A stretch of DNA of 64,000 bases from Eledone cirrhosa (Eukaryota). Each line of letters begins with the position of its first letter. The stretch's first letter is position 1. The notes beneath the pieces are model-generated. The model made no database searches. It was not told the origin of the DNA and saw only the letters and a list, made by a program, of their open reading frames with translations. The position numbers and the translations under genes are program-made. Shown piece after piece: positions 1 to 64,000 of the stretch. The stretch covers positions 131,998,001 to 132,062,000 of the forward strand of contig OZ024741.1 of the NCBI GenBank assembly GCA_964016885.1. Direction: 5' to 3'.

Positions 1-25
1 CTACTGATACTGCCAATCCACCGCC
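1..25 (-). mobile_element. 5' end of a Meta-domain SINE cut by the window edge
   Basis: Reverse complement reads GGCGGTGGATTGGCAGTATCAGTAG, the head shared by the other SINE copies. Confidence 0.75.
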
Positions 26-589
26 AAAGTGATATATTATTAATTTTAGTTAGATGATCCTACACTGATTGATCTAGAGCAGTATACTGTAATTATGGCG
101 TTTGTGCTATACACGCACATTCTACAGGTATCGAAATTCAGAGCAATTTTTGCTAATTCCATTATTGCACTCAACATTAGAGCATCAGATAAAATACTGG
201 GGAATATTTGTTCTGACTCTTTACGTTCTGATTCGAATGTTACTAATGTCAACTTTGATTTCATCTTTTCGGAGTCAATAAAATAGAGTGCCAGTTAAAT
301 ACTTCGGCCGATATAATCAACGTTTCTCTTTCCCCAAATTGTTGGTCGTCAACATGGTCTTTATGGATTGGAACCAATACATTATTAATCATGACAGAAC
401 TGAAATTAAAAAAGGCTGAAAATTCTCTTTCATCCGGAATGAATACGATTTTTATTCGTGAGAAGAATCTACACTTTCTTGTGACCGTCATTAAAAAATT
501 CATCCCAGAAACGATCGTAAAATGATGAATTTTTTAATATAAAGAACTTGTACTTTGTGTTTATTTCATTGTTTTTATTAATTTATATA

Positions 590-1708
<1,119 letters not shown>

Positions 1709-1793
1709 AAAAGGTAAACAGAAATAACAACACAATCAGTACAGTATATGGAAGGAATATATTAGGTTAACGCTTGAGATAGCAGGAAGAGTG

Positions 1794-1829
1794 TCGTAAC
1801 GTTTCGGGCGCCAGTCCTTCATCAGAAGA
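1794..1829 (-). ncRNA. Degenerate minimal hammerhead ribozyme, family H1
   Basis: Minus strand TCTT-CTGATGA-AGGACTGGCGCCC-GAAA-CG-T-T-ACGA; stems I and II have mismatches. Confidence 0.55.
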
Positions 1830-1954
1830 AAGAATGAGAAATTAGATAATGGTTGACAAAAACGCACGTGCGTTTTCTCAAAAGACATTTTTCCGTCCCT
1901 TCTCCTTCTTCTCACTCTCTAACTTTTAATTTTATCTTTTATTTCTAATTCAAA

Positions 1955-1990
1955 CATCTGATGAAGGACTAGCGTCCGTAACGTAAAGAT
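1955..1990 (+). ncRNA. Degenerate minimal hammerhead ribozyme, family H1
   Basis: CTGATGA-A-GGAC-TAGC-GTCC-GTAA-CG-T-A-AAGA; perfect stem II but GAAA mutated to GTAA. Confidence 0.5.
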
Positions 1991-2085
1991 TCTTTTCCTA
2001 CTACTTCAATCGTTAAAGTATTATATTTCTTCATTTTACTGTGTCGTATGCCTTGTTGTTGCCGTTTATTTTTCGCACGCAGATG

Positions 2086-3900
<1,815 letters not shown>

Positions 3901-4015
3901 GTAGGTAAATATTAAACACCCTACACCATCTCAAAATTAAATAAAACAATGTAAAATCTATAATGAAACCTAATGGCTCCAAATTGTCGTAGTTGTGAAT
4001 ACTTTGTAAAGAAAT

Positions 4016-5368
4016 TATTATTGTTGTTGATATTATTGTTGATATTATTGTTGATATTATTGTTGATATTGTTGTTGATATTATTTTTGATATTATTGTT
4101 GATATTGTTGTTGATATTACTGTTGATATTATTGATGATATTATTGTTGATATTGTTGTTGATATTATTGTTGATATTATTGTTGATATTATTGTTGATA
4201 TTATTGTTGATATTATTTTTGATATTGTTGTTGATATTATTTTTGATATTATTGTTGATATTATTGTTGATATATTTGTTGATATTATTGTTGATATTGT
4301 TGTTGATATTGTTGTTGATATTACTGTTGATATTATTGTTGATATTATTGTTGATATTATTGTTGATATTTTTTCATATTATTGTTGATATTATTGTTGA
4401 TATTATTGTTGATATTATTTTTGATATTGTTGTTGATATTATTGTTGATATTATTGATGATATTATTGTTGATATTATTGTTGATATTATTGTTGATATT
4501 ATTTTTGATATTATTGTTGATATTATTGTTGATATTATTGTTGATATTGTTGTTGATATTGTTGTTGATATTATTGTTGATATTATTGTTGATATTATTT
4601 TTGATATTATTGATGATATTATTGTTGATATTATTGTTGATATTATTTTTGATATTATTGTTGATATTATTGTTGATATTATTTTTGATATTATTGTTGA
4701 TATTATTGTTGATATTATTGTTGATATTATTTTTGATATTGTTGTTGATATTATTGCTGATATTATTGATGATATTATTGTTGATATTATTGTTGATATT
4801 ATTGTTGATATTATTGTTGATATTGTTGTTGATATTATTGTTGATATTATTGTTGATATTATTGTTGATATTATTGATGATATTATTGTTGATATTATTG
4901 TTGATATTATTTTTGATATTATTGTTGATATTATTGTTGATATTGTTGTTGATATTTTTTCATATTATTGTTGATATTATTGTTGATATTGTTGTTGATA
5001 TTACTGTTGATATTATTGTTGATATTATTGTTGACATTTTTTTATATTATTGTTGATATTATTTTTGATATTATTGTTGATATTATTGTTGATATTATTG
5101 TTGATATTATTGTTGATATTATTGTTGATATTATTGTTGATATTATTGTTGATATTATTGTTGATATTATTTTTGATATTGTTGTTGATATTATTTTTGA
5201 TATTGTTGTTGATATTATTGTTGATATTATTTTTGATATTATTGTTGATATTATTGTTGATATTTTTTCATATTATTGTTGATATTATTGTTGATATTGT
5301 TGTTGATATTATTGTTGATATTATTGTTGATATTATTGTTGATATTACTGTTGATATTATTGTTGATA
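4016..5368. repeat. 12-bp minisatellite (GATATTATTGTT)n, continuing degenerately to ~5800
   Basis: Over 100 tandem units with variants such as GATATTGTTGTT and GATATTATTTTT. Confidence 0.97.
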
Positions 5369-5369
5369 A

Positions 5370-5560
5370 GGCGGTGGATTGACAGTAATCGGTAGAGAGT
5401 CGGACACCATGCTTTGAAGCATATAGTTACGTCCCTTTATGATCTGAGTTCAAATCCCGCCGAGATTAACTTTGCCTTGCATCCTTACGGGGTCGATAAA
5501 ATAGAGTACCAGTAATACACTGGTTAATTGCTGGCCTTGTGCCAAAAAGTAGAAACAATT
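5370..5560 (+). mobile_element. Meta-domain tRNA-derived SINE
   Basis: B-box GAGTTCAAATCC, core GCCTTGCATCCTTACGGGGTCGATAAAAT..GTACCAG, tail GGCCTTGTGCC..TAGAAAC; flanking repeat ATTATTGTTGATA at 5356-5368 and 5561-5573. Confidence 0.9.
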
Positions 5561-5802
5561 ATTATTGTTGATATTGTTGTTATTGTGCTTGATACTATTG
5601 TCGCTATTATTATTGTTGTTGATATTGTTGTTGTTATTGTCGTTATTGTTGTTGTTGTTATTGTGGTTGATATTAATGTTGTTGATATTATTGTTATTGT
5701 TGTTGTTATTTTTGTTGTTATTGTGGTTGATATAATTTTGTTATTGATGTTGATATCATAATTGTTATTATTGTTGATATTGTTGTTGTTATTGTTGTTG
5801 TT

Positions 5803-6622
<820 letters not shown>

Positions 6623-6756
6623 GCTGCCCTTGCTATTCGATCTATCTAATTCCCTATCTGTGCTTCTTTTCAACCCTTTCTCTGTATTTCACTTAATGTT
6701 CTCTTCCGCCCTCCCTCTCTCTTTCTCTCTCTCTCTCCCTCCCTCTCTCCCTCCAT

Positions 6757-7270
<514 letters not shown>

Positions 7271-7609
7271 AATGTATATATATTATCTTACTCCTACACG
7301 TCCTCTCTTATAATTTTAATATATGTCCCCTACTCTCCCAGCTCATACTTCTACTTCCTTGGTGCCTTTCAAATTGTTCATTCATCCATCACTTCCGACA
7401 CCACCACAACCAACACCGACTGCAACAGCCCTTACACTACTAGACTACAACACCACTGGCAGCACTAGCACCAACACTGTCAACACCACTATCTGCAACA
7501 CCAATGTATGCACTACCCTTCCTACATCACCAACATCAACACTACAATTATACCATGAGTGCACAAACAAATGCAGACACACACGAATACATGTATCTAT
7601 GAAAATGCA

Positions 7610-7626
7610 CATACATACATTCATGC

Positions 7627-7659
<33 letters not shown>

Positions 7660-8685
7660 CATGCATACATACATACATGCATTCATACATAATACATACA
7701 TACATGCATGCATGCATGCATACATACATAGATACATACGTACATACATACATTCATACATGCATACATGCATACATTCATACAGGCATACATACATTAA
7801 TACATACATACATTGATACATACATACATGCATGCATGCATACATACATATATACATACATGCATACATACATACATGCATGCATACATACATGCATGCA
7901 TACATACATACATACATACATACATACATACATACATACATACATACATACATACATACATACATGCATACATGCATACATACATACATACATACATACA
8001 TACATACATACATACATACATACATACATACATACATGTATACATGCATACATTCATACAGGCATACATACATTAATACATACATACATTGATACATACA
8101 TACATGCATGCATGCATACATACATGCATATATACATACATGCATACATACATACATGCATACATACATACATGCATACATACATGCATACATACATACA
8201 TGCATACATACATACATGCATACATACATGCATACATACATACATACATACATACATGCATGAATTCATACATACATTGATACATACATACATGCATACA
8301 TACATACATGCATACATACATGCATACATACATACATACATACATACATGCATGAATTCATACATACATACAATCATACATAAATACATTCATATATATT
8401 TGTATTTATACATACGTACATGTATACGTACATACATACATTCATGCATTCATACATACATTCATACATACATACATTCATACATACGTACGTACATACA
8501 TACCTGCATACATACAAACATACATACATACAGACATGCATACATACAGACATACATACATGCAGACATACATACATGCAGACATACGTACATACATACA
8601 TACATACATACAAACATACATACATACATACATACATGCAGACATACGTACATACATACATACATACATACAAACATACATATGC
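7610..8685. repeat. (CATA)n/(CATG) tetranucleotide array
   Basis: Directly visible, with an internal duplicated variant block at ~7760-7830 and ~8045-8115. Confidence 0.97.
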
Positions 8686-8959
8686 ATGTGTAAAAATATG
8701 CTAGACTCCACAACATGATCTAATTAAATATATATACACCCTGGAGCATGACGTCATCTGCGTTTATTCTGTAAATATGCATACACGCTTGGACACACAC
8801 ACATACACATGGATACACGCATAGACTCCCCCCCCCCCCAAACACACACACACACATTCAGAAGCACGCGCGCGTGAACATTAACTAACATTTCGCATGC
8901 AAGTATGTCTCAATACCATTCACACACATTATAAACACTCATTATATGTATATATATTT

Positions 8960-9140
8960 GGTGGATTGGCAGTATCGGTAGAGGGTCGGACGTCATGCTT
9001 TCCAGCATAGTTACGTCCCTTTACTATCTGAGTTCAAATCCCGCCGAGGTTGACTTTGCCTTTCATCCTTACGGGGTCGATAAAATAAAGTACCAGTAAT
9101 GCAGTGAGTAATTGCTGGACTTGTGCCTAAAGTAGAAACA
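8960..9140 (+). mobile_element. Meta-domain SINE with 19-bp TSD
   Basis: A-box TGGCAGTATCGG, B-box, Meta core, tail; ATTATATGTATATATATTT at 8941-8959 and 9141-9159. Confidence 0.92.
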
Positions 9141-9204
9141 ATTATATGTATATATATTTATATATGTATATATATATATATTTATATATGTATATTTATA
9201 TATG

Positions 9205-9378
<174 letters not shown>

Positions 9379-9396
9379 TTTATATATATATATATT

Positions 9397-9431
<35 letters not shown>

Positions 9432-9939
9432 CCCCTATATATATATGTGTGTGTGTTTATATATATGTATGTGTGTGTGTATACGCGTACATAGATAAAC
9501 AGATGTAAATAACTTGAAATAAACAAACACAAACACAACAGCGACAAATTTACATATACATGTACACACACACATAAACATATATATACAATTGCACATA
9601 TACACACGGTATGTACGTGTTCACGCGTGACGGTTTGTGTTTGTGTTTATGCGTGTATGTGTGAGCCCACTCTTCTACGGCTGACCTAAGCCCAATAAAT
9701 AATATCTTATATACTTAAATATACATAAAATATACATACATATATATACATACACACGCGTACATATGCTTTCACTTCAACACTTGTTTACATATATATA
9801 CACATAGGGGACATAGATATAAAAATTCGTACATAAACACACAAACACACACACACACTCACATAAACATAACCATATAACTTATATTCTCCTATACGCA
9901 AGCATCTGTATATACTCACATACACATGCACACACACAT

Positions 9940-10055
<116 letters not shown>

Positions 10056-10205
10056 ACGCTTGTTTTATGAGTTTGTTTGATAAACGTGCACTGAATCACG
10101 AACTCATATACCGTGTATAGTATATATATACGATATACATATATATGTATATATATGTATACCGTATATACATACATGCATATATATATATGTATATATA
10201 TATAT

Positions 10206-10502
10206 TGGTGGTGGTGGTGGTGGTGGTGGTGGTGGTAGTATTGGTGGTGGTATTGGTGATGGTGGTGGTGGTGGTGGTATTGGTGGTGGTATTGGTGATG
10301 GTGATGGTGTTGGTGGTGGTGGTGATGGTCATGGTGGTGGTGTTGGCTTTGGTGTTGGTGTTGGTGGTGGTGCTGGTGATGGTGCTGGTGATGGTGGTGG
10401 AGGTGGTGTTGGTGTTGGCTTTGGTGTTGGTGTCAGCGTTGGTGTTATTCCTGGTGATGGTGATGGTGATGGTGATGGTGTTGGCATTTTTGACGGTGGT
10501 GG
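10206..10502. repeat. (GGT/GAT)n degenerate trinucleotide repeat
   Basis: Directly visible. Confidence 0.92.
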
Positions 10503-12142
10503 GGAGCTAGATGTCGGCCGAGGGGAATGGAAACAAAATCAGTCGGAAGTGTGCAAAAATCTGTTCACACCATTGAATGTATCAACATTTTCGGTATATG
10601 TTTTGTGGAGTGAGAGGAGTATCGAAAGTGAAAGTAGGATGTAGAAATATTTAGTCACATGACAGTAGCAAATTAATGTTGTACGTTTCCACAGCGAATT
10701 ATTGGAAATTTTATTGTTTCTTTTCTGCATGTGCTTGTATGTGTACATAGCTGAGTGCTTGTGTGCGTGCATTTGTGTGTGTATGTGTGTGTGTGCCTGT
10801 GCGTGTTTGTAAGTCTGTGTATGGCTGTGTGTGTGTGTGTATGTACGCATATATGTACATATGTGTATGTGTATGCGCATGTGTATACACATCTGGCTGG
10901 GGTATTGCGGTGGGGAGGGGGGTAAGAGAAGGTGAGAGATGTGTGGATGCAGAAGTGGGGGAAGAAACTAGGGTAGACGGTTAGGAGGTGGTGAGGTGGT
11001 GGGGAAAGTATTTCTGGTTAGGAATGGTAGGGGTGTCGGTGGGGGTAGTGACAAACAGAGTAACAAGAGGGCGAGCAAAGTAGGTGGCGCGTCGTGGAGA
11101 CTCGCCACCTACTTTGAATATAGTTCAAAAGATCCAAGAGTCGGAGTTCATAAGTAATCCGAGGGAAATCCACGAGTAGTCGAAAGGTAATCCAAAGGTA
11201 ACAGAAGAGTCCGGCTGGAAGTCCGCGTAAGCAAGTAAGTATATATCAAAGAAACAAGAAACGAACAAACAAGAGGATGCATTATCATAAAGTTGTATTA
11301 GTTTCACGCTTAAAAGAAAGAGAGTATCGGAAATTTGCCCTTCATCAGGTAAAAGGGTTAGTAGAAGGAGGGAATTAAGTTTACGGGGTTTGGTGGAGTT
11401 GAAGAAGTTGAAAAGAAGGTGGTTGGGGTGATAGATGTAGAGGAGGATGGTGTATGCGAGGAAAGGATGACAGGTGAAATTAAGAAGAAGACAAGTGGAA
11501 CAAATAAAATGACAAACGAATGACACAGAATACCAAGGTTTTCAGCCGTCGTGATGGAATTTCGCAGTTTCGACCCCTAGTGACAGTACTTCTCGTTCAA
11601 CTGGGGTCACAGCGTCTGACAAAGCACTGTAAGAGACAAGACAAGAAGGAGTAAGCGACAAGACATAACAGGTACACATAGAGATTTATGTGACGAATAG
11701 GAAAAGGTACTTTTGCTTTTTATAACAACGATACACTCGTGAGACTGAAGAAAGGAAGGTATAGAAAGAAAAAAGAAAGAAAAGGAAAAGAAGGCAAGTA
11801 GAAAGTAAAATATCGTGTTAAAAAAATAAGCCATTGAAATTATTGGGGGAGAAGAAAGAACACGTATGTCACAGACTAGTAACAAAGAAATGTGGAAAGT
11901 TAACAGAGGACACCAAACGAAAACATTTTTGTCGGAGAAACCTTAAAAATCTCAACAGGCATTTTCTGTTTATAATTTATTTCGTGTCCTATTGCGTGGA
12001 TGTGTTGGGTAGGTTTAAGTGAAAATATAACACGTGTAGAACAAAGCATATAGCAACATGTGAAAAATATATCTATCCAACTCAAATAGGACAGCACTAT
12101 GAAAAAATATATTAGTTTAACGCTTGATATAATAGGAAAATA

Positions 12143-12180
12143 ATCTTAAACTTTCGGCCATTAGTCCTTCATCAGAAGAT
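12143..12180 (-). ncRNA. Degenerate minimal hammerhead ribozyme, family H1
   Basis: Minus strand ATCTT-CTGATGA-AGGACTAATGGCC-GAAA-GT-T-T-AAGAT; 5-bp stem I; flank homologous to 1725-1850. Confidence 0.55.
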
Positions 12181-12283
12181 AAAATGAGAAATAAAAGAAG
12201 AAATAGAAAGATATAAAGTGAGAAGAGGAAGTAATGGAAAAAAATTAATTTTGGAGAAAAAGGACAAACGCGTTCAGTCAGCC

Positions 12284-12372
<89 letters not shown>

Positions 12373-12435
12373 GTATGTCTGGATGTATGTATATATATAA
12401 ATGTATATATACTTACATATATATATATATATATA

Positions 12436-13290
12436 ACTTTGATAACTTTGATAGGTTTCGGCCAGTATTGGCCCAGGCCATGTCTAACTTAATAGCACCA
12501 CTTGGCGAAGTCTTACAAATCAGTGTTTGGGCACCATGGCCCACTCGAGCAGAGAGTTATTGTTTACGGAGGCATATCCGGGTGTAGGAGGCTTATCCGG
12601 GATTTCTTGAAGGAATTTATCCAAAGACTTCTTGAACTTGATGGGGTCTGTCTCTACTTTGATGTGTTTTGGTGTAATGTTAAAGAGTGCAGGGCCAATT
12701 GGGGTGAAATAATTGTGCCGTATTGTTGTTATGTGATGCGAGTGGGATTTTTGTCCTGGGCGGATAGCACGAGGCCCAAGCCTTGGGTGTACACTAAAGA
12801 TGATGCCAACATCATTTGGGCTAAGCTGATGGAATATTTCCCACATCATACAGATAATGTAGCGCTCACGGCGACGTTGAAGAGAATAAAGTTTGGGCTT
12901 TTCTAATCGACCCCAATAGTCAAGGCCTGTCATGCCAACTATCTTTTTGTAATTGACCTTTGGGGTGCTTCAGCTTTCATGATACATTGTTTCGTGTGGG
13001 GTGACCACAGTGGACAACAGTATTCAAGGTGGGGTCGGGCAAAAGTAGAGGAGAGAAGGACAACAGTGTGGATATCTCTCGACTGGAAAGTTCTGAGAAT
13101 CCAGGAACACATTCTGCAGGCCATATCAACTTTGCTGTTTATATGAGTGGCCCAGATTATATTGTTGTCCACAATTACTCCCAGGTCTCTGATGTTATTG
13201 GAAGCCACCAGAGTTTCACCCGAAGGAAGAGAGTATGGTAGTTTCAGAGCATCCTTTTTTCCAAAGTGGATTAGTTCAAATATACATACT
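12436..13290 (-). mobile_element. 5'-truncated CR1-like LINE 3' fragment
   Basis: Translations RDLGVIVD, RPHLEYCCPLWSPH, SLQRRRERY; 3' end with short tandem repeat (ATCAAAGTT)2. Confidence 0.88.
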
Positions 13291-13345
13291 TCCTGTTTGA
13301 ATTTGTTTTGCAAGATTTTTTATCTGAAAACGTGTTGAAACAGAT

Positions 13346-13586
13346 ATTGTTATACTTTGGGAGGGTCAAGCTGCCAATAAAAACACACGCACTTCAATTT
13401 ATTATAAAATTCCGATTGTTTGGTTTACTGAGGAAGTCAGAGAATGTATGACGAAAGAGCTTTGACAATATATAAACAACTAACCGAGTATTGAACCAAC
13501 CAACCGGAAATTGAAAATAAATTGAAGTTAAAACCAACAGGTGCGTGTGTTTTATTGGCATCATGACCCTCCCAAAATATAACAAT
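13346..13586. mobile_element. Short element with ~48-bp imperfect terminal inverted repeats
   Basis: ATTGTTATACTTTGGGAGGGTCA..GCCAATAAAAACACACGCAC versus GTGCGTGTGTTTTATTGGC..TGACCCTCCCAAAATATAACAAT. Confidence 0.75.
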
Positions 13587-13684
13587 TTATATATATATAT
13601 TTATATATATATATTAACAATTTATATATATATATATTTATATATATATATATGTGTGTGTGTATATATATACAGTAAATATAC

Positions 13685-13868
<184 letters not shown>

Positions 13869-14269
13869 GTATGTGTGTATGTATATATATAGAGAGAGAG
13901 AGAGAAAGAGGCGGATAGGTAGGTAGATGGGTATGTGTGATGGGAAACGCCGATGCAACCAATCAATGTGTACTAACAACAATGGACTCACTTAATATGT
14001 ATATGAGAGATCTTGCTACGGGTGAAAATATGTTAGAATGGCCAGGCATCGGTGAGATGTTAGGGAGTTAACCATGACGATGGAAGAGCTGTTTATCGAT
14101 GACGGCTAATATAGCTGTCAGTCTAATGACGGATCTTTCTGGAAGATGATACCCTTTTCTTATGTTCTTGCTTCAAATCTCTCTGCCAATTCGTCATACA
14201 TCGCTCATGTCATTATTATTTTCGCATCTCTCTCTCTCTCTTTCTCTCTTTCCTCTCTCTCTCTCTCTC

Positions 14270-14339
<70 letters not shown>

Positions 14340-14704
14340 TCTTCTTGTTCTTCTTATCTTTACTTCTTTTTCTTCTCTATTACCATCATTGCCGTACTAA
14401 ACCTACATATTACTATGTAAATATATATGCCTGGGTGTGTTTGTGTATGTGTGTGTGTACGTATGAATGTATATATGTATGCATTCTGTAATTATGTGTG
14501 TGTTTGTCTGTCTGTGTGTGTCATATCACACTGTGACAACTGGTTTTAATAACTATATATGAATATTATATTATATATTCACACGTATGCGTGATTAAAC
14601 CATGAGATATGACATTTCTAAGGCAGTAGCAGATAATTTGAGGAAGACTTGCTATTTCTTACAGGCGTAAAAGATCTTGGTATGTGTAGGATCATTTGAG
14701 TGGG

Positions 14705-15040
14705 TGGGCGCAGCTTAGTCGAATGATTAAGTTCGCTTTGCAATCATTAGGTCCCGAGATCGAACTCACTGCGGGGCATCTTCAACAAATGTCATTTACT
14801 ATAACCTCAGGTCGACTCGTGTCATGTGAGTGGGATTGGGTAGACGGAAACTGTTTGCAAGCCCGACGGATAGACTATTTATTTAATTCAAATAGCCAGC
14901 CTTGTCACATATCGTCACACAGTGTCACGCAGAATCTTCCTGAGAAAATACGTTTAGGGTATCACACGTTAATTTTATGATCAGGTTGTTCCTTTGATCA
15001 AACAACTGGAACATTCATCGTCGAAACCGACGGAGGTCTA
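14705..15040 (+). mobile_element. Old tRNA-derived SINE (CORE-like family)
   Basis: Degenerate A/B boxes; homologous to 43195-43460. Confidence 0.6.
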
Positions 15041-16609
15041 TTCCATTCCTTGGAGCTCTCGCTTTAGGATTTATGTACTTTAACTATTCAATCCTGTGAT
15101 AATAGAGAATACTGACATTTTAGAGAATTGATGAAACTTGATTTCCTTAGGGACTGGAATCTAAGAAGATGCGATCGAGCATATAATTGTAGCGTGAAGT
15201 CAAATATTAGAGAGAGATTGTAATTCTGGCGGGAAATCTTAATGAGATTTCAACATTTTTTGTACCTGTAGGTCTGACGTAATGCTGATGTATTGTGTGA
15301 ATTGTATTAGACTATTTTAAAACAAAAGGAATGGTGTGAGAGGATAAACTATTCAGCTAGTACTTGAAGCGTTTTGAGTTCAATTCTATTGCTGGCGTTT
15401 CGATTCGTTTGGATTTTTTTTTCTTTTTTGGAGAGTGGGTGGCAATAAACTTAAGTTACCAGCTGTCACATTTTGTGTTACGATACTCTTCCACCATTGT
15501 TGTTTGTTGTTTGTGTAGTAGTATATTTAATTCAACGAATTTTTTGTTCGCCTAATTTATTTAAAATCAGAGACTCATTTCTGTTGTTTAGCTTGAACCC
15601 AACTCTGATCAGATTTATGATCAAAGGATTTCTAGACATAGCCGTCACCTCTTATAGGGATATCTATGTCTCTATTAATTAACATTCCCGTATGAATGTA
15701 TTCCCATGAATGTATGGGGATCCGACAGTTATTTCTAGGTGTTCGAGACAAAACAGAATTTCCCTTAATGCTCCGTGCAGACTTTTATATTCGTTTTGTG
15801 AATATTATTTCACTATTCACATGGATAGGGTTAAATCTATGCTTCATTTACGCGGCCTTAATATAACCCAAACATGTTCGAAGTTGTCTCCCGTACACGT
15901 CCTCATAATTAAAATAGTATTAGTCACTGACTTATGAAGTTTTTGTTATTGTTTTTCCTTTCTGTTATTGTTTTTCCTTTATAGTCAGCTCAAACTGGAC
16001 TATTTTGAATAGATACGAGGCATCACATGTAAATATACTAATTTATAATCAGCTTCTTTTACCGTTTTTTTTTTTGTTTTTGTTTTTTTTTTGTTCATTT
16101 TGTTTTGCTAGTTATGCAAATAGTTATTCAAATTTTCACAGACCTGCCAACTTCTAAAAACCCAAACGGGGAGTACGACGAAAAAAAGTACCCCAAAATG
16201 GGGGAAAATGAGGCAAAATGGGGAGATTTTACATAATGAAAGCTATACCCATTTTCAAAGAGAAGACATCTCTCACCCAGCCCACCAAAACGGGATGACC
16301 TACCCCTCCGATGGGGAGAGTTGAAAGGTCTGTTTTCATTATCCAAAAGCAACAATATATTCACAGTGAGTGCTAGATTTGCAATGGAATTTATTAAACT
16401 GCATATCTACCAGGAGAGGGAGACGGCATCATGTCACCTTTTCTTGGAAATATTTAACACTGTCTTTTGGGGTTTGACTTGAGCTTACTGATTCACACAC
16501 ACACTTACATATACATACAGATGTGCGCATGCGTAATTCTAAACGTTAAATTATGTAGTATCCTCCTATTTTAATGTATTCTATTTAATTGTCCTCTGAT
16601 TTTTTCTGT

Positions 16610-16688
<79 letters not shown>

Positions 16689-16704
16689 TTATATATATAT
16701 ATAT

Positions 16705-16768
16705 AAATTTTAACCTGACATATCTTCGTATATACATATATATACGAAGATATGTCAGGTTAAAATTT
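16705..16768. repeat. Near-perfect palindrome centred on a TA run
   Basis: AAATTTTAACCTGACATATCTTCGTATATA / TATATACGAAGATATGTCAGGTTAAAATTT. Confidence 0.93.
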
Positions 16769-17402
16769 GTTTGCATGAATCAATGTGCAAATAAAAATAA
16801 ATATGGAAGATTGCTTACCAAAGTATTTTCTCGACGTGGTCATTGCAGGAGGTACGGTAACATTCGAATTAGAGAAGATCACGAAGTCATTTTAAATTTA
16901 AAGGTATAGTACCAGGAAAAACAAATGACTAGTCAAGAAGTAACGGTTAGAAAAGAAAGATTTATTCAGAGTTTGTTCTTTAACAAATGTTTCAATACAA
17001 TATCAGTCTACGAGCATTAAAATGCATATTCTTATGCTCAATCGCAAGCATTACGTAAAATATTGCACTTGACCAGAAAGCGTATAATAGTCATAGTTCG
17101 AAGTGAGGTCGCTGTATCTTGCGATAAGAATTTTCTTACTGCTATCTACTCGGATCTAAAGTCAACTGGCACATTGCTGCTTCATTTCTATAAGACAAAC
17201 CGGTTGGCCAAACAAATATATATATTTATTTTTAGTGCAACTCCCTCCATTACAAATATACACTTGTTAGCAGTCCGAGTATTGTTCGATCGCATGTCCG
17301 ATCTAACTATCGTTTGTTGAGTGAGTAATTGAGAGCAGCCAGACTACGGAAAACCTTTCCTGTCATTCTGGTCAACATTATATATATATATATATATATA
17401 TA

Positions 17403-17588
17403 AAACGAAGGAAGTGCGGTAAAGAACCAGATGGACCAGAGTACTCAATACTTAGAGTAGTAGAATGTGTAATAGGAAAATGTTCAAGAAGCCGATGGCA
17501 GAGCTCAAGCCGTTTCGACGGCTATTTCGGGTCCAGAAATAGCCGTCGAACCGGCTTGAGCTCTGCCGTCGGGGTCTTGAACATTTCC
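17403..17588 (+). mobile_element. Short (TA)n-embedded repeat (family X) ending in a long hairpin
   Basis: Core AGAGTACTC(A/G)ATACTTAG(A/G)GTAGTAGA shared with 30452-30588 and 61471-61576; hairpin at 17475-17588. Confidence 0.7.
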
Positions 17589-17774
17589 ATATATATATAT
17601 CACGATAAATTAACGGAGCCATAGACTCTCGCCATTCCCTGTAAATAATGTGCTCAAAGGAGAGGAAATCCTGAGGTCTATAAAATACAATATGTTGAAA
17701 AGGTAACACACTAGAGAGAGATATAGTGCGCTGTCAATAAAACAGGGAAAAACCACCAGTTACCTTTTCAACAT

Positions 17775-17940
<166 letters not shown>

Positions 17941-17945
17941 TACAG

Positions 17946-17999
<54 letters not shown>

Positions 18000-18276
18000 A
18001 GCCATTAGCTACAGACAAAGATACAGTAGCTGATATAAAATAAAATAAAATGAAATAAAATGAAATGATAACGAAAATTGAATACAATTCAGAAATTGAT
18101 TTGAAAACTCAACTAGGACATTTTGTGATAATTTTCAAAGATAGTTATCTCTATAGAATATTTTCAACTAAAGCTGATAAATATATTATTTTGTATCAGA
18201 ATTCAATACAATTTAATTCTATTCTTAATCTTATTCTTATTCTTATTTTCCTTCATATTTTTATTAATATTATTTG

Positions 18277-18890
18277 AGCGGGGGATTTGCAGTATTGATA
18301 GAACGTCGGGCACCATGCATTTAGTTACGGCTCTTTATGTTATGTGTCTAAATCCTGTCGAGGTTAGCTTTGTCTTTCATCCTTATGGCGTCGGTAAAAT
18401 AAAGTACCAGTAACGCACTGGGATAATTTTAATCGACTTTCCCTTCCTCTAATTATTATTATTAGGCGGTGGATTGGCAGTATCAGTAAAGCGTCGGACG
18501 CCATGCTTTTCAGCATAGAGTTACGGCCCTTTATGATCTGAGGTCAGATCCTGCCGAGGTTAACTTTGCCTTTCATCCTTACGAGGTCGATAAAATAAAG
18601 TACCAGTCACGCCCTGGGGTCGAGTTAATCGACTTTCCCGTCCCCCAAAATTGCTGGCCTTGTGTCTATCGTAGAAATCATTATTAGGGCGGTGGATTGG
18701 CAGTATCAGTACTCAGTAGAGCATCGGACAACATGCATTTAATTACGTCCCTTTATGTTCTGAGTTAGCTTTGCCTTTCCTCCTTACGTGATTGATAAAG
18801 TAAAGTACATGTGCTGCACTGTAGGTGATTTAATCGGCTTTCCCTTACCCAGAAAATTGTTGTCCTTGTGCCTAAATCAGAAACCATTAT
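18277..18890 (+). mobile_element. Head-to-tail array of three Meta-domain SINEs
   Basis: Three heads (~18277, ~18464, ~18688) separated by ATT tails. Confidence 0.9.
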
Positions 18891-18990
18891 TTTGGCTATT
18901 TATCACGACCAACTTTGGTGTTGCTTTGGGCCGGTTATTCTAAGGCATACCGAGTTACAACTAGATAAATAGAAATATAAACACACTGAC

Positions 18991-19068
<78 letters not shown>

Positions 19069-19811
19069 GAAACACACAGATACATGCGGACACACACATA
19101 TACATGAATGCATCCGCACCCAACCGTGAGTTAAGGGTGCCAACTTCACCGATGTTGCTCAATGAATGACTGGGACAGACCAATCCGGTTGGACTAGACT
19201 GAACCAGTATCAGAGTTAAAAATACATTATGAAGAGAGAAGAAACATTTAGATGTAATTAGTAATAAAATGTATCATACCTAAACTGCTCCTAGATTCCT
19301 CGACTACGTAGTTTCATGGCATAAACAAAAACAATACATCATAAAGATATAGAGTCCTTGCGAGGTCTGCCGACTTATCAAGAGGATACCTCATTTTACT
19401 AGTCTCAAGAACGCGTCTACACGACGTGAGAAAGAATCCCAAAAGGCGGAGGGGGAGACAGTCACGCGATATAACGGTCGAGAAACAGAGCTAAGCCTCT
19501 TATAACCCCGAAGAAAATACCACATATATATAAACATGAGAAGAAAGAAGAATACTGCGTGGTTTGTACATGGGTTACATATGATAAAAATAGTCCTTCG
19601 TCAGTGATTTTCCAACCATCATTGGTATTTCATCATTGGTATTTCATGGCAGAAGGGTATACGGTGCTGTCAGTGTTGAACAAAAAGGTGACGTGGTTGC
19701 CTTAACACCGTACGGCATAAATCAGGCTGTCCGTTTGTTTACAAACGGACAAAGCGGGCGTTATAATAAACGTCCGCTAAACTGATACGTACATATATAT
19801 ATGTGTACCTG

Positions 19812-19849
<38 letters not shown>

Positions 19850-19861
19850 TGCTACTGTACG

Positions 19862-19905
19862 TCTGTATACATATATGTATGTACGTATACATACATACTT
19901 ACATT

Positions 19906-19977
<72 letters not shown>

Positions 19978-20146
19978 CAATAAATATTAGAAATATATGC
20001 GCATGCGCACAAACAGCAAAAGATAAAACAGTCATTCTGCTCCCATCCTCAAAACCCACTACACTAACTCTCCCTTTCGCTCTCTCATCCGCTCTCTGTA
20101 CCTCTGTATACATATATGTATGTACGTATACATACATACTTACATT

Positions 20147-20218
<72 letters not shown>

Positions 20219-20338
20219 CAATAAATATTAGAAATATATGCGCATGCGCACAAACAGCAAAAGATAAAACAGTCATTCTGCTCCCATCCTCAAAACCCAC
20301 TACACTAACTCTCTCTTTCGCTCTCTCATCCGCTCTCT
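19862..20338. repeat. Tandem duplication, period ~241 bp
   Basis: 19862-20098 repeated at 20103-20338, including the microsatellites. Confidence 0.93.
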
Positions 20339-20355
20339 CTCTTTCTCTCTCTCTC

Positions 20356-20409
<54 letters not shown>

Positions 20410-20814
20410 GCTTCATTAAATATCCTTAAAACATCATTCACCGTACACCGTACTGGATAATTAAACAGCTCTATCAATTTAAAATAATTAATTTTTGTCA
20501 AAAATTATTCCGATATTATCTTACATCTATTCAATCAATAATAATATTCGATTTTGTTTTTCCTCTTGTTTCATTTATTTAATTATTATTCTGTCTATAT
20601 TGGAAATATAAATATTGTATTTTATAATATGATGGTTGTACACAGTCCATTGCATATATAACCAAAGGTATCCATTCGTGGGGGATTATATTACAGGCAT
20701 ATGCATCACTGATCAACTTGGTGGCATCAAAAGTAACCCTCTAGATGTCTGTTGACCTGCTAGAAATAGCACTCAACTTCGTTTCAAATACCACCGTATT
20801 GTTTTCAAATAATA

Positions 20815-21240
20815 GTTCCTGATTTAGGCACAAGGCCAACAATGTTGGGGTAAAGGGGAAGGAAAGTCTATTAAATCGACCCCAGTGCATTACTGGTACT
20901 TTATTTATCGACCCTGTAAGGATGAACGGCAAAGCTAACATCGGCGTGGTTTGAATTCAGAAGGTAAAGGATCGCAACTTTATGCCGCAAAGCATGTTGT
21001 CCGACGCTCTACCGATACTGCCAATCCACCGCTCTAATAATTGTTTCTACTTTTGGCACAAGGCCAGCAATTATCCTAGTGTATCACTGGTTCTTTATTT
21101 TATCGACCCCGTAAGGATGAAAGGCAAAGTTAACCTCGGCGGGATTTGAACTCAGACCATAAAGGGCTGTAACTCTTTGCTGTAAAGCATGGTGTCAGAC
21201 CCTCTACCGATACTGCCAATTCACCGCCCTGCACCGCCCT
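20815..21240 (-). mobile_element. Two tandem Meta-domain SINEs
   Basis: Reverse-complement heads, cores and tails; pair flanked by the direct repeat ATTGTTTTCAAATAATA. Confidence 0.9.
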
Positions 21241-21559
21241 AATAATAATAATAATTGTTTTCAAATAATAAAAAGGTAATATTGAATAATGTATTTTGGG
21301 GGTGCCTACGCTTTTACAAAAAAATAGACGTGAGGATCAGAGCTGGAATTTTTTTGATCACATGTCTGCTTGACCAAAGTTGACTTGGGAGCTAAACAAC
21401 AACTACAACTATGACAAACATGGATTGACCAAATCTTTAACGTATGGCAGTTCAAATAGCTGTAGATGTCATATTTGCGTTTATTCAAAAGGTAGGTAAA
21501 ATTAATTTTCCGTCGTGAAATTTAGTTAGTTAAGTTAAAACCTGTTCTAAGCCGATGCT

Positions 21560-21735
21560 TATCGACGGTTTCCTTGGCGTTAAGCGACTGAGAGTACAAG
21601 ACGCTGGACTATCTCAGTTGAGTGAACTATAGCAACGTGAAACAAATTGTCTTGCTCAAGAACATAACGCAACAACCTGGAATCGAACCGACGACATTAC
21701 GATCCTACGTCAAGTATCCTAACCATTAGGCCACT
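21560..21735 (-). mobile_element. tRNA-derived SINE of a different family
   Basis: Minus strand GTGGCCTAATGGTTAGG (A-box), GGTTCGATTCC (B-box), then TTCTTGAGCAAGACA. Confidence 0.65.
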
Positions 21736-21901
21736 AAGGTTGATATAATCAACTGTCCCTCCCCTATCTCCAAATGAAAATTTTCGGCGTTGTGTCTATG
21801 CGAGAAATCAATAATTTCCCCAAAATATAAACCACATTAATTATTCTAATGGATAGTAATCTCAACTCTATCATTAATTTTAATTCATTATGTCTTAATG
21901 A

Positions 21902-22088
21902 GGGCGGTGGATTGGCAGTATCGGTAGAGGGTCGGACGCCATGCTTTGACGCATAGAGTTACGTCCATTGCCATTCTGAGTTCAAATCCCGCCAAGGTTA
22001 ACTTTGCCTTTCATCCTCATGGGGTCGATGAAATAAAGTACCAGTAATGCACTGGGTAATTGCTGGCCTTGTGCCAAAAGTAGAAACA
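21902..22088 (+). mobile_element. Meta-domain SINE with 15-bp TSD
   Basis: Full head, core and tail; ATTATGTCTTAATGA at 21887-21901 and 22089-22103. Confidence 0.93.
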
Positions 22089-22114
22089 ATTATGTCTTAA
22101 TGAAGTTCAGTAAA

Positions 22115-22336
22115 TCATGTTTTCTGATTTAAGCACAAGGCCAATAATTTTCCGCGTAGAGAAAAGTTGATTAAATCTACCCCAATGCGCTACTGGTACT
22201 TTATTTTATCAAACCCATAAGGAAGAAAGGCAAAGCTAACCACAACTGGTTTTAAACTCAGAACGTAAAAGACGGTAACTATATTCCGCAAACCATGTTG
22301 GCCGATGCTCTACCGATACTGCCAATCTATCGCCCT
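22115..22336 (-). mobile_element. Older Meta-domain SINE
   Basis: Diverged reverse-complement head, core and tail. Confidence 0.85.
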
Positions 22337-22537
22337 TGAAGTTCGAAAATAATAAAGCGTATCAAAGAAAAGCAGGATATAAGTGACCAATGGTCCAGTT
22401 GTTGAATTAACGGAGCATTTTGCTCGTGAAATTAACAATGTAAGAGACTAAGCATTCCACAGACTCAGCAACATGAAATAAACTAGCTTGCTCGAGAGCA
22501 CAACACCCTGCAGGGAATAGAACTCATGCCCTTACAG

Positions 22538-22568
<31 letters not shown>

Positions 22569-22626
22569 AAATAAAAAATAAAATAAAATAAATAAGTCAA
22601 ATGTTTAAAATTTGGCATCGTTTATT

Positions 22627-22681
22627 ACTGCTATATATATTTCGGTGACAGCCATCCTTGGCTGTGACCTCTTCAGGCAGT
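22627..22681 (-). ncRNA. Minimal type I hammerhead ribozyme, family H2, apparently intact
   Basis: ACTGC-CTGAAGA-GGTCACAGCCA-AGGA-TGGCTGTCACC-GAAA-T-ATAT-A-T-A-GCAGT: 5-bp stem I, 10/11-bp stem II, palindromic loop 3, AUA triplet. Confidence 0.88.
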
Positions 22682-22744
22682 CCGAATTAGTGTGGTAGAG
22701 ACGAGTACACATGTTTTTGAGGTGTATAACTTTGTCAATATACT

Positions 22745-22796
<52 letters not shown>

Positions 22797-22799
22797 GTA

Positions 22800-23196
22800 T
22801 GTTCTTCTGGTTTTATAATTTCACAAAGTTTTACTAATAGAGAGGGAGTCAGTTTCTAACATAGACACAAGACTCTCTCATTGGAATTTACACATCAACT
22901 AGGTAGATATGCATGTGTAGATATGGATGTTATTGTATGTATGGATGTGTATGTTTTGAGTTGTATGTGTGCATGTGTATATGCTTTGTATCTGTACATG
23001 TATATATGCAGTTATTAGATGCAAAATTTGTTCCATTAATGCATTGTACTTGTAGTTTCCTAACTAGTTGTGTTCTTTCTGTTCCTGTGAAGCCTAGCTT
23101 CCCAAGATTTGTATTGAGGCAGTTACTAACATATCCCAGTGCCCCAATAATCACAGGCATAAATCTGAAGGTGTAATCATGGTGGAGTATCTGCAT
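22800..23196 (-). mobile_element. 3' fragment of an R4-type RLE LINE with (ATAC)n at its 3' end
   Basis: Translation YTFRFMPVIIGALGYV resembles YTFSFIPIIIGATGYI of the neighbouring element. Confidence 0.7.
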
Positions 23197-23249
23197 GTAT
23201 CTATGTATGTATGTATGTATGTATGTATGTATGTATGTATGTATGTATG

Positions 23250-26200
23250 TTATATCTTTCTCTTAATTTCGAGTATATTTTTTTGACCGGCCACCTTCCT
23301 GGTGTCAAGGTTGTAAAAGAAAAGAAATTGTCATCCCTTGAATCGCAAGAATGTTTTGCAAATTTTGAAGGTGCCAGCTATCGCAACCATTTGTAGACTA
23401 TGAATTAGGGAGCTGCGCTCTTTGTCCGCAAATCCAAGTTCAGTCATACTTTGGTCCAAACGGGTTGGTATACAATAATGATGGGTATGAAGCTAAAGGT
23501 GTATCTTGGATACTGGAATTGCAAACTCCTCATCAATGGTCCGTAGATGTCCTCCTTCTCCTGTATTTTTCTGACAACGTTTACATCAAGTGGGCAGCTG
23601 ATCTCCACAACAGAAGACGTTTTCAATGTGTGGTCCCAAACAACAATATCAGGCCGGTTGTGCTTTAATTTGGTGGCAGTTTTTATTTTCAGGTTCCACC
23701 AGTATTTCTTAGTGCCATCTGTCTCAATATATTCTTCCTCGTTTGTTGTTAATTTTGTTTTCCGAAGTGCGTTCCAGATGGTTCTAGCTATCCCATCGTG
23801 TCTCATGGGGAGGTAGTAGCGAGATGACATTCTTTCGCAGCTAGCAACAATGTGGCTTACATACTCGATCTTTGTTTTACTTAGCCTACATTTATTGTCA
23901 GCTGATGGCCCTCCAATTTTGTGCAGCAGATATTTGGTAGGGAGTTCTTGTTCTTGTATTGCATAGAGATATCCCTAAAGGTGTGATGTCATAAACTTGT
24001 CGGAACTCCATGACAGGCTTTTTGAGTGGTTTATCCCCTCTATGGTCTGTGTTTTACGTCTCAAGTATGCATGCACAACTTTTTCTGTAAATTGGTCAAT
24101 TTTTTCATCTTGTTTGAACATTGAATAGGATCTTCCGATTTCTCTGGGTGAGAGATTTATATCAGGCTTTATTCCATATCTCTCCTCGAGATCAGTCGCT
24201 ATTCTAATGATATTTTTTGTTCATGATCATAAACCTGGGCAAGATGGTTGCCAACCTTTTTCCTCTGTTGAAGGTGTTGCTTCAGTGTTACTATCCAGGT
24301 CTCATATGATGTTAATATGGATTTTAGACCCCGGCCACCTTCCTTGCGTGAGAAGTATAGCCTATCCACATCCCCATTGATGTTAAAGTTCCCAGTAACA
24401 CTGAGAAGTTTGCGAGTTCTAACATCCATGTCACTTAGTTCTTGCAATAACCAGTTCAGCAGGACAAATGTTGGCGTTAGAATTGGCACAGCATAAGTAT
24501 TGTGGGCAATTTATTTGTTGTACGCTGACAGTTCTGATGACCATATTTTCTTTACTCTTCTGAGGTATTCAGTTCTGGTTCTCTCCTTATTTATGGGTCC
24601 ATCATATCTGACATTCTCATCCTGTCCAAGATATATGTAGTTGTCACATGACTGTAGAGGTTGTATTATCAGGCCGTTCATCTCTAGATTTCTAGAGGAA
24701 GGCACAGCTCTTCCACGTTTTACTGCCAAATATGCACGCTTGAACTCACCAAATTTCATTTTGATGTCTGTTGAAAATTGTGTAATGAGGTCCAATTGTT
24801 TCTTGATGTCATTGATATTTGGCCCATACAACTTCAGGTCATCAACAAAGAAAAGATGGGAGATACTTCTGGACCCACTTCTTTGTCCACCTTGTTTCCT
24901 GAGTAGGTAAGATAGTGGATTTAGTGAGAGAACGAAGAGTAGCACTGACAAGCTATCACCCTGAAAGATGCCTTTCTGGTAATGTATCCTATCAGTCTTA
25001 ACTTGCTCCTTCTCACCTCTAAGGATCAAATTGGTGTACCAGTTCTTGGTCAGACGTTCAACAGCATCTACCAGTGGTTGTGGGACTTTGGCTAACTGTA
25101 AAGCCTTAACAATCCACCCATGTGGTACACTATCAAATGCTTTTTGATAGTCCAGCGACACCACAGTCATGTTTCTGCGATTCTTTTTTTGTTTTTTCTT
25201 GAATCATTTTATTAGTTAGTAGGTGATCTATGCAACCCCACACCTCCCTCTTTCCACCAGCTTGCTCAGGTGTTATGATGTTGTTGGTAGCACAGTGATC
25301 CTGTAAGAACAGGTTAAGGCACCCAGTATATAATTTATACATGATGTTTTGGCAGGCTATTGGGCGGTAATTTTTAGCAAGGGTGGTTTGGCTATTTTGG
25401 GGAATGAGGAGAGTAGTGGCAGTTGATAACCATCTGGGTAGTTCTTGTGTGCCTTTAATGGTTTCTGTAAACAACTGTATCACATCTTGCCGATAGAAAG
25501 TGAAATTCTTCAACCAGTATCCTGTAATGAGGTCTGGGCCTGGTTATTTCCTATTCGACATTTTCTGTAAAGCTGTTTCCAGTATTGACCCATCTATGTC
25601 ATATAGTTTTGTCTGGACATGTTGGCAGTAGTCCTGTTCCAGTTCTTTTAGCCAATTAGTTTGTCTGTTGAATCCGTCATCCGTTTCCCATACAGATCTC
25701 CAGTAGCTCTCAACCTGTTCTTTTGAAGGGGTGTCATTTACAGGGATTAAGCTTTTGCCACCGAAGCTGCGATAAACAGATTTCGGATCTCTGGCAAACA
25801 ATGTATTTAGCACTTGTCGTTTATGTGCTGTTGACTTATATTTTAGTCTTTCTGTTGTAGCTGTGAGTTGTTGTTTCAACTGGTGTAATTTGGAGTTCAA
25901 AGTTTTAAATTTTGTATCTCCAAATCGTCTCTCTAACTTTTTTTTCAGGTCTTCCTGGTGTCGTGTGAAGTTGCCCTCTATGTTGCATTTCATAACGACT
26001 GGGATGTGTGAGATACTTCGTCTCAGGGACAAAATTTTGCTTTTTAAATTTCGCATCCACGCTGGTTCAGGCGTTTGTATCTTGATTGCGTGGTTTTAGA
26101 TGTGTGTTATATGATAGCAATGTGACAGCTGAAACATATAACAAAATATTAAGCGTTTCAAATGTCGTTTCTACACCTTTAGATCGTATAGCCTTCAGAT

Positions 26201-27445
26201 AATTGCCAGCTATTTCGTTCACCGCTTCCAATTCCAATTTAGTGGGTTCTTTACTGACTCTAGTGTTGTATGGTCTGTCACTCACATTAAGGCTGTGTAT
26301 CTCTTGAAACATATCGTCCCATATCACTTGTAAGGTGTCCACAAGTTTTTGGTGTACTGTTTGTACAGTAGAGTCATGAATTTCAGCCTCGTTGTTGATG
26401 TGGTGACAATTACTACTAGAGTTAGCTGACCATTCTCGCTGTTGTTCAGTGGAAGTGGGATGGATTTCAGCAAAAGTGTTGGTGAGCTGTTCACTGTTAG
26501 ATTTAGCTGGCCATTCTCTTTGTCTATCAGTGGAGGTGGGGTGGTTGTCTACAAGGGCTGTATTTGTAGTATCACTCAATTCCGTTAGATGTAGCAATTT
26601 ACATCTAATGATACGTTTTGCCTGTTCATTTAAATACTTTTGAGAAAAGTCTAATTCTGGGTGTTTGGAGTTCCATAAAGTTTTTAGCCTTTGCATAAAA
26701 CCGAACTTTTGGGGTTCAGATTGTTTGTATGCTTGATATAATTTTTTGTTAAACTCGTAGCTCCACTGTATACAACGGTTGTAGTTGCGATTTGGTCGAA
26801 GAAGACTTGTACGTTTTGCCATGATGAGTTCGTCTATTCACTAATATTTTGTATTTATTTTTCAAAATAGTCGATGATCTTTAAAAGTTTCGACAAAGTT
26901 TTGTCAGAATCAAATTTAAAGTTATTCACAGCTTGGATAATATTTCTTTTCAGTTAGTTTTTAATTCTACAACTGTGTTTTGAATGTTGTTTTTGAATCG
27001 TTTGAATCGAGAACAAAAAAAAAAAAACAGTTACTTAGTATATTTCTTTATGAATGTAATATAATATAACAACGCTGTATTTATGTTAAAGTTTATGTAT
27101 CATTCATATAAATAGGTGTTCTACAACTTATTGTTCAAACACTTATGTTTTTGTTTCTGAATCGAAAACGTTACTTGCATATTTCTTTACAAATGTAACA
27201 TAACAACGTTGCATTTATATGTTAAAGTGTTTGTATCGTTCACATATTATAAGTGTATGTATCGTTCATATAAATAGGTGTTTTACAACACACTTACAGT
27301 TCAAACACTTATGTAGAATTATTGCATGTAATCTTACCGCGTAATGTAGCTCAACTTTTTCCAATATATGGTATGTTGCCTTCATGTAGGCCGTAATTAC
27401 ACACGTCCGATTATCGGACACTGACCACAAAGGTCGCCATTGTAG
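23250..27445 (-). mobile_element. Full-length but disrupted R4/Dong-clade non-LTR retrotransposon (RT + Zn finger + RLE)
   Basis: Consecutive ORF pieces 26822-23444: NYRPIAC, DYQKAFDSVPH, GIFQGDSLS, LFFVDDLK, RHD, RPDIVV..VEISCP; (TATG)n on both sides. Confidence 0.92.
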
Positions 27446-27475
27446 TATGTATGTACGTATGTATGTATGTACGTA

Positions 27476-27553
<78 letters not shown>

Positions 27554-27554
<1 letters not shown>

Positions 27555-28958
27555 TATCTCTTTCACTTAATTTCGAGTATATTTTTTTGACCGGCCACTT
27601 TCCTGGTCGCAAGGTTGTAAAAGAAAAGAAATTGTCATCCCTTGAATCGCAAGAATGTTTTGCAAATTTTGAAGGTGCCAGCTATCGCAGCCATTTGTAG
27701 ACTATGAATTAGGGAGCTGCGCTTTTTGTCAGCAAATCCAAGTTCAGTCATACTTTGGTCCAGGCGGGTTGGTATATAACCCGTAGCTCCAATAATGATG
27801 GGTATGAAGCTAAAGGTGTATCTTGGATACTGGATTTGTAAACTCCTCATCAATGGTCCGTAGATGTCCTCCTTTTCCTGTATTTTTCTGACAATGTTTA
27901 CATCAAGTGGGTAGCTGATCTCCACAACAGAAGACGTTTTCAATGTGTGGTCCCAAACAACAATATCAGGCCGGTTGTGCTTTAATTTGGTGGCAGTTTT
28001 TATTTTCAGGTTCCACCAGTATTCCTTAGTGCCATCTGTCTCAATATATTCTTCCTCGTTTGTTGTTAATTTTGTTTTCCGAAGTGCGTTCCAGATGGTT
28101 CTAGCTATCCCATCGTGTCTCATGGGGAGCTAGTAGCGAGATGACATTCTTTCGCAGCTGGCAACAATGTGGCTTACATCCTCGATCTTTGTTTTACATA
28201 GCCTACATTTATTGTCAGCTGCTGGCCCTCCTCTTTTGTGCAGCAGATATTTGGTAGGGAGTTCTTGTTCCTGTATTGAATAGAGATATCCCTCAAGGTG
28301 TGATATCATAAACCTGTCGGAACTCCATGCCAGGCTTTTTGAGTGGTTTATCCCCTCTATGGTCTGTGTTTTACGTCTCAAATATCCATGCACAACTTTT
28401 TCTGTAAATTGGTCAATTTTTTCATCTTGTTTGAACATTGAATAGGATCTTCCGATTTCTCTGGGTGAGAGATTTATATCAGGCTTTATTCCATATCTCT
28501 CTTCCAGATCAGTCGCTATTCTAATGATTTTTTTTTTTCATGCTCATAAACCTGGGCAAGATGGTTGCCAACCTTTTTTCTCTGTTGAAGGTGTTGCTTC
28601 AGTCTTACTATCCGGGTCTCATATGTTGTTAACATGGATTTTAGACCCCGGCCACCTTCCTTGCGTGAGAAGTATAGCCTATCCACATCCCCATTGATGT
28701 TAAAGTTCCCTATAACACTGAGAGGTTTACGAGTTCTAACATCCATCTCACTTAGTTCTTGCAATGACCAGTTCAGCAGGCCAAATGTTGGCGTTAGAAT
28801 TGGCACAGCATAAGTATTGTGGGCAATGTATTTGCTGTACGCTGACAGTTCTGATGACCATATTTTCTTTACTCTTCTGAGGTATTCAGTTCTGGTTCTC
28901 TCCTTATTTATGGGTCCATCATATCTGACATTCTCATCCTGTCCAAGATATCTGTAGT
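27554..28958 (-). mobile_element. 5'-truncated second copy of the same R4-clade element
   Basis: Highly similar to 23250-24640; CRLCKTKIEDVSHIVASC, RHD, RPDIVV. Confidence 0.93.
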
Positions 28959-28961
28959 ATG

Positions 28962-28994
<33 letters not shown>

Positions 28995-29004
28995 TGTATG
29001 TATG

Positions 29005-29054
<50 letters not shown>

Positions 29055-29097
29055 CTGACGAAACATAAGTCAATTGCATTAACTCAATCCTTTATTT

Positions 29098-29153
29098 ACT
29101 GCTATATATATTTCGATGATACCTATTGAATGGCTATGACCTCATCAGGCAGT
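29098..29153 (-). ncRNA. Minimal hammerhead ribozyme, family H2
   Basis: ACTGC-CTGATGA-GGTCATAGCCATTCAATAGGTATCATC-GAAA-TATATATA-GCAGT; core intact, stem II diverged from the 22627 copy. Confidence 0.82.
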
Positions 29154-29237
29154 TAGTCAGTTCTTAGATATGCCAGCTCTGTATTTTTGGTATTGATGGT
29201 TTCAGAGCCTTGGGAAATATATATATATATATATATA

Positions 29238-30420
29238 CTCTTTTACCTGCTCCAGCCATCTGACTGAGGCCATGCTGGGGCACCGCCCTTGTTGCTACAC
29301 GTTCTATCTCCAGCTTTTGTGGGCTGGCCGTAAAAGAGAGTTCGTTGCTGCTGCCCTTTGGTTACCTTCGTACCAAGCTGTGGGCTCATCCGGGATCCTG
29401 GATAGCAGAGTGTCAAGATGTTTCTTGAAAACATCCACGTCCACACCATGCAGATCTCTCAAATTTCTTGGCAGCTTGTTGAAGAGTTGAGGGCCTTTGA
29501 ACCCCAGGCTATTGCAATATCTGCTCCTTATTCTAGATGTGAAAGACGGGACCTTTAGCACCACTGCCAAAGTTTGGTGCTAGTCCCTCCAGAATTTTTC
29601 ATACGTATATCACTGCTTATCTCTCCCGTCTTCGTTCCAAGGAGTAGAGGTTCAGTTCTTTTAGCATCTCTCAGTAGATCATCTCCTTCATCGTGGCAAT
29701 CCTCTTGGTGTAGCTTCGTTGGATTGCCTCAAGCTCCGTGGTTAGTTTGATACTATGGGGCGACCACAGTTGGAAGCAGTAGTCCAGTCAGCTTAGGACA
29801 AATGTCCTCTATAGTATTAATATGGTTTCTCGGTCTCTTGTCCGGAAAGTCCGCAAGATCTAGCCAGCGAGGCGTCTGCACATTGTCGCCACCCTCATGA
29901 TGTCTATCCCCAGGTCTCGTATCGTTTTCGACACGGGGATTTCGATCCCTCCTAGTCCGATGTAGGTGTGTTGTACTATATCTCTGTTAGCAGGTTGGTA
30001 TTGTAGGGCTTGAACTTTTCCAGCATCAAACTGCATGCTGTTGTCTTCAGCCCATTTGTATATGGCATCCAGATCGTGTTGTAAAAGGGCAGCATCAGCC
30101 TGGTTTTTGATTGCTTGTGCTACCTTTGTGTCATCAGCATAGCTAGTGAGGGATGTTGTATATTCTACAGGGGACATATCTATGAGGGCCACCAGAAACA
30201 GTGGTGGTCCCAAGACTGTGCCATGGGGCACCCCACTTGTTATTGATGTTTCCTTTGAGAGAGCCTCATTGGCTGCAATTGTGTGGTTTCTGTCTTTTAA
30301 GAAATAAATCATGCAGCTACTCACATACATTTCCAGTTGTGCCGGGTCTGTGTAGTTTGTGACATATCATTCCGTGGTCGACCTTGTCAAAGGCCTTCGC
30401 AAAGTCCAAGATATATCACG
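29238..30420 (-). mobile_element. Degenerate CR1-like LINE RT/3' fragment
   Basis: YLDFAKAFDKVDH, SGVPHGTVLGP, YADDTK, IRDLG; several frameshifts. Confidence 0.88.
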
Positions 30421-30451
30421 TTCAAATGTGGATATATATATATATATATAT

Positions 30452-30588
30452 AACGAAGAAAGTATGGTAAGGACCATAATACACCAGAGTACTCGATACT
30501 TAGGGTAGTAGAGTGGGTAATGGGAAAAGAGTCGGATCTAGCTGTCGAAACGCCGGAGCTCAGCCGTCGGGGTCCTGACTTTTTTCCT
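30452..30588 (+). mobile_element. Family X short repeat in (TA)n
   Basis: Homologous to 17403-17588. Confidence 0.65.
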
Positions 30589-30661
30589 ATATATATACAT
30601 ATATATACATTAATATATGATTTTAGCTCGTAGAAAATCTACTGCAGACTTTCTGTTTTGA

Positions 30662-30785
30662 GAATTGTTTCTACTTATGGCACAAGGCTAGCAATTACCC
30701 TAGTGCGTTAATGGTACTTTATTTTATCGACCCTGTAAGGAGGAAAAGCAAAGTTAACCTTGGTGGGATCTGAACTCAGAACCTA
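30662..30785 (-). mobile_element. 5'-truncated Meta-domain SINE
   Basis: Reverse-complement B-box, core and tail. Confidence 0.85.
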
Positions 30786-31546
30786 AAGTATCGTTGTAGA
30801 TATCTAAACTGCGATCACGTCACAGTGATCTCAGTAACCACGGGTGAAAGCTAATACTACTATTTCAGAATCATTATTCTCTTTCGACGATGTGTTTCTG
30901 TTGTTTCAAGACAATACATGAAGTGTTCTTTGCATCCATCGCACAGCCCTTTTCCCAGAGTATGTCGAGTCATTTTCACCCCTTCCTAAAAAGACCATTA
31001 AAAAATACTCGTACGAATTAAATACAAAAAAGTTTTAGTCCAAAACAAAAGCAAACTATTTCAAATTATATATTTTTGAAAAATAGACGTGAATATTCTC
31101 AAAGACTTGATCTCAATCGAAAAAGCTTTTTTTAATTCTATATTTCACTGTTAGCTGTTGTAATATTTTGATTGGATAAACAATTCTACAATTCAAACTG
31201 TAAAGTCAAAATACAAAAGATGCAAAATATGAAGAATTTCTTACCTTTCTCTGAAATCACAAACTCAGGGGGAAAATAGTACCTTGCAAAATAAAATACC
31301 TCGTAGCAAAATACAATACTTAGTAGCAACGAATGAATTGAGAAGCTTGGTGACAGTGAGAAAGCAATATTTGCATCCCTTATATATACACATAGATAGA
31401 TACACACACACAAATATATACATACACACACACAAACTTGTGTGTGTTGTGTGTGTGCCTTGGTTTTGGTACAGAAAGAATTTTGGCTCCAATTTTTATT
31501 GCCAGGTCAAAGGCCACTGCTCTTTTCAACAACGCCAAATAACAAC

Positions 31547-31592
<46 letters not shown>

Positions 31593-31697
31593 GTATATAA
31601 ATGAAGAGAGAAAGAGGGGGGGAGACAGAGAGAATAAGAAATGTGTATGTGTGTGTTTGGTACACGTCTATCTACCTATCTATCTATCTAACTCCAA

Positions 31698-32093
31698 CAG
31701 GGGGCTCAAACATGCGGCCCGCGAACTACTTTTCTGTGGCCCGTGGTAGAACCAATATTTCATATTGCATTATAAATGGTGAAAATAAGGCGGTGAGCTG
31801 GTGGAATCGTTAGCACATCTGGCGAAATGCTTAACGGTACTTTTTACGTTCTGTGTTCAAATTCCGCCGATCTCAACTTTGCCTTTCATCCTTTTGGGGT
31901 CGATGAATTAAGTACCAGTTGTGTACTAGGATCGATGTAATCGACTGAACCCTAAACCCCAAATTTCATGCCTTGTTCCTATTGTAGAAATGATTATAAC
32001 TGGTGAAAATCTTCACCCACCACCACGTTTGGCCCACTGTGCCTCTCCTCCAGGACGTAATGGCCCTTTTGTGTCCTTGAGTTTGAGACCCCT
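31698..32093. mobile_element. hAT-like MITE carrying a nested SINE (mirror copy 33124-33512)
   Basis: Ends CAGGGGGCTCAAAC..GGCCCGCG and GTTTGAGACCCCT resemble hAT TIRs; no clear 8-bp TSD. Confidence 0.6.
31789..31992 (+). mobile_element. Meta-domain SINE, second subfamily (mirror copy 33218-33423, minus)
   Basis: GGCGGTGAGCTGG head, GTTCAAATTCC, Meta core; 18-bp TSD perfect in the mirror copy (33200-33217 and 33424-33441). Confidence 0.9.
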
Positions 32094-32098
32094 CTTCT

Positions 32099-32129
<31 letters not shown>

Positions 32130-32371
32130 CTTTACTTATTTTCTGTCTCTGGACTACGCCCATGCTGGTAAGTTATGGGGTCGTCAACAAACCAACAAGC
32201 ATTGGTGGGAGAGCAAACACAACGCAAAGACACACACAGACATATATACATATATACGACGGGCTTCTTTTAGTTTCGGTCTATCAAATCCACTCACAGG
32301 GCTTTGGTCGGCCCGGGCAGTGGGACTGAACCCGGAAATGTGTGGTTGGGAAGAAGGTTCTTGTCACACTG

Positions 32372-32458
<87 letters not shown>

Positions 32459-32777
32459 GTATATATATGTGTGTGTGTGTGCGTGTGCGTGTGCGTGTGT
32501 GTGTGTGTGTATAATAACATATTATACACACACATATATATATATATTTTCTCTTTTCAGTTTGGTCTACCTCTGGTGGTAGAGTTCATACCGTAGATAG
32601 AACTCAATGTAATCTTCTAAAATCCATAGAGAAGTTCTGTGTTTCGCTGAATTAATTCTTTAGATACAGAGTCAGATATTAGGTATTAAATTAACAATAA
32701 AAATAAAAACAAGAAAATAAAAACAATGTTATAAAATAACTTGACTTTGTTATTTTATTTTCATTGTTAATTTGATA

Positions 32778-32834
<57 letters not shown>

Positions 32835-33088
32835 GTGTGACAAGAACCTTCTTCCCAACCACATATTTCCGGGTTCAGTCCCACTGCCCGGGCCGACCAA
32901 AGCCCTGTGAGTGGATTTGATAGACCGAAACTAAAAGAAGCCCGTCGTATATATGTATATATGTCTGTGTGTGTCTTTGCGTTTGTGTTTGCCCTCCCAC
33001 CAATGCTTGTTGGTTTGTTGACGTCCTCATAACTTAGCAAGGTGATGCTCCAGCATGGGCGTAGTTCAGAGACAGAAAAAAAGTAAAG

Positions 33089-33121
<33 letters not shown>

Positions 33122-33787
33122 AGAAGAGGTCTCAAACTCAAAGACACCATTACGTCCTGGAGGAGAGGCACAGTGGGCCAAACGTGGTAGTGGGTGAAGA
33201 TTTTCACCAGTTATAATCATTTCTACAATAGGAACAAGGCATGAAATTTGGGGTTTAGAGTTCAGTCGATTACATCGATCCTAGTACATAACTGGTACTT
33301 AATTCATCGACCCCAAAAGGATGAAAGGCAAAGTTGAGATCGGCGGAATTTGAACACAGAACGTAAAATGTACCGTTAAGCATTTCGCCAGATGTGCTAA
33401 CGATTCCACCAGCTCACCGCCTTATTTTCACCAGTTATAATGCAATATGAAATATTGGTTCTACCACGGGCCACAGAAAAGTAGTTCGCGGGCCGCATGT
33501 TTGAGCCCCCTGTTGCTGATAGATAGATATGTTTCTTTTATTTGCCACCAGGGCATCAAAAGTGGGACAAGTACAAGGGGGGAGTTTACACAAAAAGGCG
33601 TCCTCAATAAGGAGGAGGCAATAACAATATATAAAAATAATATATAACAAAAAATAAAATTTATAACAAAATCCTCAATAGAGAGGAGGCGCCTTGGGGG
33701 GTCGCACACACACCCGAAAAAAGTGTGCAACCCTTTTCCTCAGGAGCACAGAGAGGGGGTGCTCCCTCGTTCCTTCCTCTTTTCCAC

Positions 33788-36700
33788 CTACAGGCTTATG
33801 TAAAGAGATGGCCCATGCACACGGGCCATTCTCGCCACTTTCACCCATCTTTCATAAAAACGACTGGGGTGGAGCACCTCTCTCTCCATCCTGATCCTTC
33901 TTCCGAAATGATATCGGAAGAAACGGACCAGTTGTTGGCCAGAGAGAAAGGTGCCTGACCTCAGTCCTTTCAGACGCGTCCACCATACAACCTCTTTCGC
34001 CATGGCTATTACGCACAGAAACACCGCCTCTGCTTCATCTTTGAAGGGGGGAGGCGGCTTGATCATTACAATAGACTCGGTGGTCAACCGGATCGGTCCC
34101 ACCCTTGACAGCAGTTGTTCGACATAGCCCCACAGATCGGCTACGCCCGAGCAGTGTACCAATGCGTGTGCAACGGTTTCCTCGTCGCACACGCATCTGG
34201 GACAGATCTTTTTGGCGGGGTCCCTACCCGGGCGCCCGTGTCTGTAGAGCTTTTCTCGAACGGGTAGAGCCCCTCGGTAGCACTGCCAGGCCAGGGACTT
34301 CTGGAAGTTGTCCATAGGTCCCGGGCTGAATGTCCTCCCGAACAGGCTGGCCAGTTCGTCCTCCTCCATGTCTAGGGCTTCTCCGAGGGCGTCGTCGCAC
34401 CTGCTGCGTACCAGCCCTCTATAGAATGTTGTGGTGGAGTCTCCACTGATAACCGGATCCGCCTGCCAGAGGGCGGTGAGCGCCTGGGCACACTCAGTGT
34501 GCCAGGCGCCCAGTTTTCTCGGTCTTTGCTTGACCCAGGATTGCAGCTCGGTGAGTGAGACGAGTCTGGGAAAGGTTCGTCTCACAAACGAGGCCCACAC
34601 CGGTTGACCGGTGAGGAATACGTAGAGGTGCCGTAGCCTTAATGCGTGTTTACGCATCATTAGCCACGGCATTCCCAGCCCTCCTTTTGAAGGGTTTTGA
34701 CAGCAGATGGATCTCCTCACCATAGGAGCCCGCCTCTTCCAAAGGAATTGGAAGAGCGCGCGCTCCATCTTGGCGAAGGTTTCCCTTGGGCAGGGCACTA
34801 CGGTCAGGCGGTAGTAGATGACGGACGCTATATAGGTGTTCGCCACCTCCGCCCGACCTTTCAGGGATAGTTTGCAACTGGCCCACTTCTGGGTCAGTGC
34901 AAACACCCTGTTCGTAACCTCCGCCCAGTTTTTCTCCACGTGGAGGTCCGGTCCGAACCAGACCCCGAGCAACTTCACCGGGCCCTCCGTCCAACGTCCG
35001 ACGACGCCATCGGAGGGCATCGGTCTGTCCCTCCGCGTGCCGAGTTGCAAACCGATCGACTTGTCCCGGTTCAGCTTAGCCCCTGTGAACCTTTCGTACT
35101 CCTCCAGTAAGGTGCCGACCGCCTCGATTTCGGAGGCCGTCGACACCATTACTGTTACGTCATCGGCGTAGGCCGACACCGCTTTCCGCAATCCCGGTTC
35201 CAACTGGATGTCCTTCAACAACTCCAACTTCCGAAGTAGTGGCTCGAGAGTCAACACATACAGAAGGGAGGAGAGAGGGCACCCTTGTCGGATGGACCGC
35301 GCAATTTTGAACGGCTCCGAGAGGTAGCCGTTCACCCTGACCCTAGAGCAGATGCGGCTGCTGTGCATAGCAGTGATCCAGCCCCTGAAAACGGGTCCGA
35401 AGCCTGCCGCCGCTAACACCGCATCCAGGTAACCATTGTCGACCCTATCGAACGCCTTAGATTGATCCAAGTTGATCAGAGCCCCACCAAAGCCGGGTCC
35501 GTTCCCAACCCTCTCTATGGTGTATCGCATGAGGTGGAGGTTGTCATAGATGGACCTGGACGGGATAGCGCATGTCTGCGCATCTCCCACCAGGTTGCCT
35601 ACGACAAGCGCCAACCTCTTTGCTAGCACCTTGGCCAAAATCTGTAACTCTGTATTTAGCAGAGTTATGGGCCTGAAGTTACTTATTTCGTCCCCCTTGT
35701 TCTCATCCTTCCTCACTAGCGTGACTACGCCCTTGGTCACAGTACAGGGAATTCTCCCGTTCTGTTGCCAGTTGCAGTAGACCGCCTCGAGGAGATCGGG
35801 GGACAAGTCCGGCATAGCTAGATATAATTCGTAAGGAAGACCATCGAGACCCGGGGATTTGCGTTTGCCGCATTGGCTCAGCACGTCCTCTATCTCAGCG
35901 GCCGAAATCGGCTCCTCGCAGGACTTCGCCTCCCTGTCCGAGAGACGCGGCAGGCCGTCGAGGTATGGACCGAAGTCCACGTTCCCAACCGGCACCCCGC
36001 CCCTCCCGAACAGTCGGGCAAAGTGCCTTTGAAAGGCCTCACACATCTGCTTAGGCTCAAGAATCGCCCGTCCTTCCAGGTCTCGCAAAGACCGGATGGT
36101 GGATTTAGTTCCACTGTTGGCCTCTGTCACGCGGGCCCAGCTAACAGCTTTGGTCCCCTCGTTCCCTAGAGCACGTATTTTACTTCGGACAACGCAGCCT
36201 TCGTGCTTCGCGTCGAAAAACTGGCTCAAAGCCGTTCTCGACGCTAGCACTCTGGCCACGTCGCCGCTTCTAATTGCCTCTTCTACTCTATCGATTAGCT
36301 CCCTTTCCTTCCTATTCCTATCCGCAGCTAGAACCTTACTAAATTCTATCGAGACTACTCTAATCTCTCTCTTTAGAGATACCCACCACCTGCTGTTGAC
36401 GATCGCTCCAGTCAACCGTTCCTTAACTAACGTACTCATCCGATCCCTGTAAACTCTACTTGCCGGCAAGGACAAGTTGAGCTTCCAGTAACCGGGGCCC
36501 TGTCTATGCGTTCTATCAAGGTTGACCATGCAGGTCACCAACTTGTGGTCTGAATAGCCAACCATGAGCATTACTGGACAACTTAAAAAGTCCCTGTCCT
36601 TATTTCTAACTAAAAACCTATCTAGGTACGACCTAGATGATCCGCTGCGATTTGACCAAGACCAGGTTGGCACCGTCGGAAAATCTAGTCGAAATCTATC

Positions 36701-37226
36701 GGCCAGGTCAAATCGGCCGAGTAACCCCTTGAGGCTGTTGCACCCCTCTCTATCGGGACATGCCCCTGCATAGTCCCAACGTGCATCCAGGATACCATTC
36801 CAATCCCCCACTAAAAGCAGGGAACGGGACGTCCCTAGAAAAGACTCCAGACGCTGGAAAAAGTCGAGCCGCTCTGTCCCAAAAGCGACATATGCGGCTA
36901 CCAGCCTAAAGGCTCCACCTTCACCACTGCCAAGGTCCAGCACCACCAGTCGACCCCCTGGGTCCAAGTGAACTATCTGTGTTGCAAGGCCCAGATGTTT
37001 TTGCAGCAGAACGACAACCCCACCCCCACCTCCGGGCTGACAGAGAGATGCGTGCATCTCAAAGTCGTCAAAGGTGGGGGGCTAGCTGCCGCATGTTGCT
37101 GATCCGGGCCTCGCAGATAACCATCACATTTATAGATTGTGACCTGAGGTCATTTAGAAGCATTGCTTGCTTCCAAGATGAGCCCAGACCACGCGCATTT
37201 AGACACCCTACTCTTAGCACAGCCAT
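33788..37226 (-). pseudogene. Tx1-B ORF2 (APE endonuclease, RT, C-terminal Zn finger) with one frameshift near 37075
   Basis: LNARGL, GDWN, YLDRF, SDH, SPGLDG, NFRPITLLN, DQSKAFD, QGCPLS, YADD, CPRC..ETVAHALVHC; N-terminal ~50 aa in another frame. Confidence 0.93.
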
Positions 37227-37250
37227 GTTGGTGGTAAGGAGAAAAGGCAC

Positions 37251-39077
37251 TTACCTCTCTGCGTCCCGGGAAACGGGCCGCTCAATTTCCATGCTGGTTG
37301 GGGATGGGTTGTTGGGTGGGGTGGTGGTTTGTGGAAGTGAAGGGGCATCGGTGTGTTGTGGGGTTGGGGTGTTTGTGGTTGAGTGTGTGTCTGGGTGGGG
37401 GGGGGGGGATTTTTAGGAGGACGCGGTTGATTGGTTTGGCGCAGGGGGGGGGGGGGGTCCACGTCCTCCGTGAAATTTATTTTCAGTGTTTTGTACAAGT
37501 TCATTGGGACTTTTATCATTTTTAAATGAGGTAGTCCCACAGCAGTTATAAAGTTAGGCCCTTCAGTTTGGACCGAAGGGTTTGCTGAAATTGTTTTCCG
37601 TAATTCTTTGTTGTCTGTGTTCATGTATGTATATTGTAAGGTCTTTTTTGTGTAGCAGTTAGTGTTGTGTGACAGGGAGGAGTGGTTTGTGTGTAGTTTG
37701 TGTTCTCTTGGGGGGGGGGGGGTTAAAGTTAACATGTGTGTCTGTGGTGCGTCTCCTCTTCTTTCTTTTTACTTGTTGGAAGGGATCTTTTTCGTCTTGC
37801 GACGAAAGGGGTTCGTCTTCCTTGTTGGGTGGGAGGGGTATGTTTTCTGGTAGTGTTTGCGGTGTGTGTGTTTTTGTATTTGTTTTGGGTGGGGAGGGAT
37901 TGGGTGGGACAGTATTCTGTGTTATTTTTCCACGTGTTTGTTGTTGTTGTTGTTGTTGTTGTGGTGGTGGTGGTGTTGGTTTTTGTTGTTGTTGTTGTTG
38001 TGGTTGTTGTTGGGGTGGTGTTGGTGTTGGTAGCAGTGTTTTTTTCTGTGTGAGCTGGGGACAGGCAGCCCTCGGGTGACCTCTATTGCCACAGAGGTAA
38101 CAGTAGGGACGCCTACCTTCCACAATAATGTTGAGGTGGGTACGGTCATCCAGCATGACGCGCTCAGGGATTTGGGCGATACGTTCTGGCCTTATTTGGG
38201 TCAGAACTTCGATGCTCGTTCCACTGAACGCGTCGCCGGATGCCTTCCCTATTGAAATGAGGTTGTCCTCGTCTAAATTGAGGAAACCGGTTAGTAACCA
38301 CCAGTAGTTTATGTTTGGGGTGATGGTGGTTATCCATATCCTCTGGGTTTTTTTACCCATGTAGGTGGGGAAGAAGGTGTAGTGTGTGGAACGAATTGGC
38401 GACACAGAATATTTTTTCGCCGCCAATTCGTCTTTCATCAATATGGATAAACTCCCATAGAGTTTATCCTTTTGTATGAAAGTGATGTCTGTCATCGCTT
38501 CTTTCAGTACTAACTGAATTTCAGCTTGAGATGGTTGTGCTGGTTTTTTTGTTTTATTTAAAATTGTACGGAATACGACAGTTCGTAATTCCGTCTGTTT
38601 TTTTAGTTCTGGAGGTGAATGTATAGAAAACGAACCGTTTTCGCCAAAAGATACATATTTCTTGGCTTTTTCCAGCATTTCTTTTGCTTTTGAAATATCT
38701 TCCAGCACATACGTGACTGATAATTTAGCCGTTTGTGCAAAAGATATTTTGTTTTCGTTGTTGGTGTTTGTATTGTTTTGTTTCTCGTCGTTTGAGTTGT
38801 TTTCATCTTTGTTTTTGTTGTTGTCTTTCTCGTTTGGTGTGTGGATACTTGTGACGTTTGTGTTGTTGTTGTTTTTGTTGTCTTTATTGTTGCTGTTGTT
38901 GTCGTTGTTGTTGTTGTTGTTTTCAATTTCTTGTATAGTTGTGACCACAGGTGAAGACAATTCTTCCTCTCTCTGACCTCTGCCTTTGGCATCTGCTGCT
39001 GTGACAGTGGCAGGGGGAAGCTGTGAGTATGACTTCCCCTTTCCTTCTTTGATTGATGGTGAAGATGCTTCAGCCAT
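37251..39077 (-). pseudogene. Tx1-B ORF1 (gag-like, CCHC knuckle), frameshifted in C-terminal homopolymer runs
   Basis: CYLCGNRGHPRAAC; homologous to ORF1 at 49064 (P(T/S)(Y/H)MGK, QIRPE, EG(R/K)RP). Confidence 0.88.
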
Positions 39078-39351
39078 TTTTCTCAAAATAGGGTTTTTCG
39101 AAGTTTTTCGAAAGATAAAATGTTTACAATACTATTTCGCCCAAAGGCGCAGAATATTTTGAGAGACCGACCAGATCAAAATTTGACCTGGCAGTCCCTC
39201 TACAAAATGGTACAAAAATGAAAGTTTACAGTTTACAATTTCCGGATGAATTTAAACAAAACTTACCGAGCGAGTTCAGCACATATGTCCATCCTAAAGA
39301 GAGAGATATAGATAGATAGATAGGTAGATAGATAGGTAGATAGACGTGTAC

Positions 39352-39386
<35 letters not shown>

Positions 39387-39430
39387 TTCTTACTCTCTGT
39401 CCCTCCCTCTTTCTCTCTTCATTTATATAC

Positions 39431-39483
<53 letters not shown>

Positions 39484-39572
39484 GTGGAAAACTGGAAGGT
39501 AATATATGTAGTGGTAGAGCACGCAGTCCATGGGACGAGTTAGCTAGAAGTGGTTACACAACAGTTAGTTCA

Positions 39573-39622
39573 CCATACCGAGAACAATTGTTTCACTTTA
39601 GCGGATCCTCAGTTCGGAATGG
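39573..39622 (-). ncRNA. Minimal hammerhead in the inverted pLTR copy (family H3, mutated)
   Basis: CCATTCCGAA-CTGAGGA-TCCGCTAAAGT-GAAA-C-AATT-G-T-T-CTCGGTATGG. Confidence 0.65.
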
Positions 39623-40079
39623 GCATGGTTATAGGAACAGGAAGGACAACCGTACGAACGCGCATGCGCAGAAACCCGGTCACTTCACACAGGCAATACT
39701 AGACTGCGTGCGAGAGGTGTAAGGGGCATAACTGCTAAAGTGCGAAAATTTTTTAGGTTGAAAATAAAATTACAAAGAATCAGTCCGGAGCCTTGTAGTT
39801 ATGCAATAGATGTTTGGCGACGTGTGGACAACGTGTGAAAAATTCATTCCTCGTGTTTAGGCAATCACTATTGCGTAATCTCTTTAGAATAGTTATTCGT
39901 TCGTCGATACATAAGCCACACGTCGGATTTCCCCTTCAGTACTTGAATCTCAAACCTCTCCTCTAATAAGGCTATCTATGACAGGGCGACACCCTACTGT
40001 AACACGGCGTTGGCTAACAGCGGCTTCTCACAACCCATCACGTACTCTCCCACTAGCAACAACACCATTAAGAAAAGTA

Positions 40080-40750
40080 AGCGCAACAATAGACAAACTA
40101 TCTGGTTCTCTCCTCCCTTCTCACTCAACGTTAAAACCAATGTAGGAAAAAATGTCTAGCCCTCTTAGATAGACACTTTCCCATAGGTCATAAATACCGC
40201 TCCATTTTTAACCGACACAAAGTTAAACTAGGATACTCTTGCGCTAAGAACATGAAGGCCCACATCACCAGCAGCCCTAGGAGCAACACCCCACCAGGGT
40301 GCTCTTGCCGTAAGCCTGAAGTTTGCCCCCTTCAACAGCAATGCAACACACCAGCTGTAATTTATGAAGCTGTAGTCACTTCCAACCGACCAAACGAACT
40401 ACAGGATGTTAAATCCTATGTGGGCATTATCGGAGGGCCGATTTAAGGAACGTTTCCTGAACCACCAGTCTACCTTCAGGTACCTGGACAGACGTTCATC
40501 CACGAAACTCGCAAGCCACGTATGGTCCCTCAAGGACTCAAGTATAGACTACTCGGTTCAATGGAAAGCCATCACTAAGTCCAAGCCATACGCAAGGGGA
40601 AATCCGACGTGTGGCTTATGTATCGACGAACGAATAACTATTCTAAAGAGATTACGCAATAGTGATTGCCTAAACACGAGAAATGAATTTTTCACACGTT
40701 GTCCACACGTCGCCAAACACCTATTGCATAACTACAAGGCTCCGGACTAA
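40080..40750 (+). pseudogene. Penelope-like RT thumb, Cys linker and GIY-YIG endonuclease remnant
   Basis: ORFs 40252-40446 and 40406-40750 joined by a frameshift. Confidence 0.85.
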
Positions 40751-40907
40751 TTCTTTGTAATTTTATTTTCAACCTAAAAACTTTTCGGACTTTCGCAGTT
40801 ATCTCCCTTACACCTCTCGCACGCAGTCTAGTATTGCCTGTGTGAAGTGACCGGGTTTCTGCGCATGCGCGTTCGTACGGTTGTCCTTCCTGTTCCTATA
40901 ACCATGC

Positions 40908-40957
40908 CCATTCCGAGCTGAGGATCCGCTAAGGTGAAACAATTGTTCTCGGTATGG
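40908..40957 (+). ncRNA. Minimal hammerhead ribozyme in the Penelope pLTR (family H3)
   Basis: CCATTCCGAG-CTGAGGA-TCCGCTAAGGT-GAAA-C-AATT-G-T-T-CTCGGTATGG: 9/10-bp stem I, palindromic loop 3, GUU triplet, weak stem II. Confidence 0.8.
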
Positions 40958-40981
40958 TGAACTAACTGTTGTGTAACCACT

Positions 40982-41045
<64 letters not shown>

Positions 41046-41168
41046 GTTGTTGAAAAGAGCAGTGGCCTTTGACCTGGCAATTGGAGACAGAATTCTTTCT
41101 GTACCAAAACCAAGGCACACACACACACATGTTTGTGTGTGTGTATGTATATATATATATATGTGTGG

Positions 41169-41244
<76 letters not shown>

Positions 41245-41917
41245 CAATGTATATATATATGGGATACAAATATTGCTTTCTCACTGTCTCCAAGCTTCTC
41301 AATTCATTCGTTGCTACTAAGTATTGTATTTTGCTACGAGGTATTTTATTTTGCAAGGTATTATTTTCCCCCTGAGTTTGTGATTTCAGAGAAAGGTAAG
41401 AAATTCTTCATATTTTGCATCTTTTGTATTTTGACTTTACAGTTTGAATTGTAGAATTGTTTATCCAATCAAAATATTACAACAGCTAACAGTGAAATAT
41501 AGAATTTAAAAAAAAAGCTTTTTCGATTGAGATCAAATCTTTGAGAATATTCACGTCTATTTTTCAAAAATATATAATTTGGAATAATTTGCTTTTGTTT
41601 TGGACTGAAACGTTTTTGTATTTAATTCGTACGAATATTTTTTAAAGATCTTTTTCCAGATTCTAACATAACTTGATTTGGCCCAGTAATCTACTGATAT
41701 TAAAATCAGTAGTATATTGAAAAATGGAAAAATGGGGGGGGGGGGGCGCCGTTTCGTGATTTTGAGGGGCAAAAGGGGGCGTTTGGCCGAAATGGGTTGA
41801 GAACATTTGCTTTAAACCAACAAGGATACCAGCCTTGACCCTTTCCCATCCATCTCCTCCCCGCCAAACAAAAAGACATAATGTACTTCAGAGTTAGTAC
41901 CTATCTATCTATCTATC

Positions 41918-41974
<57 letters not shown>

Positions 41975-42843
41975 TGTGCACTCTATTAAGTCAAGTTTGC
42001 CAAAACAACGGATTTGCCCACCACGCACTTTGTTCTATACATCAGCGATCTGGGAACATGTGGCTGCTAACACTAACAGCTCGAAAAAGCTTATATCGAC
42101 GCCCCAGTTGGATCGTCTATAATGTTATTCTCATCATTTTCATTGCCTTGGCCAGCAATAATTGTCTACGATTACATAATTTCATGCGGTAGAAATTAGA
42201 AAAAGGAATGTCATCTTAAGTAGAAAATACCTAAAGACTGGTTCAGGCAAAACCCTTCATCTGAGAATGAGAGAGTGACAAAATTCCCATACCTCCCTTC
42301 TGCTTTTTTTTTTTTTGCCTGAATGGGATATAGTAAGTATCTAATTTAAAGGTCATCTATACAGAAAACCTATCTCAGCCACAGTTTACAAGCTGAGTGG
42401 GTGCCAACCGTCAAGCGCGATAAAGTGAAACAAACGTTTTTTGAGGACAGATAATGTATCACATAGAGTAGGACATCTCGTCAAATAAATACGTGAATGT
42501 CAGGTCTGTAAAAATTAATGATGCAGTAGTAATTCTGTATTGTATTTAAGCAAACTCAGTTGATAACGAGGTCTGTGAGCTTCTTAATTATCTCATTATT
42601 CATCTGATCGCTGTCAAAATGAATCAGATAATGATTGTGGTTGCAGTTGTTTAGCTAACAGACAAACTGGTTGTGTCAGGTTAGGTCACTCGAAATGTTA
42701 GTAGTGTAAAAGTAGAGGCAATACATCATAGTAGCGGATTCATATATATATTTAAGCGGAATTCTGTCGCCGGGTCACACCATTTTAAAGGCGGTATGAG
42801 CTGTAATCAAATGTCTTTATACACACACACACGCACACACACA

Positions 42844-43006
<163 letters not shown>

Positions 43007-43194
43007 ATATAAAAAAAAAACACCAAAGTAGTTAAGATGAACAATTAACAACATTGTACCATGAGATTTCATATTCACTGCACATATTTCGTTCCGTTGC
43101 CCTTTAAAATACGAATGAGTCTAGAGAAACTTACACAAACTGCTTCCCTCTCCTTGATAGTGGGGCGTTATGTATTTAACTCAATGTATGATGT

Positions 43195-43460
43195 TGCAGT
43201 CATGGCCGAATGGTTAAGAAGTTCACTTCGCAATTATTAGGTCCTCGTTTCGATCCCACTGCGCGGCATCTTAGGCACGTATTATTTACCATAGCCTCAC
43301 GTCGAACCATGCTCTGTGAAAGAAATTGGATAGATGTTTGGAATATCATTGGATGGACTGTTTCTGTAATTCAAAGGGCGAGCTGAATCTCTCCGAGAAT
43401 TACATTACTGGTATAGGTGTCTATAAGATGCTAAGTCACTTACACGTTAATTTCAGGAAA
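43195..43460 (+). mobile_element. Old tRNA-derived SINE (CORE-like)
   Basis: TGGCCGAATGG A-box, GTTTCGATCCC B-box; homologous to 14705-15040. Confidence 0.65.
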
Positions 43461-43559
43461 TAATTGGAATACACATCCGATACACATAGTCCATTCAAAA
43501 CCATATAGCATAACCGTAAGAAATATATCGAAATTTTATAGGAAAATGTTTCTGAATTC

Positions 43560-43925
43560 TATAGGTATCGGGGAGATATAGGGTTCGATTCCTGATAGCG
43601 GACGATAGTAACTACTTTTCCGTTTTTTAAGAGGCTTCATCCAATTTTATAGCATCTCCACACAAGACCACATCATTCTTTATATTAACTTTATCCTCAC
43701 TGTGCTTCGTAAGAGTCTTTGTTTACATACGATATCTGTTAACATCTGAAAGCTGTGATTCAGCTATGTAAATTTAAACGGTAAAAGTTGCACGGACCCT
43801 AGGCTTAAAGATCTAAATCGTAAAGCCGGTATCTGGGACATATGGGGTTCGATTCCTCATAGCGACCAATGGTAACTTTTTATTCTTCTCTTAAAGCATC
43901 TCCGCACGTGAGCACACCATTCTTT

Positions 43926-43928
<3 letters not shown>
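43560..43928 (+). repeat. Two diverged copies of a B-box-containing short repeat
   Basis: GGTATC..GGGTTCGATTCCT..ATAGCG..GTAACT..AGCATCTCC at ~43563 and ~43828. Confidence 0.55.
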
Positions 43929-43979
<51 letters not shown>

Positions 43980-44035
43980 AATTAATAAAATAATGAATAA
44001 ACAAAGAAACAGTTCCTTATATTAAAAAAAATTCA

Positions 44036-44173
44036 TCATTTTACGATCGTTTCTAGGATATATATGTGTGTTAGAGTTGGTATGCATATTCTATAGATCT
44101 ATGTACAATATTTATACAAACTATCAGAGGGAATATACATACCTACACATATATATGCTGTCTTCAGAAATAA
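44036..44173 (-). ncRNA. Hammerhead-like motif with very long stem-loop II (family H4)
   Basis: TTATTT-CTGAAGA-[CAGC-ATATATATGTGT..ACACATATATAT-CCTA]-GAAA-C-GATC-G-T-A-AAATGA. Confidence 0.6.
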
Positions 44174-44354
44174 CTGTTTCTACTTTAGGCAGAGGGCCAG
44201 CAATTACCCAGTGCATTACTGGTACTTTATTTTATCGACCCCGTAAGGATGAAAGGCAAAGTCAACCTCGGCGGGATTTGAACTCAGATCGTAAAGGGAC
44301 GTAACTATGCTGGAAAGCATGGCGACCGACCCTCTACCGATACTGCCAATCCAC
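44174..44354 (-). mobile_element. Meta-domain SINE
   Basis: Full reverse-complement copy; CAGAAATAA on both sides. Confidence 0.9.
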
Positions 44355-44520
44355 AGAAATAATGATATTTGTTTATTGAAAAAAAACAAAGATTCAATAC
44401 AATAGGTCTGTTTGGGAACAGGTTTTGAATTGACCGATAGAGAGATAAATAAATTGAATTATGTAATAACACAACCCTGTCTTAATGTTCATTCGAATAA
44501 CAAACACAGACACAAACACA

Positions 44521-44702
<182 letters not shown>

Positions 44703-44828
44703 GGAGGTGAGTTTTATTGTAGTACAATAAAGCAATGCAGATATCGGATAAGTAGCACTCTACAGTTTGTAGGACTGGAGTATAAATAATAATATATGAG
44801 ATCAAAAGATGGTTAAAAGAGTTCCATG

Positions 44829-44899
44829 TATTTTATTATGCGCATTTCAAAAACAAATATCATCATGCAATAACATTTGCGTTTTCATCAGATGAAATA
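44829..44899 (-). ncRNA. Minimal hammerhead ribozyme, family H5 (left arm)
   Basis: As 45010-45080, with one stem I mismatch. Confidence 0.78.
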
Positions 44900-45009
44900 G
44901 GGAGACATGATATGAAGATTAAAACCCACTTGTGAATAGTGCAGTGTGATATGTTGATTTAAAACTGCACTATTCACAAGTGTGTTTTAACCTTCATATC
45001 ATGTCTCCC

Positions 45010-45080
45010 TATTTTATCTGATGAAAACGCAAATGTTATTGCATGATGATATTTGTTTTTGAAATGCGCATAATAAAATA
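45010..45080 (+). ncRNA. Minimal hammerhead ribozyme, family H5, apparently intact
   Basis: TATTTTAT-CTGATGA-AAACGCAAATGTTATT-GCAT-GATGATATTTGTTTTT-GAAA-T-GCGC-A-T-A-ATAAAATA: 8-bp stem I, GU-rich stem II, palindromic loop 3, AUA triplet. Confidence 0.85.
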
Positions 45081-45117
45081 TATGGAACTCTTTTAACCAT
45101 CTTTTGATCTTATATAT

Positions 45118-45168
<51 letters not shown>

Positions 45169-45419
45169 TATACACACATTCACATACACACACAAATATA
45201 CACGCACACATTTCAAGCCTTTAATCATATCGCATTTATCACGTACATATATCACACCCATATATCACAAAAAAATCTACACAATAAACTGATTATCTAT
45301 ACACTAACTACATTATACATATATTTAGCAGGATATAAACACTCATGAAGGAAATACGTATAATTCATCTGATTTGTTCTAAACATCTAAAGAGATTCCT
45401 CATTAGTTCTGGATAGGTG

Positions 45420-46305
45420 TTCTCCTTTTCGCTAATCTTTAATATTATACTGGCATCTGTTGGGCAGCAGACTTCCACTACTGTGCATGCCTTCTTTTCC
45501 CTGTGCTATATCACTACATCTGGTCTGTTATGCTTGTATTTTATCGGGGGGGGGGGGGGGGGTGACTGGAATATTCCAACAGTACTCTTTTTGTATGTCT
45601 TTTATGCATATGTCTTCCACATTGCTGTAACTTTTAATATGTTTATTGTCGGGTCTATCTTTTCTACGTATTGCATTGTATAGTATTTTGGACACTATAT
45701 GCCTTATAGGTACCATGATGACATCTTTGGACAACTGCTTATGAGATGGGTAACATCTGCGGTGTTAATTCTGCAGTATCTACAATTGCTGTATTATCTC
45801 GGTTTTTTTCCTGCAACCTTTTCTCTTTTGTGAATCAGGTATTTTGTGTTCATTTCCTGTTCTTGGATTGCAAAAGCATATCCTTCATAGTGGGAGCCAA
45901 TATTGCGTTTGTTGGTACAAAATAGACTACTTAGTTTATCTATATTACTCTCACTTTGGAGCCTCGTGGTAACATATCCATGCATGATTTTTTGCTGATA
46001 AGCATGCAACTTTTCATCCATGGATTCACTGCGGTATTGCTGGACAATTTCCTTGAGTGTGAGTTTTTGATTACCATGCAGTGAGTATTTCTCAATGAGC
46101 TCCTTCTGAAATGCCATGATCTTATCTGTTTCATGTAGACAAGCTTGCTTAATAGATTGGCTTCTTACTCTTGGTGGTTCGTAGATGTTGTCGGAGGGAT
46201 ATGTTGCAAAACTCAAATGCTGCCCAGGCTGATGTGAGACCTCTGCCTGCCTGTTTATGTTTCAGCTTGAGGTGGTCTATGTTACTGTTGATGTAGAAAT
46301 TTCTC
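45420..46305 (-). mobile_element. Degenerate R4-type LINE fragment
   Basis: NFYINSNIDHL..GRGL, YEGYAFAIQEQEMNTKYL, CRYC..H...C, RPD. Confidence 0.8.
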
Positions 46306-46790
46306 AATAAGGCGTTTTTAACCAGATGTTTGGTTGTGCTGACTGGATGGTGAGAATTCTTACTAATGTAATTTAACGTGGCATTAAGCTTTCTATACGG
46401 GTAGTGTAGGCTGTTCGACATATTGGTTGTCACATCGAGGAAATTCACCTGAGATAGATTACTGGGTTTTATCGGAGTGAACATGCACAGTATTAGAATC
46501 CTTTATCCAGCGGATTCTATTCTTTAAATCCTGTTCGAAGGAGTTGCTTCTCTTTCGAAATTTGAAACTCCGTGAGTTGAAGTACATGCTTTTCGAAAGG
46601 TAATGAAACTGGGCTGCTTTGAGGGTTATTGTAAGTCTTAAATCCAAACGTTTGCTGGTGTTTATTAGCTTTATCCTGCTGGTTGAAATAGAAGGTACGC
46701 CACCGCATCCTTTTTAGGAAAAAACAATTCTTATTTATGAGTATTCTTAAGTATGTCTTCCTGTTTGGTACCGAAATATCTGCTCTGTTT
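46306..46790 (-). mobile_element. Internally deleted Penelope-like RT fragment
   Basis: MRWRTFYF, FGFKT, VHSDKT joined directly to NFLDVT..YPYRK..NYISKNSHHP. Confidence 0.75.
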
Positions 46791-46795
46791 ATTAT

Positions 46796-46880
<85 letters not shown>

Positions 46881-47094
46881 CAGTCGATCGACTTTCGTCA
46901 AATGGGACCGAGGAAACAATGTTTCCATTGGTATTTCCAATTGCTAATACTATCTATCGGTCGCAACTCCAGGTGGAAGGAGCAATGTGAAATATACATA
47001 TATATCAATTAAAAAGTTATCTGTCTCTAATACTTAGACATCTCAGTGAAAGTATAAAATATATCAATAAATTATCAACTCAGAGAAATAATTA

Positions 47095-47479
47095 AACATA
47101 TTTAACGTAAGGAAAAGTTTGGATTTAGCGGGATATAAGCTAGGCGAACTAAAATAAGCCAGTTTTACTCACATAGTAATGCTTTCTGGAATTCAGCCAA
47201 ATCCGTCTAAATCTATTCAACAATGAAGAGTTAGCTAATTTTAATTGATATTAGCTACTCCTTCATTGTCGAGTAGATTTAGAAATATTTGGCTGCTATT
47301 TCCAGCGTCAACATAAACACGTCGTATTGTCCTAATAAATTTGGAGGATATGTTAATTTAGTGATTCAACGACTCAATGCGTTGGAGACCATGGCTGGGG
47401 AACTATACGAGTAAAACCGACTTATTTTAGTCGCTTCAGCTTATATCAAATCGAGATTTTGCCTTAAGTTAAATATGTT
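47095..47479. mobile_element. MITE-like element with nested inverted repeats
   Basis: AACATATTTAACGTAAGGAAAA / TTTTGCCTTAAGTTAAATATGTT termini; inner hairpin ~47190-47305. Confidence 0.75.
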
Positions 47480-47534
47480 ATATATATCTGTAACGGAGAA
47501 CTGTATTATAATGATAATGATCAATATAATAAGA

Positions 47535-47566
<32 letters not shown>

Positions 47567-47589
47567 ATAAAGAAACCATTATTATTATT

Positions 47590-48851
47590 ATTGATGAAAT
47601 AAAGCACCAGTAATGCACTGGGGTCGTTTTAATCGACGCCCCCCCCCCCCAAAAAAAAAAGAATATTGCCGGCATTGTGCCTATAGTAGAAACCATTAAT
47701 ACTATTATTATTATCAGTATCGGTAGAGGGTCGGACGCCATGCTTTCCAGCATAGTTACGTCCCTTTACAGTCTGAGTTCAAATCCCGCCGAGGTTAACT
47801 TTGCAGCATTGAGTTACGGCCCTTTATGATCTGAGTTCAACATCCGCCTAGGTTAATTTTGCTTTTCATCCTTACGGGATCGATAAAATAAAGTACCAGT
47901 CACGCACTGGGGTCAATTTAATCGCTTCTCCCTCCCCCAAAATATGCTGGCCTTGTGCCTATATAAGAAACCAGTGGTGGTTTGGCAGTATCGGTAGCGG
48001 GTCGGACAACATGCTTTGTAACACAGAGTTACGCCCCTTTCTGATCTGAGTTCAAATCCTGCCGAGGTTAACTTTGCCTTTCATCCTTACGGGGTCGATA
48101 AAATAAAGTACCAGTAATGTACTGAGTAATTGCTGGCCTTGTGCCTAAAGTAGAAACAATTATTCATTATTATCAGTATCGTTAGAGGGTCGGACGCCAT
48201 GTTTTCTAGCATAGTTACATCCCTTTACAGTCTGAGTTCAAATCCCGCCGAGGTTAACTTTGCCTTTCATCCTTACGGGGTCGATAAAAAAAAGTACCCA
48301 TCACGCACAGGGGTCGATTTAATCGACTTTCCCCTCCCCCAAAATTGTTGGTCTTGTGCCTATATAAGAAACCATTATTATTATCGATAAAATAAAGCAC
48401 CAGTAATGCACTGGGGTCGATTTAATCGACCACCCCACTCCTCCACCCCAAAAATAAATTGCTGGCATTGTGCCTAAATCAAAAACCATTATTAATTTGG
48501 ATTGGCAGTATCGGTAGAGAGTCGGACACCATGCTTTGCAGCATAGAGTTATGGCCCTTTATGGTCTGAGTTCAAATCCCACCGCGGTTAACTTTGCCTT
48601 TCATCCTTACGAGGGCGATAAAATAAAGTCCCAGTGGTACACTGGGACAATTGCTGGCCTTGTGCCAAAAGTAGAAACAATTATTATTATGCATTCAAAT
48701 CTCGCTGAGGTTAACTTTGCCTTTCATCCTTACGTGGTCGATTAAATAAAGTACCAGTAATGCATTGGGGTCGATTTAATCGACTTTTCCCTCCCCTCAA
48801 ATTACTGGCCTTGTATCCATAGTAGAAATCATTATTATTATTATTATTATT
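47590..48851 (+). mobile_element. Head-to-tail array of about eight full or 5'-truncated Meta-domain SINEs
   Basis: Repeated heads, B-boxes, Meta cores and tails joined by (ATT)n, all on +. Confidence 0.93.
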
Positions 48852-49063
48852 GACGAAAGTGGATGTACGTTTTTTGAAGCTCCGTGAGTAAGCAATTTTT
48901 TGAGGATTAATTGTAGAGAATTGTTTATTTTTTGTACCGCTGAAGCATTATAAGACATTAATTTGTATCCTGTGAAGGAATAACTCATAATATTTGGGCC
49001 TTTTGGCCCAAATATTTGAACTTTATTTTGAAAAAAAAATAATAATTTTTTTCTCAAAAAAAC

Positions 49064-50926
49064 ATGGCGGAGCCACGCCCCCTAGAGGCGGGTCTGCTGT
49101 CGTGCAACGGCGACTTGAGCGTTGAGAGGAGAGGTGAGGCGAGGAGCGCCACCAGCACGAATGTGAGCAGCGACAGTGCCAGCACCAACGGGCCGAGCGG
49201 CGCGGAAGGTGGTAACAGCGACAACACCAACACCAACAAGCCGAACAGCGCAGAAGGTGGTAATAGCGAGAGCACCAACAAGGCCAACAGCACAGAAGGT
49301 AACCACGACACAGGGGAGAACAACAACAGCAATAGCAGCAGCAACACCAACAAGAACAACAACAGTGACAACACCAACAAGAACACTTTCGCTGCTGTGG
49401 CAGCGGCTAAAAGGAGACCATGCTACAGCATCGACTTAACCAACAGAGAGGAAAAGTTGGCCCAGGCCTGGAAAATCATAAATCAAGAGCAGACCTGGGC
49501 AAACTTAACTGTCCCGGCAGAAGCCATTGAGGCAGTGGAAAAAAGAACGGTGCATTTCAGATGCATCTCAGTAGAGACAAAGAGGGCAGCGATAATCGCC
49601 CAAGCTGACATAGAAGCCGCACTGAAATACATCAGAGAGGACACAGACTTCATAGAGAGGGGCAGGCAATACGGCACCGTTTCGGTGCTGTTCAAGTCTG
49701 AAGCCCTCGCTGTGAAGCATTCAATGACCCCTTGCAAAACCAGCAAGGTCATAATGTACCCCTCCCACATGGGAAAACGAATAGCACGTGTGCGCATTCC
49801 CAGGATTCCACCAGGACTTGATATGTGGTGGCTCCTGGGTTGCGTAATCGTGGAAGGAACGGATACAGTCCCGGTAGAGGCAACGAGAACTGCCAGGGAC
49901 GACTGGTCCGGGGTTGATCTGGAGATACTGCTCCAAATCAGACCCGAAAACGTGAAAGCAATCCCGGACCACATCCGCCTCCAAAACGGGAGGGTGTTGC
50001 ATATAATGACTGAGGGCAAAAGGCCGCATTGTTTCCTTTGTGGGGAAACGACACACTTGCGAGCCTTCTGCCCTCAACTGCCGAAAAGCGCAAGGGGTCG
50101 AAAGATTCCACTGCTGGCGACGCCGGGACAAGGACCACCAGCAACACCGTCAACAATGGAACCACCAAAATTGCACACCCAGGGGGGAAACGAGGAAAGC
50201 TCTCCCATTCCCCCTCCCCCCCAAAATACACACACGAACAAGAACATAAACACTCACTCAGACACAAACACGCTCACAGCCACAGACCCCTCATCCTCCA
50301 GCAGTGAAGATGAGGGAAAACCAAAGTCCCCCAAAATACAAAAAACAAAACACAAAAAAAAAAGAAATCCACAAAGCACAAACACCCCCACAAAAGAAAA
50401 TACACACACCACCCACACAAACATTTTCCCCACAGCATCACCAACACAACCACCACAATCCCCCAAACGCAAACAAGCTAAACAGACACAAGAACAAATA
50501 GACACACAAACATCAGAAACTACAGACACCCCACCCACAACAAACGCAGACACAATAGAAACAACACTAACAAAGCTATCACCACCACAATCACACGAAC
50601 AAATAAAACCCGAGCAACAAAACATTAAAAACTTCGTGCTTGCCAGAAGGGCCAACAAGGAATTGATGGCCCATGTAGCACGAAGCACAAACATCGAAAA
50701 AGACGGGGAAACATTTGAAGCGAGCACATTTCGCGTACCAGATAATTTGCTTCTGATGCGAATGTCGCTCGCTTCATACAAAGAAATTCGAAAGAGCTTT
50801 CCTCGGGATGTGGGAACCCCGAACGTAAAACCCACGTCAAGACTATTAAAGGGGTTCCCAAAAGAAACCCCACAAACCATGGAGGTCGAACCACCCGACC
50901 TTCACAAGACCCCGGAAGGTAAGTAA
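49064..50926 (+). CDS. Tx1-A ORF1, gag-like nucleic-acid-binding protein, 620 aa
   Basis: CCHC knuckle CFLCGETTHLRAFC; low-complexity N/S/T and P/T/Q/K flanks. Confidence 0.92.
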   Translation: MAEPRPLEAGLLSCNGDLSVERRGEARSATSTNVSSDSASTNGPSGAEGGNSDNTNTNKPNSAEGGNSESTNKANSTEGNHDTGENNNSNSSSNTNKNNNSDNTNKNTFAAVAAAKRRPCYSIDLTNREEKLAQAWKIINQEQTWANLTVPAEAIEAVEKRTVHFRCISVETKRAAIIAQADIEAALKYIREDTDFIERGRQYGTVSVLFKSEALAVKHSMTPCKTSKVIMYPSHMGKRIARVRIPRIPPGLDMWWLLGCVIVEGTDTVPVEATRTARDDWSGVDLEILLQIRPENVKAIPDHIRLQNGRVLHIMTEGKRPHCFLCGETTHLRAFCPQLPKSARGRKIPLLATPGQGPPATPSTMEPPKLHTQGGNEESSPIPPPPQNTHTNKNINTHSDTNTLTATDPSSSSSEDEGKPKSPKIQKTKHKKKRNPQSTNTPTKENTHTTHTNIFPTASPTQPPQSPKRKQAKQTQEQIDTQTSETTDTPPTTNADTIETTLTKLSPPQSHEQIKPEQQNIKNFVLARRANKELMAHVARSTNIEKDGETFEASTFRVPDNLLLMRMSLASYKEIRKSFPRDVGTPNVKPTSRLLKGFPKETPQTMEVEPPDLHKTPEGK

Positions 50927-50955
50927 ACCTTTCCTCTCCCATTCATCCTGCCAGC

Positions 50956-53900
50956 ATGGCCATAAGAGTAGGAAGTTTAAATGTTCGTGGCCTGGGGTCG
51001 CCCTGGAAGCAAGGTCACTTGCTCAACGACCTCAGGTCACTAGGAATGGATGTAATTGCCATCAGCGAGACCAGAATTTCCGACACACGCGCACTGGCGC
51101 CGATTTTCGACGATTATCAGATCTTTGCATCTGTTAGTCGGCCGGGAATGGGAGGTGGAGTGGCTGTGCTGTTTAGGAAATGTCTGGATCTCGAGGTAAG
51201 GTCAATCTTCCGGGATCCTGACGGAAAGTTGGTGGTCCTGGACGTGAGCAATAGCGAAGGTGGTGCCTTTAGACTGGTGGCCGTCTACGCCCCTACTGGG
51301 GCCGGTCGGCCGGACTTCTTTAGGCGCCTGGAAAACTTTCTGCTTACGTCTCGCCCTTTACTGTTAATAGGGGATTGGAATGGCATCTTAGAAGCACGCT
51401 GGGATTGTGTGGGAGTATCTGATAGGAGCGGGGGGTGCAAAAGCCTCAAGTACCTGATCAGCCAGTTTCAACTGTCTGACAGGTACCGACTAGATTTCCC
51501 TAATGCGCCAGTATGGACCTGGACCAATCGCATAGGGTCATCTAGATCGTACATAGATAGGATTTTCATTAGGAAAAGAGATAGAAATAGTGTAGGATGT
51601 CCACATTTTAAAACGGTTGCCTATTCAGATCACAAGCTTGTGATCTGTATGGTCGACCTAGATAAGACACGTAGGTTAGGACCTGGCTACTGGAAGCTAA
51701 ACATGTCGTTTCCGGCACGTAAAGCTTACAGGGACCGGGTCAACAACTTAGTTAAGCAAAAGTTGACAGGGGGGGTTGTCAACAACAGGTGGTGGGGGGC
51801 ACTCAAAAGAGAGATTAGAGCAACCTCGATAGGATTTAGCAAAGAAGTAGCAATAGAGAAAAATAGAAAGGAGGAGGGGCTGATAGCTAAGTTAGACGAG
51901 GCTATTTGTAGTGGCATTGCAACAGACGTGCTAGCGGCGAGAATGGCACTAGACCATTTCTTCAATGCGAAACACGAAGGTTGCATTGTCAGAGCTAAGG
52001 CGCGTGCTCTGAGGAACGAGGGAACCAAAGCTGCCCGATGGGCTCGCTTTGCAGAGACGCAGCGTGGAAATAAAACCACAATTCGGTCTTTGACGGATCG
52101 AGATGGACACGAACTGAGCGATTCCAAGCAGATGTGTGAGGCCTTTCGCCAGCACTTTGCTCGATTGTTCGGGAGGATGGGTGAGTCGGAGACGGCGGCG
52201 GACTTCAGTCCCTACCTCGACGGCTTGCCACGCCTCTCGACGGCCGACGCTGAGCGCTGCGAAGAGCCGATAACATCAGCCGAAATTCAGGACGCCCTTG
52301 TCGGCTGCTCGAGTCGCAAGTCACCCGGTTTGGATGGTCTGCCCTACGAGCTTTACGTAAATATGCCAGACTTGTTCTCCGATCTCCTCGAAGCGCTCTA
52401 CTGCAACTGGCAGCAGAACGGGAGCATTCCCAGTTCTGTGAGCCGTGGCGTAGTGACGCTGATAAGGAAAGACGAGAACAAGAGGGACACACTAGATAAT
52501 TTCAGGCCCATAACCCTGCTCAACACAGAGTTTAAGATTTTGGCCAAGGTGTTAGCGAAAAGGTTGGCGCTTGTCGTCAAAGATTTGGTTGGGGAGGCGC
52601 AAACTTGCGCAATCCCGACCAGGTCCATACACGACAACCTCCACCTCATGCGATACATCATAGAGAGGGTTGGGTGCAAACCTGGCTTCGGTGGGGCTCT
52701 GATCAATTTAGATCAATCGAAAGCATTCGATAGGGTCGACCATCGGTACTTGGAGGCTGTCCTCGAGGCGGCTGGCTTCGGCCCCGTCTTCAGAAGCTGG
52801 ATCGCTGCAATGTACAGCGGCATCCGCTCGGTGGTCAAAGTTAATGGCCACCTCTCGGAACCGTTTCAGATCTCTCGATCGGTCCGTCAAGGGTGCCCTC
52901 TCTCCTCACTTCTGTACGTATTGACTCTTGAGCCTCTACTGCGGAAGCTGGAGTTGTTGCAGGGCATCCCGCTCGAACCGGGACGTAGAAAGGCTGCGTC
53001 CGCTTATGCGGACGACATCACCGTGATGGTGTCGGACACCTCGGAAATCGAGGTGATCCGCACCCATTTGGAGGAATATGAAAGGTTGACGGGAGCAAAA
53101 CTTAACCCGGAAAAGTCGGTGGGCTTGCAGCTCGGCACCTGGAGAGGCAAGTCCATGCCGTCCAACAGCGTCGTTGGGCGCTGGACAGACGGACCGGTAA
53201 AGTTGCTCGGGGTTTGGTTCGGACCAGACCTCCAGGTGGATAAGAATTGGGACGAGGTGACGAGCAGGATAGCCAACCTCACCCAGAAATGGGCTGAGAG
53301 AAAGCTATCACTGAAAGGGCGGGCGGAGGTGGCGAACGCGTACATCGCGTCCGTCATCTACTACCGCCTGACCGTCGTGCCTTGCCCCCGTCCACGCCTC
53401 GCCAATTTGGAACGGCTCCTTTTCAAATTTTTGTGGAGGGGACGGGTCCCGTTGGTGAGGCGGTCCATCTGCTGCCAGCACCCTCTTCGTGGAGGGCTGG
53501 GCATGCCGTGGCTAATGATGCGCAGACATGCGCTGAGGCTGCGACATCTCCAGATATTTTGCCTAAACGGTGAACAGGTGTGGTCGCCGTTTGTTAGACG
53601 GGCCTTTCCGCAGCTCATCTCTTTGACTGAGCTGCAGTCCTGGGTCAAGAAGAGACCGAGACTGGGCGACTGGCATCTGGAATGTTGCCAGGCGCTCACT
53701 GCACTCTGCAAGGTGGGCAATGCGGTCAGTGGAACTTCCACTCAAGATTTCTATAGAGGATTAGTGGAGGGCAAGTGCGATGACGTACTAGGAGAGGCTC
53801 TGGGCGTCAACGAAGTAGAACTGACCAGTATGTTCCGGAGGACTTTCGAGCCGGGGACGATGGATAACTTCCAGAAATCCCTCGCTTGGCAGTGCTACCG

Positions 53901-54375
53901 GGGGGCGCTGCCGGTTCGGGATAAACTCTACAGGCACGGAAGTGCTGTCAGACGAACCTGCCCGAGATGCGCGCAGAGCGACGAAACCGTTCTGCACGCA
54001 CTCGTCCAGTGTCCGTGCATTGCTGACTTGTGGGGTTATGTCGAACAGCTATTGTCGCGTGTAGAACGGATCCGGCTATCGTCCGAGTCCATAGTGAAGA
54101 TTGACCCGCCGCCTTCTTTTGGTCAGGAAGGGCAGGCAATTTTCCTCTGCCTGGTGGCAGTAGCGAAAGAGGTTGCATGGTGGACCAGGTTGAAAGGACT
54201 GAAGACAGACACTTTTCTCTTCGGCCAATCCCTCATCAACTTCTTCAAGTTTCACTTGGAAAGGAAGGTGAGGGTGGAGAGAGAAGTGCTGCCCCCCAGT
54301 ACATTTACTGAAAGGTGGGTGAATGTGGCGAGAATGGCCCGCGTGAGTGGGCCTACTCTGATCATGCGCCTGTAG
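50956..54375 (+). CDS. Tx1-A ORF2, APE endonuclease-reverse transcriptase with C-terminal Zn finger, 1139 aa
   Basis: LNVRGL, SET, VYAP, GDWN, YIDRIF, SDH, SPGLDG, NFRPITLLN, DQSKAFD, QGCPLS, YADD, CPRC..ETVLHALVQC. Confidence 0.97.
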   Translation: MAIRVGSLNVRGLGSPWKQGHLLNDLRSLGMDVIAISETRISDTRALAPIFDDYQIFASVSRPGMGGGVAVLFRKCLDLEVRSIFRDPDGKLVVLDVSNSEGGAFRLVAVYAPTGAGRPDFFRRLENFLLTSRPLLLIGDWNGILEARWDCVGVSDRSGGCKSLKYLISQFQLSDRYRLDFPNAPVWTWTNRIGSSRSYIDRIFIRKRDRNSVGCPHFKTVAYSDHKLVICMVDLDKTRRLGPGYWKLNMSFPARKAYRDRVNNLVKQKLTGGVVNNRWWGALKREIRATSIGFSKEVAIEKNRKEEGLIAKLDEAICSGIATDVLAARMALDHFFNAKHEGCIVRAKARALRNEGTKAARWARFAETQRGNKTTIRSLTDRDGHELSDSKQMCEAFRQHFARLFGRMGESETAADFSPYLDGLPRLSTADAERCEEPITSAEIQDALVGCSSRKSPGLDGLPYELYVNMPDLFSDLLEALYCNWQQNGSIPSSVSRGVVTLIRKDENKRDTLDNFRPITLLNTEFKILAKVLAKRLALVVKDLVGEAQTCAIPTRSIHDNLHLMRYIIERVGCKPGFGGALINLDQSKAFDRVDHRYLEAVLEAAGFGPVFRSWIAAMYSGIRSVVKVNGHLSEPFQISRSVRQGCPLSSLLYVLTLEPLLRKLELLQGIPLEPGRRKAASAYADDITVMVSDTSEIEVIRTHLEEYERLTGAKLNPEKSVGLQLGTWRGKSMPSNSVVGRWTDGPVKLLGVWFGPDLQVDKNWDEVTSRIANLTQKWAERKLSLKGRAEVANAYIASVIYYRLTVVPCPRPRLANLERLLFKFLWRGRVPLVRRSICCQHPLRGGLGMPWLMMRRHALRLRHLQIFCLNGEQVWSPFVRRAFPQLISLTELQSWVKKRPRLGDWHLECCQALTALCKVGNAVSGTSTQDFYRGLVEGKCDDVLGEALGVNEVELTSMFRRTFEPGTMDNFQKSLAWQCYRGALPVRDKLYRHGSAVRRTCPRCAQSDETVLHALVQCPCIADLWGYVEQLLSRVERIRLSSESIVKIDPPPSFGQEGQAIFLCLVAVAKEVAWWTRLKGLKTDTFLFGQSLINFFKFHLERKVRVEREVLPPSTFTERWVNVARMARVSGPTLIMRL

Positions 54376-54651
54376 GCTGGTGAATTCGAGAAGGAGAGGG
54401 GTGCCCTTCCCGGGTGCCCTAGGAGCGTCGGGTGGCTCAGGACTGGTGGGGTGCTTGAGTCAACCCTGGGTGGTGATCCCTCTTATTGGGGAACTTTCAT
54501 TGTTGTATTTTTATTGTTATTTTGTTTTTTTTGTTATTTATACTTACTCGATCTCTATGTAAACCCCCACTGTCCCTGTCTATTGTGTTGTCCCCTATAT
54601 GTCGGCCCTTGTGGCCAATAAATGAAATCATTATTATTATTATTATTATTA

Positions 54652-54965
54652 TCCCTTTATGATCTGAGTTCAAATCCCGCCGAGGTTAACTTTGCATTTT
54701 ATCCTTATGGGGTCGATAAAATAAAGTACCAGTAATGTACTGGGTAATTGATGGCCTTGTGCCAAAAATAGAAACAATTATTATTATTATTATATCCGCT
54801 TGTTACGATCTGAGTTCAAATACCACTGAGGTTAGCTTTGCCTTTCATCCTTACGGGGTCGATAAAATAAGGTACCAGTCACGCACTGGGGTCAATTTGA
54901 TCGACTTTCTCCTCCCTCCAAAAAGATTTCTGGACTCGTGTCTAAATGAGAAACCATTATTATTA
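54652..54965 (+). mobile_element. Two 5'-truncated Meta-domain SINEs continuing the array
   Basis: B-box, core and tail twice, joined by (ATT)n. Confidence 0.9.
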
Positions 54966-54966
54966 T

Positions 54967-55470
54967 GATCCCGCTTGTCGCACAGCATGTATGACTAGTG
55001 ATATATGTCCCGCGCCAGCTGTCCACAACCAGTGAGCTGAGGTAGCACCTTCAATTGTCAAGCACGTAACTGAGAATTATGGCAGTTCCAAGGAGTATTG
55101 TTTTTCATAAGGGACCCACCCAGATGTTAGCCCCAATGGTTTTTAAATAGCTTTCAAATCTGGTGCTCACAGTACCAAGCATCCCGACTACAACTAGAAT
55201 CAGCTCAATCCTTTTCAATGCCCACGAATGTTTTATCTCCCATGCTAGTGATTCGTATCTCTCTCCAGTCTTCAATTCTTTATCACAAACCATATTGTTA
55301 GTGGGACAAGCTGCACCCATAACCAAACATTGTTTGTTAACTTTGTTCATCACCACAATATGGTTTGCGATGTTCACTTTCTTGGTTAAATTGGACCATA
55401 AAGTCCTATAGAATCTTGACGTGGTCATTTTCTATAAAACCTTCTGGTTTACGCTCAAATAACTGCCAAT
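54967..55470 (-). mobile_element. 3' fragment of a Dong/R4-like LINE flanked by (TAA)n
   Basis: RLE-like translation IVVMNK..CLVMGAACP..LVVVGMLGTVS; AAT repeats on both sides. Confidence 0.7.
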
Positions 55471-55487
55471 GAATTATTATTATAATT

Positions 55488-55672
55488 TTGGCAGTATCGG
55501 TAGAGCATCGTACACCCTTCTTCACAGCATAGAGTTGCGGTCATTTACATTCTGAGTACAAATGCAACCAAGGTTAACTTTGCCTTTCGTCCTTACGGGA
55601 TAGATGAAATAAAGCACCAGTAATGCACCGAGGTCGATTTAATTGATAAAATTGTAAATCAGAAATCATTAT
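55488..55672 (+). mobile_element. Older Meta-domain SINE
   Basis: Diverged head and core. Confidence 0.82.
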
Positions 55673-55686
55673 TTCTTTATTGGCTA

Positions 55687-56480
55687 CTAGCTCCATATTT
55701 CCATACTAGGTCACTGAAGCTCCCCAGTTCGATACTGTGCCACCCTAGCTCCGCAGTGCCATAATGCGGTACCCTAGCTTCAATGTCCCATATTTTCCTA
55801 CACTATTTCCCTTTTAACATAGGGGGTCACCCTAGCTCCATATTCCATACTGTGTCACTGAAGTTCATCAGTTCCATAGTGTGCAATACTAGCTCCGCAA
55901 TGCCATAGTTAGCTTGAAATCCCATATTTTCTTACAGTGTCTCCCCGTTGGCATAGAGGGGCCACCCGAGCTCCATATTTCTATACTATGTCACTGAAGC
56001 TCACCAGTTGCATAATGTGCCACCCTGGCTTCGCTGTGCCATGGTGCAGCAGCCTAGATTGAAAGTGCCATATTTTCTTATACTATATCCCCATTGCCAT
56101 AAGAGGTCACCCTTACTCCATATTTCCATACTGTGTCACTGAAGCTTCCCAGTTCCATAGTGTGCCGCCCTAGCTCTGCAGTGCCATAGTGCGGCACACT
56201 AGCCCCGAAGTGCCGTATTTTGCCTTTCTATCTCCCCATTGTCATAGGGGCTCACCCTAGCTCCATATTTCCATACTATGTCACTGAAACTCCCCTGCTT
56301 CATGGTGTGCCACCCTGTTCCGCAGTGCCATAGTGCGCACGCTAGCTTCAAAGGGCCATATTTTCCATACTATCTTCTTATTTCCACAGGGGTGACCCTA
56401 GCTCCGATGTGCCGTATTTTACCACCCTATCTCCCCATTGCCATATTTTACCATCCTATGTTCCCAGGGCCATACTGTCC
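55687..56480. repeat. Tandem satellite, ~145-bp monomer, ~5.5 diverged copies
   Basis: Monomer starts (CTAGCTCCATATTT-like) at ~55687, 55832, 55967, 56112, 56257, 56398. Confidence 0.9.
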
Positions 56481-56843
56481 CTTAACAGAATCTTAAGTCG
56501 ATGATGATGATGTTGATGGTGATGATGATGATGATGATGTTGATAGTGATGATGATGATGATGATTATGATGATGATGATGTTGTTATGGATGAAAACGA
56601 AGATGATGGTGATGATGGTGATGATGATAAGGATGATGTTGATGATAATGATGATGATGATAATCATTTACTCATCAGTTTATTCTCTTTTAGAGATACA
56701 TACACTCACATTTTTATTTCTGCTTGCCTTTTATATGTATTCAAGTTTGCACACACAAATCTTCTCCCTCATCAGCTCTCAAACAAGCAAAATGGTTTCG
56801 CACGATTTAATTCACACACACTCACACACACACACACATATGT

Positions 56844-56910
<67 letters not shown>

Positions 56911-56913
<3 letters not shown>

Positions 56914-58183
56914 CCAATCTTTGCTCCCAAATACAGGAAGCCCTCAACCAATTCTAGCGGCTTCCCGTCTACATTAGTGATCCCCTCTGGCTTCTCAACA
57001 TTCTCTACCAGATATTTTGTTTTAGTCTCATTCATCCTCAGCCCCACACTCATCGACACAGTCTCAACCTCCCGCATCAAATCCTCTGCCTCCTTCACTG
57101 TATTTGTCACCAAAACTATGTCGTCGGCAAATTCAGCATCCGATACCTTTTTCGCCCTAACTCTCCTGCTCTGAGCTGGTGCTACAGTAAAGCCAGAGTC
57201 CTGGTGTTTCTCCAGTGCAAGGCGCATACAATAGTCCACTACGATGATAAAAAGGTAGAGAGCCAATGTATCTCCCTGGAGCACTCCAGCCAGTATCTCA
57301 AAGAACTCTGTCATCCCATCAAGTGTAATGACTTGGGCTTTGGTGTTGGTGTAGAGCAGTGATATCAGGTCCACTATCTTCTTGGGGATTCCATAAGCCT
57401 GTAAGATCTTCATCAGGCAGTAACGGTCCACAAAATCAAAGGCCTGCCTAAAGTCAATGAAAACCATGACCGCAGGAAGGCACTTTGCTCTAGCTCCCTC
57501 TAATATCCTCCTCAGCATCAGGATGTGACTGGTGGTTGATCTACCCTCTCTGAAGCCGTTCTGGTTGTCCCTGAGCTTCTTCTCCATCTCAGGCTGGATC
57601 CTGTTAAGAATCATCCTGTTGAGGGTCTTTTCCACAAGTGACGTCAGTGACGGAAGATGATGTGGTTGAGAGGAAGAGCAAGGCCTGGGCGGCGTGCCAC
57701 AGTTTGAGATCGGTGTGGAAGTCGGACCTTCGTAGAGACCTGAAAATCCGCCTCTTCATTGCTGTAGTGGAGTCTGTGATGCTGTATAGGTCTGAGACTT
57801 GGACACTGACCAAGAAACTCACTCAAATGATGGATGGGTGCTACACGAGAATGCTGAGGTGGCTCTGAACATTAATCAGTATACACTGAGGATGAAAAAC
57901 TCAAAGCTGTATGGGAGCATCCCAAAAGTCAGCTCAAAAGCGACACAGAGGAGACTGAGGTTAGCTGGACATGTTCACCGACATCCAGAGTTGACATTGC
58001 ACTCAGTACTCCTTTGGGAGCCCCTACATGGACACACTAGAAGAGGAAGACCAAGGTTAACGTATGTTGATGCCCTAAGGACAGACACTGGTCTGTTGGA
58101 GACGCAGGACATGGCAGCGATAATGAGGGACAGAGACCGCTGGAGAGAACTCGTCCATGGATCTCGGGAATTTTACCCGCCTT

Positions 58184-58185
<2 letters not shown>
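56911..58185. mobile_element. RTE-like LINE with 5' inversion (56911-57635 minus, 57636-58185 plus), inserted in (TA)n
   Basis: NQNGFREGRST, FIDFRQAFD, GVLQGDTLA, FADD, YLGAKI on minus; KAWAAC, ETWTLT, RRLRLAGH, RRGRP on plus. Confidence 0.92.
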
Positions 58186-58246
<61 letters not shown>

Positions 58247-58252
<6 letters not shown>

Positions 58253-58403
58253 CATACTGAGCTTTGTGGAAAAGTTGAAACGCTGTTCGATTTTTTTTTT
58301 TCGCAGTAGAATTTTCACCATCCCCCTTCCTTCGTTTTAACTTTCTCATCTCACGAGCGGACTGACACACGGACAGACACAATTCGACTTTTATTTATAT
58401 AGA
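58247..58403 (-). mobile_element. Helitron-like 5' end fragment
   Basis: Minus strand A|TCTATATAAATAAAAGTCGAATTGTGTCTGTCCG, resembling the start at 590. Confidence 0.5.
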
Positions 58404-58439
58404 TATGTAAAAAAAATGTGAAAAGGTAGCAATTAACAG

Positions 58440-59617
58440 AAAATAAATAGCAACAAAATTCCCCAAAAACGGGGAGTACTACCCAGGTTTATTTTAGGAA
58501 GCCAAAATATCCGAAACAACCTTAATCCCAAAGAGCACACTAGGAAGCTGCTTCTTTCTTCTTTGAACATGTGCATGCTCAGAATTGTCCCTTTCACTCA
58601 GGCCATCCTCGCTACATTGATCCACATTATAACAATGTACTGCCTTGGGGCAGCACTTCCCTATCCATCTTCACCTACCTTTCCAAGTGGAACACGAAAA
58701 GGTTGATGAGGGCTTAGGGAAAGTATTTGCCTTCAGTCCTTTAAGTCGCGTCCACCACACAGTTTCTTTCGCTGCAGTCACCAGAGATAGAGAAACTACC
58801 TGCACTTCCCAGCCAAAAGAATATTGTGGAACGATCTTCACGATGGAATCGGCTAATAGCTGGATCCGTTGTACACGTGACAACAGCTGTTCGACAAAAC
58901 TACACATGTCAGTAATGCCCAGGCACTGAAGGAGTCCCTGAAGAAAGGTTTCGTCGCTCTCCACGCATTTCGGACAGGTCCGTCTGACAGCACTTCTGTG
59001 CTTAGAGAGTTTATTTCGAACTGACATTGCCTACGTGTAGCACTGCAAGCCAGGGATTTCAGGAAATTATCCATAGGTCCCTGACAGAAAGTCCTCTGGA
59101 ACATACTAGTTAGTTCATTCTTGTCGACGCCTAGAGTCTCCCTGAAAACGTCAGCGCATTTGCCAACACCCCACCACCACCACCACACTAGTCCTCTATA
59201 GGAATCCAGAGTAGAATTTTCACTGACAACAATGCTCGATTGACAAAGGGCTGTGGTTGTCTGACAACATTCGAGATGCCAGGCGCCCAATCTCGGTCTC
59301 CGTTTGATCCACGAGTACAGCTAGTCAAAACTGCGGAAAGAGATGCCTCACACCTGTTCACCGTTTAGGAATATTTGAGGATGCCGAAGACTCAGCACAT
59401 GTTTGCGCATCATCAGGCACGGTCTATCCAGCCTTCCGAGTAAGGAAGTTGGCAGCAAATGAACCACCTGGCCAGTGAAACCTGTTCCTTCCACACGTGA
59501 AAGAGCAGGCGCTCTAATCTAGTAAGGCCCGGACTAGGGCAAGGCACAACAGTCAGGTAGGAATAGATGATGAAAGCAACCGACCAACATTTCAGAGATA
59601 GCTTCCTTTCGGCCAAA
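58440..59617 (-). mobile_element. Degenerate 3' fragment of a Tx1-A-related LINE
   Basis: AERKLSLK, GAWHLECCQ, MDNFLKSLA, RRTCPKCVESDET, WWTRLKGLK with many frameshifts. Confidence 0.9.
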
Positions 59618-59732
59618 TTTCTAGGTTTTAATTTACTTCTTTAATAACCCTTCATGAAAATGAAGTCATGAGTTATAAAAGGTAACAGTGCTATGTACAC
59701 TGTAAAAAAAGGGCATTATGTATGGGATGATC

Positions 59733-59770
<38 letters not shown>

Positions 59771-59773
<3 letters not shown>

Positions 59774-60459
59774 AAAGATGAATATAAAATGAAAGTGCTT
59801 TTATAAAGGAATTTATTAGGTATTGACATATGTTTCTGTAACAGACGGAATACCTATGTATTGCTGCTTGCGTAATCATATAATGTTAGCAAGTATTCGA
59901 TAGCAAATGTATAATCAGTTGTCACTTCTTCAGAGATACTGGATAAATTGGAAAAAATCAGAAAAATTAAAGTATTTATATTAGTTGTAAGAAAGGAAGA
60001 AGAGAAGGGATAGTATATGACAGATGGCAATTCAATTTACTGGTCAACAAGTATATAGAAGGTTTCTAATGAGAATACAATGAGTATATGGCTTATTTTA
60101 TCTAAATAAGAATTTTTGGGAATGCCTATTTTAATCTATACTTGACCAATTGAACAATGGACAGGGTTGGTCATATACTATCCCCTCTCCTCTTCCTTTC
60201 TTACAACTAATATAAATACTTCAATTTTTCTGATTTTTTCCAATTTATCCAATTTATTCAATTTATTCCATTTTTTCAAATTTATCTAATTTATCTCTGA
60301 AGAAGTGACAACTGATTATACATTTGCTATCGAATACTTGCTAACATTATAAGATTACGCAAGCAGCGATACATAGGTATTCCGTCTGTTACAGAAACAT
60401 ATGTCAATACCTAATCAATTCCTTTATAAAAGCACTTTCATTTTATATTCATATTTTCT
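59771..60459. repeat. Foldback: arms 59771-60021 and 60170-60459, 148-nt spacer
   Basis: Reverse-complement identity; right arm has an expanded CAATTTAT micro-repeat. Confidence 0.93.
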
Positions 60460-60548
60460 ACATTTTCTCCGGAATATAATTTATACACGTACGCTGTTCA
60501 TCTCTAACGTGACGATATATTATCACTACATTATTGATAACTTGAAAT

Positions 60549-60600
<52 letters not shown>

Positions 60601-60925
60601 GGCGGACTAGAACGAAAACTTGTTGACGAAGTAAATTCCACTGTTCTATCTTCCAAAACCAATAACTTGCAGGCCCCTGCAAGTGGATTTTGTTGATTTC
60701 GGATTTACAGAAACCTAGCAGAGATATTATATATTATATGTTATATATATTATATATTATATATTATATGTTATGTATGGTGTCAACGCGACGGTCCAGG
60801 TTTGTCATATTTTCCTGAGTTCAGTTTTTTTCGTCGCCTTGGTCACTGCGGCTCGCCTATTATATATATATATATTTTGTATATATATATATGAAATGAT
60901 TCGAGACTCCGACGGATGAGCTCTG

Positions 60926-60980
<55 letters not shown>

Positions 60981-61030
60981 ATCGTATGCGTAGGTTGTAG
61001 AGAAAATGTGTATATACATATGTATGTATA

Positions 61031-61080
<50 letters not shown>

Positions 61081-61400
61081 CTATAATCCAGTCACACAAA
61101 AATCGATGATTAAACACGGGACTGTTGTCCTACGTTATATATTCAATATATTTTCACCACCTCTCTCTCTCTCTCTGTAGCTAACTACCTGTTTATCAGT
61201 CGTTACATCCTATCTCTTCCACCCTCATTCCCTCTCTCTTATTTTCAACACCAAATATTACTCAGATTCTCCTAGACTAGCTATCTGTCTCCATATTTAT
61301 ATATCCATCTAGTAATCTGTCTGTCTGTCTGTCTATTTATCTTTTAATCCATCGCATTCAGTCTGTCTTTCAGTATTTTCAATCTCTCTGCCTATCTGTT

Positions 61401-61470
<70 letters not shown>

Positions 61471-61475
<5 letters not shown>

Positions 61476-61576
61476 AGGGTCCTGACTCATTTCTTATTAC
61501 CCACTCTACTACCCTAAGTATTGAGTACTCTTGTGAGTTATCGTCCACCTGGTATCTTACCCCACCCTCTTTGTTA
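61471..61576 (-). mobile_element. Family X short repeat in (TA)n
   Basis: TCTACTACCCTAAGTATTGAGTACTCT is the reverse complement of the family core. Confidence 0.65.
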
Positions 61577-61710
61577 TATATATATGTATATATATATATA
61601 TATGTATATGTATATATATGTATGTATATATATATATATATGTGTATGTATATATATATACATATATATATATATATACATATATACATATACATATATA
61701 TACATATACA

Positions 61711-61780
<70 letters not shown>

Positions 61781-61881
61781 TTAGATATTTAAGTGTTTAT
61801 TTATTGATCTACATCTCTCTATCTCTTTCAATCAATCTATTTATTTATTTATCAACCTCTCTGTGTTCCCATATATCTTTA

Positions 61882-62570
61882 TGTGTGTGTATGTATGTAT
61901 GTGTGTATGATTGTATGTGTGTGTATGTATGTATGTGTGTATGTATGTATGTATGTATGTATGTATGTATGTATGTGTGTATGTATGTATGTATTTATGT
62001 GTGTATGTATGTGTGTATGTATGTATGTATGTATGTATGTATGTATGTATGTATGTGTGTATGGATGTATTTATGTCTGTATGTATGTGTGTATGCATGT
62101 ATGTATTTATGTATGTATGTATGTATGTATGTATGTGTGTATGGATGTATTTATGTCTGTATGTATGTGTGTATGTATGTATATATGAAAGATGTATGTA
62201 CGTGTCTATGTATGTATGTATGTGTGTATGTATGTGTGTATGTATGTGTGTATGTATGTATATATGCAAGATGTATGTACGTGTCTATGTATGTATGTAT
62301 GTGTGTATGTGTGTATGTATGTGTGTATGTAGGTGTGTATGTATGTATGCATGTATATAAGCAAGATGTATGTACGTGTGTATGTATGTATGTATGAATG
62401 TATGTATGTATGTATGTATGTATGTATGTATATGTGTATGTAGGTGTGTATGTATGTATGCATGTATATATGCAAGACGTATGTACGTGTGTATGTATGT
62501 ATGTATGTATGTATGTATGTATGTATGTATGTATGTATGTGTATGTATATGTGTATGTATGTGTGTGTAT
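61882..62570. repeat. (TATG)n array with recurrent CAAGATGTATGTACGTGT variants
   Basis: Directly visible. Confidence 0.96.
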
Positions 62571-62917
62571 TCCTGTCTTTTGTTCATGTGACAGACCTGG
62601 ATAATGTATTTTTTACTCATTCCTTCTCTCCCCCTTTTTCTCTCCTATGTCTCTCTCTCTATATTGTCTCTCTTTCTCTTCCTTTCATATTCCTACCTCT
62701 CAATTTCCTTTGTTTCCCTTTACACACACACTCATATTCACACACACACACACACACATACTTACACACATACACATACATACACACACACTCCCACACA
62801 CATACTTACACACACGCACGCACACATACACAGGAGCACGCACACTCACATACACAACAAGTCACTTCACAGGAACACACAACGAACAACACATGATACA
62901 GTAATGCATAGAAGCAT

Positions 62918-62959
<42 letters not shown>

Positions 62960-63179
62960 CATACACATACACGAAGCCTGCATATTCAAACACGCACTGG
63001 CACAACTCATAAAACGCACACATATATGCACGCATATACACAAATATATACATATGAAATAGACATACACACACACATGCAGATGTAAGCACATGTATAT
63101 AGATACAGGCATACACATACAACACGCAACACATACACATATAGGTATGAGACATTACAAAGCCTTACATGAATAATTC

Positions 63180-63970
63180 CAGCTTCATCACAACCTCACG
63201 TGCATCACCGACAACACTATCAACAACAACACCACTACTGGCGACAACGCCGACACCACCATCTTCACTACCATCATCACCATCGCCACCAATAACAGCG
63301 AAAACATTGGCACTACCACTAACGCCACTGTCGCTACCTTCGCCACCATTACCAGCGTAACCAGACCAACAAACATCATTCTCACCACCAACACCAACAC
63401 TACAACCACCATCATCCCCCCACCAGAACCCTCTCACCCTCATCTACATCATCACTTCCGCCATCTCAATATAGACCTCCACCGCTGCCATCATCTCCTC
63501 CACCGTCCCAGCATCACAACAAATACCACCACACCGCCATCAACAACACAACCATCATCACAACTACCAGCCCAAGCCATCCGAACACACTTCATTCCAT
63601 CATGATCATCCACCATCAACCCCCCCCCCCCCCCCAATCAGTCAAAACAACGACCACCACCATCACCGCCACCACAAATGCCATCACAATAAACAACAGC
63701 CTCCCCACCACCCTCCTAGGCCAACCTAACACACACTAACACCTCACCATCGTTCACCATCACACCCCCATCTCAACAAACACCATCAAAACAATGGCCA
63801 CCACCATCATCACCACCACCAATACCATCACAAGCATCACTAGCCTCACCACTTCACCTTTACCCTCTCCTAAACCATCTCTCCCACCATCACTCCCACC
63901 ATCAAAATAAAGGCTACCACCGACATCATCAACACCTACCCCTCAAACGCCATACCCAAACCCCTACCAC
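63180..63970. repeat. Degenerate (ACC/ATC)-rich low-complexity tract
   Basis: C/A-rich triplet periodicity. Confidence 0.75.
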
Positions 63971-64000
63971 TTTCTAGGTCTCCCTATTCACATCTCTCTC

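What the first reader, a model, noticed from the sequence alone, without database searches (positions are those of the whole stretch)
47590..54965. Candidate Tx1 LINE / MetaSINE partnership that builds its own (ATT)n target arrays
Seen: the Tx1-A end GGCCCTTGTGGCCAATAAATGAAATC(ATT)n aligns with the SINE end GGCCTTGTGCCAAAAGTAGAAACA(ATT)n, both with a GGC-TTGT-GCC mini-hairpin, then GAAA and an ATT tail. The LINE sits inside a same-strand array of about ten SINEs, each starting in the previous copy's ATT tail. Known: many SINEs share 3' ends with a partner LINE, and Tx1-clade elements are often target-specific. Inference: Tx1-A mobilises this SINE, and each insertion deposits a new target. Shared tails are unusual for L1-group elements. 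Caveat: a similar ~20-nt motif lies in an R4-like 3' region at ~22852-22872 (minus), a competing origin.
Basis: partly seen in the sequence, partly recalled or inferred. Interest (0 to 1): 0.8.

Follow-up and report, generated by a model that had tools for sequence, protein, structure and literature searches.

The report
SINE mimics Tx1 LINE 3' hairpin
A very abundant short jumping element in this genome ends in the same small hairpin layout as a group of long self-copying elements that insert into ATT repeats, and it likely borrows their enzyme, which would be a rare tail-matched partnership for the LINE-1 group in animals.

Summary
Observation confirmed, interpretation partly right. An intact, very young L1-group (Tx1-like) LINE (48852-54629) lies in an array of ten independently inserted tRNA-type SINE pieces. 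All 30 Tx1-A copies examined at each end abut (ATT)n. The SINE and the Tx1 families examined share a terminal layout: short stem, loop (mostly CUUGU), 6 nt, GAAA, 2 nt, ATTAT, with compensatory stem changes. SINE target duplications (median 15 bp) start at Y|ATTAT, the Tx1 register. Corrections: (1) Tx1-A is the worst tail match; sister Tx1 families fit better, so the likely partner is the ATT-targeting Tx1 group. (2) The SINE has no real (ATT)n tail: 9.5% of SINE ends versus 76% of Tx1 ends are followed by (ATT)4. (3) Arrays grow by re-use of duplicated target sites on either side, not by depositing tails. (4) The Meta domain was not found. The R4 motif is real but internal, and that family sits in (ATAC)n. 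Trans-mobilisation is inferred, not shown. Precedents: crocodilian SINEU/Tx1-Mar (shared target, poly(A) tail) and maize ZmSINE2/LINE1-1. New variant of a known kind.

The parts
47535..47565 (+). (ATT)10 run at the 5' edge of the array
   Evidence: TRF
47566..47577 (+). AATAAAGAAACC between ATT runs: likely a 12-nt remnant of a sister Tx1 (family E-type) 3' end
   Evidence: sequence; same end as family E; assignment inferred from 12 nt
47593..47694 (+). SINE piece 1, long form, 5'-truncated
47715..47804 (+). SINE piece 2, 5' half only, joined mid-body to piece 3
47805..47972 (+). SINE piece 3, long form; no ATT after its end
47973..48158 (+). SINE piece 4, short form, full length
48174..48373 (+). 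SINE piece 5, long form, nearly full length
48385..48487 (+). SINE piece 6, long form, 5'-truncated
48499..48679 (+). SINE piece 7, short form, full length; A-box-like and B-box-like motifs; 3' hairpin TGGC-CTTGT-GCCA at 48655-48667
48691..48830 (+). SINE piece 8, long form, 5'-truncated; its end GAAATC precedes the LINE's 5' ATT run
48831..48851 (+). (ATT)7, 5' flank of the LINE (contains its target duplication, at most 21 bp)
48852..54629 (+). Full-length L1-group (Tx1-like) LINE 'Tx1-A', about 5.8 kb, near-identical to the best-scoring copies elsewhere in G000
48990..49015 (+). 5' UTR inverted repeat (11-bp arms, TTTT loop); counterparts in sister families, one of which reads GGCCTTGTGCC like the SINE tail
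49064..50926 (+). ORF1, 620 aa, CX2CX4HX4C knuckle at residues 323-336; no Pfam hit
50956..54375 (+). ORF2, 1139 aa: Exo_endo_phos, RVT_1, zf-RVT; best solved-structure match human LINE-1 ORF2p (E 6e-57)
54604..54629 (+). LINE 3' signal: GGCC-CTTGT-GGCC hairpin, AATAAA, T, GAAA, TC
54630..54652 (+). (ATT)7 AT, 3' flank of the LINE
54653..54776 (+). SINE piece 9, short form, 5'-truncated
54803..54955 (+). SINE piece 10, long form, 5'-truncated; ATTATTATTAT..ATCC(C)GCTTGT occurs both before and after it (imperfect target duplication)
22852..22873 (-). Rival motif inside the 3' UTR of an R4-like family, about 50 nt from its end, enclosed by a GAGAGAGTC/GACTCTCTC inverted repeat
33531..39294 (-). 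Tx1-B, a TATC-repeat-flanked relative with the same terminal layout (TGCC-CTGGT-GGCA AATAAAA GAAA CA)

Best explanation
The SINE and the Tx1-like LINEs of this genome end in the same layout (short stem, CUUGU loop, 6 nt, GAAA, 2 nt, ATTAT) and insert in the same Y|ATTAT register, so the SINE is likely copied in trans by ORF2 protein of the ATT-targeting Tx1 group as a whole, of which Tx1-A is the youngest member examined. Shown: shared layout, compensatory stem changes, target duplications, repeated insertion at the same sites. Inferred: ORF2p binds the hairpin, nicks the bottom strand after ATAAT, and the RNA's AUU-containing 3' end anneals to the nicked strand; the LINE RNA would carry several AUU units from its own 3' flank (AATAAA lies 12-13 nt before the repeat) and so need a long (ATT)n target, whereas the Pol III SINE RNA would end after about AUUAU and accept short sites. 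Each insertion duplicates about 15 bp of target on both sides, and these duplicated sites are re-used, which builds mixed SINE/LINE arrays.
For: Hairpin: among 115 Tx1 ends pair 2 is G-C 84, A-T 24; pair 3 is C-G in 113 of 115 Tx1 ends and G-C in 194 of 223 SINE ends, loop CTTGT in both (the search patterns fixed the loop in SINEs and partly fixed loop and pairs 3-4 in Tx1). Fixed-register identity up to 17-18 of 25 with families D/E/C. Of 143 clusters of repeat-adjacent sequence in 1.44 Mb, only the SINE, a Tx1 5' UTR motif, the internal R4 motif and one Tx1 3'-end cluster have a positive median score on a SINE-tail matrix; the second Tx1 3'-end cluster ranks sixth, the overall median is -20 bits. 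SINE target duplication of 9 bp or more in 53 of 110 full-length copies (mismatched-pair control mean 3.85), median 15 bp, ATTAT at 35-37 of 37 per position, C/T before it in 30 of 37. Tx1-A duplications have upper bounds of 12-24 bp in 6 of 6 paired flanks. A SINE sits exactly behind a Tx1-D end with a 16-bp duplication; 3 of 30 Tx1-A 5' ends follow a SINE end, 16 of 30 follow a Tx1 end. 12 of 53 SINEs with a duplication sit directly behind another SINE end (7 of 44 in random blocks plus window, counted from the list) against 2.2% of all ATTAT sites. Adjacent SINE pairs: median 90% identity, 4 of 47 at 98% or more, 22 of 48 of mixed subtype. Ages overlap: Tx1 families A 100, F 91, D 89, E 85% pairwise; SINE copies 78-99% to their nearest relatives, 9 of 265 at 99% or more. 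0 of 138 Tx1 ends carry poly(A). ATT- and TATC-flanked Tx1 separate on an ORF2 tree (98/100).
Against: Target strictness differs strongly: (ATT)4 follows 8,614 of 11,348 sister-Tx1 ends (76%) but 11,766 of about 123,857 SINE ends (9.5%; background 172 of 4,645, 3.7%); the annealing explanation for this is untested, and crocodilian SINEU-1/2 also show weaker preference than their presumed partner (PMC4494074). The shared region is only 25 nt. By plain sequence the best matches to the SINE tail are not Tx1 3' ends but the internal R4 motif (19-20 of 25 to the long form; nearly identical to an old SINE subfamily) and a Tx1 5' UTR motif. The best Tx1 3'-end matches include the TATC group (family C, 17-18 of 25), whose target does not fit. 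The stem is short: pair 1 is mismatched in about half of SINE ends and the LINE end folds no better than shuffles. Tx1 duplications lie inside pure repeats, so their lengths are upper bounds. Only about 1.7 of 2,996 Mb was held; a rare or extinct partner may be missed. No RNA ends were seen.
Confidence: 0.68

Rival explanations
1. An unidentified LINE (RTE, CR1/L2 or an extinct family) mobilises the SINE, priming by microhomology at ATTAT; the likeness to Tx1 ends is convergent or a relic, and co-location reflects a shared liking for ATT-rich sites.
For: The SINE target is far looser than any Tx1 family counted. RTE-like and CR1-like RT hits are common (15 and 2 of 41 in 800 kb). ATT runs are also used, in the opposite polarity, by an R4/Dong-like family ending in (AAT)n, so co-location alone proves little.
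Against: No such 3' end scored on the SINE-tail matrix among 143 clusters; the RTE/CR1-like ends that could be traced end in (GAT)n, (TA)n or other sequence (several could not be traced). Genome-wide pattern searches for the SINE stem with other linkers returned SINEs (30 of 30; 25 of 30 with a recognisable SINE body, none of the other five recognisably a LINE in the 120 nt shown).
Confidence: 0.15
2. The R4-like family at 22852-22873 is the source and driver of the SINE tail.
For: 19-20 of 25 identity to the long SINE form and near identity to an old SINE subfamily ending CTTGTG(C/T)CTATGTTAGAAA (128 exact ends); the R4 copies are 83-92% identical to the window copy, so the family is old enough.
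Against: The motif lies about 50 nt inside the R4 3' UTR and the R4 terminus is absent from the SINE; 29 of 29 traced copies are followed by ATAC, not ATTAT; the motif does not form the SINE stem; the other R4-like ends seen lack it. Capture of a SINE end by this one R4 family is the simpler reading, but the direction is not shown.
Confidence: 0.07
3. Tx1-A alone drives the SINE and each SINE deposits an (ATT)n tail that seeds the next insertion.
For: Tx1-A is intact, young and ATT-specific; a few SINE copies are as young; in 16 of 53 cases some ATT-like letters are added before the duplication, so the SINE RNA does carry a short AUU end.
Against: Tx1-A has one extra base and the lowest tail identity; most SINE copies are older than Tx1-A appears (Tx1-A copies were chosen as best hits, which biases them young); 37 of 53 duplications begin at the ATTAT itself; younger copy upstream 20, downstream 17, tie 8.
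Confidence: 0.06
4. The arrays are products of unequal crossing-over between target duplications, not of repeated insertion.
For: Proposed for bivalve SINE tandems (PMC11481361). Six Tx1-A ends in a row with identical (ATT)5 spacers at G000:C1:423.385-423.415 Mb fit this, or an assembly artefact.
Against: Window array pieces 73-94% identical; 22 of 48 adjacent SINE pairs are of different subtype; mixed Tx1 family arrays at G000:C1:37.10-37.22 Mb.
Confidence: 0.04

Closest known systems
Crocodilian SINEU families and Tx1-Mar (Kojima 2015, PMC4494074; abstract, passages, sections 14 and 16 read)
   Same: SINE presumed mobilised by target-preferring Tx1 LINEs; tandem copies sandwiching a target duplication by sequential insertion; SINE preference can be weaker than the LINE's.
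   Different: SINEU have U1/U2 heads and poly(A) tails, and no LINE sharing the SINEU-1 3' terminus was found; target is a Mariner. Here: tRNA-type head, no poly(A), shared 3' hairpin layout, microsatellite target.
Microsatellite-specific Tx1 families Kibi (TC)n, Koshi (TTC)n and crocodilian (TTCC)n/(TTTC)n Tx1 (as described in PMC4494074, passages)
   Same: L1-group two-ORF elements inserted specifically in microsatellites.
   Different: Targets here are (ATT)n and (TATC)n; relationship to Kibi/Koshi was not tested (no reference sequence on hand).
Maize/sorghum ZmSINE2/3 with LINE1-1_ZM, and Chlamydomonas SINEX-3 with L1-1_CR (Ohshima 2013, PMC3747384; passages and Table 1 read)
   Same: L1-clade LINE with a conserved 3' stem-loop, compensatory changes, shared with a tRNA SINE ('stringent' recognition).
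   Different: [quoted passage not shown]
L1 snap-velcro priming (PMC4014453; abstract only)
   Same: Target choice set by endonuclease specificity plus RNA-target base pairing.
   Different: There poly(A) pairs with T tracts; here AUU repeats would pair with (AAT)n. Untested here.
MetaSINEs (Nishihara 2016, PMC4824008; passages, section 10, supplement part 1 and search hits; Fig. 2 alignments not visible)
   Same: tRNA-type head followed by a conserved body; partner LINE unknown in that paper.
   Different: The Meta domain as printed for BivaMeta-SINE1 is not seen in this SINE. The cuttlefish SepiaSINE2 sequence could not be seen.

Membership tests
L1-group non-LTR retrotransposon | Two ORFs; ORF2 with AP-like endonuclease, RT and C-terminal zinc motif, closest to L1 | tested here: met
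   Pfam Exo_endo_phos, RVT_1, zf-RVT; best PDB match human L1 ORF2p E 6e-57, R2 proteins 1e-22
Tx1 clade | RT phylogeny groups with Tx1/Keno/Kibi/Koshi references | not testable with these tools
   No named Tx1 reference among 97 homologues or 7 clusters; the label rests on L1-group placement, target specificity and recalled resemblance
Tx1 clade | Target-sequence preference | tested here: met
   (ATT)n at 30 of 30 3' ends and 30 of 30 5' ends; ATTATT after 10,944 of 11,348 sister-family ends
tRNA-derived SINE | [quoted passage not shown] | tested here: met
   A-box-like 93 of 110, B-box-like 104 of 110 (copies were selected by a head motif that overlaps the A box); about 185-215 bp; 148 core hits in 800 kb; duplications 53 of 110. 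ARAGORN and Rfam found no tRNA, so the parent tRNA is unassigned
MetaSINE superfamily | 66-bp Meta domain directly after the tRNA head | tested here: not met
   Three 12-13 nt motifs of the BivaMeta-SINE1 body (supplement) found in 0 of 110 copies with up to 2 mismatches; visual comparison shows no colinear match. Tested against one family only; the consensus in Fig. 2B was not visible
CORE-SINE (octopus OR1/OR2 are listed as such) | About 65-bp CORE domain | not tested
   OR1/OR2 sequences not on hand; identity of this SINE with them is open
Stringent-type SINE/LINE pair | Shared 3' terminal sequence and stem-loop with compensatory changes | tested here: met
   shared part is only 25 nt
Stringent-type SINE/LINE pair | Same insertion signature and overlapping activity | tested here: inconclusive
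   Same register, compatible duplication length and ages but 9.5% versus 76% use of (ATT)4
Stringent-type SINE/LINE pair | Trans-mobilisation depends on the shared 3' element | not testable with these tools
   needs an assay

The most novel reading that the evidence does not exclude
An animal L1-group (Tx1) lineage uses stringent recognition of a 3' CUUGU hairpin instead of poly(A), a SINE with well over 100,000 copies has copied that hairpin, and one and the same ORF2p is microsatellite-specific for its own RNA but nearly free (Y|ATTAT) for the SINE because the length of the RNA's AUU end, not the endonuclease, sets the specificity.
Probability: 0.4. Interest if true: 0.75.

Novelty: new variant of a known kind. 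Interest (0 to 1): 0.56.

Why it matters
Shared-tail SINEs are nearly absent from the L1 group (3 in PMC3747384, none in animals), and the one Tx1/SINE pairing I found in print rests on shared targets and heads, not tails. This system gives an intact, recently active ORF2p, sister families with two different microsatellite targets, natural compensatory variants of the RNA signal, and a passenger RNA with looser targeting. That makes two open questions testable: how L1-group proteins recognise non-poly(A) templates, and how much of site specificity comes from the endonuclease versus RNA-target pairing. It would also name the engine of a SINE with at least 123,857 exact tails in a 3-Gb genome. 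Whether Repbase or Dfam already note the pairing could not be checked.

Tried and rejected
Looked for a LINE with the SINE-type stem plus a poly(A)-signal-like linker: 84 matches, 30 of 30 examined were SINEs. Looked for an R4 family ending at the motif: 128 matches, 25 of 30 with SINE body, the other five not recognisably LINE in the 120 nt shown. Looked for a Tx1 family with a relaxed ATTAT target: only 404 of 11,348 ends lack ATTATT; the 30 examined of 117 were mostly families D and E in imperfect repeats. Dong-like (AAT)n family: opposite polarity, unrelated tail, rejected. Tracing RTE/CR1 3' ends worked for only part of 17 RT hits. Expression: no RNA holder listed; contigs of four runs were laid but cannot show RNA ends; no conclusion drawn. 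ARAGORN, Rfam and the bacterial promoter scan gave nothing useful. Protein atlas and cluster look-ups gave no clade name. Earlier findings: two look-ups, nothing. Literature: eight searches found no paper describing a Tx1-derived SINE tail or this SINE's partner; the library lacks most subscription papers, the 1994 octopus SINE paper and Kojima and Fujiwara 2004 were not read, and Repbase was not available. I took the host to be a cephalopod from recalled resemblance of the repeats; no call shows it. Family letters A-H and 'short/long form' are my labels. An early count of tandem spacers (4-6 units) was wrong; one search gives 5-14 units behind Tx1 ends for Tx1-A.
Full report
Observation. The window holds an intact L1-group LINE at 48852-54629 with ORF1 (620 aa, CCHC knuckle) and ORF2 (1139 aa; endonuclease, RT, zf-RVT; best PDB match human L1 ORF2p). 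It is flanked by (ATT)7 on both sides inside a run of ten same-strand SINE pieces. Eight of nine SINE tails are followed by ATTAT or ATTAA, and the nine tailed pieces are 73-94% identical, in two forms. The quoted ends are exact.

The LINE genome-wide. Searches of G000 gave 3,034 and 1,362 candidates for the 3' and 5' ends, of which 40 each were scored and 30 each fetched, one being the window. All 30 3' ends are followed by ATT repeats without poly(A) and all 30 5' ends are preceded by them; 16 follow another Tx1 end, 3 a SINE end, 11 a plain repeat. Sister families exist: D, E, F (ATT-flanked) and B, C (TATC-flanked); the two target groups separate on an ORF2 C-terminal tree of 15 genome rows and 5 database rows (98/100; at most two rows per end type were kept). 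Exact sister-family ends followed by ATTAT number 11,348, of which 10,944 continue ATTATT and 8,614 (ATT)4 (these patterns do not match Tx1-A, which has one extra base). Head-to-tail arrays of mixed families occur at C1:37.10-37.22 Mb and homogeneous Tx1-A runs at C1:423.39 Mb.

The SINE genome-wide. Twenty 40-kb blocks chosen at round coordinates gave 148 core hits; the exact short-form tail plus ATTAT occurs 123,857 times. It has no real (ATT)n tail: 104 of 118 copies have 0-2 units, and (ATT)4 follows 11,766 ends, about 9.5%, against a background of 3.7%. Instead 53 of 110 full-length copies have an exact target duplication of 9 bp or more (control 3.85), median 15 bp; 37 start exactly at the end of the element with ATTAT, preceded by C or T in 30 of 37. 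In the other 16 a few ATT-like letters precede the duplication, so the RNA itself likely ends in a short AUU stretch. The head has A- and B-box-like motifs. Motifs of the Meta domain, as printed for BivaMeta-SINE1 in the supplement of PMC4824008, were found in 0 of 110 copies, so 'MetaSINE' is not supported.

The shared end. The better alignment has no gaps: stem, CUUGU loop, stem, 6 nt, GAAA, 2 nt, ATTAT. Tx1 families vary the stem with pairing kept (pair 2 G-C 84, A-T 24 of 115), and the SINE has the third pair flipped (G-C in 194 of 223, C-G in 113 of 115 Tx1) (part of this was fixed by the search patterns). Identity in register is 14-18 of 25 for D, E, F, C and 12-14 for Tx1-A. Among 143 clusters of repeat-adjacent sequence, Tx1 ends are the best-scoring true termini after the SINE itself; two internal motifs score higher. 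One lies in the 5' UTR of a sister Tx1 family, where other families have a related hairpin with another loop. It is nearly identical to the end of an old SINE subfamily, so the two are probably related by capture, direction unknown, but that family's terminus and target do not fit the SINE.

How arrays form. 12 of 53 SINEs with a duplication sit directly behind another SINE end (7 of 44 without loci chosen for Tx1), against 2.2% of ATTAT sites. Adjacent pairs have median 90% identity and 22 of 48 mix subtypes, which means sequential insertion; the younger copy is upstream 20 times, downstream 17 times, tie 8 (30 of the loci in that set were selected for long-form tails and 30 for old tails). 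So both copies of the duplicated site are re-used. A SINE inserted exactly behind a Tx1-D end with a 16-bp duplication. Tx1-A duplications cannot be measured inside pure repeats, but upper bounds of 12-24 bp in six paired flanks are compatible. An R4/Dong-like family uses the same repeats in the opposite polarity.

Ages. Pairwise identity of 3' ends: A 100% (biased, best hits), B 95, F 91, D 89, E 85, C 78. Short-form SINEs differ by a median 5% from their nearest copy in another block, long forms by 15%; 9 of 265 copies are 99% or more like their three nearest. The Tx1-ATT group spans the SINE's history; Tx1-A alone does not.

Mechanism. Likely (0.68): ORF2p of the ATT group binds the 3' hairpin, nicks after ATAAT on the bottom strand and primes on the RNA's AUU end. 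The main unexplained point is 76% versus 9.5% use of long repeats. My proposal is annealing length: AATAAA lies just before the repeat, so LINE RNA would include several AUU units, while the Pol III SINE RNA would stop early. This parallels the snap-velcro model (PMC4014453, abstract only) and is untested; no RNA data were available.

Known context. Tx1 families specific for microsatellites, a Tx1-driven SINE (SINEU) and tandem copies sharing a duplication are described in PMC4494074, but SINEU have poly(A) tails and no shared terminus was found for SINEU-1. PMC3747384 reports only three SINEs with L1 tails, in plants and algae. PMC11481361 lists CR1, CR1-Zenon, L2 and Nimb as bivalve partners and has no mention of Tx1 (passages). 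PMC13282606 lists active L1-Tx1 and many unclassified SINEs in an octopus without pairing them in the passages seen. PMC5786205, PMC4758252, PMC3531059 and PMC5804259 were seen as passages, PMC13295347 as abstract and outline; none describes this pairing in what I saw. Figures and Repbase entries that I could not see may bear on the SINE's name and on novelty.

Verdict. New variant of a known kind; interest 0.56.

Noticed in passing
window 33531-39294 (-): Full-length Tx1-B with TATC repeats at both ends and broken ORF1/ORF2 starts; member of a (TATC)n-targeting sister group with the same terminal hairpin layout.
   Followed up: partly
L241, L247, L254 (about 140 nt after the ATT run); window 48990-49015: Tx1 5' UTRs carry a hairpin 40-70 nt before ORF1; in one family it reads GGCCTTGTGCC plus AAAATTTAAAC, like the SINE tail. 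Possible second binding site or alternative source of the tail.
   Followed up: partly
window 22800-28520 (-): Stacked R4-like elements of two families separated by (ATAC)n runs; similar stacks in L062, L081, L082, L085, L089 suggest a parallel self-targeting system on ATAC repeats.
   Followed up: partly
G000:C1:37100001-37220000 (L261-L272): R4/Dong-like 3' ends with (AAT)n lie tail-to-tail with Tx1 ends across the same ATT runs.
   Followed up: partly
G000:C1:423385001-423420000 (L273-L276): At least six near-identical Tx1-A copies head to tail with identical (ATT)5 spacers: repeated insertion, unequal crossing-over or assembly artefact.
   Followed up: no
window 55687-56405: Tandem repeat with a 145-bp period built from 29-bp subunits, about 5 copies.
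   Followed up: no
window 44781-45128 and 59771-60459: Long inverted repeats (172-bp arms, 4-nt spacer; 168-bp arms, 353-nt spacer), possibly MITE-like or foldback elements.
   Followed up: no
window 48631-48648: The short SINE form has a 9-bp hairpin (CCAGT..ACTGG) upstream of the tail hairpin; the long form adds a further inverted repeat and a C-rich tract.
   Followed up: no
window 45300-46760 (-), 56772-57755 (-), 29860-30366 (-), 58570-59320 (-): Further LINE fragments: another R4-like family, an RTE-like RT, a CR1-like RT and an older Tx1-like 3' part.
   Followed up: no
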